IMG/VR virus record: IMGVR_UViG_2767802109_000003
Location: 15,691-79,690 of that record
Source: a virus
Lineage: Duplodnaviria; Caudoviricetes
Strand: one strand, 5' to 3'
DNA: 64,000 bases
In this document: piece after piece, positions 1 to 64,000 of the stretch
Numbering within the stretch: the first letter of the stretch is position 1
Layout: each line of letters starts with the position of its first letter
The notes under the pieces: generated by a model
Databases searched by the model: none
Told to the model about the DNA's origin: nothing
The model's input: the letters and a program-made list of their open reading frames with translations, nothing else
Position numbers and translations under genes: made by a program

Positions 1-105
1 ACCGGCCAGCCGCTCACCGGCACGGACGCCACGGTCTCTGGCTGGGGCGCTGTCGCTGACTCCTTCGACAACTTCGACCCCGAGGACTCACATGAATCCG
101 CGTGA
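1..105 (+). CDS. C-terminal end of upstream gene, probably the phage replication initiator (partial)
   Basis: Frame 1 open from base 1 to TGA at 103-105 (..LTGTDATVSGWGAVADSF..); sits directly before the helicase-loader-like gene. Confidence 0.4.
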   Translation, partial: TGQPLTGTDATVSGWGAVADSFDNFDPEDSHESA

Positions 106-844
106 AGCGGCCCAGCTGCTGGGTCACTGCGCAGCGTTCGACAACCGCAAGCCGTCCCAGGCCGCCGCCATGGCATGGGCCGCTGCCCTCCACGATGTTC
201 CGTTGGACGACGACGCGAAGAACGCCGTGGCCGCCTACTACACGACCCCGCCGAAGGATCCGGACGCGAAGCTGTGGATCCTGCCGCATCACGTCCGCTC
301 CCTCCGCACGAAGATCCGCAACGCCCGGTTGGAGAACTTCCATTACGAGCCTGTCGGCGACGAGAGCGTCGGCGAGTATCTGGCCCGGCTCCGCGGCCAG
401 GTGCAGGCAATCGCCTCCGGCCGCATAGCCGCTCCCACCGGTCGGCTGGCGCTCGAGGGCGGTCCCTCCCGCGAGTTCGTGGCCGAGTTGGAAGCCCGCG
501 GCTGGGACGGCAACCGCGCGGTGCCCGGCGAGGACGACGAACCGGCGGCCGAGCTGATCGACACGGTGCGCCGTACCGGGCCGCTCGGCGTGGTCTGCCC
601 GATGTGCGCGGCGGAGATTGGTTTCCCGTGCAAGTCGAGCCACGCCACGAAGAAGCACCCGCTCGGCCGGCCGCTCGCCAAGCCGCACACCGCCCGGATC
701 CGGGCCGCGTCCGGTGAGCCGCAGCAGACGCCGGAGCAGCGGGCCGCCGAGGAAGAGCGCATCCGGGCCGCCTCCGCCCGCGCCCTCGCCCGCATCCAGG
801 ACGAGGACATCCCCGACGCCGAGATCGTCGAGGAGGCGTCGTGA
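92..844 (+). CDS. Phage replication protein with G39P-like helicase loader/inhibitor N-terminus and C-terminal zinc finger
   Basis: N-term EAAQLLGHCAAFDNRKPSQAAAMAWAAAL typical of actinophage G39P-like proteins; CPMCAAEIGFPC motif. Confidence 0.65.
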   Translation: MNPREAAQLLGHCAAFDNRKPSQAAAMAWAAALHDVPLDDDAKNAVAAYYTTPPKDPDAKLWILPHHVRSLRTKIRNARLENFHYEPVGDESVGEYLARLRGQVQAIASGRIAAPTGRLALEGGPSREFVAELEARGWDGNRAVPGEDDEPAAELIDTVRRTGPLGVVCPMCAAEIGFPCKSSHATKKHPLGRPLAKPHTARIRAASGEPQQTPEQRAAEEERIRAASARALARIQDEDIPDAEIVEEAS

Positions 845-1227
845 GCGACTTCAGCGAGACGCAGATCGCCGCGGCCCGCCGCGACGGCAGCCTCAAGCAG
901 CTGCTCCGCCAGCAGATCAGTGAAGGCAAAGCCCGCTTCGGTACCGCGGTCGTCAAGGAGTGGCCGTCCGGCCGCCGCAAGGACGTCAACGGCACCACCT
1001 GCCCGCACTGCCACGCCGGACCGGACCAGCGCTGCCACGTCCTCACCCGCGACAAGACCCTGCCGCAGCCGCACCAGCAGCGGATCGCCGTGTGGGCGCA
1101 GACCGTCGCCTGCTGCACCACCTGCCAAGCCGCCCCCGGACAGCGCTGCCACGAAGCCGGACTGCCGCTGCCGCTCAACACCGTCCACGCCACCCGCCAC
1201 ACCGAAGCCGAAAGGACCGCCGCATGA
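841..1227 (+). CDS. Phage zinc-finger protein (two CPxCxAxPGxxC-type motifs)
   Basis: CPHCHAGPDQRC and CTTCQAAPGQRC; GTGA overlap with upstream stop. Confidence 0.7.
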   Translation: MSDFSETQIAAARRDGSLKQLLRQQISEGKARFGTAVVKEWPSGRRKDVNGTTCPHCHAGPDQRCHVLTRDKTLPQPHQQRIAVWAQTVACCTTCQAAPGQRCHEAGLPLPLNTVHATRHTEAERTAA

Positions 1228-1460
1228 GCGCCTGGCACACGGCCCGCGCGACGTGGGTCACCGCCGACGAGCAGGACATCGAGTTCGTCGTCCGCGACCG
1301 GCTCCCCGACTGGGGCCTCACCCGTCGCAGCCGGCGCATCGCTGCCCAACAGTTGACCGAGCGCGACGTGTCCGTCGAGGAGATCGCCGAACTGATCGGC
1401 GTCACGCCCCGCACCGTCTACCGGTGGCGCGCAGAGGGCTTCCAGGAGGCCGCCGCGTGA
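1224..1460 (+). CDS. Small helix-turn-helix protein
   Basis: SVEEIAELIGVTPRTVYRWR HTH; ATGA coupling. Confidence 0.7.
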   Translation: MSAWHTARATWVTADEQDIEFVVRDRLPDWGLTRRSRRIAAQQLTERDVSVEEIAELIGVTPRTVYRWRAEGFQEAAA

Positions 1461-1566
1461 CCGCCGCCTCCGGTCCGACGCCGCCGCCGGACGCCTGCAC
1501 CTGCGCCCGCTGCGGCGGCAACCCCGCCAGCACCGCCGTACACCGGCCCCAGGAAGGGAACGCCGC

Positions 1567-2544
1567 ATGATCGTCGACCTGTTCGCCGGCCCCGGTGGCT
1601 TGGATCACGGCGCCGACCTCGCCCGGGTTCCGTCGATCGGTATCGAGTGGGACGCCAACGCCGTCGCCACCCGTGTGGCCGCTGGGCTGGCCACGGTGCA
1701 CGGCGACGTCCGCCGGTACGGGCCCGCCGACTTCCCCGACGCCACCGTCTTGGCGGGCGGGCCGCCCTGTCAGACGTTCACCGTCGCCGGCGGGGGAGCG
1801 GGCCGTGCCGCCCTCGCCGACGTCCTGCATGCGGTCCGTCGTATGGGCGCCCGCAAGCCCGTCGACCCGATGCTGCTCGGCGACGAGCGCACCGGGCTGG
1901 TCCTCGAGCCCCTCCGCTGGGCACTCGAAGCCGCCGATGCCGGGCGCCCGTTCGAGGCGATCGTTCTCGAGCAGGTGCAGCAGGTGCAGCAGGTGTGGCA
2001 CGCCTACGCCGAAGTGCTGCGCGTCGAGGGCTACTCGGTGGCGACCGGCGTGCTGCGCACGGAGCAGCACGGGCTGGCGCAGACCAGGCGCCGCGCGGTG
2101 CTCGTGGCACGCCTGGGCGGGCCTGTGGCGCTCCCGGAGCCGTTGAGGCGCCCGTACCGGCAGGGGATCGCCCAGGGCGCGGGAGACGCCCGCCTGCAGC
2201 CGTGGCGGTCCATGGCCGACGTACTGCCCGACCGCGGCGAGTTCACGGTGATCTCCAACTACGGCACCGGCGGCGACCCGCGGAACCGGGGCAGGCGCCA
2301 CAGCAGCGAACCGGCATTCACCGTCACCGGCAAGATCAACCGCAACCGGATCATCGACGCAGCCGGCCGCGAACTCCCGCGGTTCACCCACGCCGAAGCT
2401 GGCGTACTGCAGGGCTTCCCCGCCGACTGGCCCTGGACCGGCAACGACATCGCCCAGCAGATCGGCAACGCCTGCCCGCCGCTGCTCGCCGCCGACCTCG
2501 TGGAAGTCGCCGTCGGCCAGCAGGCGGAGGTGATCGCCGCGTGA
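1567..2544 (+). CDS. DNA (cytosine-5) methyltransferase, orphan
   Basis: Motif I DLFAGPGG, IV GGPPCQ, VI EQV, VIII QTRRR, IX RFTHAEAGVLQGFP, X QQIGNA. Confidence 0.93.
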   Translation: MIVDLFAGPGGLDHGADLARVPSIGIEWDANAVATRVAAGLATVHGDVRRYGPADFPDATVLAGGPPCQTFTVAGGGAGRAALADVLHAVRRMGARKPVDPMLLGDERTGLVLEPLRWALEAADAGRPFEAIVLEQVQQVQQVWHAYAEVLRVEGYSVATGVLRTEQHGLAQTRRRAVLVARLGGPVALPEPLRRPYRQGIAQGAGDARLQPWRSMADVLPDRGEFTVISNYGTGGDPRNRGRRHSSEPAFTVTGKINRNRIIDAAGRELPRFTHAEAGVLQGFPADWPWTGNDIAQQIGNACPPLLAADLVEVAVGQQAEVIAA

Positions 2545-2750
2545 GCGCCGACGCCTACCTGGTCATCCGCTGCGACGTGGCGGACGAGACGCAGATCGAC
2601 GGCCGGTGCGCCTCCGAAGGCACGTGGTCGGTCCGGCACGACCCGCACACCCACCGTGAACCCCGTCGGCTGCTGAAGGTCCACCGCGGCTGGCGGCGCA
2701 CTCGAGACGGCCGGGACATCTGCCCCGACCACACGATGGAGGCGGCCTGA
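2541..2750 (+). CDS. Small Cys-containing phage protein
   Basis: GTGA-coupled; IRCD...C...GW...DICPDH zinc-ribbon pattern. Confidence 0.6.
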   Translation: MSADAYLVIRCDVADETQIDGRCASEGTWSVRHDPHTHREPRRLLKVHRGWRRTRDGRDICPDHTMEAA

Positions 2751-2947
2751 TGTCCCGCTGCGCGGCGTGTGGCCGGCGTCTGCGCCGCCCGTCCCCGTCC
2801 GGGCTGGGACCGGTGTGTGCCCGCCGCCTCCAGCCCGCCCCCGCCCGACCTCGGTCGATCCGGGCCACCGAACCGCCGGCCGAACCCATACCCGGCCAGA
2901 CCGAGATCGAACTGATCCCCATGCAGCCCAGCCTCTGGTCGCTGTGA
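2750..2947 (+). CDS. DUF6011-like zinc-ribbon protein
   Basis: CAACGRRLRRPSPSGLGPVC pattern. Confidence 0.65.
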   Translation: MSRCAACGRRLRRPSPSGLGPVCARRLQPAPARPRSIRATEPPAEPIPGQTEIELIPMQPSLWSL

Positions 2948-2970
2948 CCAGCCAACCCGAAGGAGAACCG

Positions 2971-3456
2971 ATGACCGACCACCCGTACACCGATGACGAC
3001 CTCCGTGCCGAAGCCGCCCGCCAACACGCCACCCTCACCGAGGACCCCGACTTCATGGGCGTCGGCGAGCAGATGGAAGACGGTTGGGTCCCGTCTGTCG
3101 AGACAACTGAGGACGGCAGCGGACGCACCTGGAAGCAGCTCCTCGTCGTCGAGGACGAGACCGGGGACGACGAGGACTACGCCGCGTTCGGCGAGGCGCA
3201 GCGGAAGATCCACGCCCTGATCAACGGCGCGGCGGACGTGTCCGCGTGGGCCGTCAACCTCGGCGCCGACGGACTGGAGCCCTCCACCGAGCATGCGATC
3301 ACCCTCAACGCGGGCCGGCCGATCGCCCGGATCCACTTCGCGTTCGAACCGGGCATGTCCGAGGAGATGCGGACGCTGCTCGTCGAGGGCATCGGTGACG
3401 CGATCAACGAGGCCGGTGCCGAGTCCGAGCAGCCGGCCGCCGAGGCGCAGCAGTGA
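2971..3456 (+). CDS. Hypothetical phage protein
   Basis: AGGAG RBS, ATG 2971, MTDHPYTDDDLRAEAARQH; high GC3 codon pattern. Confidence 0.75.
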   Translation: MTDHPYTDDDLRAEAARQHATLTEDPDFMGVGEQMEDGWVPSVETTEDGSGRTWKQLLVVEDETGDDEDYAAFGEAQRKIHALINGAADVSAWAVNLGADGLEPSTEHAITLNAGRPIARIHFAFEPGMSEEMRTLLVEGIGDAINEAGAESEQPAAEAQQ

Positions 3457-3665
3457 CCGCACAGTCGATCGGTGTCGAGGTGTCCTGCGACGGGCCGGAC
3501 GAGAAGACCGACTGCCCGGACAGTGCTGCCGTCCGCTCTCGGGTCACGTCGTACACCGCTCCGCAAGTCCGGGCCGATGGCCGTCGTCAGGGGTGGGCCG
3601 TCCGGCGCCGCAACGGCCACATCGTCGACCTCTGCCCCGCATGCCGTACCCACCCCACCTCGTGA
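3453..3665 (+). CDS. Small zinc-ribbon phage protein
   Basis: GTGA coupling; SCDG..C ... GW ... DLCPAC. Confidence 0.6.
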   Translation: MTAQSIGVEVSCDGPDEKTDCPDSAAVRSRVTSYTAPQVRADGRRQGWAVRRRNGHIVDLCPACRTHPTS

Positions 3666-3733
3666 ACGCGGCGACCCGGCGTGCCTGTAACACGCCGGGT
3701 CTGTCCCGGACCCTACCCGCCCCGGAGTCCCCG

Positions 3734-3940
3734 ATGACCTTCCCCGTCCACCCATGGGCTGGCGATCACGTGGGCCGTGCCTTCGCCGGCGTCCACGCGG
3801 AGGCCGCCTGCCCGTATCCCACCGCCCCCTGCGGCCTCGTCTACGCGGACCGGATCCGCCCGGACTGCCCGACCCACGCCGCCGCCCGATCGATGCGGCA
3901 ATCCCACCCCACCCACAACTGCCCCGGAGGAACCACGTGA
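3734..3940 (+). CDS. Small Cys/His-rich hypothetical protein
   Basis: GGAG RBS, ATG 3734; HAEAACPYPTAPCGL...CPTH...HPTHNCP. Confidence 0.5.
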   Translation: MTFPVHPWAGDHVGRAFAGVHAEAACPYPTAPCGLVYADRIRPDCPTHAAARSMRQSHPTHNCPGGTT

Positions 3941-4230
3941 GCGAGCAGACGATCACCATCGACGGCCAGTCCGTCCCGCTCGACGACGTCATCTGGCTGG
4001 AGCGCCACCCGTGCGGCTGCGTCGTCTCCGGCGTCGTGGCCGTCGTCGCCAACGAATGGACGCTGGCCACCGCCGACGACGCCGCCCGCCACATCCACGA
4101 CACCGACGGGGAACGCCAGCGAGCCGCCGGGCAGGGCCTCACGTTCGAGCCCGTCACCGGCCTGCGCTACCGCACCCAGTTCGCGGGCCGCTGGCACTGC
4201 GAACGCCACGCCCGACCGGCCTCCGCGTAG
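3937..4230 (+). CDS. Hypothetical phage protein
   Basis: GGAGG RBS, GTGA coupling; MSEQTITIDGQSVPLDD. Confidence 0.7.
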   Translation: MSEQTITIDGQSVPLDDVIWLERHPCGCVVSGVVAVVANEWTLATADDAARHIHDTDGERQRAAGQGLTFEPVTGLRYRTQFAGRWHCERHARPASA

Positions 4231-4289
4231 GGGGACCGGTGGTGTTGAAACCCCCGCCGCACACGCGGCCCGAACCCAGGAGAAACCCG

Positions 4290-4523
4290 ATGCCGTACCC
4301 GCCCGCCGACGACCGTCTGCGGCACCTGCTGGCCCAACGGATCAACTGTCACGTCGACACGTGGAGGCTCGCGTTCTTCATCGCTGGCGCGATCGTCGAC
4401 GACCCGGAGATCCGCGCCGAGATGAAGCGCATCGCCGACGCCCACGCCTCGGGTCAGCCGTGCGGCGACCGCAACTGCCGCGCCTGCTTCGAGACGGTCA
4501 GCGGCGCCCCGACCACCCCGTGA
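4290..4523 (+). CDS. Hypothetical phage protein
   Basis: AGGAG RBS; C-terminal PCGDRNCRAC. Confidence 0.65.
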   Translation: MPYPPADDRLRHLLAQRINCHVDTWRLAFFIAGAIVDDPEIRAEMKRIADAHASGQPCGDRNCRACFETVSGAPTTP

Positions 4524-4600
4524 CAGCCGGCAGCCCGGGGCGCCGGTAACACGCCGGGCCTGGCCCTGATCATCCCACCCCGACCCCGCCTGGAGAACCG

Positions 4601-4861
4601 ATGACCGACCAGACCACCGAGGACGACGAGCGGGCAGCCCGTAACGCGTGGCTGCTGAGCCTGTCCGTCAACCAGATCACGCGCTTCGGCACGGAGACGA
4701 TGCTCGACTGGCTCGACGCCCGCCGGGAGTGGCGCGTCGCCCGGTTGCGCGCGGCGTGCCGGGACCTCCGCGAGCAGAGCGAGGCCCGAGAGCGAAGCCA
4801 CGCCCGTCTTGCCGCGCTGCTCTCAACCGCTCCGCACACGCCGCTTGGAGGAACCCGATGA
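4601..4861 (+). CDS. Hypothetical phage protein
   Basis: GGAG RBS; MTDQTT start. Confidence 0.6.
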   Translation: MTDQTTEDDERAARNAWLLSLSVNQITRFGTETMLDWLDARREWRVARLRAACRDLREQSEARERSHARLAALLSTAPHTPLGGTR

Positions 4862-6339
4862 CCGATCAGACCACCACCGACCGCGATCGCCGTGACCGGT
4901 ACATCGAGACGCTGCGAGCAGTCGAGACCGGCATGGACTACACGTCCGTGGTTGCCGTTGCCGAGGAGGCGATGGAGCTCGCCGACGAGGAGATTGCCGC
5001 TGCTCGGTACAGCCGAGCGCTGGCCACGCCTCCGTCGGCAGAGAACGCGACGTTCATCGGCAACCGACTTGCTGCCCCGCTGCCGCCTGCCGTGCAGACT
5101 CCGATCCGTGAGCAGCTCCTGAACGCGCTGGACTTCTCGTTCTGCCAGTCCCTGGGCTACAGCACGCCGGAGGGGCTGCTGGCCGCCTACGAGGCCAGCC
5201 GGACACAGACCGTGGACGACAGGGCGCTGGAGGCCCTGTCCGACACCCTGTACGACGCGCTGTACGCGATCACCCCGTTCGCGGAGCAGCACTTCGCCGA
5301 CGAGCGGGAGGGGCTGCGGAACGCGGTCCGTGCCGTCCTGAAGCAGGCCGCCGTGCTGCCCGCGACCACCAACCACGACACCGACACGAGCGCCTCGCAC
5401 CGGTGCGCCGACTGCGGGGGCGGATTCATCCCGGGCAGCGACGTGGAGTTGACGCACAACTGCGACAACCACCGGAGTGCCGAACCGGCGACCGACGGTG
5501 ACGCCTCCGATGACCGGCGTCAGCGGTATGCAACCCCGCTGTACGCGATCATGCGGCAGAACGGTTGGGATGGGGAACGCACCGAGCGCGTGGTGCGGGA
5601 GATGGACCTCGTCCTTGACGCGGTGACGGTCGTCGCGGACGCCGAGCAGCAGGATCTGCGCGCCCAGATCGCGAACCTCCGCACGATGTACGCCGCGTCC
5701 GAGGCCCGGGTGAGCGACCTCATCGACGAGCGGGACCAGCTGCTGGAGACGCGCACCGACCGCCGCGCCGTCCTCCGTGAAGCCGCCGACCGGATCGACA
5801 ACGAGGAACTGCCGCCGGACTACGTGGACATGTTCGACAACGGCGCGCGGTGGGCCGCGAAGCTGCTGCGTCGTGTGGCCGACGAGACGGCAGCCACCGA
5901 GACGCAGCCTACTGACCTCCCGGCCCTCGCCGCCGCGCTCGACGGCTTCGCCACGCTCCTGGCCACCAGCAGCCGCGACTGGGGCGTCTACCGCGTCGAC
6001 GCCTGGCTGTACGCCGTCATCTGCGGCTGGGACTGCGAGCAGACCGAACACGACGCCACCTGCACGCATGGCGCCCTTGAGGAGATGGCCGAGCTGCACG
6101 GCTGGGACGACGCGACGGTGGCCAAGGCGCGCCGCTACCGGGCCGCCGTCCGGGCACTTGTGGAGACGCACCAGCCCGCCGTCGAGCAGCCGTTCGTCCC
6201 ACCCGCCCACTACCGCCGCGACGACGACGTGGACTGCTGCGTCCACGCCATCCCCGTCGGCCCCGACTCCTGCCGGGCATGCCGGGAGCTGGCCGACGCG
6301 GAGGCCGCCGCCGGGGCGCGGCAGGACGGGGAGGCCTGA
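4858..6339 (+). CDS. Mosaic multi-segment hypothetical phage protein (493 aa)
   Basis: GGAGG RBS, ATGA coupling; coiled-coil segment and short Cys motifs (CADCGG, CCVH..CRAC). Confidence 0.75.
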   Translation: MTDQTTTDRDRRDRYIETLRAVETGMDYTSVVAVAEEAMELADEEIAAARYSRALATPPSAENATFIGNRLAAPLPPAVQTPIREQLLNALDFSFCQSLGYSTPEGLLAAYEASRTQTVDDRALEALSDTLYDALYAITPFAEQHFADEREGLRNAVRAVLKQAAVLPATTNHDTDTSASHRCADCGGGFIPGSDVELTHNCDNHRSAEPATDGDASDDRRQRYATPLYAIMRQNGWDGERTERVVREMDLVLDAVTVVADAEQQDLRAQIANLRTMYAASEARVSDLIDERDQLLETRTDRRAVLREAADRIDNEELPPDYVDMFDNGARWAAKLLRRVADETAATETQPTDLPALAAALDGFATLLATSSRDWGVYRVDAWLYAVICGWDCEQTEHDATCTHGALEEMAELHGWDDATVAKARRYRAAVRALVETHQPAVEQPFVPPAHYRRDDDVDCCVHAIPVGPDSCRACRELADAEAAAGARQDGEA

Positions 6340-6341
6340 CC

Positions 6342-6530
6342 ATGGACCGCCAACTGAACGCCTGCGGGTTCTCGTCCGAGACCATCGCCGCCGAGTACGA
6401 GACCGACGCCGCCCTCGCCGAGGCCGGAATGGACATGGCCGACCCGTACTTCCTGGCCGCGTTCCGGGCCGAAGACGAACAGCGCGCCCTGGACTGGCAG
6501 GTCAAGGCGCGGCAGGACGGGGCGCAGTGA
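6342..6530 (+). CDS. Small acidic hypothetical protein
   Basis: ATG 6342 after GGGGAGG; flanked by 17-bp direct repeats. Confidence 0.55.
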   Translation: MDRQLNACGFSSETIAAEYETDAALAEAGMDMADPYFLAAFRAEDEQRALDWQVKARQDGAQ

Positions 6531-6838
6531 CCGACCTCGCCGCCCGCCGTACCGCCGCCCTGGCCGCTCTGGCCCGCCGCCACCTTCCCGCCGGGCAATT
6601 CCCGGGGGAGACCCGGCCGTCGGGGGACTTGCCGACGGATTGGCGGGAGGCGCTCGCCTACCTCGACGCCCGGGACCGGATGGAGGGCGGGGAGGCACCT
6701 CCGCCCGCCGGAGCCCCACGAGAGGCGCCAGGGGCCTGCTGTGGCCTCTGGCGCCCCCTCCGGCGGGTCTCGCGACGCCGGAACCCCTTTCAAGGCCTCT
6801 CAGGGCCCTTCAAAGCCTTTCGATCATCAGGAGACGAC

Positions 6839-7045
6839 ATGGCCAACTCCCCCTACCCCTATCGCGTCCGGCTTCACGGCGGCCGGAATGTCCACGCCGC
6901 CCGCGACGTGAACGGCGGCCCCAACCGGACCACGGCGTGCGGCTACTACCTGCCCGCCGAGTCCCGCGACCACGGCGTCACGCCCATCGCAGACGTCGAA
7001 TGCCAGGCCTGCCTGCGCGAGATGCGGCGAGGCACCCAGCCGTGA
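6839..7045 (+). CDS. Small zinc-binding hypothetical protein (frame also open from GTG 6527)
   Basis: AGGAG RBS before ATG 6839; HAA..TACG...VECQAC. Confidence 0.55.
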   Translation: MANSPYPYRVRLHGGRNVHAARDVNGGPNRTTACGYYLPAESRDHGVTPIADVECQACLREMRRGTQP

Positions 7046-7218
7046 CCGCGGGCCCGCTCCCGTTCTGCGACCCCATGTGGACCGACGCGGAACTCGACGA
7101 CACCACCCCCGACGATCCCCGGCTCCGCGACCTCCGCGGCCAAGGACTCACCGCCGTACAGCTGCACACGATCACCGACATACCGCTCGCCACCGACCAC
7201 CTCACCGAAAGGAACCCC

Positions 7219-7548
7219 ATGATCAGCAACGAGCAGTGGGCCACCATCCGCGGCCTCGTCACCTGGCTCGACGCCCACAACGGCCGCGGCGACGAGGAGG
7301 TCGCCCTGCGAATCCTCAAGCTCACGGAGGAGGCAGGTGAAGTCGCCCAGGCTTGGATCGGCTTCAAGGGCCAGAACCCGCGGAAGCGCAACGGCTACAC
7401 GCGGCCCCTGCCGGCGGACGTCGCCGACGAGTTGTGCGACGTGATCGTCACGGCTGCTGTCGCTCTCGGCTCGGTCGTGGACGACCCTGAGGCGCACTTC
7501 AACGCCAAGCTCGCGAAGATCGCCGCCCGTTCCCAGGCGGCCACCTGA
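7219..7548 (+). CDS. mazG: MazG-like nucleotide pyrophosphohydrolase
   Basis: KLTEEAGEVAQA ... VADELCDVIV = ExxE/ExxD MazG signature; AAGGA RBS. Confidence 0.88.
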   Translation: MISNEQWATIRGLVTWLDAHNGRGDEEVALRILKLTEEAGEVAQAWIGFKGQNPRKRNGYTRPLPADVADELCDVIVTAAVALGSVVDDPEAHFNAKLAKIAARSQAAT

Positions 7549-7808
7549 TGCCCAGCGTGATCAGGGCCGCCGCTGTCGCCCGCATCCTCGAGCCCTACCC
7601 GCCGTCCGAATGGACCGGCGAAGGCTGGATCCCCGGCTGGCGTGCCGCCCAGGCCGGGCGGCGGCAGGTCAACGTCTTCCACGACGGGCCCGGCGAACAG
7701 GACGGCCTCGAGAAGTACCGGCTCGAACTCCAAGCCGCCGGCTACTGCGTGATCCCCGACCAGCAGCCCGGCGGCGGACGACGACGCCTCCACGTCACCC
7801 GACCGTGA
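7548..7808 (+). CDS. Hypothetical phage protein
   Basis: TGATG coupling; plausible globular sequence. Confidence 0.65.
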   Translation: MPSVIRAAAVARILEPYPPSEWTGEGWIPGWRAAQAGRRQVNVFHDGPGEQDGLEKYRLELQAAGYCVIPDQQPGGGRRRLHVTRP

Positions 7809-7860
7809 ATCGCCCGCCGCCGCCCCAGATCGGGGCGGCGGCCCGAGAAAGGCCAGCACC

Positions 7861-8061
7861 ATGACCGCAGCGAAGCCGGCCGAGCACCTGCCGCCCAGGC
7901 CGTCCACCCGCCGCAAGTACATCAACGCCGCCGCCGAGCGGCTCCTCGCCGACTGCTTCCCCGGCATGATCCCCGCCGCCGTCATCGAAGACGCCCTCCG
8001 GCAGAAAGCCATCCGTGAAGGACGCCTCACCCCGCCCAGCCAGACCAGGAGGACACCGTGA
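7861..8061 (+). CDS. Hypothetical protein
   Basis: ORF coupled (GTGA) to LuxR gene. Confidence 0.5.
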   Translation: MTAAKPAEHLPPRPSTRRKYINAAAERLLADCFPGMIPAAVIEDALRQKAIREGRLTPPSQTRRTP

Positions 8062-8390
8062 ACCTCACCGACCACGAGCTGCGCGTCCTCCGGCTCGTCT
8101 CACAGGGCCGCACTCACCAGGAGATCGCCGACGAACTGGTGATGACCGCGAAGGGCGTCACCCCGACCGTCAACCGGGCCATCCGGAAGCTCGGCGCCCG
8201 CAACGCCCCGCACGCCGTCCACCTCGCCTGGCAGGCCGGGATCCTCCGCCGTGAACGACACGGCGACCACGCCGGATTCGCCGCCCACGTCCGCCGCGGC
8301 GAAGACCCGTGGGCCTGCCAGCAAGGCTGCCCCGAAGGAGAGCGTGCCTACCGGGCCGGACGACGACAGCAACGGAAGGAAGCCGCATGA
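8058..8390 (+). CDS. LuxR/GerE-type HTH transcriptional regulator
   Basis: LTDHELRVLRLVSQGRTHQEIADEL..V..AIRKLGARN..HAV; extra C-terminal HG...C...C motif. Confidence 0.88.
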   Translation: MNLTDHELRVLRLVSQGRTHQEIADELVMTAKGVTPTVNRAIRKLGARNAPHAVHLAWQAGILRRERHGDHAGFAAHVRRGEDPWACQQGCPEGERAYRAGRRQQRKEAA

Positions 8391-8827
8391 AGCCCTACCG
8401 CGTCCTCGTGACCGGCAGTCGGGACTGGGTCACGCCCGAGACGGTGTGGGCCGCCCTGAACGACGTCCGCACCGAGGCTCTCCTCGCCGGCCGGCCACTG
8501 GTCGTCGTCCACGGCGCCTGCCCGACCGGGGCCGATCTGCACGCAGCCCAGTGGGCCGACATCGCCGGGCAGTTCAGCCGCCAGGTCACAGCCGAAGACC
8601 ACCCCGCCCAAGGTCATCCGACGCAGGACTTCGGGCCCTGGCCGGCCGCCGGGCCGCGCCGCAACGCCTACATGGTCAACCTCGGCGCGGATGTCGCCCT
8701 CGCGTTCATCGGCCCGTGCACCAGCCCTCGCTGCCGGAAACCCCGACCCCACCCCAGCCACGGCGCATCCAACTGCGCCGACCTCGCCGAGAGCGCCGGC
8801 ATCCCCGTTCGAAGGAGCTTCACATGA
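8387..8827 (+). CDS. SLOG superfamily protein (DUF2493/YspA-like)
   Basis: RVLVTGSRDW, VVVHGACPTGAD, AAGPRRNAYMV. Confidence 0.85.
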   Translation: MKPYRVLVTGSRDWVTPETVWAALNDVRTEALLAGRPLVVVHGACPTGADLHAAQWADIAGQFSRQVTAEDHPAQGHPTQDFGPWPAAGPRRNAYMVNLGADVALAFIGPCTSPRCRKPRPHPSHGASNCADLAESAGIPVRRSFT

Positions 8828-9255
8828 CCGACCAGCCCGCAACCCGCACCCAACGGCAAGCGATCACGAAGGCCATCGTCGCGAGGGAGGCCGCCGGTAT
8901 CCCGCAGCAGCTCCGGGCCCGCGCCTTCAACGCCGTCGGCCCCGCCCTCCAGGCCCGCGGCGAATGGCTGCGCCTCACAGCCAGGCAGACTGTCGCCGAC
9001 GCTGTCCTCGCCGCGATCAAGCCCGAACTCGACGCCTACCTGCGCTACGAGAACACGATCACCTGGATGACGACTTGCACCTCCTGCGCGACCGTCCTCG
9101 ACAACGCCGCCCGCGACTTCGAGCGCGCCGACCGAGCCGAGGCCGCCCTCGCCAAAGCCTGGCGCATCCACCGAGAGACCTGTCCCCTCGCCCGCGGAGA
9201 CGTCGACGCCGGCTTCGCGTGCTCCACGTGCGACGCCCTGAAGGAGCAGCCGTGA
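8824..9255 (+). CDS. Hypothetical phage protein
   Basis: AGGAG RBS, ATGA coupling; CTSC and CSTC motifs. Confidence 0.65.
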   Translation: MTDQPATRTQRQAITKAIVAREAAGIPQQLRARAFNAVGPALQARGEWLRLTARQTVADAVLAAIKPELDAYLRYENTITWMTTCTSCATVLDNAARDFERADRAEAALAKAWRIHRETCPLARGDVDAGFACSTCDALKEQP

Positions 9256-9491
9256 GCCGCTACGACGACCTGTCCCCGCGGGCCCTGTGGTGGCTGCAGA
9301 ACCTCGACGAGCTCGACCTTGCCGCCGAATGCGCCGACTTCGAGGCCCGCTTCGAGAGGGTCCGCGCCCTCGAGCCGAAGCCGCTCGACGGGCTGAACGA
9401 TCTCGGCCGCGCCCAAGCCAACGGGTGGAACGCCGCCCTCGCCGCCGTCCGGGAAGTCCTCAAGCCGCCGGCCGCCGACCGCAGCGCATGA
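9252..9491 (+). CDS. Hypothetical phage protein
   Basis: AAGGAG RBS, GTGA coupling; last gene before terminator. Confidence 0.6.
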   Translation: MSRYDDLSPRALWWLQNLDELDLAAECADFEARFERVRALEPKPLDGLNDLGRAQANGWNAALAAVREVLKPPAADRSA

Positions 9492-9530
9492 CGAAACCCC
9501 GCCCCCTCACCAGAGGGGCGGGGCTTTCGT
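9491..9530 (+). terminator. Rho-independent terminator of the rightward early operon
   Basis: ACGAAACCCCGCCCC..GGGGCGGGGCTTTCGT inverted repeat directly after stop. Confidence 0.75.
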
Positions 9531-9558
9531 CGCGCTCAGTAGTCGCCGACGGCTCGGC

Positions 9559-9597
9559 TGCAGAGATATTTACATCCTGGGCGTAACTATCTCTGCA
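9559..9597. repeat. AT-rich 15-bp inverted repeat with 9-nt spacer
   Basis: TGCAGAGATA-T-TTAC / GTAA-C-TATCTCTGCA, one mismatch. Confidence 0.8.
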
Positions 9598-9642
9598 AGA
9601 TCGCCAGCCGGATGCTTACCCAGCGTGAGAATCGGCGGTCTG

Positions 9643-9966
9643 TCAGAACCGGCCGGTGCAGGCCAGGCAGACATGCGACGACTCCCACTCCGCCCGCTGC
9701 GCCTCCGCCAACTGCACCGCCTTGTACACAACCGCACCCCAACCCGCTCCGCCCGCGGCGATCAGCAGGCCGAGCAGGATGCTGCCCTCCGTCAGCACCA
9801 GGATGCCGACCGCGACCGCCACCAGCGCCGCCCAGTACGACACTTTCGGCCGGGCCGGCGGCGCGTACTTCGCCTTCAACGGCGACTCCGCGGGCAGCGA
9901 CTGCCAGTAGTGCGGGAGATCGGCGACGTTCGGGGACGAGCAGTCCTTGGACGGGCAGGCGATCAC
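9643..9966 (-). CDS. Two-TM membrane protein with Cys motifs at both ends
   Basis: CPSKDC N-term, two hydrophobic helices, CLAC C-term. Confidence 0.65.
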   Translation of the reverse strand: MIACPSKDCSSPNVADLPHYWQSLPAESPLKAKYAPPARPKVSYWAALVAVAVGILVLTEGSILLGLLIAAGGAGWGAVVYKAVQLAEAQRAEWESSHVCLACTGRF

Positions 9967-10090
9967 GGCGACCCCCGGGATGCGGCGTTGGGGCAGCAGG
10001 GTCGTGGGGTACCGGCGGGTACGGCAAGCGGGATGCGGGCAGTGTGGGCCGGGCCACAGAACGGCAGCAACAAGGGCCCCACCCGTCGCT

Positions 10091-10927
10091 CTAGGCGAAA
10101 CGGCCGCCGCCCGAACGAGCCGCACCATGCCGCCCCTTGCCCGGCCGCGCAGTGTGGGCCGCCTGAACCTGGTCCGCGGCAAACAGGGACTCCCCACCCC
10201 GCCCCGGCGCGCGCCCGACGGCCTCCAGACCCCACCGGGACATCTGCTTGCGGGCCGAACCGTTCGCCGACTTGCCCGAGTAGCCGAGATGGCTGGCGAC
10301 CTGGCTGATCGTCCACCGGTCGTAGGTGCGGGAGGCGTAGGCGTCGATGTCGTCCACGTGCCACAAGGGCAGCCGGCCACCGAGGGCGTAGTGCCGCGGC
10401 TCCGGCAGGTGGCCGACCTTCCACAGCAGGCTCCAGCCCGTCGGCGACATGACCAGCTGGTGGGTGTCGGCGAGGTAGGGCCGAACCGTGTCCAGGGTGA
10501 GGCAGCGGTCGTCGCGGGCCGCGTCAGCGGAAGGGACGCGTTCGTCGAGGATGGTGAGGCTGTCGCGGGACCCGGCGATGGGGTACACGTCGTGGGCGAG
10601 GCCGTGGGCTTCCCGCTCCAGCCACTCCTCGGCCGGGGTGACGGAGTCGGCGCGCAGCGCGGTAGGGCGGATCACGGTGGTGACGGGCTGGGCGGCGATC
10701 TCGTCGGCTTCGGGGCCGGTGCCGTACCGCCAGGCGAAGTTCGGGGCGTCGCCCTTGGTCTTGCCGGTGGCACACAGGATGCCGATGGGCCGGTGGCCGG
10801 TGGAGGCGTGGATGGCTTCGGCGAGTGCGCGGGCCTTGGGGGTGAGGGTGTCGAGGTCGACGGTGTCGGTGAAGGCGGTGGTGCCGCCTGCGGTGCGGCG
10901 GATGTTGAGGGTGACGAGGGTGGGCAT
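10091..10927 (-). CDS. DNA-binding protein with AlpA/excisionase-like and HTH domains
   Basis: LPEP..GGRLPLWHVDDIDAY and WTISQVASHLG..SARKQMSRWG. Confidence 0.7.
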   Translation of the reverse strand: MPTLVTLNIRRTAGGTTAFTDTVDLDTLTPKARALAEAIHASTGHRPIGILCATGKTKGDAPNFAWRYGTGPEADEIAAQPVTTVIRPTALRADSVTPAEEWLEREAHGLAHDVYPIAGSRDSLTILDERVPSADAARDDRCLTLDTVRPYLADTHQLVMSPTGWSLLWKVGHLPEPRHYALGGRLPLWHVDDIDAYASRTYDRWTISQVASHLGYSGKSANGSARKQMSRWGLEAVGRAPGRGGESLFAADQVQAAHTARPGKGRHGAARSGGGRFA

Positions 10928-10957
10928 GGCGGCGTCTCCGGCTCTGGTGGCGGGTGG

Positions 10958-11491
10958 TCAGGTGGCAAGCTGGGTGCGGATCTGCTTGGCCAGGTCGATG
11001 ACCGCTTCCATCGGGATCGCCGCGGTCGACTGGTGCTTGACGCGGAGTCGGCCCTGGTCGAGGAAGGCGATGCCGTTGACGATCTCGTCGGGGCCATCCT
11101 CGATCTGGTCGGTGATGGTGATCTGAGAGCCGGTGAGGGCGATCAGGGTGGCGGTGCGGTCGCCTTCGTGGGTGATGGCGTTGAGGCGGTCGGCGAAGAG
11201 CGGGGCGAGGCCGGTGATGGTGGTCCAGGTGGAGCCGTTCTTGCGGGTGCGGGTCTTCACCGTGGCGGTGGCCGTGATGTCGGCGTGCGTGTAGGTACCG
11301 GTGAGGTTGATGGTCACGGGCTTGGCCTTCCTGGCACGCAGGGCGCCGATGGTGATCCGGTGGGCGAGGGAGGCGGTGTCGATGATCCAGCGGCCGGCCT
11401 GCTTGGTGGCGGCGATGATGCCGCGGCGGCACCAGGTGCGGATGGTGGCGGTGGTGACGTTGGCCTGGAGTGCGGCGGCGGTGGTGTTCAT
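10958..11491 (-). CDS. Excisionase-like (HTH_17) domain protein
   Basis: MNTTAAALQANVTTATIRTWCRRGIIAATKQAGRWIID. Confidence 0.8.
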   Translation of the reverse strand: MNTTAAALQANVTTATIRTWCRRGIIAATKQAGRWIIDTASLAHRITIGALRARKAKPVTINLTGTYTHADITATATVKTRTRKNGSTWTTITGLAPLFADRLNAITHEGDRTATLIALTGSQITITDQIEDGPDEIVNGIAFLDQGRLRVKHQSTAAIPMEAVIDLAKQIRTQLAT

Positions 11492-11515
11492 CGGGTCCCC
11501 CTTGGTTTGATGACT

Positions 11516-11547
11516 CCATAATGCCTCATGGTGAGGCATTATGGCAA
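11516..11547 (-). promoter_or_regulatory. Promoter with overlapping perfect 13-bp palindromic operator
   Basis: CCATAATGCCTCA-TGG-TGAGGCATTATGG; minus strand TTGCCA-N18-CATTAT. Confidence 0.7.
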
Positions 11548-11817
11548 GGGAGTGTGACCACCCGATCCCCGGTAGCGGGACCCCAAGACGCAGAATCGCC
11601 CGCCACCAGCAGAAAGCTAATGGCGGGCAGCGAAAAGACCGGTCGGTCGAGGCGGCAAGATGGGCCATCCCCGCAGGGGCGGGGAGCACGGGCACGTAAC
11701 CGGAAACGCTCGTTCCAGCCTTGGGCCAACCCCGCCAGTGCGGGGAGCAACCGTCAACTTTCCGACGGCACCGCCACCATGCCACGCCCCACCGACAAAC
11801 CGCAGGCGAACGCCCGG

Positions 11818-11890
11818 CTACAGCTCCGTCACCTCGAACGGGGCGGGCAGTGGCGGCAGCGCCACCCGCAACGCCCGGCCCAGCAGGGCG
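11818..11890 (-). pseudogene. 3' remnant of a paralogue of the gene at 12798-13115
   Basis: Translates to ALLGRALRVALPPLPAPFEVTEL* versus AMLGRALRVQLPPLPSLYELTEL in 12798-13115. Confidence 0.75.
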
Positions 11891-12655
11891 CTACCGAGGG
11901 AACCTTGCCAGCCAGGCAGGAAGCGGCTTGTCGTCACTCCAGTAGTGCATCAGCGCATACTTGAACGACAGCAAATCCACCTCGCGAACCGACTGCAAGG
12001 CTTGGGGGTCCTCCCGGCCGAGCTGCGCCAGCGCACGCTGCCGCTTGTCCCGGTACACCTGCGGGCGCTTCCGCTCGAACTGCAACAGCAGCCGACGCAC
12101 CTGATCGTCGTCGAGGTCGTTCGCCGACGCATACAGACGGTCGAGTTCCACCTGGCGTCGATCTTGCGCGCTCGTCGCCTCCCCCGCGCGAGCGGCAGCG
12201 AGCGCGGAGGAATGTTCGTCGCCAGCATCTTCTTCCTCCGTACTTCTTCCGTCACTACTTCCTGAAGAGGTACCGCTCACCGACGTCCCGCCGACGGACG
12301 TACCGTCCACCGACGTGCCGCCAGCGGTACCCCGGTCCCGGGGGATGTCGAACACCTCCAGCACAGTGACGAACCGCCCCCGCTCGCCCTTCTCTCGGCG
12401 CCGCACGATGTAGCCGGCCGCCTCCAGCTCGGAGAACGCCGACCGGAGGCCGCGCCGCCCCTCGCCCACGACATCACCCCGGTGCCGTCGGGCCCGGTCA
12501 GACAACGCGTCAGCGTTCGTTTCCCAGCCCGACGGACGGCTCAACAGCTCGGCCAGCACGCCGCGGGCGCAATACGTCAACCGGTCATCCCGCAGCAGCG
12601 CGTTCGGCAGGATCGTGAAATTGTCGACTGGCCGTGAACGACGGATCTTCAGCAC
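11891..12655 (-). CDS. Replication-initiator-like winged-HTH protein
   Basis: IRRSRPVDNFTILPNALLRDDRLTYCARGVLAELLSRPSGWE ... ELEAAGYI typical of O/DnaD-like initiators; repeat-rich linker. Confidence 0.72.
   Translation of the reverse strand: MLKIRRSRPVDNFTILPNALLRDDRLTYCARGVLAELLSRPSGWETNADALSDRARRHRGDVVGEGRRGLRSAFSELEAAGYIVRRREKGERGRFVTVLEVFDIPRDRGTAGGTSVDGTSVGGTSVSGTSSGSSDGRSTEEEDAGDEHSSALAAARAGEATSAQDRRQVELDRLYASANDLDDDQVRRLLLQFERKRPQVYRDKRQRALAQLGREDPQALQSVREVDLLSFKYALMHYWSDDKPLPAWLARFPR
12228..12330. repeat. Four degenerate 15-bp tandem repeats next to a pyrimidine-rich lower-GC tract (iteron-like)
   Basis: 12271-12330: TACCGCTCACCGACG/TCCCGCCGACGGACG/TACCGTCCACCGACG/TGCCGCCAGCGGTAC. 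Confidence 0.55.
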
Positions 12656-12797
12656 ACGCCACGCCCTATGAGACTCGGGCACGCCAAAACAATCATGAAT
12701 GTCCCTGGTGTTGCGCGGGCCGCACGCCCGCTGATCTGCGAAACGGCCGGACGGGGTCACCGTCCGGCCGATCGTGTGAACCGCTACGCTGCGCCGA

Positions 12798-13115
12798 TCA
12801 CGCAGACGCCGAAAGCTCCGTCAGTTCGTACAGGCTCGGCAGCGGCGGAAGCTGCACACGCAGAGCGCGGCCCAGCATCGCGCGGGCCATCAGCTCCCAC
12901 TCGGCGACGGGCCGCCCCGCCGGCTTCACGAACAGCAGGCTGCCGTCGGGACGGCGAAACGTACCGCCAGTGAAGCCCGGGTCCGCCTCGATCTCCGTCA
13001 CGTCCACGTCGAACTCGGCCAGAAGGGCATCGAGGGGGGCGTTCATCAGACGCTCGGATGTCGGGTTCGTGACGGGGGTCGCAGTGCCGTCCACTCCAGG
13101 GGTTGCTAAAGTCAT
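12798..13115 (-). CDS. Hypothetical protein; TTA at codon 3 if the ATG 13115 start is used
   Basis: GGAG 8 nt before ATG; ATG ACT TTA; core MNAPLDALLAEFDV.. Confidence 0.7.
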   Translation of the reverse strand: MTLATPGVDGTATPVTNPTSERLMNAPLDALLAEFDVDVTEIEADPGFTGGTFRRPDGSLLFVKPAGRPVAEWELMARAMLGRALRVQLPPLPSLYELTELSASA

Positions 13116-13158
13116 GACTAGAACTCCGATCTCAGCGGGTTGGATTCTTCTTGGAGCA

Positions 13159-13217
13159 GCGAGGTGCGAACTCGCCGTTCGAACAGGCCGGGCGGGTGCG
13201 AACCGCTCGGCCGTTCG
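13159..13217. repeat. Twin hairpins with identical GTGCGAA loop
   Basis: GCGAG-GTGCGAA-CTCGC and GGCCGGGCGG-GTGCGAA-CCGCTCGGCC, each running into CCGTTCG. Confidence 0.75.
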
Positions 13218-13218
13218 T

Positions 13219-13956
13219 TTATTCGGTGTCGACCTGCCAGGCCCCCGGCGGGTACACGTCCTCCCAGACCTCTAGCGGTCCGTCTTCATCGTGGAAGACG
13301 TTGACCACCACCAGAACGGACGCGGCCGACTCCGGGGGAAGATCGATGCCCAGCGCGTTGAGCTCGTCGTTCGAGATGAGGCGGGCAGTCCTGCGCTCCG
13401 GCGACCTTGTGACGTCGCGGCCGGTGCGCTCCTTGTAGAGGTCTTGCCACCAGCGTTCCGACGGTCCGTCGTTCAGCATCTCTGGCACGGTGCCGAGAGC
13501 GCGGACGTGGATGAACGAGGTGTCGACGGTGGAGGGGGAGCCTTCGCGGTGGTGCACTCGGCGTCGAATGACGACCTCGTCGTGGGGCTCCAGGTCGAGC
13601 AGCTGGGCGATGACCGGGTCCGCGACCGACCTCATGCCGGCCCAGTGGTTGCTGGAGGTTTCGCCGGGGGCGCGTAGTTCACCAGTGCGCGCCCTTCGTC
13701 CCAGCCGGGCGGCGCCAGTGACGGCCACGTTCGACTGGTGAGCCACGAAGGTGCCTGTCGAGTTCGCCTCCAGGAGACCTTCCGAGGTGAGCGTCTTGAA
13801 GGCCTGATCGATGGTGCCGGACGCTGCACCGGTCTCTTCTGTGATCTTTCGCCTGGAAGGCAGTCGCGTTCCGGGGGCGAGCGTTCCGTCTTGGATGAGC
13901 CGCCGGTAGTGCGCGGCGATCTCCAGTGCGGTACGCCGTGTGTTCGGCGGCGGCAT
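13219..13956 (-). CDS. GntR-family repressor with UTRA domain (KorSA/HutC-like)
   Basis: IQDGTLAPGTRLPS..TG..TI..A...L..EGLL..GTFV plus C-terminal UTRA; AGGAG RBS; divergent from transfer operon. Confidence 0.93.
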   Translation of the reverse strand: MPPPNTRRTALEIAAHYRRLIQDGTLAPGTRLPSRRKITEETGAASGTIDQAFKTLTSEGLLEANSTGTFVAHQSNVAVTGAARLGRRARTGELRAPGETSSNHWAGMRSVADPVIAQLLDLEPHDEVVIRRRVHHREGSPSTVDTSFIHVRALGTVPEMLNDGPSERWWQDLYKERTGRDVTRSPERRTARLISNDELNALGIDLPPESAASVLVVVNVFHDEDGPLEVWEDVYPPGAWQVDTE

Positions 13957-13983
13957 GAGTCTCCTGACTTGAGTTTTGGGTGA

Positions 13984-14036
13984 GGGGGCTTGCTTGCGTT
14001 CTAGATTAGCTCTAGATTGGGTTTCCGCAAGCCCCC
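13984..14036. promoter_or_regulatory. Divergent promoter/operator: TCTAGATT direct repeats inside a 10-bp inverted repeat
   Basis: TCTAGATT at 14000 and 14011; GGGGGCTTGC 13984 / GCAAGCCCCC 14027. Confidence 0.65.
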
Positions 14037-14051
14037 GCCGCAAGGCGAAAG

Positions 14052-14123
14052 GGCCTCGCCAGTGGTAGCGCATTGAGCGAGGCCAGGACCCTCGGCACCG
14101 GTGGTAGCGCACCGATGCCGAGG
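14052..14123 (+). repeat. Twin hairpins with identical GTGGTAGCGCA loop core in the operon leader
   Basis: GGCCTCGC..GTGGTAGCGCA..GCGAGGCC and CCTCGGCA..GTGGTAGCGCA..TGCCGAGG. Confidence 0.75.
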
Positions 14124-14156
14124 CAGCCAGCAACCTGACCGAACCAGGAGCTAGCC

Positions 14157-14462
14157 ATGCCGAACCTTACCCGTGCTCTAGAGCGCTCCGAGCGCAACCC
14201 GGCCCAAACCGCCCCGCTGAACCCGGCCGCTGCTGCGGCTCTGGCCCGTCTGGAGTCGAAGCTCGGCGCGGCCGATGTGCAGAAGGCTGCCGCCCGCTAC
14301 AGGGTGGCGTCGGCCGCGATCGCGAAGGCGTCCCAGGTGTTGGGGGCGCGAGCGTTGACGGAGGTCGAGGCCAGCGACTTCGACTACATGCAGGACGTGA
14401 TGCGCGAGGCGCGGACCGTCCTGGCCGCCGCGGGCCAGCTCGACTTGATCGGCGGCGTGTGA
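14157..14462 (+). CDS. Hypothetical protein, first gene of transfer operon
   Basis: AGGAG RBS; helical 101-aa ORF. Confidence 0.75.
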   Translation: MPNLTRALERSERNPAQTAPLNPAAAAALARLESKLGAADVQKAAARYRVASAAIAKASQVLGARALTEVEASDFDYMQDVMREARTVLAAAGQLDLIGGV

Positions 14463-14623
14463 TGGCGGCCCGCGAGATCCTCGCCGACTTCCCGGCTGGC
14501 AACCCGCGCGGGTCGTGGCCGGCGGAGGAGAAGGCGGCCGAGCTGACCGCACAGGGCCAGTCCGTCACCGTGACGATGGACCTCGACAGCGACCGGTTCC
14601 TGGTCGTGAGGGCCGAGTCGTGA
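14462..14623 (+). CDS. Small hypothetical protein
   Basis: TGATG coupling; MAAREILADFPAGNPRGSWPAEEKAAEL. Confidence 0.65.
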   Translation: MAAREILADFPAGNPRGSWPAEEKAAELTAQGQSVTVTMDLDSDRFLVVRAES

Positions 14624-14790
14624 GCGGCCTGGAGCCCAGCTTGGAGCTGGAGGCGGCGGTCGACGAGGTGTTCCTCGGCTGGTGGCCGGCCGACCTGATG
14701 GCCATCGTCCGCCAGCCCTACGAGCCCGGCGCCATCACCGCCTACGCCCATCGTGATGGCGGCGCGCACCTGCCGGAGCGTGTGTCGTGA
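14620..14790 (+). CDS. Small hypothetical protein
   Basis: GTGA coupling at both ends. Confidence 0.55.
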   Translation: MSGLEPSLELEAAVDEVFLGWWPADLMAIVRQPYEPGAITAYAHRDGGAHLPERVS

Positions 14791-15017
14791 CGGAGCGGGA
14801 GCGTCTGCAGCTGCTGCGGGCGAAGGCTGCGGAGATTCTGGCGCCGCTGCCGGCGTGGGATGGCGAGTCGCCGTCTGTGTGGGTGGTGGTCGTCGACCCT
14901 GAGACGCAGAACCGGATCGCCCATTGGCGGGTGCCTGCCGAGGTGGCGCCTCAGCCCGAGTCCCGGCCTCAGCCCCAGTCCCGTCGTCACCTGCGCGCTG
15001 TGCCGGACGCGTCGTGA
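14787..15017 (+). CDS. Small hypothetical protein
   Basis: GTGA coupling; C-terminal RHLRAV. Confidence 0.55.
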   Translation: MTERERLQLLRAKAAEILAPLPAWDGESPSVWVVVVDPETQNRIAHWRVPAEVAPQPESRPQPQSRRHLRAVPDAS

Positions 15018-15142
15018 GTCCGGCCGAGCAGGGCGCGACTGCGAAGGCGCTGGCCGAGCAGACCAGGCGGCACATGGAGGCGGCGAAGGCCGCTGCCGCT
15101 GCCGCTGAGGCCGCCCGACTCGCCGCCAACCGGCCCCGTTAG
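15014..15142 (+). CDS. Small Ala-rich protein
   Basis: GTGA coupling. Confidence 0.45.
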   Translation: MSPAEQGATAKALAEQTRRHMEAAKAAAAAAEAARLAANRPR

Positions 15143-15239
15143 GGCCCCTGATCCGCCGCGGTCGGCGGTGTCCAACCCCCGTCCCGCCGGCCGCGGCATT
15201 CCACCCCCGTTCCGGATTGACCGACTGAGGAGATCAGCC

Positions 15240-15458
15240 ATGTCCCGATACCTGGAAGAGTCCGCCGCCCTGCTGCGGAAGGCGTCGACGGAGCACGAGC
15301 GCAACTACGCCGACGGGTTGTACGTGAACTCCGCCAACGAGGGCCGTGAGCGGATCGCCCGAGGGTTCGCCGTTCTCGCCGCGATCGACAAGGGCCTGCT
15401 GCCCGCCGAGATCACGCAGGACGTGATCCGGGCGATCGTCGAGCACCCCACTGTCTGA
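15240..15458 (+). CDS. Hypothetical protein
   Basis: GAGGAG RBS, ATG 15240. Confidence 0.65.
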   Translation: MSRYLEESAALLRKASTEHERNYADGLYVNSANEGRERIARGFAVLAAIDKGLLPAEITQDVIRAIVEHPTV

Positions 15459-15502
15459 CCTGCACCCCCCACCCCGCTGTCGACCTGTTGAGGAGTACCC
15501 CC

Positions 15503-15724
15503 ATGCCTGTTTCCGCCCAGACCGACTGGCCTGACGGTGTCGTGGCCCGCTACCGGACCGTCGGCGGCGCGACCGTCGACCTGACCGACGACGCCGAGTG
15601 TGTCCGGCTCCTGTGTTCGGGCTGCGGCTTCGGTAATCGCCACGCCTACTACCCGCCGGCCGCCCACCGGCTCGCCGAGCGCCACGCCGGCAAGTGCCGC
15701 CAGGTGCCCCGCCCCACCGCCTGA
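15503..15724 (+). CDS. Small zinc-ribbon protein
   Basis: GAGGAG RBS; WPDGVVARYRTVGGATVD, CSGC, HAGKC. Confidence 0.7.
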   Translation: MPVSAQTDWPDGVVARYRTVGGATVDLTDDAECVRLLCSGCGFGNRHAYYPPAAHRLAERHAGKCRQVPRPTA

Positions 15725-15762
15725 CCCCGACCGTCCCGCCCATCCTCCGAGGGGAGGCCCCC

Positions 15763-16203
15763 GTGTTCGCCGACGACAACCCCGCTCTCAGCCCTCTGTG
15801 GTCCGGCCGCCGCGCCCCGTTCGTCGCCTTCCAGACCGCGCTCGGTGGCCTGGCCGGCGCCTACGACCTCCGTGACGGCCGCAGCACCGACCCGACGAGC
15901 CGGGTGTCCCTGTCCGTCGACGACTGGCACGGCTGGCCGATCGTGGCCGCTCGTCGGATCCCGGTCGCCGCGTTCGACGACCTGCTGTTCGCCGTCCAGC
16001 AGCTCCGGGACCGGAGATTCGACGAGAACCGGCGCTGCGGCTGGACGGGGCAGGTCAACGCGGACCGTCGGGCCGCCGCCCGGGACCGCTGGCTGGCGCG
16101 CGGCACCGACCCGGACGCGTTCCGGGCCGGGCTGCAGGCCGAGTACGAGGCGTCCGCCCGACTGCACGAGGACGCGGCCAGCCTCCTCGACGGCCCGCTC
16201 TAA
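15763..16203 (+). CDS. Hypothetical protein
   Basis: GGGGAGG RBS, GTG 15763. Confidence 0.65.
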   Translation: MFADDNPALSPLWSGRRAPFVAFQTALGGLAGAYDLRDGRSTDPTSRVSLSVDDWHGWPIVAARRIPVAAFDDLLFAVQQLRDRRFDENRRCGWTGQVNADRRAAARDRWLARGTDPDAFRAGLQAEYEASARLHEDAASLLDGPL

Positions 16204-16255
16204 CCGAACTTCAGCACCCCACCCCATCCCACTGCACCTGAAAGGGCCACCCCCA

Positions 16256-16495
16256 ATGTCTCCGTACCTGATCTCCGCCGACCTGGGTTCCACCGAGATC
16301 GGCCTGAAGGCCCGCACGATCACCAGCGTCGCCGACGCGCTGACCCTGTCGATCGCTGACCTGTTCGGCGAGTACGCCGACGCCCGCCGCTCCGGTGACC
16401 CGGCCCGGATGGCCGCTGTCCGCGACTACGCGGCCGGGCTGGACGCCGACCTCGTCGCCGAGCTCGACGGCTTCGACTACCCCGCCGCCGCCTGA
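16256..16495 (+). CDS. Hypothetical protein
   Basis: ATG 16256, GC3-rich codons. Confidence 0.6.
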   Translation: MSPYLISADLGSTEIGLKARTITSVADALTLSIADLFGEYADARRSGDPARMAAVRDYAAGLDADLVAELDGFDYPAAA

Positions 16496-16583
16496 CCCGC
16501 CCACCGCCGGGGCGCGGAAACCCCACCGCGTCCCGGCACCCCAGTCCCGCCCGACATCAACCGTCTGACCAGAGGAGAACCCG

Positions 16584-17090
16584 ATGCCCGACACCCTGGC
16601 CGCCAACCCGTTCACGGCCGACGCCGTAACCCGTCCCGCGGTGGAGAAGACCGGCCGCCGCCCCGACTTCTGGATCGGCTACTCCGGCGAGACCATCACC
16701 GGCCCGGAGGTCGCCGACTTCCTCGACGCCACCCGTGTCGTGCTGGAGAAGACCGGCTGGACCCGCAGTTACACCGACAACGACCCGGAGATCCCCGAGC
16801 CCGACGAGTCCCTCTCCATCAAGGCGATGCTGCTCACCCTGTGGAGGTACGCCCGCGAAGCTCTCGGGCAGGAGGGGCCGCTCACCCTCACCTACGGCAT
16901 GTACCGGGTCGACAACAACGACGCGAAGCGGGTCGCTGACCGGGTCCTCGATGCGCTCGTCGCCGCGTACACCGGCACGCCGACCGCGCAGGCCACCGCC
17001 TGGGCCGAGCGGAAGAACCGCACCTGGGGTGAGGTCCGGGACCTTCTGACTGCCGGCGTCGACCTCGCCCGCACCCACGGTCCCCGCTGA
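16584..17090 (+). CDS. DUF6197-like protein
   Basis: FLDATRVVLEKTGWTR..AWAERKNRTWGEVRDLL pattern; GAGGAG RBS. Confidence 0.65.
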   Translation: MPDTLAANPFTADAVTRPAVEKTGRRPDFWIGYSGETITGPEVADFLDATRVVLEKTGWTRSYTDNDPEIPEPDESLSIKAMLLTLWRYAREALGQEGPLTLTYGMYRVDNNDAKRVADRVLDALVAAYTGTPTAQATAWAERKNRTWGEVRDLLTAGVDLARTHGPR

Positions 17091-17242
17091 TGCCCGACGA
17101 CCGCTGCCCCCAGTGCGAGGAGCACGCCGAGCTCCACAAGGGCAACTGGCTCGGCCTTGGTGATCAGACCAAGCCGTGCCTGCCGTGCGAGGACCACGCG
17201 AAGAACGGCTGCCCTGACCGCCGCAAGATCCGCTGGTGGTGA
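17090..17242 (+). CDS. Small Cys/His protein resembling small linear-plasmid proteins (pRL2-8-like)
   Basis: CPQCEEHA..CLPCEDHAKNGC..WW; TGATG coupling. Confidence 0.5.
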   Translation: MPDDRCPQCEEHAELHKGNWLGLGDQTKPCLPCEDHAKNGCPDRRKIRWW

Positions 17243-17335
17243 CACCCCCCAGCCCTGGCCGACCGATCACGGGTCTACCGCCTCGAAGCAGGCCAGGGCG
17301 CTCCGCACCACCCAACTCCAACGAGAGGAAGATCC

Positions 17336-17536
17336 ATGAGTTTCAAGAAGGGCGACCTGGTGGTCGTGGTCGCTGCGGGCCCGGAGAACGCGGGCACGGT
17401 CGGCAAGACCGGCATCGTCGTCGACGGCGGGGCCCTGTCCGGTGGCGACGTGTCCGTCAAGGGGATCGACCACCGCGTCGTCGAGGCGATCAAGGGCTAC
17501 CGGTCGTACATGCCCAACCAGCTGCGGAAGGCGTGA
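17336..17536 (+). CDS. Small SH3/KOW-like protein
   Basis: FKKGDLVVVV..GKTGIVV; GAGGAAG RBS. Confidence 0.65.
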   Translation: MSFKKGDLVVVVAAGPENAGTVGKTGIVVDGGALSGGDVSVKGIDHRVVEAIKGYRSYMPNQLRKA

Positions 17537-17727
17537 CCGCCGTGCACGCCGGGAGCGCAGACGAGCTGCGCGAGAAGGAGCGCCGGTCGCAGGAGATCGG
17601 CCGGAAGATCGCCGACCTGCTCAACGAGGCAGCCGCCATCGCCCCCGGGGCCGTGTCGGCGAACGTGACCGGGCTCGGCTGGCGGATTCGCGGCGCAGGC
17701 GGCGGCTTCCGCGCCGACACGAGGTGA
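17533..17727 (+). CDS. Small hypothetical protein
   Basis: GTGA coupling. Confidence 0.55.
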   Translation: MTAVHAGSADELREKERRSQEIGRKIADLLNEAAAIAPGAVSANVTGLGWRIRGAGGGFRADTR

Positions 17728-17732
17728 CCGCC

Positions 17733-17930
17733 GTGCCGATCACGTTCCGCAAGAGCTTCCGGATCCTGCCCGGCGTCCGCATCAACATCAACCGCCGGTC
17801 CTGGTCGATCACCGTCGGGCCGAAGGGCGGACCGAAGCGCACCTGGTCCAGCACCGGACAGACCACCACCAGCTACGACCTCCCCGGACCCTTCGGCTAC
17901 CGCACCACCCGCCGCCGCAACCCCCGCTGA
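17733..17930 (+). CDS. DUF4236-domain protein
   Basis: ITFRKSFRILPGVRININRRSWSITVG signature. Confidence 0.8.
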   Translation: MPITFRKSFRILPGVRININRRSWSITVGPKGGPKRTWSSTGQTTTSYDLPGPFGYRTTRRRNPR

Positions 17931-17944
17931 TCGAAAGGAACGCC

Positions 17945-18073
17945 ATGCCCACGAAGGACAAGTGCTGGGTCTGCGGACGACCCGGAGCCGAACCGGAGCG
18001 GACGCTCCTCGGCTTCAAGAAGCCCGTATGCCCGCCCGGCAAGGGCTGCTCCAGCAACCAGACAAAGCGCTAA
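17945..18073 (+). CDS. Tiny zinc-finger-like protein (42 aa)
   Basis: AAGGA RBS; CWVC..VCPPGKGC. Confidence 0.5.
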   Translation: MPTKDKCWVCGRPGAEPERTLLGFKKPVCPPGKGCSSNQTKR

Positions 18074-18106
18074 CACCCACCTCAACTCAGAAGGGACCAC
18101 GTAGTC

Positions 18107-19513
18107 ATGACTGCCAGCCCGCCGAAGGTAAACGGCCACGCCCGGCCGCCGGCCGTGCCGGCCCTGCAAGTACTGGGGGACTGGCAGCCCGTCGCGCCCG
18201 AGACCAAGCCCACCGCCGACAGTGCTAACCCACCCGTCGCTGAGCCGTCCACCACGCCCGGCCCCGACAGCGACCTGGTCGAGCAGGCCAAGGCCGAAGC
18301 GATCCGGGCGCAGGCGTGGGCCGAGTCCGAGGAGCGCCGCCTCGCCGCCGAAGTCGAGAAGGAAGCCGCGCTCAAGCGGGCCGCCGCCGAAGCCGAAGCG
18401 ATCCGGATCAAGGCCGAGGAAGACGCCCGGAAGCAGCGCCTCGCCAATGACCGTGCCGAACGCAAGGCCGCTGAGGAGCAGGCGGCATCCCAGGCGCGGA
18501 TCGCCGAGCACAACCGGCGCCGCGACGAAGCCGACCGGGCCCGGGAGCGTGCCGCCCGGGAGGATGCCGAGCAGCAGCAGTCGGAAACCGAGAAGGCCGA
18601 GGTTGTCGCCAAGTCCAGCAAGCGGTGGCGCCGCGTCGCCCTCGGCTTCTACGCCCTGTGCGCCGCAGTCGCCCTGCCCGTGCAGATGGCCGCCTTCTGG
18701 GACCCGAACGCCAAGTACCTCCTCGTCGCCCCGATCTTCATCGAAGTGATCGCCCTCGTCGCTCTCGTCGGCGCCGCCGCAGCGGTGACCGACGGGCGCC
18801 CGCAGTGGCACTACCGGCTCGTCGCCTGGGCCGGCGCCCTCACCGCCGCCACCATCAACGCCGTACACGGGCTGGGTGCGTTCGATGCCGCCACCGCATT
18901 CGGCACCGCCCTCGCCTCCGTCGCAGGGCCCGGCATGTGGGACCTCCACGAGCACGGCCGGATCCGCAAGCGCGACGGCAAGCCGACCTGGCGCGAGCAC
19001 CGCGCCGCAGCGAAGGCAGCTAAGCGGGCCGCCGCCGAGAAGGCCGCGGAGGAAGAGAAGCGGGCCGCCGAGAAAGAGGCCGCCGACGAGGCCGCCCAGG
19101 AGGCCGCGAAGCAGCTCGCGGAGCTGCGCCAGGCCGAGTTCGAAGACGTGTGGAAGCACGCCCGGAAGCTGGCCGCGGCACTCGGCGAAACGACCGTCAC
19201 CGAGGCCGTGTGGCGACGTGCGCACAAGGACATCCGCGGCGCCGACCCGGGCGAGGACGCGGAGACGATCCGGGCCCGCAACGCCGCCGAAGCAAGGGTC
19301 GAAGCGGCCCGCCAGAAGCGCTCCGTGAACACCCTCAGCAAGACCACGAACGCACAGCGTGCGATCCAAATGAACGGCTCCCCGCGCCGCTCCTCGTACA
19401 AGCCGGTTCCGCCGCGTCGGACACCCGGCGACACGCCCTCGTACCACCCGCTTGCCCGCCGTGCGAACGGTGAGACGAAGCGCCGCTCGAACGCCGCCAA
19501 GAACGCCGACTAA
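18107..19513 (+). CDS. Spd-like (DUF2637-type) plasmid-spread membrane protein
   Basis: Coiled coil, four TM helices, second coiled coil; two genes upstream of TraB. Confidence 0.75.
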   Translation: MTASPPKVNGHARPPAVPALQVLGDWQPVAPETKPTADSANPPVAEPSTTPGPDSDLVEQAKAEAIRAQAWAESEERRLAAEVEKEAALKRAAAEAEAIRIKAEEDARKQRLANDRAERKAAEEQAASQARIAEHNRRRDEADRARERAAREDAEQQQSETEKAEVVAKSSKRWRRVALGFYALCAAVALPVQMAAFWDPNAKYLLVAPIFIEVIALVALVGAAAAVTDGRPQWHYRLVAWAGALTAATINAVHGLGAFDAATAFGTALASVAGPGMWDLHEHGRIRKRDGKPTWREHRAAAKAAKRAAAEKAAEEEKRAAEKEAADEAAQEAAKQLAELRQAEFEDVWKHARKLAAALGETTVTEAVWRRAHKDIRGADPGEDAETIRARNAAEARVEAARQKRSVNTLSKTTNAQRAIQMNGSPRRSSYKPVPPRRTPGDTPSYHPLARRANGETKRRSNAAKNAD

Positions 19514-19537
19514 CCCATCCCTTGGAGTGATCAGATT

Positions 19538-20128
19538 ATGAACGTCACCCTTCGTCGTATCGCCGTGTCGGGCAGTGCCGCGGTCGCCGTCCTCGGCGGT
19601 GCCGCCACCATCACCCTGGCCGCCCCCTCGCCGGCTTCCGCCGCCGTCTCCGAGCACGTCGTCGAGCGGGCCGTCACCGCCCCCGTCACGCTGCCCGACG
19701 GGCGCACGATCCGGATCACCGGCATGGGCGGCTACGGCCACCACGCCACCGACAAGCACATCGCCGTCGTCGCCGGATTCAAGGCCGACACCGAGCCCGG
19801 CAGCAGCGACGGCATCACCAACGGCCTCACCCCCGACGGCGGCACCGGCGCGCAGCTGACCAACCCGCAGCAGCAGGCCCCGGCCGGCACGCAGCAGCAG
19901 TACCAGACCCAGGCGGGCGGGGGCACGATCGGCGTCACGGTCGCTGTCGGCGTCGGACTGCTGATCGGCGTGATCGTCATGCTCAAGCGGGGCTCAATGA
20001 AGTTCGTCCAGGCCGCCGCGTGCATCGCCCTCGGCGTGTACCTCGCCCCCACGTTCGTCGGCCCGCTCGTCCAGCAGCTCGGCGGATCCGTCGGCGTCGG
20101 TCTCGGCAACGTCTGGTCCGGCTTCTAG
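19538..20128 (+). CDS. Membrane protein with signal peptide; C-terminus resembles small TraB-associated AICE membrane proteins
   Basis: Signal peptide ending ASA; C-term hydrophobic-LKRGSMKFVQAAACIALGVYLAPT. Confidence 0.7.
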   Translation: MNVTLRRIAVSGSAAVAVLGGAATITLAAPSPASAAVSEHVVERAVTAPVTLPDGRTIRITGMGGYGHHATDKHIAVVAGFKADTEPGSSDGITNGLTPDGGTGAQLTNPQQQAPAGTQQQYQTQAGGGTIGVTVAVGVGLLIGVIVMLKRGSMKFVQAAACIALGVYLAPTFVGPLVQQLGGSVGVGLGNVWSGF

Positions 20129-20190
20129 GCCACACCCAACCCGCGGGGCCCCAACCGGGGCCACGCCCCGCCCCAGAAAGGACTGGCCCT

Positions 20191-22386
20191 GTGGCCACCG
20201 AGACCGAGCCCGTCGAGCAGCAGATCCCGCCCATGCCGTCCGAGCCGCCCACCATCCCCCGCAAGGAGCGGATCAAGGCCGCGTTCGCCGTACAGCGCGC
20301 CCACGCCTCCGCCCGCACCAAGGACTGGCTCGCAGGCGGCGACCTCGACCACGTCGACATCATCCAAGCCGCCACCGAGCGGAAGAACCGCAAGCACGCC
20401 GAGAAGGTCGCCAACCAGCAGCGGATCGTCGCCGAAGCCCACGGCCGCCTCCACCACGCCAAGATGCAGGCCGAGAACGGGGAGACGGTCAGCGCCGCCA
20501 CCCTGTCCAGCCTCGGAGGGCGCGCCGCCGCCGAAGAAGCCAAGCTGTCCGCGCTGCAGGCCACCATCGTGCTGCCGCCCACCGACCGCGAAATCAACAA
20601 CGTGCGCAGCGGCAAGAAGGCCGGGCGCGCTGCGATCCTCGCCGGAGGCGGACTCGCCGCGGCGCCCGTTCTCGGCGCCACCATCGAGCAGGCCGCCACC
20701 GGTCAGCCCATGCTCCTCGCCGCCCTCGGCACCGCCGCCGGCTACGGCTGGTATCTCGTGTCCCGCCCTTTCGTCGCCGGCCAGCCTGCACCTGCCCCGA
20801 CCATGGGGGAGCAGCCGCTGGCCTCCGCGGTGGTCAACCTGGCGAAGGACGGGCTGCAGCCGGGGCAGCGTGAGTTCAACGCCCCGCCCCCGCCCGCTCT
20901 CACCGTCGAACAGTTGGAGGACGCCCTCCGTGCAATCGGCGAGATCCGTGGCGAGGAGAAGATCCAGATCCTGGCTGTGCCGCAGAGGGAGAAGGACGGC
21001 AACACCACCGTCGTGTTCGACCTGCCGCCGCGGACGACCGTCGCCGAACTGAAGAAGAAGCTGCCCAAGCTCGCCGGGGCTCTCGGCCGGGACGTGTCCA
21101 TGGTCGACGTGACCAAGGCCGGCACCGAGGCCCGCGCCTCCCTGTGGCTGACCGACCAGGACGCGTTCGAGAACACCCGGCCGTCGCCGCTCATCAAGGC
21201 CCCGACCCAGCTGGATGCGTGGAAGGACGGGGTGCCGGTCGCCTGGAACAAGCGGGGCGCCACCATCCGTCTCGCGATCAACAACCAGTCCTACGTCATC
21301 GCCGGCATGACCCGCTCCGGCAAGGGCGTCGGCGCGTCCAACCTGGTCGTCGGCACCAGCTTCGACCCGCGGATCAACCTGCGGATCGTGGCAGGGAAGA
21401 ACAACGGCGAGTGGGACCCCTACGCCAAGACGGGCGTCGCCTCCACCTACTTCAAGCCCAACCCCGAACGGCTCCTGGCCTTGCTGCGGGCGCTGCTCGC
21501 CGACAAGGACCGGCGGGAGCGGGACCTGGGCGTACTGGGGAAGTCCAAGCTGGTCGGCCCGGTCATCGAACAGATCGGCGGCATAGAGCTGCTGGTCATC
21601 GACGAACTGGCCACCTACACCCGCCCCGGGAAGCCCCTGCGGGACGAGATCCTGGAAGCGCTGATCGAGCTGTCCGCCGTTGCGGCGGGCGCCGGAATCC
21701 TCATGGTGCTGATCACTCAGTACCCGGAGGCCGATGTCATCCCGCAGGCCCTCGCCATGAACTGCGGCGCCCGGTGGGCGATGCGCGTCGAGAACGCCAC
21801 CCAGTCCAACGCGATCCTCGGCGGCGGCCAGGCCAGCGCCGGGAGGGACGCGTCCAAGTTCGATCCGCCGCGGCCCGGCTTCGGCTGGCTCGTCAACCCG
21901 TTTGCCGGCGTCACCGACCTTGCCCGCTCTTTCGACCTGGACGAGGACGAGCGCGGCGAGATCACGATGCTACTGGAGAAGGCCGCGAAGATCCGCGAGG
22001 GTGCGGGGCGTCTGGCCGGGCAGTGGGACGACCCCATCGAGAAGCATCTCCTCAACGCCACCGGCCTGTCCTCCACGGCCGGCGGACCTAAGCGGGACGG
22101 CGTGCCGGGGCGGAACGTCCTGCAGTTGACGCCCGAGCAGCGTATGCAGATGGACGCCTGTCGGGGCTGCCTGATCGCCATGAACGACCTTGGCCGTGAC
22201 GTGGCTCAGTTGGACGAGATGGCCGAGCTGATCGGTGAGTCGATGACGCCTGACCGGTTGGGTGAACTGCTGCGCGCGGCGGGCGCCGGTTCGACCGTGA
22301 AGGTCGTCATCGAGGGCCGCGGCCGGGTGAACGGCTACCGCCGGGCGCCCATCGTCGACGCTCTCCAGTTCCTCGAAGGCGCCTAG
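20191..22386 (+). CDS. traB: TraB-type FtsK/SpoIIIE conjugal DNA translocase
   Basis: N-terminal TM pair, Walker A AGMTRSGKG, Walker B LLVIDE, LITQYP, C-terminal wHTH-like domain; AAAGGA RBS before GTG 20191. Confidence 0.88.
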   Translation: MATETEPVEQQIPPMPSEPPTIPRKERIKAAFAVQRAHASARTKDWLAGGDLDHVDIIQAATERKNRKHAEKVANQQRIVAEAHGRLHHAKMQAENGETVSAATLSSLGGRAAAEEAKLSALQATIVLPPTDREINNVRSGKKAGRAAILAGGGLAAAPVLGATIEQAATGQPMLLAALGTAAGYGWYLVSRPFVAGQPAPAPTMGEQPLASAVVNLAKDGLQPGQREFNAPPPPALTVEQLEDALRAIGEIRGEEKIQILAVPQREKDGNTTVVFDLPPRTTVAELKKKLPKLAGALGRDVSMVDVTKAGTEARASLWLTDQDAFENTRPSPLIKAPTQLDAWKDGVPVAWNKRGATIRLAINNQSYVIAGMTRSGKGVGASNLVVGTSFDPRINLRIVAGKNNGEWDPYAKTGVASTYFKPNPERLLALLRALLADKDRRERDLGVLGKSKLVGPVIEQIGGIELLVIDELATYTRPGKPLRDEILEALIELSAVAAGAGILMVLITQYPEADVIPQALAMNCGARWAMRVENATQSNAILGGGQASAGRDASKFDPPRPGFGWLVNPFAGVTDLARSFDLDEDERGEITMLLEKAAKIREGAGRLAGQWDDPIEKHLLNATGLSSTAGGPKRDGVPGRNVLQLTPEQRMQMDACRGCLIAMNDLGRDVAQLDEMAELIGESMTPDRLGELLRAAGAGSTVKVVIEGRGRVNGYRRAPIVDALQFLEGA

Positions 22387-22567
22387 ACATCCTCGGACAG
22401 TGGGGTAGTTCATCCCGTTTAGTCCGCTGGTCAGCGCACGGACGGAGGGTGGGCCCGACCTAGGGACGGCCCACCCCGTGTCCGGCACCAATCCGACCCC
22501 CATACCTGCACAAACAGTGCACCTGTCTGGGTGTAAACCACCACAAACCAGAAACGGAGACCATCCT
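22387..22567. other. Candidate clt (cis-acting locus of transfer)
   Basis: Noncoding region right after traB with four AAAC repeats, CGGAC repeats and GGGTGGGCC/GGCCCACCC inverted repeat. Confidence 0.35.
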
Positions 22568-22975
22568 ATGCCCAAGCAGTGGAGCGCCGGCCAGGCGAAG
22601 AAGTTCGCCCGCGAATTGAAGCTCGGACAGTCCTACTACGTCGTCTACGACATCAGCCGGCGGTGCGCCCCCTACGAGGACTCGCAGCTGTACGGGGAGT
22701 ACCGGTTCACGGACCGGCTGCCGTTCACCGGCAACCCGTGCACGGAGTCCGGGTACAGCGCGGTGACCCTGTGCCAGACCCGCGGCCCGGTCTACGACGC
22801 TCCGCCGCGCGGCATGCGGAACATCGCCGACCCGTCCCCTCAGGTTGCGGGCCCGCTGGGCTCCAACGACTACGAGGGGATCTTGGACGAGGACGAGTTG
22901 CGCGGCTTGGAGAAGCAGGCGGCTCAGGGCTCCAACCCGCGCACCCGGCGGCGGCTCGGCGGCTGGCGCGTCTGA
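22568..22975 (+). CDS. Hypothetical protein
   Basis: GGAG RBS, ATG 22568. Confidence 0.7.
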   Translation: MPKQWSAGQAKKFARELKLGQSYYVVYDISRRCAPYEDSQLYGEYRFTDRLPFTGNPCTESGYSAVTLCQTRGPVYDAPPRGMRNIADPSPQVAGPLGSNDYEGILDEDELRGLEKQAAQGSNPRTRRRLGGWRV

Positions 22976-23166
22976 TGATCACCGACCGGGAGTTGATCCG
23001 GGCGTTCGTGGCCGCACGCAGGCGCGGCGACACCGAGGCAGCCCGGGAAGCCGAGCGCATCGCCCGCCACCGGTTCATCGACGACCCACTGACCACCAAC
23101 GCCTACCAGGCAATCGTCGACATCCAAGCCGCAGTGCCGCCAGGAACCCCGCGGCAAGACACCTGA
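22975..23166 (+). CDS. Small helical protein (AARRRGD motif)
   Basis: TGATG coupling; resembles next gene. Confidence 0.6.
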   Translation: MITDRELIRAFVAARRRGDTEAAREAERIARHRFIDDPLTTNAYQAIVDIQAAVPPGTPRQDT

Positions 23167-23186
23167 CCCAACCGAAGGAGATCACC

Positions 23187-23369
23187 GTGCAGTACACGCA
23201 CCAGTCCGTGAAGGACTACATCGCGGCGAAGAAGCGCGGCGACCGTGCCACCACCGACCGGATCATCCGCGAGGTCACGGCCCGCTTCGACACCCGCACC
23301 ACCGACGGCAGCGAGGCCGCCGAACTCCTCGACGCCACCATGACCGTCCGCTTCGGCGAGGGGGAGTGA
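23187..23369 (+). CDS. Small helical protein (AAKKRGD motif)
   Basis: AAGGAG RBS, GTG 23187. Confidence 0.7.
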   Translation: MQYTHQSVKDYIAAKKRGDRATTDRIIREVTARFDTRTTDGSEAAELLDATMTVRFGEGE

Positions 23370-23560
23370 CTGCGATGCCGACCCGTGAAGCCCTGCTCGA
23401 CGCCGCCGCTTCGGCGATGAGGCGAGGCCTGGAGTTGAACGCTCTGGGCGCTGACCCTTCACACCCGGACTACGCGAAGGTCATGCCCGCGCAGCATGCG
23501 GCAGCCGCAGCCGGTATCAGCCCGGCCGAAATCTGGCAGGCGGCCACCCAGCCGAAGTAG
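23366..23560 (+). CDS. Small hypothetical protein
   Basis: GTGA coupling. Confidence 0.55.
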   Translation: MTAMPTREALLDAAASAMRRGLELNALGADPSHPDYAKVMPAQHAAAAAGISPAEIWQAATQPK

Positions 23561-23566
23561 CTCCGC

Positions 23567-23611
23567 CCGGGGCGCCCCTCGAATGCCTGGCAGCGACCAG
23601 GGGCGCCCCGG
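23567..23611. repeat. Perfect 13-bp intergenic hairpin
   Basis: CCGGGGCGCCCCT / AGGGGCGCCCCGG. Confidence 0.7.
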
Positions 23612-23651
23612 TCCCCACGCCCACCCGAAGATCGACGAGGAGAACCCCATC

Positions 23652-24155
23652 ATGCCCACGCTCGCCCACGCGCCCGCAAGTCCGCAGGCGCCGCCCGTCC
23701 TCGACCTGGACGCCCGACTTGCCCTGGTCGACGCCGCAATGACGGTCCGCCTGGCCGAGGCCGCGGTCGCGTTCGAGGTGAATACGGCGCACCTGCCCGG
23801 CGCCGACCCGATCCCGCACATCGCCGAGACGCCCCTGCCCGCACCGTCCCCGTACCGGACTCCGCTGGCCGACCTGCTGCACCGGGCCCGGCTGCGGATC
23901 GAGGCCGACGGCTGGTGCCGCGACGCGGTGTTCGACGAGTCGGGCGCCGTCTGCCCGATCCGGGCGATCCGGCTCGAAGCCCGCGGTGACCGGGGCCTCG
24001 CCCACGACGCCTGCGTCGCCCTCCTCGACGCCATCCAGCGGCAGTTCGCCGGCGCCGAGACGATCCCCAGCTGGAACGCCCAGCAGACCAGCGGCGGGCC
24101 CGTCCTCGCAGCATTCGACTGTGCCGCCAGCCGCGCCCACGCCCGCAACCAGTAG
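23652..24155 (+). CDS. DUF6197-like protein
   Basis: LHRARLRIEADGWCR..GAVCPIRAIR..IPSWN..VLAAFD. Confidence 0.7.
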   Translation: MPTLAHAPASPQAPPVLDLDARLALVDAAMTVRLAEAAVAFEVNTAHLPGADPIPHIAETPLPAPSPYRTPLADLLHRARLRIEADGWCRDAVFDESGAVCPIRAIRLEARGDRGLAHDACVALLDAIQRQFAGAETIPSWNAQQTSGGPVLAAFDCAASRAHARNQ

Positions 24156-24165
24156 GAGAGACCCC

Positions 24166-24363
24166 ATGTCGAAGCCCACCCCGGAACAGATCCAGGAAGC
24201 AGGCCGCCAGTTGCAGCGCGGTGGATTCCTCGGCCGCGGCAGCCAGAAGAAGGCCGACCAGGTCATCGAGGAAGCCGTCGCCGCCGGCATGGACCGTCAG
24301 GCCGTCGCCATGGCCATCCTTGGCGCCGCCGCCGACTACGAGCCCCGACGCTGGGCCAGGTAG
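24166..24363 (+). CDS. Small hypothetical protein, last gene of transfer operon
   Basis: AGGAG RBS, ATG 24166. Confidence 0.7.
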   Translation: MSKPTPEQIQEAGRQLQRGGFLGRGSQKKADQVIEEAVAAGMDRQAVAMAILGAAADYEPRRWAR

Positions 24364-24377
24364 TAGACGCAGTCTGA

Positions 24378-24569
24378 TCAGCCCGACACGGCAGGGCCCC
24401 GACCGTCCGCGGCCGGGGCCTTCGCCGTGGGTACGGCTCGCGCCATCCACCGGCCGTCGGTCATATATCGGGGCATCATCACCGGCTGGAACCCGGCGTC
24501 GACCAGCCTGGCCAGGCCCTCGACGCACTCGTCCTCGTCGTCGGCCTGGACGCTCACCCGGATCGCCAT
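24378..24569 (-). CDS. Small hypothetical protein
   Basis: MAIRVSVQADDEDEC..GRWMARAV; overlaps hairpin at its 3' end. Confidence 0.55.
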   Translation of the reverse strand: MAIRVSVQADDEDECVEGLARLVDAGFQPVMMPRYMTDGRWMARAVPTAKAPAADGRGPAVSG

Positions 24570-24704
24570 ACCGGCAGTCTGCCGCGTCCGTCACCCCGGT
24601 GACGGCGGATCCGCCGATTCGGGTCACGGAACAGCGACTCCACCTTCACGCCGCCTCCACAAGCGGCCATCATGCATCCACGCACCAAGTTCCTGGGGGG
24701 AACC

Positions 24705-25259
24705 ATGAGCCAGCCCACACCACCCATGCCCGACTTCCCGCCCCCGCCGGCGCCGAAGAAGTCCCGCACCAACGCGATCATCATCGGGGTCGCCGTCGCC
24801 ATCATCGCCGCGATCATCGGAACCGGTGTCGTCGTCGTGCAGAATCAAAACGACGACAGCAAGCCGGCTGCCACCGCCGAGACGAGTCAGCCGACCGACG
24901 ATCTTGCCGCCCCGGCCGTCGAAGAGCCGGAAGACCCGGAGCCGACCTACCTCGCGCCAGACGCGGAGGACTTCACCGTCGAGCTGCGCACCACGCGGCG
25001 GAAGTGTTTCGGCTCTGCGGGCTGCAACGTGACTGTAGAGCCGAAGCTCGCCTACAACGGGCTCGCTGACGATTTGGACCCGGACGCCACCTTCGAGCTC
25101 ACCTATGAGATCCGCGGGGGCGGGGATGGGCCGGTAATTGAGACGGCCGAGTTGTCGGATCGGACGACGCTGAACTTCACACCGTCCCTGCTCACTGGTG
25201 TCCCATCGAGCGCAAAGCTGTCCGTAGAGATCACTGAGGTCGTGGAGCGCGCGTACTGA
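24705..25259 (+). CDS. Single-TM anchored extracellular protein
   Basis: Pro-rich N-term, KKSRT, TM helix, CFGSAGC beta-rich domain. Confidence 0.8.
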   Translation: MSQPTPPMPDFPPPPAPKKSRTNAIIIGVAVAIIAAIIGTGVVVVQNQNDDSKPAATAETSQPTDDLAAPAVEEPEDPEPTYLAPDAEDFTVELRTTRRKCFGSAGCNVTVEPKLAYNGLADDLDPDATFELTYEIRGGGDGPVIETAELSDRTTLNFTPSLLTGVPSSAKLSVEITEVVERAY

Positions 25260-25276
25260 CAGGCACGGCAGCAGTG

Positions 25277-25305
25277 AGGCCCCGCCCGGATCCCGGGCGG
25301 GGCCT
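25277..25305. terminator. Bidirectional terminator
   Basis: AGGCCCCGCCCGG-ATC-CCGGGCGGGGCCT between convergent genes. Confidence 0.75.
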
Positions 25306-25318
25306 TCGTCGTGTGCGG

Positions 25319-25450
25319 CTACCGGCGCCGCCGCCACGCCCGCCACAGCCGATATGCCCGGTAGGCGAGCAGCGGCACCACCACGGCGGCGACCACGACA
25401 CCCACCCACGGCGGTAGGGAGCCGGAGTCCGGCAGGTAGATCGCCGTCAC
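25319..25450 (-). CDS. Tiny single-TM protein (43 aa)
   Basis: WWVGVVVAAVVVPLLAY followed by RRRR. Confidence 0.45.
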   Translation of the reverse strand: MTAIYLPDSGSLPPWVGVVVAAVVVPLLAYRAYRLWRAWRRRR

Positions 25451-25468
25451 GGGCGTCGCCCCGCCAGT

Positions 25469-25765
25469 TCATGCATCCTGCGAATCCCCAGCCTGGGCCT
25501 TCTTGAGTCGTTCGGCGCGGTCGCGATATCGCTCGTCGGGTTCGATGCCCGCATCCCGGGCCATCTTGCGGACGTGCGCGCCGGTCCAGCCGGAGGCTTT
25601 GGCGACCTCGGTCGGCTTGAGGTGCCCTTCGCGGAGAGCGGCGAGGACGAGTTCGCGGAGGTCGTCGCTGGACTTCTTGAGGCGGTCGGCGTCGCGCTGT
25701 CGGCGGGCGCCGGCTGTGGCGATCTCTTCGAGGGTGGGTGGCTCGTCGGCGGGGGTCGGCGTCAT
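25469..25765 (-). CDS. Small HTH repressor-like protein, probably leaderless
   Basis: LKPTEVAKASGWTGAHVRKMAR; TAGATT 6 nt before ATG. Confidence 0.75.
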   Translation of the reverse strand: MTPTPADEPPTLEEIATAGARRQRDADRLKKSSDDLRELVLAALREGHLKPTEVAKASGWTGAHVRKMARDAGIEPDERYRDRAERLKKAQAGDSQDA

Positions 25766-25788
25766 GGCATCAATCTATCGCAAGGGAC

Positions 25789-25822
25789 TTGCGGTGCCTA
25801 TGCCTCATGGGTACTGTCTGAG
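25789..25822 (+). promoter_or_regulatory. Sigma70-type promoter with CCTCA..TGAGG operator-like arms
   Basis: TTGCGG-N17-TACTGT; divergent from HTH gene. Confidence 0.55.
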
Positions 25823-25895
25823 GTGTCTCCAGCGCAACACATGATCGCTAGTGAGTTGCCAGACCTGATCCGTAAGTCGCACCAAGGGGGACCAG

Positions 25896-26291
25896 ATGAA
25901 CGCCGCCGCCCAGATCCGCCGCACCCACGCCGCCGCCCAGCGAGTGACCAAAGCCCTCGCCTACCGGGCCCGCAGCGGAGCCGTCATCGTCGCCGTCGAG
26001 AACGGCCGCCTCGTCCGCACCGGCGACATCCTCAACCGGCTCGGCGCCGCCGACCTCAAGGACGGCTACCAGTCCTGGTACGGCCGGCACGTCAAGAAGG
26101 CCCACATCGCCGCCACCGGCAGCGAGCCCGTCCGCGTCTGGGTCCGCCACCGCACCACCGGCAAGTGGATCCACGTCCACGCCTACAGCCCCTTCGACAT
26201 GGCGCTGTACATCGGCCTCGCCACCTACAAGCAGACAAAGCACCTGGTCCAGCCCAGCCTCTTCCAGGCCGCCTATGCGGAGGCCGCCTGA
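25896..26291 (+). CDS. Hypothetical phage protein
   Basis: AAGGGGG RBS; 131 aa. Confidence 0.75.
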   Translation: MNAAAQIRRTHAAAQRVTKALAYRARSGAVIVAVENGRLVRTGDILNRLGAADLKDGYQSWYGRHVKKAHIAATGSEPVRVWVRHRTTGKWIHVHAYSPFDMALYIGLATYKQTKHLVQPSLFQAAYAEAA

Positions 26292-26353
26292 TGCGCCGGC
26301 TGGAGTTCAAGCTCGCCGCCGCACGCCTCGCCCTCGCCGCCTAGGAGCCCGCC

Positions 26354-26656
26354 ATGCTGAACCCTCTGATCGTCTGGGAGCCCGGAACCCTCGTCCGCTA
26401 CCACGGCAGCATCACCGAACTTCACGGCGAGTACCGGGCCTACCCGTGCACCTGCCTCCGCTGCGACGACCCGAACACCGGAAGCGTCCGCTTCGAACTC
26501 GTCGACCAGACCGGCACCGTCGTGGCTTCCTGTATCCGGGCCCGTTCCATCACGCGGGTCAACGACGGTGACGCCGACACTGGCCACGACGACTGCATCG
26601 AACCGCACTACGACTCGTCAGGCGAGTACGTCGACTGTGACGGCAGGCCGCTGTGA
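26354..26656 (+). CDS. Hypothetical phage protein
   Basis: AGGAG RBS; GTLVRYHGS, CTCLRC. Confidence 0.7.
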   Translation: MLNPLIVWEPGTLVRYHGSITELHGEYRAYPCTCLRCDDPNTGSVRFELVDQTGTVVASCIRARSITRVNDGDADTGHDDCIEPHYDSSGEYVDCDGRPL

Positions 26657-26925
26657 TCGCCCGCCCGTCGTCCCCGGTTCCGGTGCCGGATGCGGTGGCC
26701 CTGCTGGCCGGCCGTCATCTTCCGGCCCGGGTCCAAGCGGCAGTGGCGGATGCCGCGGAGGCGGCCCGCCTGTACGCCGCCTGCCGCGGCCCCCAGTACA
26801 CCGAAGCCCGGCAGCTCCTCGAAGCCCGACTGTGCCGAGCCAACAAGGTGCTGGCCGCGCACAATCCTGGGCTCACCGTGCGGTGGGCCAACATCCCAAC
26901 CCTCATCACGAAGGAGGAGCGATGA
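26653..26925 (+). CDS. Hypothetical phage protein
   Basis: GTGA coupling. Confidence 0.55.
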   Translation: MIARPSSPVPVPDAVALLAGRHLPARVQAAVADAAEAARLYAACRGPQYTEARQLLEARLCRANKVLAAHNPGLTVRWANIPTLITKEER

Positions 26926-27092
26926 CCGCTCCCACCCAGCCGCGATTCGTCGTGGAGAAGCACGGGCCCGGCAGCTTCTACGTCTTCGACACGGCCAGCG
27001 GTCTGAGCCGCCACCCGTCCTTCACCCGCCGGGGCGCCCAGAAGATCGCCGACCGGAAGAACGCCGAACAGGCCACGAAGGAGCGCCCCTGA
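26922..27092 (+). CDS. Small hypothetical protein
   Basis: AAGGAGG RBS, ATGA coupling. Confidence 0.65.
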   Translation: MTAPTQPRFVVEKHGPGSFYVFDTASGLSRHPSFTRRGAQKIADRKNAEQATKERP

Positions 27093-27262
27093 TGGAGATC
27101 GTCAGCATCGACAAGGACGGCAACGTCGTCGTCAAGATGAGCGCACGGGAGACGAAGGCCGTGTACGACGACCTCAACTACATCCCGTTCAACCACATCT
27201 CCCCGCCCGGCGCCAAGTTGTGGGCACTGCTGGAGACGATCGCCGGAAGGGAGACGCTGTGA
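27092..27262 (+). CDS. Small hypothetical protein
   Basis: AAGGAG RBS, TGATG coupling. Confidence 0.65.
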   Translation: MEIVSIDKDGNVVVKMSARETKAVYDDLNYIPFNHISPPGAKLWALLETIAGRETL

Positions 27263-27465
27263 CCGCGAAGCCACGTAAGCCGTGGCGGGTGATCCTCACC
27301 CAGGGCGGCATCGAGTCCGCCCAGGTCGCCCACACCAGCGAAGCCAAGGCGTACCAGCACGTGCGGACCGCGCTCCAGGCCGGTGCCGACACGGCGTGGG
27401 AAGGCGGACGCTGGTGGCACTTCGAAACCGTCCACGCAGACGAGATCCCGCAGGAGCCGTCATGA
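27259..27465 (+). CDS. Small hypothetical protein
   Basis: GTGA coupling. Confidence 0.6.
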   Translation: MTAKPRKPWRVILTQGGIESAQVAHTSEAKAYQHVRTALQAGADTAWEGGRWWHFETVHADEIPQEPS

Positions 27466-27887
27466 CCGCAGACGGGGAACCGATGGACGTCGAACAGGCC
27501 GTCGCGAACCTCGACCGGGCAATGCACGACCCCGCCCGCCGCTCGGACGCTGTCGGAGATCTGTTCGCCGCCCTCGGAGCCGCAGCCCAGCAGGCGGCCG
27601 ACCTGCGGCGCGCGGCTCGTGAACTCGCCCGCGAAGCCCGGCGCAACGACCCGATCACGCGCGCCAACCGGTCCGCCGGTGCCCGACGCGGATGGGAGAA
27701 GCGCCGGGTACGCGCAGAGCGGGAACGGCTCCTCGACTCCATCGGCAACGAGGTCGCCCGGACCGGGCCCGTCTGTGACGAGATGAACCACAACTCCGTC
27801 GGCTCCGAAGTCTTCTGCCAGCTCGAGCCCGGCCACGAAGAAGACCACGACGACGACAACGGCACCACCTGGGAACGGGAGGACTGA
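27462..27887 (+). CDS. Hypothetical protein with C-terminal C..C..H..H motif
   Basis: AGGAG RBS; CDEM..FCQLEPGHEEDH. Confidence 0.65.
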   Translation: MTADGEPMDVEQAVANLDRAMHDPARRSDAVGDLFAALGAAAQQAADLRRAARELAREARRNDPITRANRSAGARRGWEKRRVRAERERLLDSIGNEVARTGPVCDEMNHNSVGSEVFCQLEPGHEEDHDDDNGTTWERED

Positions 27888-28020
27888 CCATGCGCCACCC
27901 CATCCCTGCCCCGCCGCCCGGCCCGCTGGTCGAGCTGGGGACTCCCGCCGACTGGTGGGACGAAACCCCCGCCGAATGCGCCCGCTACGACCGCGCACAT
28001 TTTGACCGAGACGAGGACTG

Positions 28021-28197
28021 ATGAACGAGTACCCCTACCTGCCGCCCGCCTGCAAGCAGGACCGCTGCAACCACGAGGCCGGCCAGTGCCTCCGCTACCG
28101 GTCCCGCCGCTGCCTCTCAGGCGAATGCACCCACGCCGGCCAGAACCTCCTCTGCGCCGTCAACTACCCGACCCAGAGCACCGCGGCCAGCCGATGA
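28021..28197 (+). CDS. Small Cys-rich protein
   Basis: GAGGA RBS; six Cys in 58 aa. Confidence 0.5.
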   Translation: MNEYPYLPPACKQDRCNHEAGQCLRYRSRRCLSGECTHAGQNLLCAVNYPTQSTAASR

Positions 28198-28358
28198 CCG
28201 TTCCGAACCCGATGGGCTGCGCCGCGTGCGGCATCGACCGCCGCGGCCACGGCCGCCAACACACCGAGCAGGCCGGCTGGCACGCCTGGACCGAGCCCAC
28301 CCAGCAGCAGATCAAGGACCGCGTGCTCGCCCGGCGAACCGAGAGGAAGCGCCCGTGA
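28194..28358 (+). CDS. Small zinc-binding phage protein
   Basis: PMGCAACGIDRRGHG..GWHAWTEPT; ATGA coupling. Confidence 0.65.
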   Translation: MTVPNPMGCAACGIDRRGHGRQHTEQAGWHAWTEPTQQQIKDRVLARRTERKRP

Positions 28359-28648
28359 CCGGCCGCCTGTCCGCGAAGGCGGCCCGCGCCGTCCTGGATG
28401 CCGCCGAGATCGTGAAGGCCCCCGACTGGCCGGAGACCCGACACTGGCATGTCGTCTCCGGCGGGCGGACGCTCGTCGTCATCGAACCGTCCTACGGCGG
28501 AACATCCCGCACCGGACGTAACGGATGGAACTGGTGGCTCGCCGATGGGGCCCGCAGCCGGCACCAGCCCGAACCCGCCCGCGAGAAAGCCGCCCTCGCC
28601 GGGCTCGCCGCCTGGCAGCGATGGGCCACCAGCAAGGAGACGCCGTGA
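28355..28648 (+). CDS. Hypothetical phage protein
   Basis: GTGA coupling. Confidence 0.6.
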   Translation: MTGRLSAKAARAVLDAAEIVKAPDWPETRHWHVVSGGRTLVVIEPSYGGTSRTGRNGWNWWLADGARSRHQPEPAREKAALAGLAAWQRWATSKETP

Positions 28649-28890
28649 CCGTGGACACCGAACGGCAGGTGATGCAGCCCGTGTTCGAGATCGGCGGCCA
28701 GCAGTACTGCGCGGGGGACCAGGTGCGGTTCCCGCGCGCCGCCACCCGCAAGGACCGGGCCCGCATCTACGACATCACCGAAGCGGGTCCCGGCGGGATC
28801 ACCGCCGAGGTCGACGGATGCCGGTACCAGCTCAGCCGGGGCGACATCGCCGCCATCGGCATCACGCACGCAGACGGGGAGAACCGATGA
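28645..28890 (+). CDS. Hypothetical phage protein (SH3-like)
   Basis: AAGGAG RBS; GDQVRF. Confidence 0.6.
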   Translation: MTVDTERQVMQPVFEIGGQQYCAGDQVRFPRAATRKDRARIYDITEAGPGGITAEVDGCRYQLSRGDIAAIGITHADGENR

Positions 28891-29426
28891 GACCACTGCT
28901 CCTGATAGATGTCGACGGGCCCCTCAACCCGTGGGCAGCCAAGCCGTCTCGCCGTCCCGAGGGCTACCAGACGCACCGGATGCGACCCACCGGCTGGGAG
29001 CAGCCGTGGCAGAAGCCGCTCCGCGTCTGGCTCAACCCCGCCCACGGTCCCGCCCTCCAGGCGCTGCCGTTCGACCTCATCTGGTGCACCACCTGGGCGC
29101 ACGAGGCCAACGAGTGGATCGGCCCGCACATCGGCCTGCCCGAACTGCCCGTCATCGAATGGCCCGACGGTGCGCAGCAGCCCCGATCCGGTTGTGTCGG
29201 CGGCACCTTCTGGAAGACCCGCCACGTCGTCGACTGGGCCGCGGGCCGCTCGTTTGCATGGATCGACGACGACTTCGACGACATCGACCGCAAGTACGTC
29301 GACCACGAACACGACGGGCCCGCGCTCCTGCACTGGGTCAGCCCGCGAGACGGACTCCTCGACCGAGACTTCAAAGCGCTCGCCCGGTGGGCAGCCCGGC
29401 TCAACAGCAACGACGAAGTGGCGTGA
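28887..29426 (+). CDS. HAD-superfamily phosphatase (HAD_SAK / RNA-repair type)
   Basis: LLLIDVDGPLN, WCTTW, FWKT, FAWIDDD. Confidence 0.88.
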   Translation: MRPLLLIDVDGPLNPWAAKPSRRPEGYQTHRMRPTGWEQPWQKPLRVWLNPAHGPALQALPFDLIWCTTWAHEANEWIGPHIGLPELPVIEWPDGAQQPRSGCVGGTFWKTRHVVDWAAGRSFAWIDDDFDDIDRKYVDHEHDGPALLHWVSPRDGLLDRDFKALARWAARLNSNDEVA

Positions 29427-29518
29427 CCGCCCCGCCGAGGGCCCGCACCTGACACGGTGGGGGCCCTCACGCATGCAGTGGGCAGACTGTAGGGAGATCA
29501 CCGGAAGGAGGTGAGACC

Positions 29519-29665
29519 GTGCCCGTCAGGTCCAGGGCGCAATGGCGCTGGATGTTCGCCAACAAGAAGGCGTTCGCCCACCGCTGGGCCCGCTCAAGGA
29601 AGCGCCGCTACGGCAAGACCACCGGCTACCGCACCCTCCCCGCGCGGAAGCGAGCCCGCCGCTAG
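29519..29665 (+). CDS. Very basic 48-aa protein (not in ORF track)
   Basis: AAGGAGG RBS; MPVRSRAQWRWMFANKKAFAHRWARSRKRR..; stop overlaps portal stop (CTAG). Confidence 0.7.
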   Translation: MPVRSRAQWRWMFANKKAFAHRWARSRKRRYGKTTGYRTLPARKRARR

Positions 29666-31368
29666 GCAGCAGCCAGCCCCCGCGAGCCCCCGCCCTCCTC
29701 TTCGTCCTCGGTCTCGTCCTGGCCCTCGTCCGATCCGGCCTCGGTACCGTCACTGTCGGCTTCGTCCTCGTCGTTCGGCTCCTCAGGCTCCTCGCCGCCG
29801 CCGGTGTTGAACGGGTCGCCGGCCGGGGCCATGGACTGCTTGTCGTCGCGGATGCGCCGCACCTCGGCCATGATGTCGGCGTCGTCCCAGGACGGCTCCC
29901 GCATCTTCACCTTCATGAACGTGGAGATCGCCCCCGCCGAATCCAGCAGCGACAGAGTCCGTGCGGTCGCTTCCGGATCGGGTTGCACCGCCTGCGGCCA
30001 CGACGCGGTCAGCTCAGCCGCAGGATCGACACCCTTCGCGCGGCAGTGCCGCACGTCGACCATCATCATCGTCGTCAGATGGTCGAGCAGCGCCGGCCGC
30101 TGGTACAGGATCTTCGTGCCGCGGGTCGTCAACGACTCTTCCTTGCGGGCCGTCACCTCGGTCGCCGTCGTCGCGACCGTCCCCTCCTCGCCGAAGCTCT
30201 GCGCGGAGTAGCCGGCGCTCGAGAGGATCTGGCGGCGCAGGGCCTTCGCGGTCCGTTCGTGCTCCTCAACCCGGATCTTGAACTGGATGTCGGTGATGGA
30301 ATCCTTCGCGTCGCCGCTGTCCAGCATGTTCAGGGCGACCTGCACCTCCTGCTCCAGGTTGTAGGAGCCGCCCGTGCCCGGCCCGTCGGTGTCGAGCATC
30401 GACTGCGGGATCAGCAGCCGGGCCTTACCCAGCCGTAGGTCCCTCATCCAGCTCGTCCAGGATTCGTCGAGGGCATCCATGAGCGGCTCCACCCCAGACA
30501 GGTCTGACCGGCCGAGCGGCGCCGTGTTCGGCACCCCGTCCCACACCCGGTTCGGCAACACATTCGGTACATGCGTGATCAGCAGCCGGCCGATGCCCGT
30601 CGACTGCCGGCCCTGACTGTCGGTGCGCGCCACCAGGTACTCGGTGTCCGGATGGTCGGCCAGACTGTCCGCCCGCATCCCGAGTACACCAGGGCCGCCC
30701 TCGTACAGGCCGTACTCGATCGCCCCCGGCGTGTGGAACTCCAGCAGCCGCCACACCTTCGACGTGTCCGCAAGAGGCGCCAGCTCCCGCCACACGATCG
30801 CCTCCGCCAGCTCACCCCACCGCCACGTCGGCACCACCGCCTCAGGGGCGATCACATCCGTCCACGGCCGCGGGCGCAGCGTCGTATCCCACACCACCCG
30901 CAAGTAGACGTTCGACAGGCCCGCCGTCAACTCCGCGGCCTCCCGCAGCTTCGCGTGGCCGCGGTCGTCGAGGTAGCGGCCGATCTGCGCTGTCGTCGTC
31001 TTCGCGGTGGCCTTGTCGGTGGAGTCGGCGTCGACCGTCACCTGCGGCACGTCCGCCCACAACAGGTTCGCCGACAGCTCGGCGATGTCCGCGGCGATCG
31101 GCACGTGCAGCTTGGCGGCCTGCTGGCCGGGCGTGGCGTCCTGCCCCCAGAAGGTACGCAGCTCGTCACCGCCAGCAGCACGCCGCTGGTCCACGTCGAA
31201 GAACTGGCGGGCCACAGCGTTGGAGCGGTAGTTCGTGGGCCCGCCGTACACGGCGGCCAGATGATCTGTGTTGCCGGAGTACCAGGCCCGCCACATGTCC
31301 ATGTCGGCGTGCGGGATCTCCAGGGCAGGCGGCGGCCAAGTGGTGTTCCCGGACGGGGGCAGTGGCAT
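29662..31368 (-). CDS. Phage portal protein (SPP1 gp6-like)
   Basis: 568 aa, follows terL; acidic C-terminal tail; LHVPIAADIA, ILSSAGYSAQSFG. Confidence 0.9.
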   Translation of the reverse strand: MPLPPSGNTTWPPPALEIPHADMDMWRAWYSGNTDHLAAVYGGPTNYRSNAVARQFFDVDQRRAAGGDELRTFWGQDATPGQQAAKLHVPIAADIAELSANLLWADVPQVTVDADSTDKATAKTTTAQIGRYLDDRGHAKLREAAELTAGLSNVYLRVVWDTTLRPRPWTDVIAPEAVVPTWRWGELAEAIVWRELAPLADTSKVWRLLEFHTPGAIEYGLYEGGPGVLGMRADSLADHPDTEYLVARTDSQGRQSTGIGRLLITHVPNVLPNRVWDGVPNTAPLGRSDLSGVEPLMDALDESWTSWMRDLRLGKARLLIPQSMLDTDGPGTGGSYNLEQEVQVALNMLDSGDAKDSITDIQFKIRVEEHERTAKALRRQILSSAGYSAQSFGEEGTVATTATEVTARKEESLTTRGTKILYQRPALLDHLTTMMMVDVRHCRAKGVDPAAELTASWPQAVQPDPEATARTLSLLDSAGAISTFMKVKMREPSWDDADIMAEVRRIRDDKQSMAPAGDPFNTGGGEEPEEPNDEDEADSDGTEAGSDEGQDETEDEEEGGGSRGLAAA

Positions 31369-31380
31369 GACGGTCTCCTT

Positions 31381-32631
31381 CTAGGCTGCGAGGGCGAGCT
31401 GGCGCTGCCACAGGGGTCTGGTCGTGAAAATGCCGTAGCGGAGGGCGTCGACGCCATGGTCAGCAACCTTCAACGGCTGCTCCTCGCCGCGCAGGGCGGC
31501 CTTGTCGTCCCAGCTGTAGCCGCCGATCTCCTGGATCAGGGCTTCGCAGGACTTGTGGACGAGGAGCTTGTTCGAGGCGAGCAGCGCGGCCACGGTGCGG
31601 ATGCCGTCCATGACGTCGTTCTTCGCCGGGGTCGGGGTGAGCCGGTCCCGCTTCAACTGGGTGACGAAGGAGGCGGCGGAGGGGTCGACGGTCACGAACT
31701 GGGGACGAACGGCGCCGATGCCCGGGACCTCGGACAGCCACCCCCGGAGCCGCTGCGAGTACTCGGTGTCGGTGAGCTGCTTCTTCGTCTGCCGCGCCTC
31801 GTAACGCCACTCCGCCGCCGCGTACAGGCGCCGGTCGCGCCCCAAGCCCAGCAGGACTGCATGGAACGGGTTCGACGTGCCGTAGTCCACGCCGAGGCTG
31901 ATCCACTTGTGGATGCCGTCCCGAGGCAGCGACGAGACGATATGCCGGTCGCGGTCCCACGAGTCGTAGATCGCACCCTCCGCGGCCACCCACTCGCCCA
32001 GGATGAACCGCCGGTAGAAGAGGCCCTCGTGGGAGGCCTTCATGTCGGCGACGTAGTCCTCGTCGAGGAACGGATTGTCGTCGATCGTGAACGAGAACCT
32101 GCTCACCGGCTTCCTGCCGGCCTGCGACAGCCAGTCCCGCATGAACCAGTGCGCCGGATTGTCCGGGTTGGTGGTGCACAACAGCTGGGCGCCGCGCACC
32201 GACATGCGACCGTACAGCTGCTCGAAGAAGATTTGCGGGACGAGGGTGACCTCGTCGACGTAGGCGCCGCACACCGTCATACCGCGGATCTTCGGTTCGG
32301 ACTTGGCGTCGTTGGCGCCGATGACGTGCACCACCCGGCCCAGAATGATCGCCGTGGGCGCGCCAGGCGTGTAGTGGATCAGGGACGCGATCGGCCCGAA
32401 CAGGGCCGGATCCTGCATGGGCAAGAACAAGTTGCGGTGGATGGTTTGCGACGTCTTCCCGATCATCACTAGCTCGCCTGTCGTCGGCGCATTCGCAATG
32501 AAGATCAACCACTTGAGCAGAGACGCGATCGTCTTGCCCGACCGGATCGCCCCCTCCCAGCACGAGATTTTGGTCGTCGACTCGGCGACAGACCGGATCT
32601 GCTTCCGGGACAGGGGCATCGTCTCGAGCAC
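31381..32631 (-). CDS. terL: Terminase large subunit (PBSX type)
   Basis: Walker A EGAIRSGKT, Walker B AYVDE, TTNP, nuclease GVDYG..DP..DHGVDALRY. Confidence 0.96.
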   Translation of the reverse strand: MLETMPLSRKQIRSVAESTTKISCWEGAIRSGKTIASLLKWLIFIANAPTTGELVMIGKTSQTIHRNLFLPMQDPALFGPIASLIHYTPGAPTAIILGRVVHVIGANDAKSEPKIRGMTVCGAYVDEVTLVPQIFFEQLYGRMSVRGAQLLCTTNPDNPAHWFMRDWLSQAGRKPVSRFSFTIDDNPFLDEDYVADMKASHEGLFYRRFILGEWVAAEGAIYDSWDRDRHIVSSLPRDGIHKWISLGVDYGTSNPFHAVLLGLGRDRRLYAAAEWRYEARQTKKQLTDTEYSQRLRGWLSEVPGIGAVRPQFVTVDPSAASFVTQLKRDRLTPTPAKNDVMDGIRTVAALLASNKLLVHKSCEALIQEIGGYSWDDKAALRGEEQPLKVADHGVDALRYGIFTTRPLWQRQLALAA

Positions 32632-32633
32632 GG

Positions 32634-33149
32634 CTACGCCTCGTCGCCCTCGGCCTCGTCCTGCTCCCGCGAGTACCGGACGAGGGCATCGCCCAGCGAC
32701 CCCAGCATGCTCTTGGCCGAATCGAGTCCGGACGCCTCGGCCGGCGGCACCAGCTTCAGCACCTTGTCCACGGCGATCGCCGCGGCGGTGATGAGTGCCT
32801 TCCGGTCCGCGTTCGGCGCCTCGGTGAAGGTGTGCTCGTTGTACTCGTTGTCCTTGCCGCCGAAGGCAAAGACGGTGGTCGGCTGGTAGATGCGGCGCAG
32901 GGAGTCCTCGGCGATCTCCATGAACTGCTCGGCGATCAGGCTGCGGCGCTCCTCGAGGTCTGCGGCGCGCGCCTCGGACGCGGCACGGATCTTCGACCGG
33001 TCGAAGGTCAGACCGAGGTGGGCGGCCGTGCGGGAGATCACCGAGTTGGTGATGCCCATCTCGCGGCTGATCTCGTTACGGCCCATGCCGAGTGCGTGGA
33101 GCTCTCGAAGCTTGGGCCATTTGTCCTCGGCCATGATCTCTCTGGCCAT
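32634..33149 (-). CDS. terS: Terminase small subunit (HTH)
   Basis: N-terminal HTH GMGRNEISREMG; directly upstream of terL. Confidence 0.75.
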   Translation of the reverse strand: MAREIMAEDKWPKLRELHALGMGRNEISREMGITNSVISRTAAHLGLTFDRSKIRAASEARAADLEERRSLIAEQFMEIAEDSLRRIYQPTTVFAFGGKDNEYNEHTFTEAPNADRKALITAAAIAVDKVLKLVPPAEASGLDSAKSMLGSLGDALVRYSREQDEAEGDEA

Positions 33150-34010
33150 TCAGGGCCTCCAGGTGGTGCGGGCGCGGCGGCGCAGGAGGGTGGGCAGGGG
33201 CGTCCCCGAGACAGGCCACGCCGGTGACCAGGGGATCAGTGCACAGCGGCAATGCGGATGGCGAGGTGGTGAACTGATCGCCGTCGTGAACACGGTGCGC
33301 TGCGGGTCGAGAGACAGGCCGCCTCGGAATCGCTCTCCGGGGCGGATGTGGAGTCCGGCGTAGGCACGGCATGCAGCGCAGGCCCCGGCCTCGGTGACCC
33401 ACAGCAGGCGAATGTCAGGGCCGAGACTGCGGGCAATGTGCCGTGCGGCGTTGGCGGCAGCACTGCCGACCGCAACGGCGGTGGCCCTGGCGATCCTGCC
33501 GACGGCACGCCTGGCCCGGGAAAAGGCGGAGTTGAGGCCGGCGAGGCCCATCGCGGTGAGGCCGGTGGTGGTGAGCAGGGCGAGCGCATGGCCCTGCTCT
33601 TCCTGGATGGCGGCGGGGATGGACGCGGCGGCGGTGCGGGCGTCAGCCCCGGTGTCGACGATGGCGGGCGGGACGGGCTGGCCGCTCATGGTGGCGGCGA
33701 TGGCCACGTTCTGCTGGGCGCTGCTTTGTGCCGCGTTGAACGCGGCTCGTTCGGCGACGGCTTGGGCTTGCGTGCTCTTACCAGCGAAGGCTCGGCGGAG
33801 GAGTTCGCGCGCCCAGGTGATGAAGTCGGCGAGCCGTTCGGGGATTTGCTGGCCGATGGTTTCGCGGATCCAGCGGGTGACGGCGGCGGCTTGGGCGTCG
33901 GTGAGGGCTTGGGCGAGGGGCCGGGTGGCGTCGGCGATGGCGCGCTGTTCGAGGGCGCGGAGCCGTTCGGGCTGCTGCTGTGCCCGGTCGGCGATCTGTC
34001 CGCTGTCCAC
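33150..34010 (-). CDS. Head morphogenesis (Mu gpF/SPP1 gp7-like) protein
   Basis: ACAAC and PPRHPHCRC motifs. Confidence 0.8.
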   Translation of the reverse strand: MDSGQIADRAQQQPERLRALEQRAIADATRPLAQALTDAQAAAVTRWIRETIGQQIPERLADFITWARELLRRAFAGKSTQAQAVAERAAFNAAQSSAQQNVAIAATMSGQPVPPAIVDTGADARTAAASIPAAIQEEQGHALALLTTTGLTAMGLAGLNSAFSRARRAVGRIARATAVAVGSAAANAARHIARSLGPDIRLLWVTEAGACAACRAYAGLHIRPGERFRGGLSLDPQRTVFTTAISSPPRHPHCRCALIPWSPAWPVSGTPLPTLLRRRARTTWRP

Positions 34011-34161
34011 TCAACACCCCCCATCATCCTTCGAATCTAAGAGAATCTTGCCTTCTCGCCTTTGATTGTGCAGCATTGAGGCAGGTTCAGGGTTAACATC
34101 GTGGCCAACGCGAGGTGATCAAGGCATCACCGACCCGCGCAGGCCGCCCAAGGAGGCACCG

Positions 34162-34965
34162 ATGTCGACCCCCGCCCAGCCCGACAACGCACCCGCGGAA
34201 CCGAGCACCCAGCCGGCCACCCCGCCCGCGCCCGAAGGCACCCCCGCGCCGACTCCGCCAGAGCCGACCGCAACCCCCGCCACGCCCGCGCCCGAGCAGC
34301 AGCCCGAGCCGACCGCGCCGACCGAACCCAAGGGGAAGTCCCCGAAGTTCGAGGGCGAGTTCGACCCGGCGAAGTTCGAGAAGCTCGTCGAGAACATCCG
34401 AGGCGACGTCGCAGCTGAGAAGGCCAAGCGCGAAGCCGCAGAGAAGCGGGTCTCTGAGATCGAGCAGAGCCACGCCGACTTCATCAAGAAGCTGGCCGGG
34501 CTCGCCGGTGTCAAGACCGACGAGGAGAAGCCGCCCACCCCCGAAGAGCTCGCCAAGCAGCTCGCGGATGAGCAGGCCCGGACCAAGGCGTCCGACGACC
34601 GCACCCGCGAGATCCGGGTTGAGCACGCCCTCTACAAGGCTGCACACAAGCTGCAGGCTGACGCAGAGCTTCTGACAGCCGTTCTGGCCCACGGCGGCCA
34701 GCTCGCCAAGCTCGACCCGAACGCCGAGTCGTTCTCGGCCGACGTGGAGCAGGCAGTCAAGGCAGCCGTCGAAGCAAACCCGAAGCTCAAGGCCAAGGCG
34801 CCGGAGCCGAAGGAGCCGGCCCCCACTCCTGCGGCGGGCGCACCGATGGACGGGGCCCCCGGCGGAAAGCGGCAGCTCGGCAAGGCGGACGTGGACCGAA
34901 TGACCCCCGAGCAGATCGATCAGGCCGTGAAGGACGGACGACTCAAGTCCTACCTGGGCGGCTAG
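34162..34965 (+). CDS. Capsid scaffolding protein
   Basis: AAGGAGG RBS; Pro-rich N-term, coiled coil; precedes capsid. Confidence 0.8.
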   Translation: MSTPAQPDNAPAEPSTQPATPPAPEGTPAPTPPEPTATPATPAPEQQPEPTAPTEPKGKSPKFEGEFDPAKFEKLVENIRGDVAAEKAKREAAEKRVSEIEQSHADFIKKLAGLAGVKTDEEKPPTPEELAKQLADEQARTKASDDRTREIRVEHALYKAAHKLQADAELLTAVLAHGGQLAKLDPNAESFSADVEQAVKAAVEANPKLKAKAPEPKEPAPTPAAGAPMDGAPGGKRQLGKADVDRMTPEQIDQAVKDGRLKSYLGG

Positions 34966-34983
34966 GCCACTTAGGAGCCTCCG

Positions 34984-35835
34984 TTGTCCATCAACAACTT
35001 CAAGCCCGAGGTCTGGAGCGCGCAGCTTCTCGTCGGCCTCCGCGGCGCCCTGGTGTACGCGCAGCCGCAGCTCGTGAACCGCAACTACGAGGGCGAGATC
35101 ACGACCCGCGGCCAGTCCGTGCACATCACCACGGTCGGCGATCCGACGATCTTCGACTACGACGCGGGCGACACGATCAACTACGAGGACATCGAGACCG
35201 CGGGCACGGACCTGATCATCGATCAGGCCAAGGCGTTCGCTTTCAAGATCGACGACGTGGACAAAGCCCAAGCCCTCCTCAACCCCATGTCGGACATGGC
35301 GCAGAACGCCGCCTACGGACTCCGCGACAAGGCCGACGCCTACGTCGCCAGCCTCTACACCGGCGTCGCCGCCGCCAACACGGTCGGCACCACCGGTGCA
35401 CCGATCAGCCTCAGCGATCCGAAGGACGCCTACGACAAGGTCCTCGTGCCGCTGCGCACCCGGCTCGACCGGGCCAACGTCCCTACCGAGGGGCGCTACT
35501 TCGTTGGCTCCCCCGAGTTCGAGGGCGCACTCCTCCGCGACGACCGGTTCGTCCGCGTCGATGCCTCCGGAAGCGAGCAGGGCCTCCGCAACGGCATGAC
35601 GGGTCGCGCCGCCGGCTTCGACATCCTCAAGTCGAACAACACCCCCAACCCGACCGGCAGTGTCCAGGTCATGCAGGCCGGCTACCCGGGGGCGATCACC
35701 TACGCCGAGCAGATCCTGGAGACCGAGGCGCTGCGCCTCCAGTCCACGATCGCCGACGCCATCCGCGGCCTCCACGTATACGGCGCCAAGTTGCTGCGCC
35801 CGACCGGCATCGCCGTGGCGTTCGTCCAGCCGTGA
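34984..35835 (+). CDS. Major capsid protein
   Basis: SINNFKPEVWSAQLL..VNRNYEGEI..GLHVYGAKLLRP; AGGAG RBS before TTG. Confidence 0.9.
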   Translation: MSINNFKPEVWSAQLLVGLRGALVYAQPQLVNRNYEGEITTRGQSVHITTVGDPTIFDYDAGDTINYEDIETAGTDLIIDQAKAFAFKIDDVDKAQALLNPMSDMAQNAAYGLRDKADAYVASLYTGVAAANTVGTTGAPISLSDPKDAYDKVLVPLRTRLDRANVPTEGRYFVGSPEFEGALLRDDRFVRVDASGSEQGLRNGMTGRAAGFDILKSNNTPNPTGSVQVMQAGYPGAITYAEQILETEALRLQSTIADAIRGLHVYGAKLLRPTGIAVAFVQP

Positions 35836-35883
35836 TCTTCCGGCGTGATCCTCGCCGCCTCTTCTGACCCCGGGAGCCCTCCC

Positions 35884-36261
35884 ATGCCTCGCACAGCTGT
35901 CAGCTACACCCCGCTCGTCCCGAACGGGCACCTGTCCAACCCGGCCGGTACCACGATCGACGCTGCCCTCGTCACCAACGGCGTCGTCATCAACGGCGTC
36001 GACCCGGAGCACACCCTGCTGCGCGTCAACAACACCGCCACGAGCGCCAAGAACGTAACCGTCCGCACCGGCAGCGGCCACCAGTCATGGATGGCCGGAC
36101 AGGGCGACATCGTCCAGTCCGTCGGTGCGAACACCGGCTCCGAGTTCCTCGGCCCGTTCACGTCCGCCCGGTTCCAGCAGGCCGGCTCGAAGCTGCATGT
36201 CGACTTCGAGTCCGGGTTCACCGGCACGATCACCGTGTTCAAGCTGCCGAAGGCGTTCTGA
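35884..36261 (+). CDS. Virion structural protein (decoration-like)
   Basis: Beta-rich, directly after capsid; GPFTSARF. Confidence 0.65.
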   Translation: MPRTAVSYTPLVPNGHLSNPAGTTIDAALVTNGVVINGVDPEHTLLRVNNTATSAKNVTVRTGSGHQSWMAGQGDIVQSVGANTGSEFLGPFTSARFQQAGSKLHVDFESGFTGTITVFKLPKAF

Positions 36262-36262
36262 C

Positions 36263-36883
36263 ATGGGGCGCCGCGAGTACATCGGTACGGGAGGGCTCCG
36301 GGTTCACCTGGACGATCCGCCCACCCCGGAGATGGCCAAGCAGATCAAGCGCGGCGACCTCACGCCCGTGAACGGCCAGGCTCCGGACGTGGAGGCCGGA
36401 GACAAGTCGCTCGTCGTCGTGCACGGCTCCGAGGCTTCGACCGCGGACCGGTTCGGAGTGCACCGGCCGGCGCCCGGCGAGAAGCCGGACCCGCGCGGCA
36501 CGGCCAAGGACTGGGCGACCTACGCGGTTGCGCTCGGCCTGGAGGCCACGCAGGCGTCCACGCTGTCCCTGACCCAGCTGCAGGAGTGGGTTGAGGCGCA
36601 CGAGAACGCGCTGGGGGAGGGCGTCGAGGCGCCCGTGCCCGCGGTTGACGCGGACTCCCCGGACGCAGTCGTCCCCGACGGCGCCTCCGGGCCGCCGCAG
36701 GTGGAGAAGCCTGCGTCGAACGCGAAGGTCGCCGACTGGCGCACCTACGTGATCGCGCTCGGCATGGACCCGAACGAGGCGAAGGACGCCACGAAGGCCG
36801 ACTGCCAGGACTACGCGCAGACCGTCGAAGAGGCCCGCGCCGCCCAGCCCGGCGAGGACTCCGAGACCGAGGGCCAGGAGTAG
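36263..36883 (+). CDS. Head-associated protein with two small helical repeats
   Basis: AKDWATYAVALG and KVADWRTYVIALG repeats. Confidence 0.7.
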   Translation: MGRREYIGTGGLRVHLDDPPTPEMAKQIKRGDLTPVNGQAPDVEAGDKSLVVVHGSEASTADRFGVHRPAPGEKPDPRGTAKDWATYAVALGLEATQASTLSLTQLQEWVEAHENALGEGVEAPVPAVDADSPDAVVPDGASGPPQVEKPASNAKVADWRTYVIALGMDPNEAKDATKADCQDYAQTVEEARAAQPGEDSETEGQE

Positions 36884-36886
36884 GCC

Positions 36887-37267
36887 ATGGCGTATGCGAC
36901 CGTCAGCGACCTCGAGGCGTGGCTCACCCCCGAGCCTGCGCCGGCGAATGCTGTGCGCCTGCTGGAGCGGGCGTCCACGGCGATCGACAGGGCGTTGTAC
37001 GGCCTCGCATACGACAGGGACGATCCCGAAGTGCTGAAGGTGCTGTCGCGGGCGTGTGTGCGGCAGGCCCACTGGCTGATCGACCGTGAGGACGAGACCG
37101 GCGCTCAGGATGACCTGGCGTCGATGTCGACGGGGCAGCGCTCGTTTTCCCGGCGCGCACCGAAGGACGGCGATAGCAGCGGTAGCAGTCAGCGGCTGAC
37201 CTCGTCCGCCGCCGACGTCCTGAAGGTCAGCGGTCTGTTTCACGGCTTCGTCTGGACGTGGGGCTGA
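36887..37267 (+). CDS. Head-tail adaptor
   Basis: MAYATVSDL..LLERASTAID..ACVRQA; position. Confidence 0.75.
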   Translation: MAYATVSDLEAWLTPEPAPANAVRLLERASTAIDRALYGLAYDRDDPEVLKVLSRACVRQAHWLIDREDETGAQDDLASMSTGQRSFSRRAPKDGDSSGSSQRLTSSAADVLKVSGLFHGFVWTWG

Positions 37268-37608
37268 TGCCGTACAACATCGGCCGCCAGACCGTCACCG
37301 TCCTCGCCGCACCGCTGATCGACGGCCCGTACAACTCCAAGGTGCGGGACTGGGAGAACGCCAACCAGACTCCGGTGTCCGGCTGCACGGTCGACATCAC
37401 CGGCACGTCGGAGACGAAGAACGCGTCCGACCAGACAGTGACGACCGCCCGCCTGGACCTGCCTGCGCACGCGCCGGTCGCCGTGACCGAGTGGATGCGC
37501 GTCTCCTGGCAGGGCCGCACCTGGGAAGTCGACGGGGTCCCCTCCGACCCGGAAGCGGCCGGGCCTCTGGCCGGGCAGGTCGTCAACCTGCGGGAGGTGG
37601 CGGGCTGA
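37267..37608 (+). CDS. Head-tail closure (stopper) protein
   Basis: Beta-rich, RVSWQGRTWEVDG; position. Confidence 0.75.
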   Translation: MPYNIGRQTVTVLAAPLIDGPYNSKVRDWENANQTPVSGCTVDITGTSETKNASDQTVTTARLDLPAHAPVAVTEWMRVSWQGRTWEVDGVPSDPEAAGPLAGQVVNLREVAG

Positions 37609-37946
37609 TGGCCACCCGAGTCGACATCGACGTGGAGATCGACGCCGAGGCCATCGAGGTCGATCTGCCGCTCGACGATGCCGTGCAGGCCGACCTTGCG
37701 GGGCGCATGAAACGCGTCGAAGCCGTGGCCATCGCTACAGCACCCGTCTACACGGGCGAGTTCCGCGACAGCATCCACGCCGTCGAGCAGCCCGACCCGG
37801 ACGGCACCCGGCACGTCGACGCCGACGCCGCCCACTCCTACTACGTCGAGCACGGCACGACGCAGCGGGACCGCCACGGGCGGGCGATCCACCGACCCCA
37901 CTACACGCTCGGTCACGCACTTGACGCTGCCGGCGGCGACCACTGA
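37608..37946 (+). CDS. HK97 gp10-like neck protein
   Basis: APVYTGEFRDSI..YVEHGT. Confidence 0.8.
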   Translation: MATRVDIDVEIDAEAIEVDLPLDDAVQADLAGRMKRVEAVAIATAPVYTGEFRDSIHAVEQPDPDGTRHVDADAAHSYYVEHGTTQRDRHGRAIHRPHYTLGHALDAAGGDH

Positions 37947-37961
37947 TGAAGGAGAACACCG

Positions 37962-38285
37962 ATGGCTGACGGCGACGTCGTGAAGATGAAGCTCACGTTC
38001 TGGCGGGGCGACAAGGCCCCCGGCGACCTCATCGAGGTCCCCGCCGACGAGGTGCACCGCTGGAAGGGCTTCGCTGAGCAGGTCGGCGAACCCACACCGT
38101 CCGGCGAGTCGACCACCCCGGCAGCCGCGAACAGCCCGTTCCCGCGGCCGGCCGACGGGGCGAAGGTCGACGACTGGCGTACCTACGCCGTCCACCTCGG
38201 CATGGAGCAGGCCGACGCCGACAAGGCCACCAAGGCGGACCTCCAGGACTACGCGGCCAAGACCGCCGCCGGGTCGAAGGCCTGA
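37962..38285 (+). CDS. Small virion protein with helical repeat
   Basis: AAGGAG RBS; KVDDWRTYAVHLG motif. Confidence 0.7.
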   Translation: MADGDVVKMKLTFWRGDKAPGDLIEVPADEVHRWKGFAEQVGEPTPSGESTTPAAANSPFPRPADGAKVDDWRTYAVHLGMEQADADKATKADLQDYAAKTAAGSKA

Positions 38286-38286
38286 C

Positions 38287-38718
38287 ATGGCGACGCCGGT
38301 TGTCCTCCCCGACAGCAAGCAGATCGCCATCGACCTGCTGTCGGCCGCCCTCGACGGCGTGCACGTCACGGGGAAGCTGCCGGAGGGCGCAGCGCTCAAC
38401 GCGGTTCTGCCCGCGGTGCGGATCCTGCGGATCGGCGGCGTAGCGGACCTGCGGGGCTGGGCCGATCCGGCGACACGGGACAACCCCCGCTTCTCCGTCG
38501 ACTGCTACGGCGCAGACGAAGGCAAGGCCATGCAGCTCGCGCTGCGCGTCCTCGCCGTCTGGGAGGTGCTCACAAGCCGGTCCACCGCCAACGGCGAGGT
38601 GACCGGCATCAGCCAGGAGACCGGCCCGCAGGACCGGCCCGAAGACCTCAACTCCGACGCATTCCGCGTCGGGATGATCCTGGGGATGAGCGTGCGCCCA
38701 CCCCGTGTGACCAGCTAG
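38287..38718 (+). CDS. Tail terminator protein
   Basis: Position before tail tube; RFSVDCYG. Confidence 0.75.
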   Translation: MATPVVLPDSKQIAIDLLSAALDGVHVTGKLPEGAALNAVLPAVRILRIGGVADLRGWADPATRDNPRFSVDCYGADEGKAMQLALRVLAVWEVLTSRSTANGEVTGISQETGPQDRPEDLNSDAFRVGMILGMSVRPPRVTS

Positions 38719-38728
38719 GAGGCCCATC

Positions 38729-39328
38729 GTGGGCGACGCAGCGAACATCATCGTCGGCACAGCCGGCAAGGCATACCGGGCCGAGGTCGGGGCGACGTTC
38801 CCGACCGGCCCGGAGGAGGCGTGGGGCAGCGACTTCACCGACCTCGGCTTCATCACCCCCGACGGGTTGGAGGAGGCGCTCGAGGAGGAGCGCACCCAGC
38901 TCGACGCGTGGGGCGAGGACGCCCCGGTCGTCGACCTCGCCAGGAAGCGCACCCAGACGTTCAAGTTGGTGTTCCGCGAGACGAACGCCTACAACCTCAG
39001 CCTGTACTACCAGGTGCGGCTGGCGTCGATGACGTCGACTCCGGCGGTGACCACGCCCACGGCGAAGAAGCAGTTCGTCAGCTTTGGGTCCGGGTCGGTG
39101 AACGACACGGTAGAGATCGCCCTCGGCCTCGACGTGATCATGTCGGGGAAGCGGCACCGCATCATGATCGCCCGCTGTGGCGTGTCCGACCGCGAAGCCG
39201 TCAAGCACTCCTCAGAGGAGTCCTCGAACTTCGGCATGACGTTCACCGCCCTCGCCGCGCCGGGTGGTGCACAGAGCGTCCAGCACATGATCACCGACGT
39301 CACGCTGCCCGCCCCCGAAACGCCGTAA
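38729..39328 (+). CDS. Major tail tube protein
   Basis: DLGFITPDGL..LDAW..; GGAGG RBS. Confidence 0.85.
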   Translation: MGDAANIIVGTAGKAYRAEVGATFPTGPEEAWGSDFTDLGFITPDGLEEALEEERTQLDAWGEDAPVVDLARKRTQTFKLVFRETNAYNLSLYYQVRLASMTSTPAVTTPTAKKQFVSFGSGSVNDTVEIALGLDVIMSGKRHRIMIARCGVSDREAVKHSSEESSNFGMTFTALAAPGGAQSVQHMITDVTLPAPETP

Positions 39329-39337
39329 CCCCCGACT

Positions 39338-39403
39338 GGTGGTCCGTCGCGCTCAATCCCTTGGGCGGGGGCGGCACGACGGACCACCTGCACGCCCCCG
39401 CCC
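39338..39403 (+). other. H-type pseudoknot-capable intergenic RNA structure
   Basis: Stem1 39338-49/39377-88 (12 bp), stem2 39363-73/39393-403 (11 bp), both perfect. Confidence 0.5.
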
Positions 39404-39430
39404 CGCCCTCGCCCAGAAGGAACCCCAGCC

Positions 39431-39844
39431 ATGTCCAAGCCCAACCGCAAGGTCATCCGCCTCCAGCAGATGCGCGCCCAGCGCGCACAGGCCACCAAGA
39501 CCCAGTTCGTCGACATCGTCTTCGAGAACGAGCACGGGCAGGAAGAGACGTGCACCCTGCCCACCCAGGACGACTGGCCCGTCGAAGTCATCGAGGCGGT
39601 GGAGAAGGACGGCGGTGACGCCAACATCGGCCTGCTCCGACAGCTCGCCGTACCCCCGGACTCCTTCGACCGGCTGCTGAAGATCGGCCGGCTCACCGTC
39701 GGCGAACTCAAGGAGATCGTCGAAGACCTCTCCGACGAGGCCGGGACGACGGAGGGGGAAGGCAGTGGCTCCTCGACGTCCTCCGACAGCACGCCGGGAG
39801 CCTCCGCGCCGACATCCAGCGCTACTACCCAGGCCGCCGCCTAG
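39431..39844 (+). CDS. Tail assembly chaperone (G)
   Basis: Between tail tube and tape measure; contains slippery site. Confidence 0.85.
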   Translation: MSKPNRKVIRLQQMRAQRAQATKTQFVDIVFENEHGQEETCTLPTQDDWPVEVIEAVEKDGGDANIGLLRQLAVPPDSFDRLLKIGRLTVGELKEIVEDLSDEAGTTEGEGSGSSTSSDSTPGASAPTSSATTQAAA

Positions 39845-40257
39845 AGGAGTTCTGGCGCATGTCCACCGGAGACGGGTCGATGAACTGGGCCGAGCTACGC
39901 GACCTGGTCCAGGCACTCCCCGAGGACTCCGCCACCAAGGCCGCCCTCGCAGGCGACACAGAAGGCCGCCGCTGGGACAGCAGCACTTTCCTCCTCGCCG
40001 CCATCTACAACGCCCATCTGATGAGCATCCGCATCCTCTGGTCCGCCCACCTGAAAGGGCGGCCACCCGCGATGGAGCCGATCCAGCCGCCCGCGCTGGA
40101 GGCGCACGAGGAAGCCGACGCGGCCAAGGAACAGGCGCAGCAGCGGGCCGAGCAGTACCTGGACGGCTTCTCCCCGGCACGGGCCCAGGAGACCGACCAG
40201 GCAGAAATCGACGAATGGCAGGCCCGGCTCGCCGAGCTCGACGCAGCACACGGATAG
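39754..40257 (+). CDS. Tail assembly chaperone GT extension via -1 frameshift at GGGGGAA (39754-39760)
   Basis: -1 frame is open from the slippery site: RQWLLDVLRQHAGSLRADIQRYYPG..MNWAELRDL. Confidence 0.82.
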   Translation, partial: GGRQWLLDVLRQHAGSLRADIQRYYPGRRLEEFWRMSTGDGSMNWAELRDLVQALPEDSATKAALAGDTEGRRWDSSTFLLAAIYNAHLMSIRILWSAHLKGRPPAMEPIQPPALEAHEEADAAKEQAQQRAEQYLDGFSPARAQETDQAEIDEWQARLAELDAAHG

Positions 40258-40272
40258 GGGAGGGAGGGCAGC

Positions 40273-43200
40273 ATGGCGGAGCCCAGTGTCGTCGGACGCA
40301 CCCGGGTATCGCTGATACCGGACACGACGCGTTTCGGCGCGACCATGCTGGAGGAACTCCCGAAGGCGGCACGGCCGGGTGCCATCAAGGCCGGCGACGT
40401 CATCGCCGACACGATCACCCGCAAGGTGCGGAGTGCGGTCGCCAAGCTGAAGCCCGTCGTCAAGGTCGGCCTCGACCTTGACACGGCGGCGACGAAGACG
40501 GCGCTGGACAAGCTGACCGCCCCCCGCAAGATCAAGCTCGGTGTCGACCTCGACACCGGCACGGCGAAGACAAAACTCGACGAGCTCACGAAGGCCCGCA
40601 CCGTCAAAGTCACGGCGCAGCTCTCGGACCAGCAGGCAACGGCGACTCTCGACAAGCTCACCAAACCCCGCACCGTGAAAATCACGGCGTCCGTGGACAG
40701 CACCGAAGCCGAGAAGAAGCTCGACACACTGGTCCGGCAGCGGACGGTCGACATCCTCCCGCAAATCCAGAGGGCCGCCTACGACCGGGCAGAACGGGAC
40801 CTTGCCCGACTCTGCCGGGACCGCTACGTCAACATTTACACGCGGGTCAACACCCGCGTCGGTGCACAAGATCTGCAGAACCTGACCCGCAATCGCACAG
40901 TGCGGATCGACGCAGACGTCGACACGCGGGCCGCAGCGGCGAGCCTGGCGGCCCTGACCGCCCGGCGCAGCGTCACCGTCAACGCGAACGCCGACACCGC
41001 CGCCGCAGCAGCCCGCCTCGCCCTGCTCACACGGGACCGCAGCATCAACGTCCGGGTCCGTACCATCGGCCTCGGCGCACTCACCGCAGGACTCGGCGCC
41101 GCCGGAAGCAGCGGCAGAGCCTTCTCGTCTCTGGGCGCCCGAATCGCTGCGATCGGCGTAGCCGCCATCACGGCCCTGCCCACCATCGCCTCCCTCGGCT
41201 CCGCCCTCGCACAGCTCGGGCCACTCGCAGCAACCGCAGCCCCAGCGCTCGGTCTCCTCATCGGCGGATTCGCCGCGATCAAGATCGGCACCAAGGGTGT
41301 CGGTGACGCCATCAAGGCCGCCTTCCAGCCCGTCGCCGCAGAGGGCGCGAAGGCTGCGTCGGCAACCCGGCAAGTCGAGGACGCGCAACGCTCCCTCGCC
41401 CGCGCCCAACGCGCCGTGTCGGACGCCCAACGGGCCGCAGCCGAACGCGTCCGCCAAGCCGAACTTCAAGTCGCCAACGCAGAACGCGACCTCGCATCGG
41501 CACAACGCGACGCCCGACAGGCACAGCAGGATCTCACCGCAGCCCGCAGGCAAGCCGCCCGCGACCTGCAGGACATGAACCAGCGGCTCAAAGAAGGCCG
41601 CCTGTCCGAGGCAGAAGCCACCCTCGCCATCCAGCAGGCCGAGGAAGACCTGGCCCGAGTCCGCTCCGACCCGGCCGCAACCCAGTTGCAGATCCAGCAG
41701 GCTGACCTCACCCGCGAGCGGGCGGTCGCGTCGCTGGAGGCGCAGCGCATCGAAATGCAGCGCCTCCAGCAGGACACCGCCGCCGCCAACAAAGCCGGCG
41801 TCGAGGGCTCGCAGGCTGTCGTCCAGGCCAAGCAGCAGATCGCCGCCGCGGACACGCGGGTAGCTGATGAGCAGCGCACCCTGGCCGAGGCGCAGCGCGA
41901 TGTGACCCGCGCCCAGGTGGACGGCCAGCGGCAGGTCGCCGACGCGCAGGAAGCCGTAGCGGACGCGGTACGCCGCCTCGGCGAAGCGCAGGAGACCACG
42001 GCCGCGCAGACCAGCAAACTGGACGAGGCCCTCGCCCGTCTGTCGCCGAACGCCCGCGCCTTCGTGGGAGCCCTGCAGACGATGGCACCCGCCTGGCGAG
42101 GCATGAAACTCGACGTACAGGACGCCCTGTTCGCCAACCTCGGTAGCCGCCTTCAGACGGTGGGCGGACAGATCCTGCCCACCGTGCGGGCAGGCCTCGT
42201 CGGCGCTGCCGGCGAGCTCAACACGAAGGCGCACAACGCACTCAGTGCTGTGTCCAATCTGCAGCGGGCGGGAACACTCGGTCAGGTCTTCGACGGGCTG
42301 CGGCAGAACCTGGGCACCGTCTCCCGTATCCCCGGCCAGCTTGTCACTGGCTTCGCGCAGCTGTCGGTGGCCGCCCAGCCCGCCTTCGACCGCATGGCGA
42401 GCGGCCTGGCCGGGGCCATGGACCGGGCCATGGCCAAGCTCGGCACCGCCTTCCAGGACGGCCGACTTGAGGAGGCCATCAACACGGCACTCGACGTGGC
42501 CGTCAAGTTCGGCGGCGTCCTCGCCGACCTGGGCGGCATCTTCGCCGGGATCTTCAAGGCCGCGGGCGCGGCGGGCGGCGACTTCTTCGGCGTCATCGGC
42601 GCAGCGCTGAAGGAGATCCGCCGGGTCATCGAGATGCCCGAGGTGCAGGCGGCCCTGACCCAGATCTTCAAGGCCCTCAACGCCGTCGCCGGACTGCTGG
42701 CCGGAGCGCTCGGCGCAGCCTTGCAGGCATTCCTGCCGGTGCTCGCCGCCATGTCCCCGGTCATCCAGCAGCTTGCGGAGAAGCTCGGCCCGGTCGTCGC
42801 CCAGATCTTTCAGCAGCTGGCCACAGCGCTGATGCCGGTCATCGAAGCACTGATGCCGATCATCGCCGATGTGGTCGGCGTCATCGCGGACCTGGCCGTG
42901 CAGCTGCTGCCGCTGCTGCAACCGATCGGCCTGCTGATCGCCGAGATCCTGAAGGCGGTCGCCCCGTTCATCACGATGATCGGCGGGCTGCTGACTACGC
43001 TGCTGCCTCCGCTGGTGCAGGCCATCACCCCCGTGATCATGGCGCTGCTGCCCGCAGTCGCCATGATCGGGCAACTGCTGGCCCAGCTCGCACCACTGTT
43101 TCCGCCGATCCTCCAGGCGCTCCTGCCGCTGCTGCCGCCGCTCACCCAACTGGCCCTGTCGCTCATCACCCTGGCCATGCAGGTCATCACCCCGCTGATG

Positions 43201-46086
43201 CCACTGATCATCATGCTGGCCGGGCTGTTCACGAAGGTACTCGCCGGGGCGATCGGCTACCTCGTGCCGATCATGAACAAGGTGATCGGCGGCATCACCT
43301 GGTTCGTCGACATCCTCACCAAGGGCGTCAAGAAAGTCTTCGAAGGCTTCCACTGGCTGTGGGACAAGCTGCTCGGCCACTCGATCATCCCCGACATCGT
43401 CAACGGCACCGTCGGCTGGTTCAAGAAGCTGTGGAACTGGCTGCGGGACCTCGTCACCACCATCAAGAACGGAGTCGTCGCAGGCTTCCGGGGCCTCAAG
43501 AACGGGGCCGTCGAGATCTGGGAGTCGTTCTGGGGCCGGGTGAGGTCCATCGCCTCCGGCGCCTGGAAACTCGTCCGCGACGGATGGGACACGTTCGCAG
43601 GCAGCCTGACCGGCGCCTTCAAGGACGCCGTCAAGGGACTCGGAAAGGCCTGGCAGGGCCTGCAGAACCTGGTGAAAGCCCCCATCCGGTTCTGGATCGA
43701 AACCGTGTTCAACCGCGGCGTAGTCTCCGTCTGGAACAAGACCGCTGCCAAGATTCCCGGCGTCCCAGACCTGAAGCCAATGGCCCTCCCGAAGGGCTTC
43801 GCCCGCGGCGGCATCCTCCCCGGCTGGTCCACATTCCGCGACGGCGACGACCAACTCGTCCCCATGCGGCGCGGCGAAGGCGTGTACGTCTCCGAAGTCA
43901 TGGCCGACCCCTACGAGCGGGCCCGCCTCCATGCCCTCAACGCCGCAGCCATCCGCGGCCAACACCCTGCCGTCGCCCGCGCACAGATGGGCTTCGCCGA
44001 GGGCGGCATCCTCGGCGGCATCAAGAACGTCGGCTCCAGCATCGTCTCCAGCGTCGGCAACGTCCTGGAAAAGGGAGCCGACGCAGCCCGCGGCACCCTC
44101 GCCGACCTCGCAGCAAAGGCGTTCAAGCCCGTCAAGTCCGGTATCACCAAGGCCCTGGGAAAGAACAAGAGCGGCTGGCCGGGCGCGATCGCCGGCGCCC
44201 CACTGAACCTGATCGACAAGGCGATCGACTACATCCGCGGCAAGGACATTCTCGAATCGACCGGCTCATGGATCAAGCCGGTGAACGCCCCCTACGGCAC
44301 GAAGTTCGGGCAGCGCGGCTCGATGTGGTCGTCTGGCCGGCACACCGGCCTGGACTTCCCTGCCAAGACGGGCACCAAGGTCGTCGCCGTCGACAACGGC
44401 ACCGTCCAGAAGGTGCAGTCGGGCGGCCCCTACGGCAAACACGTCACCGTCTCCCACGGCGGCGGCCTGCAGTCCCTGTACGCACACATGTCAGCGATGG
44501 CCGCCAAGGCCGGTGAGGGCATCAAGCGGGGCGCCCGGATCGGCTCCGTGGGCGCCACAGGCAACGTCACCGGCCCGCACCTTCACCTCGAGGCGCGTGT
44601 CAACGGCAAGTCCGTCGACCCGATGAAATACCTGACCGGTGGAGGCGAGGGCGGGTCCGGCGTGCAGCGCTGGACTGGTGTAGTCCGCCAGGCCCTCGGT
44701 GACCTCCGCCAGTCGGTGTCGCTGGTGTCGACGACGCTGCGCCGCATGAACCAGGAGTCCGGCGGCAACCCGAAGGCCGTCAACCGCTGGGACTCCAACT
44801 GGCAGGCCGGTCACCCGTCGGTCGGCCTGATGCAGGTCATCAAGGGCACGTTCGCCGCCTACGCGGGCAAGTACAAGCGGACCGGCCCGTTCATGTACGG
44901 CGTCTCGGTCGACCCGATGGCCAACATCTACTCCAGCATGCGGTACGCCCTGGCCCGTTACGGCTCTCTGTCGAAGGCGTACAACCGTCCTGGCGGCTAC
45001 GCCCGCGGCGGTGTCGTGGGCATCCGGCGGGGCCTGCCCCGCGGCTACGCGTCCGGCGGCATCATCACGGTCGGCGGCAAGAAGATCGACACCGGCCCGA
45101 CCGCGGCAGCTGTCGGCGGCGACTTCCTGAAGGCGCTGACGGGCACCGCTGCCGCCATCAACACTGCGATGACCAAGGTCGCGACCGCGATCAAGAACGC
45201 GTTCAAGGGCGTCAAGACGACCCTCGACGACAAGCTGCTCAAGCAGATCGCTTCGACAAACAAGAAGCTCCAGGCCCTCTCGAAGCAGCGCGACGACATC
45301 GCCGCGAAGATCACGGCGGCGAAGGATCTGGCGAAGACCACCACCGAGGGCGCCAACAGCTTCGCCTCCGTGACCGGCCTGCCCAGCGCAGGCAACGTGT
45401 TCAACGCGTCGGGGATCCTCGCCGGGCTCAACGTCCGCCTGGGCCAGTTGAAGAAGTTCGGCGCCAACATCAAACTCCTGGGGGAGCGGGGCCTGAACAA
45501 GACCCTCCTTCAGCAGATCATCACTGCGGGTCCGGAGCAGGGGGCTGCATACGCGCAGGCCCTCGTCGACGCCACCCCGGCCGAACTCAAGGACATCAAC
45601 ACTGCCCAGTCGGCAATCTCCAAGGCCGCCACTGGCCTGGGCCAGAACGCTGCGGACGCCATGTACGACGCCGGGGTCGCCTCCGGGAAGGGCTACCTGA
45701 CAGGCCTCACGTCACAGCAGACCCTGATCGAACGACAGATGCAGATCATGGCCCAAGGTCTGCAGGCAAGCATCAAACGCGCCCTGAAGATCAAGTCGCC
45801 GTCGCAGGTGTTCGCCGCCATCGGCCGCTTCACCGGGCAGGGCTTCGCCCAAGGCGTGGCAGCGTCCGTACCCGACGCCGAGGCGGCCACCCTGCGCATG
45901 GCGAACGCAGTCCGAGCCACCGCCTCCGCCACCGCAGCCCGCGTACAGAACAACCAGACCATCCGCAACGGCGGCGACCGCATCCTCAACTACAACGCAG
46001 CCGTCCGAGAAGTCGCCTCACGCAAGAGCGTCAACGACGCCCTAGCCATGGACGAAATGCTGCACCGAACGCTGGTGGTGGGCTGA
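40273..46086 (+). CDS. Tape measure protein with M23 peptidase and lytic transglycosylase domains
   Basis: 1937 aa; coiled coil and amphipathic repeats; HTGLDF..YAHM..HLHLE; ESGGN..GLMQ. Confidence 0.95.
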   Translation: MAEPSVVGRTRVSLIPDTTRFGATMLEELPKAARPGAIKAGDVIADTITRKVRSAVAKLKPVVKVGLDLDTAATKTALDKLTAPRKIKLGVDLDTGTAKTKLDELTKARTVKVTAQLSDQQATATLDKLTKPRTVKITASVDSTEAEKKLDTLVRQRTVDILPQIQRAAYDRAERDLARLCRDRYVNIYTRVNTRVGAQDLQNLTRNRTVRIDADVDTRAAAASLAALTARRSVTVNANADTAAAAARLALLTRDRSINVRVRTIGLGALTAGLGAAGSSGRAFSSLGARIAAIGVAAITALPTIASLGSALAQLGPLAATAAPALGLLIGGFAAIKIGTKGVGDAIKAAFQPVAAEGAKAASATRQVEDAQRSLARAQRAVSDAQRAAAERVRQAELQVANAERDLASAQRDARQAQQDLTAARRQAARDLQDMNQRLKEGRLSEAEATLAIQQAEEDLARVRSDPAATQLQIQQADLTRERAVASLEAQRIEMQRLQQDTAAANKAGVEGSQAVVQAKQQIAAADTRVADEQRTLAEAQRDVTRAQVDGQRQVADAQEAVADAVRRLGEAQETTAAQTSKLDEALARLSPNARAFVGALQTMAPAWRGMKLDVQDALFANLGSRLQTVGGQILPTVRAGLVGAAGELNTKAHNALSAVSNLQRAGTLGQVFDGLRQNLGTVSRIPGQLVTGFAQLSVAAQPAFDRMASGLAGAMDRAMAKLGTAFQDGRLEEAINTALDVAVKFGGVLADLGGIFAGIFKAAGAAGGDFFGVIGAALKEIRRVIEMPEVQAALTQIFKALNAVAGLLAGALGAALQAFLPVLAAMSPVIQQLAEKLGPVVAQIFQQLATALMPVIEALMPIIADVVGVIADLAVQLLPLLQPIGLLIAEILKAVAPFITMIGGLLTTLLPPLVQAITPVIMALLPAVAMIGQLLAQLAPLFPPILQALLPLLPPLTQLALSLITLAMQVITPLMPLIIMLAGLFTKVLAGAIGYLVPIMNKVIGGITWFVDILTKGVKKVFEGFHWLWDKLLGHSIIPDIVNGTVGWFKKLWNWLRDLVTTIKNGVVAGFRGLKNGAVEIWESFWGRVRSIASGAWKLVRDGWDTFAGSLTGAFKDAVKGLGKAWQGLQNLVKAPIRFWIETVFNRGVVSVWNKTAAKIPGVPDLKPMALPKGFARGGILPGWSTFRDGDDQLVPMRRGEGVYVSEVMADPYERARLHALNAAAIRGQHPAVARAQMGFAEGGILGGIKNVGSSIVSSVGNVLEKGADAARGTLADLAAKAFKPVKSGITKALGKNKSGWPGAIAGAPLNLIDKAIDYIRGKDILESTGSWIKPVNAPYGTKFGQRGSMWSSGRHTGLDFPAKTGTKVVAVDNGTVQKVQSGGPYGKHVTVSHGGGLQSLYAHMSAMAAKAGEGIKRGARIGSVGATGNVTGPHLHLEARVNGKSVDPMKYLTGGGEGGSGVQRWTGVVRQALGDLRQSVSLVSTTLRRMNQESGGNPKAVNRWDSNWQAGHPSVGLMQVIKGTFAAYAGKYKRTGPFMYGVSVDPMANIYSSMRYALARYGSLSKAYNRPGGYARGGVVGIRRGLPRGYASGGIITVGGKKIDTGPTAAAVGGDFLKALTGTAAAINTAMTKVATAIKNAFKGVKTTLDDKLLKQIASTNKKLQALSKQRDDIAAKITAAKDLAKTTTEGANSFASVTGLPSAGNVFNASGILAGLNVRLGQLKKFGANIKLLGERGLNKTLLQQIITAGPEQGAAYAQALVDATPAELKDINTAQSAISKAATGLGQNAADAMYDAGVASGKGYLTGLTSQQTLIERQMQIMAQGLQASIKRALKIKSPSQVFAAIGRFTGQGFAQGVAASVPDAEAATLRMANAVRATASATAARVQNNQTIRNGGDRILNYNAAVREVASRKSVNDALAMDEMLHRTLVVG

Positions 46087-47027
46087 TGCCGATCCTCGTA
46101 CCCTCCGTCACCCTCCCACCCGAGGACCAGCAGGGCCCGCCCTGGCCCACGCTCATCAACCAGATGCCGCAGGTCAGCTTCACCGACCCGCGAGGCATCG
46201 TGACGGTCTTCTCCGACTGGGAGCGGGGCTGGCTGCTCCAGCCGGGCGCCAAGGGCCTGGACATGCCGGAGTACCAGGTCGCCACCGACGAGTCGCCGGG
46301 TATCGACGGCTACGAGGTCCGTGACGTGCGCGCCCAAGGCAAGACGATCACCTTGCCTATCGCGTTCTGGGCCCACGACTCCCGCCAGGCGTACAAGGCC
46401 CGCCGACGCGCCCTCATCAACAGCCTCAATCCGAAGCGGGGCGTCGGCACCCTGACATTGACCGAGCCTGACGGGGCGACCCGCAGCATCGGCGCCTACT
46501 ACACCGGCGGCCTCGAAGGCGACGAGTCCCTGGACGCCGCGGGGGAACGCTGGTGCATCAACGCCCTCACCTTTGGCGCGCCCTCCCCGTACTGGACGGG
46601 AACCGAGGTGGCGCACCGGTTCGCGGCCGGCTCGGACGCCGAATTCTTCCCAGTCCTGCCTGTCGAGGTGGGAGATTCGCAGGTGCTGGGTGAGGTCATT
46701 GTCGACAACGTCGGCGACGACGTCGCCTACCCCGCGTGGACGATCAAGGGCCCGGCCACGGGCATCACCCTCACGAACCACACCACCGGCCAGGAGATCA
46801 ACCTCACTCGCACGATCACCGGCACGGACACGGTCGTCATCGACACCCGCGAACGCCGCCAGACAGCCCTCCTCAACGGAGCGACGAACCTGTGGCCGGA
46901 CCTGTCCGACGACTCCGAACTGTGGCCGCTCCAGGAAGGCGGCAACGAACTGAACCTCGTCGTCGACGGATCAACGTCCGCGACCAGCGTCACCCTCACC
47001 TACCAGCCCCGCTACCTGGCGTCATAG
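46086..47027 (+). CDS. Distal tail protein (Dit)
   Basis: Follows tape measure; FGAPSPYW, DNVGD..YPAWTIKGP. Confidence 0.85.
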   Translation: MPILVPSVTLPPEDQQGPPWPTLINQMPQVSFTDPRGIVTVFSDWERGWLLQPGAKGLDMPEYQVATDESPGIDGYEVRDVRAQGKTITLPIAFWAHDSRQAYKARRRALINSLNPKRGVGTLTLTEPDGATRSIGAYYTGGLEGDESLDAAGERWCINALTFGAPSPYWTGTEVAHRFAAGSDAEFFPVLPVEVGDSQVLGEVIVDNVGDDVAYPAWTIKGPATGITLTNHTTGQEINLTRTITGTDTVVIDTRERRQTALLNGATNLWPDLSDDSELWPLQEGGNELNLVVDGSTSATSVTLTYQPRYLAS

Positions 47028-47037
47028 GAGGCTGGCC

Positions 47038-48213
47038 ATGGAATCGCAAGCACTCCGGGTGTACGTCCGCAACTCGACGCTGCAGCGGATCGGGCAGGTC
47101 GCCGACTACACCAACCTGACCGTCATCCCCCGCCACAACGCCGTCGGTGCGATCACCATGGAGATCTCCGCCGACTCGCCGAGCGCCCCACTGCTTGTCG
47201 AAGGCAACGGCCTGATCATCAAAACGCCGACCGGTCACACCGTGATGTCGGGGCCGATCCGAACCCCGGACTGGTCCCGATCCGAATCGGACGCGGGCGG
47301 CGGCAAGCTCACCGTCGGCGCCGTGTCGGACGACGAGATCCTCGCCCGCTACGCCTGCTGGCCCTCACCGACCGCAGCTATCGGATCCCAGACCGCATCC
47401 GTCTACAAAATCGACGTGCCAGCGGCGGAAACCGGCATGCGGAACCTCGTCAATTTGAACGCCGGGCCCGGCGCCCTCGCAAGCCGCCGCAACCCGCTGC
47501 TCACCCTCGCCACCAACGGCGTCCACGGGCCGGCCCTCGTGCGCGAGGTCAACCAGTTCGACAACCTCCTCGTGGTCTTGCAGGACATCGCCAACAGCGC
47601 CGGCCTCGGCTTCCGCGTCGTCCAGGTAGGCCCCAGCCTGCAGTTCCAGGTGTTCGAACCCGCCGACCTGTCCGGCACGGCCCGCTTCAGCTTCGGTCTC
47701 GGCAACCTCACCGACGCCTCCTACAGCACCACCCCGCCTACCTGCACCCGCGCCATCGTCGTCGCAGGAGGCGGCACCTCACCGAGGGTTTGCAAGACCT
47801 ACGACCGCGCCGACCCCCTCTTTCCCGGGCTGGTCATCGAGCAGTTCGTCGACCGGACCAGCGTCGACACCGCCTCCGTCGACCTGACCGCGCAGATGGA
47901 CCAGGCCGGTGAGGAAGCCCTTGCGAACGGCGCGGGACAGGGCTCTCTGTCCATCAGCCCGATCGATCTGCCAATGCTGCGCTACGGCCGCGACTACAAC
48001 GTCGGCGACACCGTCTCCGCCCAACTCCGGGGCGGCGCCTGGTACACGGACACCGTCCGCGAGGTCACCCTGACCAGCTCCACCAGCGGCTCCACGGTGA
48101 AGGCCACCGTCGGCGGTGACAGCTCCGGCGACAGTGCCGTGGGCCGCATCTACAAGTACATCGCCCAGGTCAAGAAGAACGTGGCCAGGCTCCAGACCAG
48201 GAAGGCGGCCTGA
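47038..48213 (+). CDS. Tail hub / Tal (ReqiPepy6 gp37-like)
   Basis: Follows Dit; YGRDYNVGDTV motif. Confidence 0.85.
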   Translation: MESQALRVYVRNSTLQRIGQVADYTNLTVIPRHNAVGAITMEISADSPSAPLLVEGNGLIIKTPTGHTVMSGPIRTPDWSRSESDAGGGKLTVGAVSDDEILARYACWPSPTAAIGSQTASVYKIDVPAAETGMRNLVNLNAGPGALASRRNPLLTLATNGVHGPALVREVNQFDNLLVVLQDIANSAGLGFRVVQVGPSLQFQVFEPADLSGTARFSFGLGNLTDASYSTTPPTCTRAIVVAGGGTSPRVCKTYDRADPLFPGLVIEQFVDRTSVDTASVDLTAQMDQAGEEALANGAGQGSLSISPIDLPMLRYGRDYNVGDTVSAQLRGGAWYTDTVREVTLTSSTSGSTVKATVGGDSSGDSAVGRIYKYIAQVKKNVARLQTRKAA

Positions 48214-48215
48214 CG

Positions 48216-49235
48216 ATGGCTGAGTTCTCCGCGCCGTTCACCGGCTCCCCGATCACCACCCAACTGCAGTGGTCCCGCATGGTCCGCCGCGGCATCCTCG
48301 ACGGCGTCCACGCCGACGACTCCTCCAGCACCGCCCTCAAGGTCACCGCCTCCGGCACCACCACCGTCACCGTCGCCCCAGGCCCCGCCACCGTCAACGG
48401 CTTCCACTACAACCTCGACGCGCCGAAGAATTTGGATGTCGTCGCCAACGCGGGCGGCGCCGCCCGCATCGACTACGTCGTCCTCCGCGCCGACCAAGCC
48501 GCCAAGAAGGTCACCGCCGAATACAAGACCGGCGGCACCACCGCACCCACCCTCACCCAGGACGAAGAAGGCGTGTGGGAGATCCCCATCGCCCAGTGCA
48601 CGGTCGGCGCCGGATCCTCCGTCGTCACCGCCGCCAACGTCATCGACAAGCGCTACCTCGCCAGCCGACCGCCGATCCCCGGCATCCCGGGAGCCCGCCG
48701 CCCGTCCGTGAAGAACGGGCTCCTCGTCGAGGACGGCAAGCTCTACTACGGGGACGGCGCGCAGTGGCGGTGGATGGCCACCGCCGGCGTCGACGACTCC
48801 ACCTACGCCCCGGTGTGGACGACGAACAACGGCAGCAACCCCATCAACTGGGGGTCCGGCTCCCTCAACTACGGCCGCTACCAGGCATTCGGTAAGCGCG
48901 TCGACGTCACCATCCAGCTGCAGCCCACCGGCAACCCGCCCTCCTACGTCGACCCCGTCGAAGTGTCACTGCCGCCAGGCCTGCCCGCCTCCGGTATTCA
49001 CCGCGCCATGTTCACGTGGCTGGTCGGCTCCGAGAACGGCGAAGGAGCCGCCGGCGGCGTCGGCGTCCTCTACCCGACGATCTCCACAGGCCGGATCGCC
49101 CGCCTCCTCTACCCGGTGTCCAACGGCTCCGCCATCACCGCGAAGCCGGACATGCGGAGCCTCATGACCAACTTCCCGTTCAACATCCGCACCGGCGACG
49201 TCTTGACGATCGACGGCTCCTACTGGCTCGCCTGA
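48216..49235 (+). CDS. Minor tail / upper baseplate protein
   Basis: VTVAPGPATVNG..RIDYVVLR..WEIPIA. Confidence 0.75.
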   Translation: MAEFSAPFTGSPITTQLQWSRMVRRGILDGVHADDSSSTALKVTASGTTTVTVAPGPATVNGFHYNLDAPKNLDVVANAGGAARIDYVVLRADQAAKKVTAEYKTGGTTAPTLTQDEEGVWEIPIAQCTVGAGSSVVTAANVIDKRYLASRPPIPGIPGARRPSVKNGLLVEDGKLYYGDGAQWRWMATAGVDDSTYAPVWTTNNGSNPINWGSGSLNYGRYQAFGKRVDVTIQLQPTGNPPSYVDPVEVSLPPGLPASGIHRAMFTWLVGSENGEGAAGGVGVLYPTISTGRIARLLYPVSNGSAITAKPDMRSLMTNFPFNIRTGDVLTIDGSYWLA

Positions 49236-49255
49236 GCCCGGAAAGAAGGTGACCA

Positions 49256-52240
49256 GTGCCCCGCCACACCTTCGGAGGAAGCCCCTCCGACTACGCCATG
49301 GAGCGCGTCGGCAACCAGCTCCTCGTCCGCCCCGGCGCCACCGGCACCGTCTGGGACGCGCTCACCGGCGGCACCCAGTACACGGACCTGACCGACCTCA
49401 CCGGCACCCCGATCACCCAGGTGACAGCAGACGCGGACGGCGCCGTCGCCTTCATGGGCCCCGACAATGTCACGAGCCTGTACGTCGACTTCGGCTACAC
49501 CCGGCGCTTCGCCCTGACCGCCGTCGACCTCGGCGAGACACTCACCGACTTCATCGCTCAGGGCGGCCAGCCGGGCGGCTGGGCTCAGCTCGACGGCTCC
49601 GGCAACATCGACGGCTCCCAGATCCCCGCACAGTTGGACTGGATCGTCGCCAGCAACCACGGCGCGATCGGTGACGGCGCCACCGACGACACCATGGCCA
49701 TCCAGGCGGCCATCGACGCCTGCGCGCCGGGTGGCATCGTCTACCTGCCCCGCGGCGTGTACAAGACGACAGCCACCCTCGACCTGAAGAACGGCGTGAG
49801 CCTGGTCGGCTCCCACGCCAACATGATGGTCGGACCGGGCATGACGGGCGAGGACTACCCCTGCTACATCCAGCCCGCCATGCCCTTCACCGGCACATCG
49901 GTGATCCAGATCATCGGCGAGGACGACGGCGAACACCCGGCGATCTCCGGCGAGCAGCGGCTGACCAACCTGATGCTGGACGGTTCCCAGCTCACCGGCA
50001 CGTCGATCGACGGCCTGTTCGCCAAGGGCAACGTGCAGAACGTGGTCATGGAGAACTTCACCGTCCGCCAGATGCCCAACAACGGCATGGTCACCGCCGA
50101 CGTCGCCGGGGTCTTCCCGTACTCGTGGCGACTGCGCCACGTCATGGTCGACAACTGCCACTCCAACGGCATCCTCTTCACCGGCAACACCGACCTCACC
50201 CTCGACGATGTGCAGGTCATCGGCTGCTGGGCACAAGGCGTCGTCCTCACCAACATCACCAACGGGCAGCTGGTCGGCTGCCGCACCGAATGGAATGGCA
50301 GCCACGGCTACCGCATCACCGGCGCCTGGGGCGACTGGCAGGGCTCCGGCGGCATGCAGATCACCGGCTGCTCCACCGACCGCAACGGCGGCCACGGCAT
50401 CCTCGTCGACGCCACCGGCAACACCCCCGTCCTGATCTCAGGCCTGATGACGCGCCGCGACGGCCGCAACGGCGGCAGCGGCGGCGGCAACTTCGCAGGC
50501 CTCGCCGTCGTCGGCGCAACCGTGCCCGTCACCGTCCACGGCGTCACCTGCTACCCGGGCGTCGACGACGGCGGCGCCTCCACCAACAGCCCCCAGTACG
50601 GGGTACGCCTGTCCGGCTCCTCGTCGGTGATGCTGGACGACGCCTACCTCCACGCCCAGACCGCGGGCCTCCTCGACGACGGCACCAACACCGCGGTGTC
50701 GCTGGGCCCGAACATCATGACCGTGGCCGGAGCGACCACCGTCGCGGTCCGCACCGTCGACAACCGGTACCGAGCCAACCCCGCCGCCCGCTACGTGGCC
50801 GCCTCCACCGCGCCCGCCCGCGAGAAGACCCGCGCCGACTGGGTGTGCGACGGCACAGCCGACGACGTACAGATCCAGGCCGCCATCAACGCCGTGAAGG
50901 CCGCAGGTGGCGGTGAGGTCTTCCTGTCACAGGGCGTCTTCAACCTGGCTGCGCAGCTGCGCCTGGAGGGCTCAGACGATGTGGACGTCGAGGTCGACGT
51001 CACGGTCCGCGGCGCCGGCAAGCGGTCCACGACGCTCGTTGTGGGCGCCGGGCTGGCGTCGGGACTGCATCTGACGAAGGTGATCCGCGCCAACCTGGAG
51101 GACTTCGGCCTGACGGTGGCCGGCGCCTCGCACGGCATCTCCTCGGACTCCACCCACTCCGGGACCAGCGGGCACCGCTCGTTCTGGCACTCGACGTTCC
51201 GCAATCTGCAGGTGAGCGGCCCGTTCAACGGAACCCACACCGGCTGGGGCCTGCACCTGGGTTCACCGTTCCGCAGCGTGTTTGAGAACATCGAACTCGC
51301 CGGGATCGGCAACGGCATGCGAATGTTCTCGGAGAACGCCGCGTTCAACCCGGGCGACTGCCAGGTCACCCGCATGTTCGTCGACACATCTGGCAACAAC
51401 CGGGTCGCCTACCAGGTCGAATCGACCACGGTCGACGGCGTCATGAACCAGATCGAATTCTCCATGTGCGAGGCGATCAACTCGGGCACCGGGTCGACGG
51501 GCATCCTCATCACCGGTACCGGACCCGTCTCCCACACGCACTGGCGCGGAATCAACCTGGAGCAGTTCGACAAGCTGATCGACGTGCAGCGCGGCCACGG
51601 CAACATGTTCCGCCTCAACTACTGTGAACTCCGCGCCGCCAACACGCTGACCGCCGTCACGTTCGGCGCGAACGCCTACAACAACGCCGTCCTCAGCATG
51701 GGCGCCCTGTTCTCCGCCAACACCCAGGCCCTGTACGCCGACGGCAACACGTCGATCCCCAACCAGCCCAACCGCATCGAAAACGTGCGGATCTATGCAG
51801 ACACCGGAGCCGTCATCAGCGGCACCGCCAACACGGCGGGCACCACCGTCCGCCGCGGCGTCGTCGGCTCCGGACCCGGCACCATCTCCGTCCTCGCCCC
51901 GCACGGCGCGAACATTCCGACCAGCATCATCACCCTCACCGACGCCGCCACCATCGCCACCAACGCCTCCTACGGTTCCCACTTCCGCGTGTCGATGGCA
52001 GGCAACCGGACCCTCGGCGCCCCGACGCTGCCGACGGACGGGCAGCGCGCACTGTGGGAGGTCACCGCGTCGGGCGCCGCCCGCACCCTGACCCTGGCGG
52101 GGGGCGCTGGCGGCTTCGTCTTCGGGTCGGACATCACCGCGCTGACGGCCACCGTCTCCGGGAAGACCGACTACATCGGCGCGATCTACAACGCGTCCGC
52201 GAACGTGTGGCGGGTCATCGCCTACGTGAAGGGGTACTGA
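49256..52240 (+). CDS. Tailspike with two right-handed beta-helix (pectate-lyase-3-like) modules
   Basis: GAIGDGATDDTMAIQAAID..IVYLPRGVY and DDVQIQAAIN..GGGEVFLSQGVF. Confidence 0.85.
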   Translation: MPRHTFGGSPSDYAMERVGNQLLVRPGATGTVWDALTGGTQYTDLTDLTGTPITQVTADADGAVAFMGPDNVTSLYVDFGYTRRFALTAVDLGETLTDFIAQGGQPGGWAQLDGSGNIDGSQIPAQLDWIVASNHGAIGDGATDDTMAIQAAIDACAPGGIVYLPRGVYKTTATLDLKNGVSLVGSHANMMVGPGMTGEDYPCYIQPAMPFTGTSVIQIIGEDDGEHPAISGEQRLTNLMLDGSQLTGTSIDGLFAKGNVQNVVMENFTVRQMPNNGMVTADVAGVFPYSWRLRHVMVDNCHSNGILFTGNTDLTLDDVQVIGCWAQGVVLTNITNGQLVGCRTEWNGSHGYRITGAWGDWQGSGGMQITGCSTDRNGGHGILVDATGNTPVLISGLMTRRDGRNGGSGGGNFAGLAVVGATVPVTVHGVTCYPGVDDGGASTNSPQYGVRLSGSSSVMLDDAYLHAQTAGLLDDGTNTAVSLGPNIMTVAGATTVAVRTVDNRYRANPAARYVAASTAPAREKTRADWVCDGTADDVQIQAAINAVKAAGGGEVFLSQGVFNLAAQLRLEGSDDVDVEVDVTVRGAGKRSTTLVVGAGLASGLHLTKVIRANLEDFGLTVAGASHGISSDSTHSGTSGHRSFWHSTFRNLQVSGPFNGTHTGWGLHLGSPFRSVFENIELAGIGNGMRMFSENAAFNPGDCQVTRMFVDTSGNNRVAYQVESTTVDGVMNQIEFSMCEAINSGTGSTGILITGTGPVSHTHWRGINLEQFDKLIDVQRGHGNMFRLNYCELRAANTLTAVTFGANAYNNAVLSMGALFSANTQALYADGNTSIPNQPNRIENVRIYADTGAVISGTANTAGTTVRRGVVGSGPGTISVLAPHGANIPTSIITLTDAATIATNASYGSHFRVSMAGNRTLGAPTLPTDGQRALWEVTASGAARTLTLAGGAGGFVFGSDITALTATVSGKTDYIGAIYNASANVWRVIAYVKGY

Positions 52241-52242
52241 CC

Positions 52243-52869
52243 ATGCCGGCGATCGCAATGCTCGTCGACGACTTCGACGACAACACGGTCAACGGCGCCA
52301 TCTGGACGGCCTCCTACGGCACGTACAGCGAGACCGGCGGCCGGGCCCGAGTCGCATGCGCCGCCGACTACTCCGCCTACTCGTCGGCCGCTGCCTACAC
52401 CCTGGCCGGGTCGTCGATCTACGTGCGCATCTATCCGCCGGCTGCAGGCGGTGCCGTGACCACCGCCTACGGGCAGTTGTCGCTGCTGTCGACGACGGCA
52501 GGCACGGAGTTGGGCGCGCAGGTGAACATGGTGACGGGCAAGCTGCGCTGCCAGTCGAACACGGACTACTGGGATGCGGCGGCCGTGGAGGTCACCTACG
52601 ACTCCACGGCCCACGCCTACGTCCGCATCAGCGAAGCCGCAGGCACGTTGACGTGGTCGACGAGCCCGGACGGGTCGGCGTGGACGACCAGGAGAACGCT
52701 GGCGACCCCGGCATGGGTGACGGCGGCGACCACGATCCAGGTCCGCCTGGAAGCGCACCGGGACAGCGGGGTCGCGGACATCGCCGAGTTCGACAACCTC
52801 AACACGGTGCCCGCGGTGGTGGCGCCCGGGGATGCGAAGAAGGGGGCGTTGTTCCTTGGCTTCTTCTGA
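52243..52869 (+). CDS. Beta-sandwich (lectin-like) tail accessory protein
   Basis: LVDDFDDN.., FDNLN; follows tailspike. Confidence 0.65.
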   Translation: MPAIAMLVDDFDDNTVNGAIWTASYGTYSETGGRARVACAADYSAYSSAAAYTLAGSSIYVRIYPPAAGGAVTTAYGQLSLLSTTAGTELGAQVNMVTGKLRCQSNTDYWDAAAVEVTYDSTAHAYVRISEAAGTLTWSTSPDGSAWTTRRTLATPAWVTAATTIQVRLEAHRDSGVADIAEFDNLNTVPAVVAPGDAKKGALFLGFF

Positions 52870-52885
52870 CGGCCCGATTCAGGGC

Positions 52886-53119
52886 ATGATCCCGGCGCTG
52901 CCGGGGCTGCGCGTGGATGTGACGGCGCCACCGGGCACGCTCACGGACGGCGTGCCGGGCGGGGGAGTGCTGCTGGGCTGGGTCCTGGTCGCCGACGATG
53001 AGGCGGCGGGCGGCGCCCGGGTGGAGCCGGTGTTCCTCAGTGCGGGCCGGGCGTGGACACCAGACCAGTTCCGGGCCGCCTACGGGCAGCAACTCGGCGT
53101 CGTGGTCGGGCGTGGCTAG
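52886..53119 (+). CDS. Small hypothetical protein
   Basis: ORF convergent with antisense block. Confidence 0.45.
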   Translation: MIPALPGLRVDVTAPPGTLTDGVPGGGVLLGWVLVADDEAAGGARVEPVFLSAGRAWTPDQFRAAYGQQLGVVVGRG

Positions 53120-53454
53120 CCGACGTGGTCGCGCCAGTTCATGCCGGGCGGGAGGGCTGCCGGGTCGGCGTCCATGTGGGGCGCAGCAGGCTCCTCGTAC
53201 TGCACGGCCGTGAGTCGCATGCCGCTGCCGCTCCGGTCGACTTGGGTGACCCTGCCGACGGCGAGGATGCGGCCGGTGGCGGGGTCAGTGCAGGCGACGA
53301 GCCGTCCAACGAGCGGGTCGGACTGTTCCCGCTCGGCGAGTTCGGCATCGGCCACCGCCATGACAGCACGCACCATCGACTCGGAGGGGTAGCCCACGAT
53401 CGTGTTCACGGCCTCCGCGTAGCGGGCGTACCGGGCCGCATCCTTGTCGGTCAC
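53116..53454 (-). CDS. Hypothetical phage protein
   Basis: GGAG RBS, GTGA coupling. Confidence 0.6.
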   Translation of the reverse strand: MTDKDAARYARYAEAVNTIVGYPSESMVRAVMAVADAELAEREQSDPLVGRLVACTDPATGRILAVGRVTQVDRSGSGMRLTAVQYEEPAAPHMDADPAALPPGMNWRDHVG

Positions 53455-53840
53455 GACCGCTCCCTCAGCTCGACATCCAGTTCCATGCGCAGGCGCCGGA
53501 GACGCTCCCATGGCCAGCAGAGGCTGGACACCTTCTTGACGGCGGCTTCCACGAGCGGGTCGGTGGTCTGGTATCCGGCGGTGAGGAGCCGCAGCCAGTC
53601 CCGGTCCAACCAAACGGGGCCGCCGTGGCAGCAGCCCAGCTTGGCGGGCTGGTCACGGCTGGCCGGGCAGCCGACTTCGACGAGCGGGTACGAGTAGCGG
53701 CCGACGACGAGGTCGCATCTGGCGTGCCCGTCGATGCCTGCGGCGATGGCTTCCAGGGCGGGTTCGGGGCGGTGGCCGTACTCGCCAGCGATGATGGTCG
53801 GGTCGTGGGACAGACAGAGGACGTGGTAGCTGCTGCTCAC
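53451..53840 (-). CDS. Hypothetical phage protein
   Basis: GAGGAG RBS; YHVLCLSHDP..CDL..EVGCP. Confidence 0.7.
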   Translation of the reverse strand: MSSSYHVLCLSHDPTIIAGEYGHRPEPALEAIAAGIDGHARCDLVVGRYSYPLVEVGCPASRDQPAKLGCCHGGPVWLDRDWLRLLTAGYQTTDPLVEAAVKKVSSLCWPWERLRRLRMELDVELRERS

Positions 53841-53844
53841 CGGT

Positions 53845-54051
53845 CTACTCCTCGGGGCTGCGTTCGGTGCTACTGCTCGGTGACCAGCCTGCGAAGCCGG
53901 CTTGTCGGTCGGCGGGGCTGCCCGCGACGGCAGTGTCGTACAGCCGGATGGCGGTCTCTTCGGCGCGGGCGAGCGGGACTCCGTCGGCGCCGTTGTATTC
54001 GACGGTGATCTCGCGAATGCCATCGGACAACTTGACCGTGGCGTCAGCCAC
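53845..54051 (-). CDS. Small hypothetical protein
   Basis: GAGGAAGG RBS. Confidence 0.65.
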   Translation of the reverse strand: MADATVKLSDGIREITVEYNGADGVPLARAEETAIRLYDTAVAGSPADRQAGFAGWSPSSSTERSPEE

Positions 54052-54232
54052 GACGGCCTTCCTCGCTGCTGAGGAGTCGGATTCCGGTATAGGTGGCGAC
54101 CGCGAGGAAGGCGGCGATCACCACTGCGACCGCTAGTTCGGCTAGTTGCCCGGCCAGCACAGCTAGCGTCACGAACATGGCAGGGACCAGCGACAGGACA
54201 GCCCACCCGGCGACCTTGCGGCGGCTAATCAC
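54044..54232 (-). CDS. Small two-TM membrane protein
   Basis: Two hydrophobic helices; GGAGG RBS. Confidence 0.6.
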   Translation of the reverse strand: MISRRKVAGWAVLSLVPAMFVTLAVLAGQLAELAVAVVIAAFLAVATYTGIRLLSSEEGRRG

Positions 54233-54593
54233 GGACGACCTCCACGTCGGTCTCGTCTGCGGGGTCGAGTCCGTAGGCTTCGGCGAGGGCGAGCACGGTG
54301 TCGCAGTTACCGCGCCCTTCGGGGACTCCGTCCCAGTCGTGACAGGTCTCGCAGCCGAAGCCGGCAGTGTGCCGCCCGTACTGGGGGTTGATCACGCTGG
54401 TGGTGTACGGATGCGAGGCGAGGATCTTCCGGGCGGCCCTGCTCCAACGGGCATCGGCAGCGGGAGCGGAGGCGATCTGCTGCTCGATCCACTCGTGCAG
54501 GCCCGGTGTGGCATCCAACTCCGCGATCGTGACCGGGGCCTTCGGGCCACGTGCGATGTCCGCCAGGCGCATCTTCGGGCCACGGCCGGTCAC
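54225..54593 (-). CDS. Hypothetical phage protein (DUF6221-like)
   Basis: RKILASH..CETC..CDTVLALAEAY. Confidence 0.6.
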   Translation of the reverse strand: MTGRGPKMRLADIARGPKAPVTIAELDATPGLHEWIEQQIASAPAADARWSRAARKILASHPYTTSVINPQYGRHTAGFGCETCHDWDGVPEGRGNCDTVLALAEAYGLDPADETDVEVVRD

Positions 54594-54745
54594 CCGGCAC
54601 CGCCCACGCTCGCAGCCAAGGTCACCTTGACGAGTTCGAATGCCTGCGCCTCGGTGAACCCTGCCGCGAGGTACGCCTCGTACAGCTCGTGCAGCTGCAC
54701 GGCAACAGCGGCAAGCTGCGTGATCGGATCCTGGGGCTCAGGCAT
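54590..54745 (-). CDS. Small hypothetical protein
   Basis: AAGGAGG RBS; QLHELYEAYLAAGFTEAQAFELV. Confidence 0.7.
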   Translation of the reverse strand: MPEPQDPITQLAAVAVQLHELYEAYLAAGFTEAQAFELVKVTLAASVGGAG

Positions 54746-55520
54746 CGCCGACCTCCTTGCCGTCGAGGGGCCCCGGTTGTATGTCCAGCGCGATGCGCGC
54801 CCTGCCGACGACGGGCCCCTGCATGCGCGTCTCCGGGCACTGGTGAGGGAGTTCCGGGCTGGCCGTAGACCACATGCCGCAGCCCTCGCAGAACCCCCAG
54901 CCCTCAGCGGTGATCTCGTAGTAGCTGTACGGAGTCCCGTCAGGGTGAGTGGGTCGCTCCCACTGCTCTCTCGGCCGCTCTGGGTCATCGAGAGCGGCAT
55001 CGATGAGGTCGGCGACCGGGCCCCAGGTGCGTGTGATGGAGCGGATCCGCCCCACCTCGGCTCGCACCCGCACAACGGTCGCCTCGGCCTGCTCCGCGCG
55101 TCGGTCGGCGGCATGGCGGGCCTCACCAACGCTCTTCAGCTCCCGTTCGCGTCGCTCGGCGATGGTCTGCCAGTCGACGGTCGCGGCCTGTTCACCCGTC
55201 GACGGCGCGGGGATGGCCGCCCGGATGCGGGCGAGGGACTCGTTGCCGATGCCGGGTATGGCCTGCAGTTGCTCGTCCGTCATCCGTCGCACGTCGGCCA
55301 GCGAGTGGCCGTGGGCGGCGATGGCGTAGGCGATCATGCGGGCGACACGGTTACCGCCGAGGGTCTGGCTGATCGCGTACACCGAGTCCCGGCCGTGCAG
55401 AAGGTCGTCGGCCTCGCCCGGCGCCGGGCAATCGACGCGGGAGCAGAGCACGTGCCCGCCCTCGCCGAGGAAGAGACTGGCGCCGCCACACGCCGGGCAG
55501 CGGCCCTGAACGTCAGTCAT
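54738..55520 (-). CDS. Mosaic protein: zinc ribbon, helix-hairpin-helix, coiled coil, zinc ribbon
   Basis: CPACGG..CSRVDC; LQAIPGIGNESLARI; CEGC..HQC. Confidence 0.7.
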   Translation of the reverse strand: MTDVQGRCPACGGASLFLGEGGHVLCSRVDCPAPGEADDLLHGRDSVYAISQTLGGNRVARMIAYAIAAHGHSLADVRRMTDEQLQAIPGIGNESLARIRAAIPAPSTGEQAATVDWQTIAERRERELKSVGEARHAADRRAEQAEATVVRVRAEVGRIRSITRTWGPVADLIDAALDDPERPREQWERPTHPDGTPYSYYEITAEGWGFCEGCGMWSTASPELPHQCPETRMQGPVVGRARIALDIQPGPLDGKEVGDA

Positions 55521-55806
55521 TGCTGGTTGCCCCGTCCATGCGGTGTGCTTCCAGCCCTTGTCGCAGAGCATCGAGGGTCTCGTCGGCGACGCTGAAGCAG
55601 CAGCCGCACGGCTTGGCCATCCAGTAGACGTCGAACGTGTACGGGCGGTCCCAACTCTCACCACTCACGACGTCTCTGCTGCAGGCAGGGCACTTGCCGA
55701 TCGGACTTCCGATCGGGGCGAGGCCGTCGTCGACCTGATCGGCGGCGAGGGCGAGGGGAAGTAGCTCGGCGGCGGTGATGGGGCGGGGCTCAGGGCTGTC
55801 GCTCAC
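55513..55806 (-). CDS. Small zinc-ribbon protein
   Basis: CPAC..PCGC; GGAG RBS. Confidence 0.6.
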   Translation of the reverse strand: MSDSPEPRPITAAELLPLALAADQVDDGLAPIGSPIGKCPACSRDVVSGESWDRPYTFDVYWMAKPCGCCFSVADETLDALRQGLEAHRMDGATSND

Positions 55807-55915
55807 GGCGGTCTCCGGTGCGGGTGGTGCGGGTTGGGGTGGCGGGCCGGGACCCGCACGGCCGGGCCCGCCACAGCAGGGGAGGCAAGGACCGGTGTGA
55901 CTCCCCTAACCGCAC

Positions 55916-56010
55916 GATACCTGAATACCTGCGAATCTTAGGCTGATAGTAGGTGTTGGCCTATGATTCGAAGGAGAGTACGGGATTCCACGGGATATCC
56001 CGGGAACCGG
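55916..56010 (+). promoter_or_regulatory. Lower-GC lysis promoter region with repeats
   Basis: ATACCTG x2, TATGATTCGAAGGA, CGGGA x3 at 10-bp phase. Confidence 0.5.
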
Positions 56011-56017
56011 AGGACCG

Positions 56018-56866
56018 ATGAAGCTCGTCACCCGCGCACAACTCGGCTGGCCCGCCTCCGCCGCACCCAGCCAGACCAGCACCAAGGGCGTCAAAGTCCA
56101 CTACGAGGGCACGCCGGTCAGCACCAAGCTGCTCACCGACCACAACGCCTGCATCGCCGAGTGGAAGAACATCCGCAAGAGCCACCTGGCGAACAAGACC
56201 GAGAACTACAGCGACGTCGCCTACAACTACGCGGCTTGCCCGCACGGCTACCTCCTGGAGGGGCGCGGCCTCCGCAAGCGGACCGGCGCCAACGGCAACC
56301 AGACCCTCAACCAGGCGCACTACGCCATCGTCGGCCTCGTCGGCTCCGAAGGTCTGACCCAGCCGACCGACGCCATGCTCTCCGCGATCCGCGACGGCAT
56401 CGACCTGCTCCGCAAGAACGGCGCCGGCAGCGAGATCAAGGGCCACCGCGACGGCTACGCCACCGCCTGCCCCGGCGGCCCCCTCTACGCCTGGGTCCAG
56501 AAGGGCGCACCCCGACCCGGTACCAACACCACGACCCCGCCCAAGGAGGACGACGTGTCCCTCACCAGTGCTCAGGCCAAGCAGCTCTCCGACATCGCCG
56601 CCAAGGTCAACACGATCGTCGACAGCCGCCGCATCGCCCCCTGGCAGTACAAGGGCACCAACGAAGCCCAGGACACCTACGCCTACCTGCGCGGCACCAA
56701 GAACCAGGTCGACGCCCTCCTCAAGAAGGTCGACGGCCTCAAGCCCGTCGACCTCACCGACGAGCAGCTGGCCAAGCTCGCCGAGAAAGTCGCCGCCGCC
56801 CCCGGCCTCGCCGACGCCATCGCCGAGAAGGTCGCCCAGAAGGTCGCAGACAGGCTCGCCGAGTGA
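56018..56866 (+). CDS. Endolysin, N-acetylmuramoyl-L-alanine amidase (PGRP-like)
   Basis: KVHY, DVAYNY..LLEGRG, IKGHRD..TACPG; GGAGG RBS. Confidence 0.9.
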   Translation: MKLVTRAQLGWPASAAPSQTSTKGVKVHYEGTPVSTKLLTDHNACIAEWKNIRKSHLANKTENYSDVAYNYAACPHGYLLEGRGLRKRTGANGNQTLNQAHYAIVGLVGSEGLTQPTDAMLSAIRDGIDLLRKNGAGSEIKGHRDGYATACPGGPLYAWVQKGAPRPGTNTTTPPKEDDVSLTSAQAKQLSDIAAKVNTIVDSRRIAPWQYKGTNEAQDTYAYLRGTKNQVDALLKKVDGLKPVDLTDEQLAKLAEKVAAAPGLADAIAEKVAQKVADRLAE

Positions 56867-57411
56867 CCGCCATCGACTACGACCTGGAGTTCCTGGAGGA
56901 CGGCCGCCACATCGAGCTGATCTCCATCGGCATGGTCTGCGACGACGGCCGCGAGTACTACGCCGTCAACCGCGACATGCCCGTCCGGAAGATCCGCAAG
57001 GACCAGTGGTTGATAGAGAACGTCGTGCCGAGCCTGCCGAAGGGGGCGGGCGACAGGCGCAACCACGTGCCGAAGTCCTGGCTGTTCGACTACGCCGACC
57101 CGGTCGTGAAGCGGCGCGAACGGATCGCCGACGACGTCATGGACTTCATCCGCGCAGCCGGACCCGACGTCGAACTGTGGGCGAACTACGGCGCCTACGA
57201 CCACGTCTGCCTTGCTCAGCTCTGGGGTCGCATGATCGACCTCCCCAAGGGCGTACCGATGTTCACCCACGACATCCAGCAGGAAGCCCGCCGCCAGGGC
57301 CTCACCTGGGACGACCTGCCTATCCAGGAGAGCGGCGAACACAACGCCCTCGCCGACGCCCGCCACAACCAGACCGTGCGGCGCTGGCTCGCCAACCAGG
57401 GGGTGTCGTGA
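56863..57411 (+). CDS. DEDDh 3'-5' exoribonuclease (Rv2179c/DUF5051-like)
   Basis: DYDLEF..ISIG..YGAYDHV..HNALADARH. Confidence 0.88.
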   Translation: MTAIDYDLEFLEDGRHIELISIGMVCDDGREYYAVNRDMPVRKIRKDQWLIENVVPSLPKGAGDRRNHVPKSWLFDYADPVVKRRERIADDVMDFIRAAGPDVELWANYGAYDHVCLAQLWGRMIDLPKGVPMFTHDIQQEARRQGLTWDDLPIQESGEHNALADARHNQTVRRWLANQGVS

Positions 57412-57761
57412 TCCTCAACCTCACCCCGCACCCGATCCGGCTCTACGCCGACGATCGGCCCGACGGACTCGACGACCTCGACCTCGGCCTGCGCCGCATC
57501 ATCGACCCACAGCCCACCCCCGCCCGGCTCGGCATGGCGCCCCTCAACACCGAGTACCGCGAAGGCATCCCGGTCGAACTCGTCGAGTACACCCACGCCC
57601 AAGACCTACCCGGACGCGAGGACGACGTCAGCTACATCGTGTCCCTCCCCGTCGCCCTCGGCCTCGCAGCGAAACGCGACGACCTACTCGTCCCCTACCG
57701 CGAAGTCCGCAACGCGAGCGGCACCGTCATCGGCTGCCGCCAACTCGCCCAACCCGTCTGA
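57408..57761 (+). CDS. Phage protein of the NLTPH family
   Basis: ILNLTPHPI..YIVS..RDDLLVP..VR..GC. Confidence 0.7.
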   Translation: MILNLTPHPIRLYADDRPDGLDDLDLGLRRIIDPQPTPARLGMAPLNTEYREGIPVELVEYTHAQDLPGREDDVSYIVSLPVALGLAAKRDDLLVPYREVRNASGTVIGCRQLAQPV

Positions 57762-57773
57762 AAGGCCACAACC

Positions 57774-58145
57774 ATGAAGATCTTCGGCAGAGAACCCGTC
57801 TACCTCCTCGCCGCGATCGCCATCGCCCTCAAGCTCGCCTCCGCCTACGGCCTCAACGTCACCGCCGACCAGCAGACCCTCATCAACACCGCCCTCTCCT
57901 GCATCGTCGCCGTCGCCTCCGCCATCGTCCTCCGCAACGGAGCCCTCGGCGCCGCCATCCTCCAACTCGCCTCCGCCGCCCTCGCCCTCTTCGTCGGCTT
58001 CGGCCTCGACCTGTCCGCCGAACAGCAGGCCGGATGGATGTCCCTCGTCGCCGCCGTCCTCGCCCTCTTCGAGCACCGCGAAGTCGAAGCCCCCGTGGCA
58101 GCCGTCCCCCTCGAACGATCAAGTCCGGTGAAGACCGCAGCCTGA
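57774..58145 (+). CDS. Holin (four TM)
   Basis: KIFGREP start; four hydrophobic helices; in lysis cassette. Confidence 0.8.
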   Translation: MKIFGREPVYLLAAIAIALKLASAYGLNVTADQQTLINTALSCIVAVASAIVLRNGALGAAILQLASAALALFVGFGLDLSAEQQAGWMSLVAAVLALFEHREVEAPVAAVPLERSSPVKTAA

Positions 58146-58180
58146 CCGCACCGTGACGACCGCACCAGGGGAGGAGCAAG

Positions 58181-58501
58181 ATGAGCGAACTGTTCGGCAT
58201 TAACGTCGCCGACGGGGGAGCAGTCGGCCTGCTCATCTTGGTCTTCCTGTCCGTAGTAACAGGCCGCCTCATCCCCCGCAGAACCCACGAAGACGCCCTC
58301 GCAGACCGCGACAAGTGGCGCCAGGCGTTCCTCGAATCCGAAGCCGCTCGCAAGGTCGAGCACGAGCAGACCGGTGAGCTCCTCGAGATGGCCAAGCTCG
58401 GCGGACACCTCCTCACCGCCCTCCCGCACCCCGGGCAACAGGACGACGAGGAGGTGAACGCCCGTGATCGCATGGATCAAGCGCCTCGTACACGGCTCTG
58501 A
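58181..58501 (+). CDS. Single-TM lysis-cassette protein
   Basis: TM helix, GRLIPRRTH, coiled coil; GAGGAG RBS. Confidence 0.7.
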   Translation: MSELFGINVADGGAVGLLILVFLSVVTGRLIPRRTHEDALADRDKWRQAFLESEAARKVEHEQTGELLEMAKLGGHLLTALPHPGQQDDEEVNARDRMDQAPRTRL

Positions 58502-58676
58502 CCACCCCGAACAGCGACCCTCCGACCGAGCACTGGAACGGGCCCGCGAAGCCCGGCAAGCCGCCGAAGCCCGCCAGCCCGCCGTCGAAGCCGTCGTCGC
58601 CCGACTTCGATCCGCTCGCGAAGAGAACCACTTCCGCGAGCGGATCGAAGCCGCCTTCAGAGGAGCACCACGATGA
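58464..58676 (+). CDS. Small lysis-cassette protein
   Basis: GAGGAGG RBS; REENHFRERI motif. Confidence 0.65.
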   Translation: MIAWIKRLVHGSDHPEQRPSDRALERAREARQAAEARQPAVEAVVARLRSAREENHFRERIEAAFRGAPR

Positions 58677-59011
58677 ACAACTGGGGCATCGACCAGTGGG
58701 TGAACGTGGCCGCGTCGATGCTGGCCTTCACCGCCTGCCTCGGCTTCGCAGCCACCTACCACCTCCGGGCCACCTGGTGGCGCTCCGAAGTCGGCCGCAA
58801 CCTCATGTTCTTCGCCGCCGCCGTCGGCCTGCTCTGCCTGTACACAGTCCTCGTCATGGTCTGGCCCGACGGCTGCTTCGTCTTCGCCGCCCGCACCCTG
58901 CGCACCCTGCTGCTCCTGGCCGTCGCCGCCCTCATGCTGCAACGCACCCGCATGCTGATCAAAGCCCAACGCGAACACCAGGCCTCACACAGCACCGAGG
59001 ACCGGTCGTGA
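58673..59011 (+). CDS. Putative three-TM holin-like protein
   Basis: Three TM helices; WWRSEVGRNLM; ATGA coupling. Confidence 0.7.
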   Translation: MNNWGIDQWVNVAASMLAFTACLGFAATYHLRATWWRSEVGRNLMFFAAAVGLLCLYTVLVMVWPDGCFVFAARTLRTLLLLAVAALMLQRTRMLIKAQREHQASHSTEDRS

Positions 59012-59115
59012 CCGACGCCGCCGAGCCCACGCCGTTCTGGCTCTCACCCCACCCCTTCCAGGAGCCGGTCTACACAGACCCGCCGGACGGGGACCTCACC
59101 GAGGAGCCGGCGTGA
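59008..59115 (+). CDS. Tiny acidic protein
   Basis: GAGGA RBS, GTGA coupling; PFWLSP. Confidence 0.45.
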   Translation: MTDAAEPTPFWLSPHPFQEPVYTDPPDGDLTEEPA

Positions 59116-59118
59116 CAA

Positions 59119-59154
59119 CGCCCCCGCCGCCTGCACACGCAGGCCGCGGGGGCG
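59119..59154. terminator. Terminator between lysis cassette and convergent lipoprotein gene
   Basis: CGCCCCCGC..GCCTGC-ACAC-GCAGGC..GCGGGGGCG. Confidence 0.7.
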
Positions 59155-59169
59155 CACCCCTGCGCAAGG

Positions 59170-59817
59170 TCAGCTGACGATCTCGCCTTCGAACTCAGGG
59201 AACTCAAGGTCGAAGTCCTCACTGGACCGCTGCACCGTCACCACGATCTTCTTGCCGTACTTCGTCTCGAGGGCGTTGTCGTCAGTCTTCGTCGCCGTCA
59301 CACCGGTGGCGAGGCGCCCTTCCAGCGGCTGCGAGTCTGTCGCGAAGCCCGTGGTGGAAGCCTCACCGCCGTTCGTCGCCCCCTCGACAATGACCGACAG
59401 GTCGTCCAGCTTCACCGCGGACTCGCCGCCGTTGGTGAGCTTCAGCTTCACCCGGAACTCCGTGTACGCCGGATCGTCCTCCGCATAGTCCTCGTCAGTG
59501 AACTGCGTCCACTTCTTCGCCTCCACGACGGAGACCTTCAGCCCATCGGGCCACGTGTACTCCTCGCCGAACTTCAGACCGGTCAACTGGCCTTCGGTCC
59601 CGTCACCGCCAGTGCCGGCGCCCTCGTCCGAGCAGTACTTCATCCAGTCGGCCTGGCTCACGTCGTCGGCCATACAGTCGACCTTCGGCTCGGCAGGCTC
59701 CTTCGACGAGGCGGCCGGCTTCGGCTTCGACGCCGAGTCCCCGCTGTCATCGCCGCCGCATGCGGTGAGAGCCGCCAGGAGCAGAGCGGCCGTGGCCGCA
59801 GTCGCGCGCACGCGCAT
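59170..59817 (-). CDS. Lipoprotein (DUF4352-like Ig fold)
   Basis: Lipobox LTAC; LKFGE..LKVSV..VKLKLTNGG. Confidence 0.85.
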   Translation of the reverse strand: MRVRATAATAALLLAALTACGGDDSGDSASKPKPAASSKEPAEPKVDCMADDVSQADWMKYCSDEGAGTGGDGTEGQLTGLKFGEEYTWPDGLKVSVVEAKKWTQFTDEDYAEDDPAYTEFRVKLKLTNGGESAVKLDDLSVIVEGATNGGEASTTGFATDSQPLEGRLATGVTATKTDDNALETKYGKKIVVTVQRSSEDFDLEFPEFEGEIVS

Positions 59818-59947
59818 GATTCCCCCCAAGGTTGAACGCTGGAACACGTTAGACCACATGTGAGGAAACTGTGCGAGCGGGTTACCGGTCCGTGACAGTG
59901 AAGGGCTACGCCTCTCCGTCAGGACAGAGAGGCGGATCGGTCTGCAG

Positions 59948-60127
59948 CTACCGGTTCTCGCGGATCGCCGCTGCCAGATCCTTGATTGCGGCGCCGACTG
60001 TGAGTAGCGCATGCACCTGCGCCCTCGCCAGCATGGCCACCTGGTCTTCGGATCCGGCATCGCCGGCGTAGGTGTCGTCAAGGTTGTTGAGTGCCCGAGC
60101 CTGTAGCTGGTCGTACCGTCGCTCCAT
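59948..60127 (-). CDS. Small hypothetical protein
   Basis: AAGGGG RBS; helical 59 aa. Confidence 0.5.
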   Translation of the reverse strand: MERRYDQLQARALNNLDDTYAGDAGSEDQVAMLARAQVHALLTVGAAIKDLAAAIRENR

Positions 60128-60209
60128 CGTGGCCGCCCCTTCGTTGCGTTCCGACGCCGCGAGTCTGCCGAAGTTGGGGCCGTCTGTCAGTAGGGCCTCG
60201 GGGGAGTGG

Positions 60210-60236
60210 TAGCGCATAACGTTCCCTTATGCGCTA
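60210..60236. other. dif/lox-like palindromic site or recombinase operator
   Basis: TAGCGCATAA-CGTTCCC-TTATGCGCTA; overlaps -10 TAGAAT (60235-40). Confidence 0.6.
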
Positions 60237-60246
60237 GAATTTGAGG

Positions 60247-60651
60247 ATGAATCAGGCTCCCGAATCGACTCCGGGTGACGGCCTCACGCTGGAGCAACTC
60301 CGTGCACAGCTCCTTCAACTCACCTCGCTCGCGGCCACAGCTGAGCTGCCGAAGCCGAGCGTCATCAACGACGCCTTCCATCCGATGCCCGGCCCCGAGT
60401 GGCAGGTGAACCATCCGTGCGAGGTGGGGAAGTCGAACCACTTCCGCCGCTACGGCGTGCGGGTCGTGAACCACGACGAAGCGGCCAACATCGTCTACCT
60501 GCACACGCCAGGCCACATGCCGGACGATTACACCGCAGCAACCACGACAGAGGTGCGGCAGTTCGCCATGGCGTTGCTCGCGGCCTGCAACGAGTCCGAG
60601 GCGCGCAGCGCAGGGTTGGTCAGGCTTGACGAGCGCAGGCGGTCTGCGTGA
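60247..60651 (+). CDS. Hypothetical protein coupled to recombinase, probably leaderless
   Basis: TAGAAT 6 nt before ATG; GTGA overlap with recombinase. Confidence 0.65.
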   Translation: MNQAPESTPGDGLTLEQLRAQLLQLTSLAATAELPKPSVINDAFHPMPGPEWQVNHPCEVGKSNHFRRYGVRVVNHDEAANIVYLHTPGHMPDDYTAATTTEVRQFAMALLAACNESEARSAGLVRLDERRRSA

Positions 60652-61790
60652 CCGAGGTTCTGCCGCAGCATTCCGCCGGGCAGTCGATCGCGCTGCCCGG
60701 CTCGGACCTGTTCGAGGAAGTCCGCCGCAAGCTCGTCGACGACCTTGGCATGGTGCAGGTCGACCGCCGCGGACAGGAGCGCATCTACCGGCCGCGCGCC
60801 GAACTCCTCGCCGAAGCCGTCACCCCCGACACCTTCGTCATGGTCATGGACTGGCTGTCCTCGACCCGACGCGGCAGCCTCCAGACGAAGCGCAACTACG
60901 TCGACGACATCCGCCGCGTCTGGGGCGGCTACGCCCAGGAGCTTGGCCATGACCGCTTCTCCTTGGGCTGCTTCACCGCGGACCACATCCGAGCCTGGCG
61001 ACTACGCATGGAGGGCAGGGGGACGCCGCCGACGACGATCTCCCGCTACCTCAACGCGCTCTCCTCGCTCCACACCTACGCCGCCGAGAAGATCGACCTC
61101 CCCAAGAACCCCGTCACCCAAGACGACCGACCCAAGGTCGACAAGGGCAACACGTCCCGCAGTACCCCGGTCCTTGAAGTCGACGAAGTCCAGTCCGTCG
61201 TGAAGGCGGCGGAGAACGAGTTCGACGCCCTGGTCGTCCTCCTCCTCTACACCCTCGCCGGACGCGTCTCCGAGATGTGCGCCGCCGACATCACCGACCG
61301 GATCGAACGCGGACGCCGCTCCTACCTCGACGTCACGCGTAAGGAGCACAAGGAGCGCATCCTGCCGCTCCCCGTCACCGTCGCCGAGCTGCTGGACGCC
61401 CACACCGCCGGCCGCACCGAAGGCCCGCTCCTCCTCGACTCCGACGGGCGCCGCCTCGACCGTCACGACGTCGCCCGGCTCCTCACCCGCCTCGGGCGCA
61501 AGGCGCGCGTCCTCACCTGCCCCGCTGTCGGCACGGCGGGGCACGCCTTCGCCCGATGCAAGGTCTGCCGGAAGCTCACACCGCACGTTCTGCGGGCCAG
61601 CCGCATCACCCACATGCTCGATGACCACGTCGACCTCGCCGAAGTCCAAGCCTTCGCCGACCACGACAACCCCGCCACCACCGTCGGCTACTGGAAACGC
61701 CGCAACAAGGGCAAGCGCAACGCTGACCACGTCGATGCCGCCGAAGCGCTCTTCGGAGGCATCACCGACCGATTCCGCCGCGACGTCTGA
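60648..61790 (+). CDS. Tyrosine recombinase (integrase/XerCD-like)
   Basis: N-terminal SAM-like domain; AGRVSE (R), VTRKEHK (K), HVLR, DH..ATTVGY (Y). Confidence 0.93.
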   Translation: MTEVLPQHSAGQSIALPGSDLFEEVRRKLVDDLGMVQVDRRGQERIYRPRAELLAEAVTPDTFVMVMDWLSSTRRGSLQTKRNYVDDIRRVWGGYAQELGHDRFSLGCFTADHIRAWRLRMEGRGTPPTTISRYLNALSSLHTYAAEKIDLPKNPVTQDDRPKVDKGNTSRSTPVLEVDEVQSVVKAAENEFDALVVLLLYTLAGRVSEMCAADITDRIERGRRSYLDVTRKEHKERILPLPVTVAELLDAHTAGRTEGPLLLDSDGRRLDRHDVARLLTRLGRKARVLTCPAVGTAGHAFARCKVCRKLTPHVLRASRITHMLDDHVDLAEVQAFADHDNPATTVGYWKRRNKGKRNADHVDAAEALFGGITDRFRRDV

Positions 61791-61792
61791 CT

Positions 61793-62449
61793 ATGCGGGA
61801 GACGCAGATGACAGTTCATGAGGACATGGCCGAAGCGCTCTGGGAAGACATCCAAGAGAGCCCAGAGACGGTTGCCGCCATGTTCAGGCTGCGCAACCGG
61901 CATATTCGTGGCGAGATGGATGAAGGCGGCGTGTACGGGACGGGCTATGCCGACGCTCTCGGTAGCTCCGCACGGTTCCAGCCCAAGAAGTGGCCCCTGG
62001 CGCAGCACGCCGCCTTCATCAACATCCACGCCCTCATCGGGGCAGGCGACGTCGCCTTCACCTGTATCAGCACAGGCGGTACCCCGGGCGCGGACGCCGA
62101 CCGAGCCGGGAACGCCCGCAAGCTGGCGGACACGATGTCCCCGTTCCAGGCTGAACTCGACATGCACCAGAACGGTGCCGACTCCGACGGCGTGATTCGG
62201 TGGGACGAGCCACTGAAGATCAGCCGCTCCACTGGGGCGCACTTCTACCCTTCAGTCTGCAGGAAGCAGGAGTACTCCCTCGTCACGTATCCGACCGTGC
62301 GCAAGGCCGGTTCGGCACCCCTTGAGGTGGGCGACTCTTGGCCTTCACGTACCCTGATGCATCTCCACCAGTACGGCGCAGTTGCCCGCTGGCCTTACGG
62401 ATCGAAGCTGATCTGGCTCTTCATCAACTTCGCAAAGCCGTCGTTCTGA
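61793..62449 (+). CDS. Hypothetical protein
   Basis: 218-aa ORF directly after recombinase. Confidence 0.7.
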   Translation: MRETQMTVHEDMAEALWEDIQESPETVAAMFRLRNRHIRGEMDEGGVYGTGYADALGSSARFQPKKWPLAQHAAFINIHALIGAGDVAFTCISTGGTPGADADRAGNARKLADTMSPFQAELDMHQNGADSDGVIRWDEPLKISRSTGAHFYPSVCRKQEYSLVTYPTVRKAGSAPLEVGDSWPSRTLMHLHQYGAVARWPYGSKLIWLFINFAKPSF

Positions 62450-62501
62450 TGAGCACCCAAGCTGACAGGTGTACAGACGTCGTATCGGAGGACATCGGGC
62501 T

Positions 62502-62927
62502 GTGAGAGAACCATGGGTGCGCCGTGGCTACGAGGAGACCCGGCTCTGGATGCGGATGCCGTTCAGTCGCGCCAACCGGGCATGGCTGCATGACGAACTG
62601 GGCGACCGCATCCGCCCGGACTGGAACAACACGGTACGCCCCGGACGGTGGGAGATAGCCAAGCCGCACTTGCGGACGCTCACCGAGGCCCTCGCCAACC
62701 GGTTCGGAGAGGTTCACGTCTACCTGGAGTTCTCGACCACCGAGCGATGCCACACCAAGTGCCAGGGAGCGAATGGGGATGACTGCACCTGCTCCTGCCG
62801 CGGGGAGCATCACGGTGGAGGCGTGTACTGGACGCATTGGCATCTTGTGGGCGAGGACATTCTCGTAGGCCCGGTCGGTCGAGTGGTGCGGCACTACATA
62901 GCAACGCCTGACAACATCGGATTCTAG
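62502..62927 (+). CDS. Hypothetical protein with C-terminal Cys cluster
   Basis: CHTKCQGANGDDCTCSCRGEHHG. Confidence 0.65.
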   Translation: MREPWVRRGYEETRLWMRMPFSRANRAWLHDELGDRIRPDWNNTVRPGRWEIAKPHLRTLTEALANRFGEVHVYLEFSTTERCHTKCQGANGDDCTCSCRGEHHGGGVYWTHWHLVGEDILVGPVGRVVRHYIATPDNIGF

Positions 62928-63166
62928 GTCTGCCCCTCGAGAGCTGGCCCCTCGTGCCAGACTTCCGTTGTGCCCCGTCGCGCATCCCCCGTCGCGACGG
63001 GGCTTCTGGCATTCTGGTGGTGGTCACGCTCGTCTGCTTGCGGGAAACCGGGGCGCCCGAGATCAGGTCGGTTCATAGCCGGGCGGGTTGTAAGCGCTGG
63101 CGCGCCGTGCGCGGTGCTCAGTGGTCGTGGTTTCGGTGCTGCCACCGTGGCGCGACGGCCAGACTC

Positions 63167-63203
63167 CGAGTGCCCTCCCTTGAGACGTGGGGGAGGGCAC
63201 TCG
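63167..63203. terminator. Perfect 13-bp hairpin, probable terminator
   Basis: CGAGTGCCCTCCC / GGGAGGGCACTCG. Confidence 0.6.
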
Positions 63204-63239
63204 CGTGGTCAGGTGTTGACACGGGCACGCTGGATCATG

Positions 63240-63425
63240 TCACCCGATTGGCGATCCGTTCAGTAGCCGGGCCAGTCTGCTCCGAGCCGTTGCAGCCTCC
63301 ACGTCATCGGAGGGAGCCTGCTCCAACGCGCGCAGCGTCGCCCGAGCCTGATCGCCGGTCAGGTATAGGGAGTAGACGCCCTCGTCACCGGCGAGTTCGG
63401 CAAACGCTTCCTGGAATGACTTCAC
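63240..63425 (-). CDS. Small hypothetical protein
   Basis: 61-aa ORF with plausible composition. Confidence 0.45.
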   Translation of the reverse strand: MKSFQEAFAELAGDEGVYSLYLTGDQARATLRALEQAPSDDVEAATARSRLARLLNGSPIG

Positions 63426-63464
63426 GGTGACGGCAACGGGGTGGACACCGAAGAGGTCACGGGA

Positions 63465-63650
63465 TCACGCCTTTACGGCGGGCAGTTCCCCGGGCTTGAC
63501 GGCCACCTCGTCGATGTCGCTGGCTCCGGCCGCCTCCAGCTCGGCCCGCCTCCGGTCGGCGCTGATCCGGTCGTAGGCGACGGCGGAGGCCCGCGGGGTG
63601 CCGTCGGGGTCGGTCCAGGTGAAGCTGTAGCTCTGCATCGTGATCGGCAT
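63465..63650 (-). CDS. Small hypothetical protein
   Basis: YSFTWTDPDGTPRASAVAYD..KPGE. Confidence 0.6.
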   Translation of the reverse strand: MPITMQSYSFTWTDPDGTPRASAVAYDRISADRRRAELEAAGASDIDEVAVKPGELPAVKA

Positions 63651-63748
63651 GAGGGCATTTTGCCTGGTGGCACTGACAGTTGTGCCGAATGGGGCGGCGC
63701 CCGCCCCTTCTGCCAGAGGCGGGCGCTGTGGTGTCGGGCTCCTGCTGT

Positions 63749-64000
63749 TCAGCTCTCGTGGATGTGGGCCAGGGTGCCGTCGTGCTGTTCGTAGTGGGAG
63801 AGGGCGAGGCCGAGGCCGAAGAAGGTGGGTGCCCATTCGCCGACGAAGAGGCCCCAGCGGTCGGCGCGGTCGACGTTGACGCCGGGCTCAACCTTGAGGC
63901 TGGTGGCCCAGGCGGCGACGGTGAGGCCGATGGAGGCGAAGGCGGCGAGGTAGGCGTGCTCGCTCTTGACGCCCTTCTCATGCAGCATTTTGACGATCAT
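63749..64000 (-). CDS. Small membrane protein, possibly host-derived
   Basis: Two TM helices; DRWGLFVGEWAPTFFGLG. Confidence 0.7.
   Translation of the reverse strand: MIVKMLHEKGVKSEHAYLAAFASIGLTVAAWATSLKVEPGVNVDRADRWGLFVGEWAPTFFGLGLALSHYEQHDGTLAHIHES

Follow-up and report, generated by a model that had tools for sequence, protein, structure and literature searches.

A pSVH1-type TraR-SpdB2-TraB gene module in a temperate Streptomyces siphophage integrated at uppP, and its possible role in transfer without virions

Gene content of the module and of the prophage

The window, by which we mean the whole 64-kb stretch of DNA analysed here, carries at 13.2-24.4 kb a module located between the early (recombination/replication) genes and the packaging genes, in which a repressor gene diverges from a plus-strand operon of about 20 genes (Table 1). 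By homology and gene order, this module is a transfer region of the pSVH1 type.

Table 1. Features of the window, with positions counted from its first nucleotide.
Positions	Strand	Feature	Evidence or remark
11891..12760	-	Second wHTH gene (289 aa), replication-initiator- or DNA-binding-like	PHROG 1456 DNA binding protein, 1.4e-20
13219..13956	-	TraR/Kor-like GntR-UTRA (HutC-type) repressor	Pfam GntR 3.5e-10, UTRA 1.9e-10
13957..14156	.	Control region between the divergent genes, in which GTGGTAGCGCA occurs as an exact direct repeat at 14062 and 14101 (spacing 39 bp)	
14157..17727	+	About 12 small ORFs at the operon head, including a DUF6197 protein (16584-17090; 1.9e-8)	GC3 gene calls
18107..19513	+	SpdB2 homologue, 468 aa	hhalign, blastp, position
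19538..20128	+	196-aa protein with a signal-like N-terminus and two C-terminal TM helices	Position of pSVH1 orf108
20191..22386	+	TraB-type FtsK-like dsDNA translocase, 731 aa	Homology, profile, predicted fold
22387..22567	.	clt-like region: four degraded nCGGAC copies and a GC-rich hairpin	Homologous to the post-traB repeat region of relatives
22568..24363	+	Genes at the distal end of the operon, encoding a conserved 135-aa protein, small products and a second DUF6197 protein (23583-24155)	
29662..33149	-	Portal (568 aa), large terminase (416 aa), small-terminase-like gene (171 aa)	Terminase_6N 2.8e-15; SPP1_portal match weak
34162..53119	+	Head and long non-contractile tail genes	Parts listed in text
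56018..58145	+	Lysis cassette: endolysin/amidase and small membrane proteins	PHROG 1493 endolysin 3e-31; matches pQHH and pZL12 lysis regions
60206..61790	+	88-aa gene and 380-aa XerC/D-like tyrosine recombinase (60648-61790), with a third GTGGTAGCGCA copy upstream at 60206	

The initial annotation had proposed a GntR/UTRA repressor diverging from the operon, and the Pfam domains found on the minus strand, together with an operon start at ATG 14157 on the plus strand, agree with it. The combination of a GntR helix-turn-helix with a UTRA domain, the divergence from the tra operon and the intergenic repeats allow the protein to be assigned, at the sequence level, to the TraR/Kor GntR repressors. 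It shares 28% identity with pSVH1 TraR (E = 1.5e-11) and 33% with pZL12.80. Its longest open reading frame spans 13219-14133, within which ATG 13956 is probably the true start, giving 245 aa as in homologues. The GTGGTAGCGCA pair of the control region is a candidate tre-like operator; the 64 kb contain three exact copies of this sequence. Directly downstream of the repressor and on the same strand, the wHTH gene also matched PHROGs 270, 4707 and 428, annotated as replication initiation protein (4e-10 to 3e-6), and its homologues adjoin the cassette in two relatives, G261 and L014; given this initiator-like gene, the earlier statement that no Rep is seen with the module needs correction. A drop in GC content was observed at 11-14 kb.

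The small ORFs at the operon head, whose arrangement is kept in relatives, are possible Spd-type proteins. The SpdB2 homologue displays a coiled-coil N-terminus, a hydrophobic core (residues 175-280) and a charged C-terminus. Although the single sequence gives no match to Pfam DUF2637 (PF10935), alignment of its family profile with the SpdB2/DUF2637 set (hhalign probability 98.6%, E = 1.3e-15, 218 columns) bears out the Spd/DUF2637-like protein first proposed at this locus. The homology to pSVH1 SpdB2 (blastp E = 1e-5), the location of the gene immediately before traB, shared with pSVH1 and pZL1, and the names SpdB2 or DUF2637 carried in the sources by homologues at 72-83% identity all point to the same identity. 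The second membrane protein previously noticed was also recovered, as a 196-aa product with two hydrophobic C-terminal helices; it has no family match in Pfam/PHROG-type profile searches, and its gene adjoins traB in G261, L013, L015 and L066-L068.

Homology and an FtsK-like motor identify the following gene as traB of the pSVH1 type. The intact open reading frame encodes both Walker motifs, A as GMTRSGKG and B as LLVIDE. Its product is 28% identical to pSVH1 TraB across 380 aligned residues (E = 4e-28), and 43% identical to pZL1 TraB. As a single sequence it has no Pfam FtsK_SpoIIIE match, PF01580 being matched by 38 of the 62 representatives of the TraB family, and it scores 23.5 bits against the NCBIfam plasmid_TraB model, whose cut-off is 800. 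The intact FtsK/SpoIIIE ATPase of the initial annotation is nevertheless upheld by PHROG 1358 'FtsK/SpoIIIE-like' (3e-28) and by the predicted fold. In the AF2 model (pLDDT 86), N-terminal helices with a transmembrane part (hydrophobic helices 132-191) precede an alpha/beta motor and a C-terminal winged helix; its fold is matched best by FtsK motor domains (Foldseek E = 9e-15, TM 0.68) and by the conjugation coupling protein TcpA. Residues 648-730 are predicted to form a helix-helix-strand-strand domain with pLDDT >90, and the C-terminus aligns with that of pSVH1 TraB (RVxGY motif). G377, K378, E472 and Q510 are invariant in the 62 representatives, as are the GK, DE and TQ motifs. The third residue of Walker A is a glycine (GKG) instead of the serine or threonine of GKS/T; since 27 of the 62 representatives, pZL1 TraB among them, share this glycine, GKG is a conserved variant. 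A clustering with chromosomal FtsK, which would have spoken against a transfer protein, was not observed: the TraB family profile gives 692 bits with pZL1 TraB and 542 bits with pSVH1 TraB, versus 94 bits with the host FtsK and 97-99 bits with the AICE-type Tra proteins of the host genome. A tblastn search of 50,697 phage records with TraB returned no actinophage match.

An 85,217-bp prophage in a Streptomyces chromosome entirely encloses the window, whose 64 kb form its inner part. Perfect direct repeats of 87 bp bound this prophage (C8 51712-51798 and 136842-136928), inserted at the 3' end of uppP. The site is empty in the relatives G009 and G012, where an SDR gene, a 59-aa gene and uppP are adjacent and the att sequence lies inside uppP. 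An integrase-like gene, with a weak Arm-binding match, adjoins attL. Two initiator-like genes are present in the element; none of its called genes is a ParA-type P-loop gene, and the ParAB proteins of pQHH and pZL12 have no counterpart in it when it is compared with both. A phage-plasmid in the sense of pZL12 or P1 was rejected on the basis of the integration at uppP, the empty site in relatives and the lack of a ParA-type gene.

The packaging proteins show 67-85% identity to those of pQHH, and terL 91-93% to those of G261 and L014. Head and tail genes comprise scaffold-like, capsid, connector and tail tube genes, a tape measure of 1913-1937 aa with M23 and SLT domains, baseplate-type proteins and a 994-aa beta-helix fibre. 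Portal, terL, capsid, tape measure, tail proteins and endolysin are all open reading frames syntenic with those of 88-93 kb Streptomyces phage-plasmids, in line with the initial description of the head, tail and lysis genes as intact. Judged from genes alone (terL, portal, capsid, tape measure, tail, lysis, integrase and att), this is a tailed temperate phage of siphovirus morphotype. From its gene content and attachment sites, the element is a temperate siphophage integrated by site-specific recombination at uppP.

Conservation of the module in related phages

Among the 400 species genomes sampled, at least 13 carry the cassette, beside at least four different head modules. In six of the seven relatives with enough flanking sequence it lies 5-10 kb upstream of the packaging genes, with at least four head types represented. 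The terL and traB synteny sought in relatives thus recurs: terL, portal and capsid genes follow the cassette in G261 and L014, which have the head type of the window, and in L015, G321, G273 and G370, which have other head types. No packaging genes were detected within 20 kb of the cassette in G023. All open reading frames of the module are intact and are 88-94% conserved in several species. Gene identities, boundaries and the conservation of the module within phages are established here.

Repeats resembling att sites around the module alone would have indicated a nested element. Around 10-31 kb, direct repeats do not exceed chance expectation, the only strong repeat being the 87-bp pair that bounds the whole element, and neither in nor beside 11.8-24.4 kb was an integrase found, as the initial annotation had reported. 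A nested AICE of the pSAM2 or SLP1 type was rejected for these two reasons. Because bracketing repeats and an integrase are lacking and the module occupies the same place in six of the seven relatives, it is regarded as a native part of the phage.

The region following traB varies between relatives. In five of them, 3-6 copies of CCCGGAC lie within 250 bp after the gene and form the top cluster of each region; these repeats overlap the TraB recognition sequence (TRS) of pSVH1, which is GACCCGGA (PMC5133688). The array is intact in L068, L015, L013 and G261, at 70-83% TraB identity. The window and its relatives at 88-94% contain 0-1 CCCGGAC and 4-5 CGGAC copies after traB, so that the array is degraded in this subclade, and four CGGAC in 181 bp are unexceptional for the DNA of the window. 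The remaining repeats may still serve as clt.

Possible roles of the module

We consider it somewhat more probable than its opposite that this siphophage, integrated at uppP, spreads both by virions and by TraB-driven transfer through its native pSVH1-type module. In the lysogen, the repressor bound to the two GTGGTAGCGCA repeats would keep a toxic operon off. Upon derepression, TraB, as a hexameric translocase, would assemble in the hyphal membrane, either at tips or at cross-walls, where its C-terminal winged helix would bind the short repeats beside traB on the excised circular phage genome, and double-stranded DNA would be pumped into the neighbouring hypha or compartment. The SpdB2 homologue, a presumed pore protein, and the Spd proteins would then spread the transferred DNA through the recipient mycelium, followed by its re-integration at uppP. 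Both the regulation of the module and a transfer coupled to excision are inferred, and the prophage may in this way spread without virus particles. More tentatively, and with less than even confidence, these phages could form a widespread integrative lineage of Streptomyces temperate phages with two transmission routes, in which the excised prophage would resemble a giant AICE and the GntR repressor would control the transfer operon and the recombinase together through a common 11-bp operator.

It is unlikely, though worth serious consideration, that the module serves the phage within one mycelium instead, carrying phage DNA, whether replicating or freshly injected, through septal cross-walls to enlarge the infected or lysogenised zone, or helping to place the genome in spore compartments, with no inter-mycelial conjugation. 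TraB, SpdB2 and the Spd proteins of pSVH1 do drive intramycelial spreading through septa, the module has early genes as neighbours and is retained in phages whose virion modules differ, and FtsK-like genes occur in isolated non-plasmid Streptomyces phages, for which the authors propose a developmental or replicative role. However, TraB of pSVH1 and pIJ101 suffices for transfer between mycelia, and pZL12 is reported to transfer conjugally. Spreading and mating are not separated by sequence alone.

The loss of CCCGGAC in the window and in the relatives nearest to it, set against the arrays kept in more distant ones, and the GKG form of Walker A would fit a decaying or domesticated remnant in which clt has eroded and self-transfer is lost, the genes being kept perhaps to exclude incoming plasmids or phages or to mobilise host DNA. 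We regard this as improbable: the conserved, uninterrupted reading frames argue against decay, GKG is common to pZL1 TraB and many other family members, and the degraded-repeat form is itself kept in the subclade, which an altered recognition sequence explains equally well. Least credible, to the point that we give it very little weight, is that an AICE or plasmid has entered the prophage as an independent element and moves by itself. The Rep-like gene beside the repressor, which with traR, spd and traB resembles a small plasmid backbone, and the lower GC content there would suit such an insertion, but the absence of flanking repeats and of an integrase in or beside the block speaks against it, as does the recurrence of this block, in an unchanged location, in many phages that differ in their head modules, extrachromosomal phage-plasmids among them.

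If the cassette is active, spread without virions would bypass receptor-based resistance and would affect the movement of prophages, and of host DNA with TRS clusters, in soil mycelia. Phages carrying it offer a tractable test system, in a genus that is not pathogenic.

Comparison with known systems

The transfer region of pSVH1 consists of traR, spdB3, spd79, spdB2, orf108, traB and clt (Thoma et al. 2015, PMC4447253); of these, only TraB is crucial for transfer, SpdB2 and the Spd proteins act in spreading, and TraR is the Kor repressor. The element has homologous TraR, SpdB2 and TraB proteins and shares with pSVH1 and pZL1 the order traR, small ORFs, spdB2, small ORF, traB. It differs from pSVH1, a 12.6-kb rolling-circle plasmid without phage genes, in its GKG Walker A, its longer operon (about 20 genes), an unrelated protein between spdB2 and traB, and its degraded repeats. 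AICEs such as pSAM2 and SLP1 are likewise integrated and att-flanked, carry Tra and Spd genes together with a GntR repressor of the Kor type, and follow a logic of excision, transfer and re-integration, but they are 9-24 kb long, lack virion genes, usually reside in tRNA genes and encode shorter Tra proteins. FtsK/SpoIIIE-like proteins are annotated in the isolated Streptomyces phages Jaresh, AndoPrime and Geonosis, which resemble the element in carrying an FtsK-superfamily ATPase; their papers report no linked TraR, SpdB2 or clt.

Three circular Streptomyces 'plasmids' of 88-93 kb (NZ_CP046906.1, NZ_CP109440.1 and NZ_CP107973.1) have portal-to-tail DNA about 73% identical to that of the element (terL 85%) and a GntR/UTRA and P-loop ATPase cassette in the same position, which flags such ~90-kb database entries as phage-plasmids. 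Unlike the element, they encode ParAB and DciA and are plasmid replicons, and their cassette proteins barely align with its own. Analogous GntR and ATPase cassettes occupy the same position in pQHH and pZL12.

It is customary to regard phages and conjugative elements as distinct vehicles. In a 2025 review of plasmid mobility, the term 'conjugative phage' is absent, and the passages on phage-plasmids considered here describe transfer between cells as phages. The idea of a phage with a transfer locus is nevertheless already known from pZL12, a Streptomyces plasmid-phage whose replication, transfer locus and plasmid/lytic cycle were reportedly characterised by experiment (Zhong et al. 2010, J Bacteriol). 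With about 90 kb, pZL12 / phage ZL12 (GQ919031) has the same overall layout as the element: a GntR regulator divergent from an operon encoding a membrane protein and an FtsK-like ATPase of about 725 aa, then packaging, head, tail, lysis and recombinase genes. It is, in contrast, an autonomous plasmid with ParAB, whereas the element is integrated between 87-bp att sites without a ParA-type P-loop gene; pZL12.71c has no detectable relation to the TraB described here, and the virion genes differ, with scattered protein matches only. What is new beyond pZL12 is that many Streptomyces prophages carry, as a standard module, a TraR-SpdB2-TraB cassette of the pSVH1 type with TRS-like repeats, present in chromosomally integrated prophages as well as in plasmid forms and beside several unrelated virion modules.

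Prophage boundaries and gene content

The window (70% G+C, with no tRNA gene) corresponds to positions 67114-131113 of the 258,836-bp contig C8 of an 8.39-Mb Streptomyces-like genome, and phage-type genes, called by third-position GC, run past both of its ends. An 87-bp perfect direct repeat was found on the contig, one copy on each side of the window. The right copy is located inside the 3′ end of uppP, the undecaprenyl-diphosphatase gene, and the left copy is abutted by a 464-aa putative integrase gene, which gave no match beyond a weak one to an Arm-DNA-binding domain. In the relatives G009 and G012, the two genes of the left flank, one for an SDR and one for a 59-aa protein, are immediate neighbours of uppP, which contains the att sequence; this is the empty site. 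A single insertion thus accounts for all 85,217 bp of the element, and the window is fully contained in it: the 87-bp repeats are the att sites bounding an 85.2-kb prophage inserted in the 3′ end of uppP. No ParA-type P-loop and no partition genes were found among the prophage genes.

Analysis of the late region revealed that the portal-to-tail block shares about 73% DNA identity with 88-93-kb circular Streptomyces records filed as plasmids, and that terL is 85% identical to theirs at the protein level, while the nearest isolated phages reach only about 52% terL identity. The terL genes of several relatives were missed by terminase Pfam models but detected by PHROGs. The endolysin gene follows the head and tail block. 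The portal and terminase genes diverge from the capsid and tail genes, an unusual split also kept in the Streptomyces "plasmid" pQHH (NZ_CP046906.1) and in the relatives G261 and L014. To the left of the window, the prophage carries a beta-clamp-like gene, YqaJ exonuclease, RecT, methylases, HNH and a replication initiator. A second methyltransferase, besides the C-5 cytosine methylase of the window, also lies on that side. Just right of the window, near the right end of the prophage, are a Ku homologue and a fragment resembling LexA.

Features of the prophage (window positions unless C8, L006 or L007, the last two being segments of contig C8, is stated)
Feature	Position	Strand	Remarks
Left 87-bp repeat	C8 51712-51798 (L006 4598-4684)		att
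C-5 cytosine DNA methylase	1567-2544		49% identical to pZL12.27c
Stretch without confident gene call	3457-3936		480 bp; three CCCGGAC, five CCGGAC
wHTH gene, 289 aa	11891-12760	-	matches phage DNA-binding and replication-initiator families
GntR + UTRA repressor	13219-14133	-	both domains confirmed
GTGGTAGCGCA copies	14062; 14101; 60206		
DUF6197 paralogues of the transfer operon	16584-17090; 23583-24155		
Portal, PBSX/T4-type large terminase, small-terminase-like protein	29662-33149	-	
Scaffold-like, capsid, connector and tail proteins	34162-53119	+	
Tape measure, about 1,900 aa	40273-46086	+	M23 peptidase and SLT transglycosylase domains
Tail protein/fibre, 994 aa	49256-52240	+	pectate-lyase-like beta-helix domains; possible depolymerase
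Ku homologue and LexA-like fragment	C8 131233-132734 (L007 120-1620)		Ku 56% identical to pQHH Ku
Right 87-bp repeat	C8 136842-136928 (L007 5729-5815)		att

TraB, SpdB2 and the transfer operon

Gene calls, profiles and fold confirmed what the initial annotation had described, an operon divergent from a repressor and encoding a Spd-like membrane protein and an FtsK-like ATPase within a phage. Comparison with its 244-249-aa homologues indicates that the true start of the repressor is probably the ATG at 13956, giving a divergent region of 200 bp up to the operon ATG at 14157. The operon begins with about 12 small ORFs, one of them for a DUF6197 protein. Next come genes for a 468-aa membrane protein, for a 196-aa protein whose N-terminus is signal-like and which has two TM helices, and for a 731-aa P-loop protein; the distal genes encode a 135-aa protein and another DUF6197 protein. 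A DUF6197 protein is also encoded in the pQHH cassette, and all relatives examined have one after traB.

The 64-kb window holds exactly three copies of the 11-mer GTGGTAGCGCA. Two of these, 39 bp apart, lie in the divergent control region and resemble the pairs of direct repeats to which TraR of pSVH1 binds (PMC4447253), and the third precedes an 88-aa gene and the gene for a XerC/D-like tyrosine recombinase, in the promoter region of the recombinase. By analogy, this distribution suggests that the transfer genes and the recombinase may be jointly controlled. The third copy also forms part of a palindrome, TAGCGCATAA...TTATGCGCTA.

Identification of TraB and SpdB2 required profiles and folds, as Pfam, NCBIfam and PDB sequence searches with the single proteins gave no or sub-threshold matches. 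The 468-aa protein was missed by the DUF2637 model as a single sequence, but its family profile matched a set made up of the SpdB2/DUF2637 proteins of pSVH1 and pZL1 plus four of the host genome, with a probability of 98.6% (E 1.3e-15, 218 columns), in agreement with a local blastp match, language-model neighbours and the source names of close homologues. The 731-aa protein, without a Pfam match as a single sequence, matched PHROG 1358 "FtsK/SpoIIIE-like" (3e-28) and FtsK structures across Walker A and B, and shares 43% identity with pZL1 TraB and 28% over 380 aa with pSVH1 TraB (E 4e-28), an experimentally defined conjugative translocase. At E<=1e-10, 512 relatives were found among 1.8 billion representatives. 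Alignment of 62 of these showed G377, K378, E472 and Q510 to be invariant, and 38 of the 62 reached Pfam FtsK_SpoIIIE. The Walker A motif reads GKG; because 27 of the 62, including pZL1 TraB, have G at that position, it is a conserved variant rather than a lesion. In the AlphaFold model (pLDDT 86), the N-terminal part consists of long helices that include a hydrophobic stretch; it is followed by an FtsK-type motor and, at the C-terminus, by a confidently modelled winged-helix-like domain. The best Foldseek matches of the model are FtsK motor domains (E 9e-15), followed by the conjugation coupling protein TcpA.

Two other origins had to be weighed, a chromosomal FtsK for the ATPase and a nested AICE, an integrative conjugative element of the pSAM2/SLP1 type, for the module. 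The family profile from the 62-sequence alignment scored 542 bits with pSVH1 TraB versus 94 with the host genome's FtsK, 97-99 with its AICE Tra proteins and 125 with EccC, so the 731-aa protein belongs with plasmid TraB and not with chromosomal FtsK. Regarding the AICE, a repeat search over 10-31 kb gave only chance-level att-like matches in GC-rich coding DNA, and no integrase was found in or beside the block, as the initial annotation had noted for the module itself. Its remark that no RepSA is seen there calls for a correction: the rep-like wHTH gene lies directly downstream of the repressor, and homologues stand beside the cassette in G261 and L014. Taken as a group, the rep-like gene, traR, spd and traB genes resemble the backbone of a plasmid that was fused into a phage long ago.

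Distribution of the cassette and repeats downstream of traB

Close TraB homologues (69-94% identity) are numerous, many on 88-91 kb contigs, and a TraB match at E<=1e-50 was present in 13 or more of the 400 Streptomyces species genomes sampled, a floor value. Synteny of traB with packaging genes was found in most relatives with enough flank, packaging and head genes lying 5-10 kb downstream of the cassette. G261 and L014 share the head type of the window (terL 91-93% identical), an HK97-type portal is encoded near the cassette in L015, together with an S78 protease, and in G321, and the terminase and portal found there in G273 and G370 belong to other families. The exception, G023, has helicases near the cassette and no packaging genes within 20 kb. 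The proximity to packaging genes in relatives and the lack of flanking att sites and integrase argue that the module belongs to the phages themselves; judged by its neighbourhoods, the cassette is regularly part of the genomes in one mosaic group, made up of temperate phages and phage-plasmids of Streptomyces.

The non-coding stretch directly 3′ of traB is homologous across relatives. In G261, L013, L015, G273 and G321, it carries three to six CCCGGAC copies within 250 bp after traB, the densest cluster of each 22-32-kb region against a background of 0.3-0.7 copies per kb, and the motif overlaps GACCCGGA, the sequence that TraB of pSVH1 recognises (PMC5133688). Only zero or one full CCCGGAC and four or five CGGAC cores are left in the window and in the relatives closest to it (TraB 88-94% identical). 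No change in the TraB C-terminus matching the repeat variants was seen between the window and the relatives compared. The signal emerged only through this comparison, since a k-mer scan of the window for clusters of 7-8-bp repeats gave nothing near traB. The post-traB repeats are therefore a strong candidate for clt, the TraB recognition region, in the family as a whole and a possible one in this copy, where they are degraded. Elsewhere, the CCCGGAC cluster in the stretch without a confident gene call is the densest in the prophage, yet was not significant after correction for the number of windows scanned.

Comparison with known systems

pSVH1 and pZL1 have exactly the same order of repressor, small ORFs, spdB2, small ORF and traB. 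In pSVH1, one long transcript from spdB3 to traB is repressed by TraR; for transfer, only TraB is crucial, and spreading within the mycelium needs SpdB2, which forms pores (PMC4447253). At the equivalent position, pQHH and pZL12 carry a GntR regulator, a large P-loop ATPase and membrane proteins too diverged to align with those of the window; for pZL12.71c and the 976-aa ATPase of pQHH, considered as TraB homologues, no homology to the TraB of the window was detected beyond P-loop motifs, and they are treated as positional analogues.

The complete tailed-phage gene set of pQHH is accompanied by ParAB, DciA and a tyrosine recombinase, which makes it a phage-plasmid. Four 88-93-kb circular PLSDB records typed as non-mobilizable (NZ_CP046906.1, NZ_CP109440.1, NZ_CP107973.1 and NZ_CP107843.1) hold the portal/terL/capsid block of the window phage and, by gene content, are probably unrecognised phage-plasmids, NZ_CP046906.1 being the one examined in full.

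In the literature covered, which was incomplete, no paper was found that connects FtsK-like genes of prophages with TraR, SpdB2 and clt. Papers citing the original work describe pZL12 as a well-characterised plasmid, and the sequence record bears the name Streptomyces phage ZL12; a conjugative phage in Streptomyces is therefore already known. The spread by both virions and mycelial conjugation put forward initially would thus be a sound candidate with precedent, partly supported by the sequence. In contrast to pZL12, the element is chromosomally integrated, with att sites and an integrase-like gene and without partition genes, and its TraB belongs to the pSVH1 family, not to the pZL12 type. 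Beyond pZL12, the genomes compared indicate a wide distribution of the cassette and its association with several head types.
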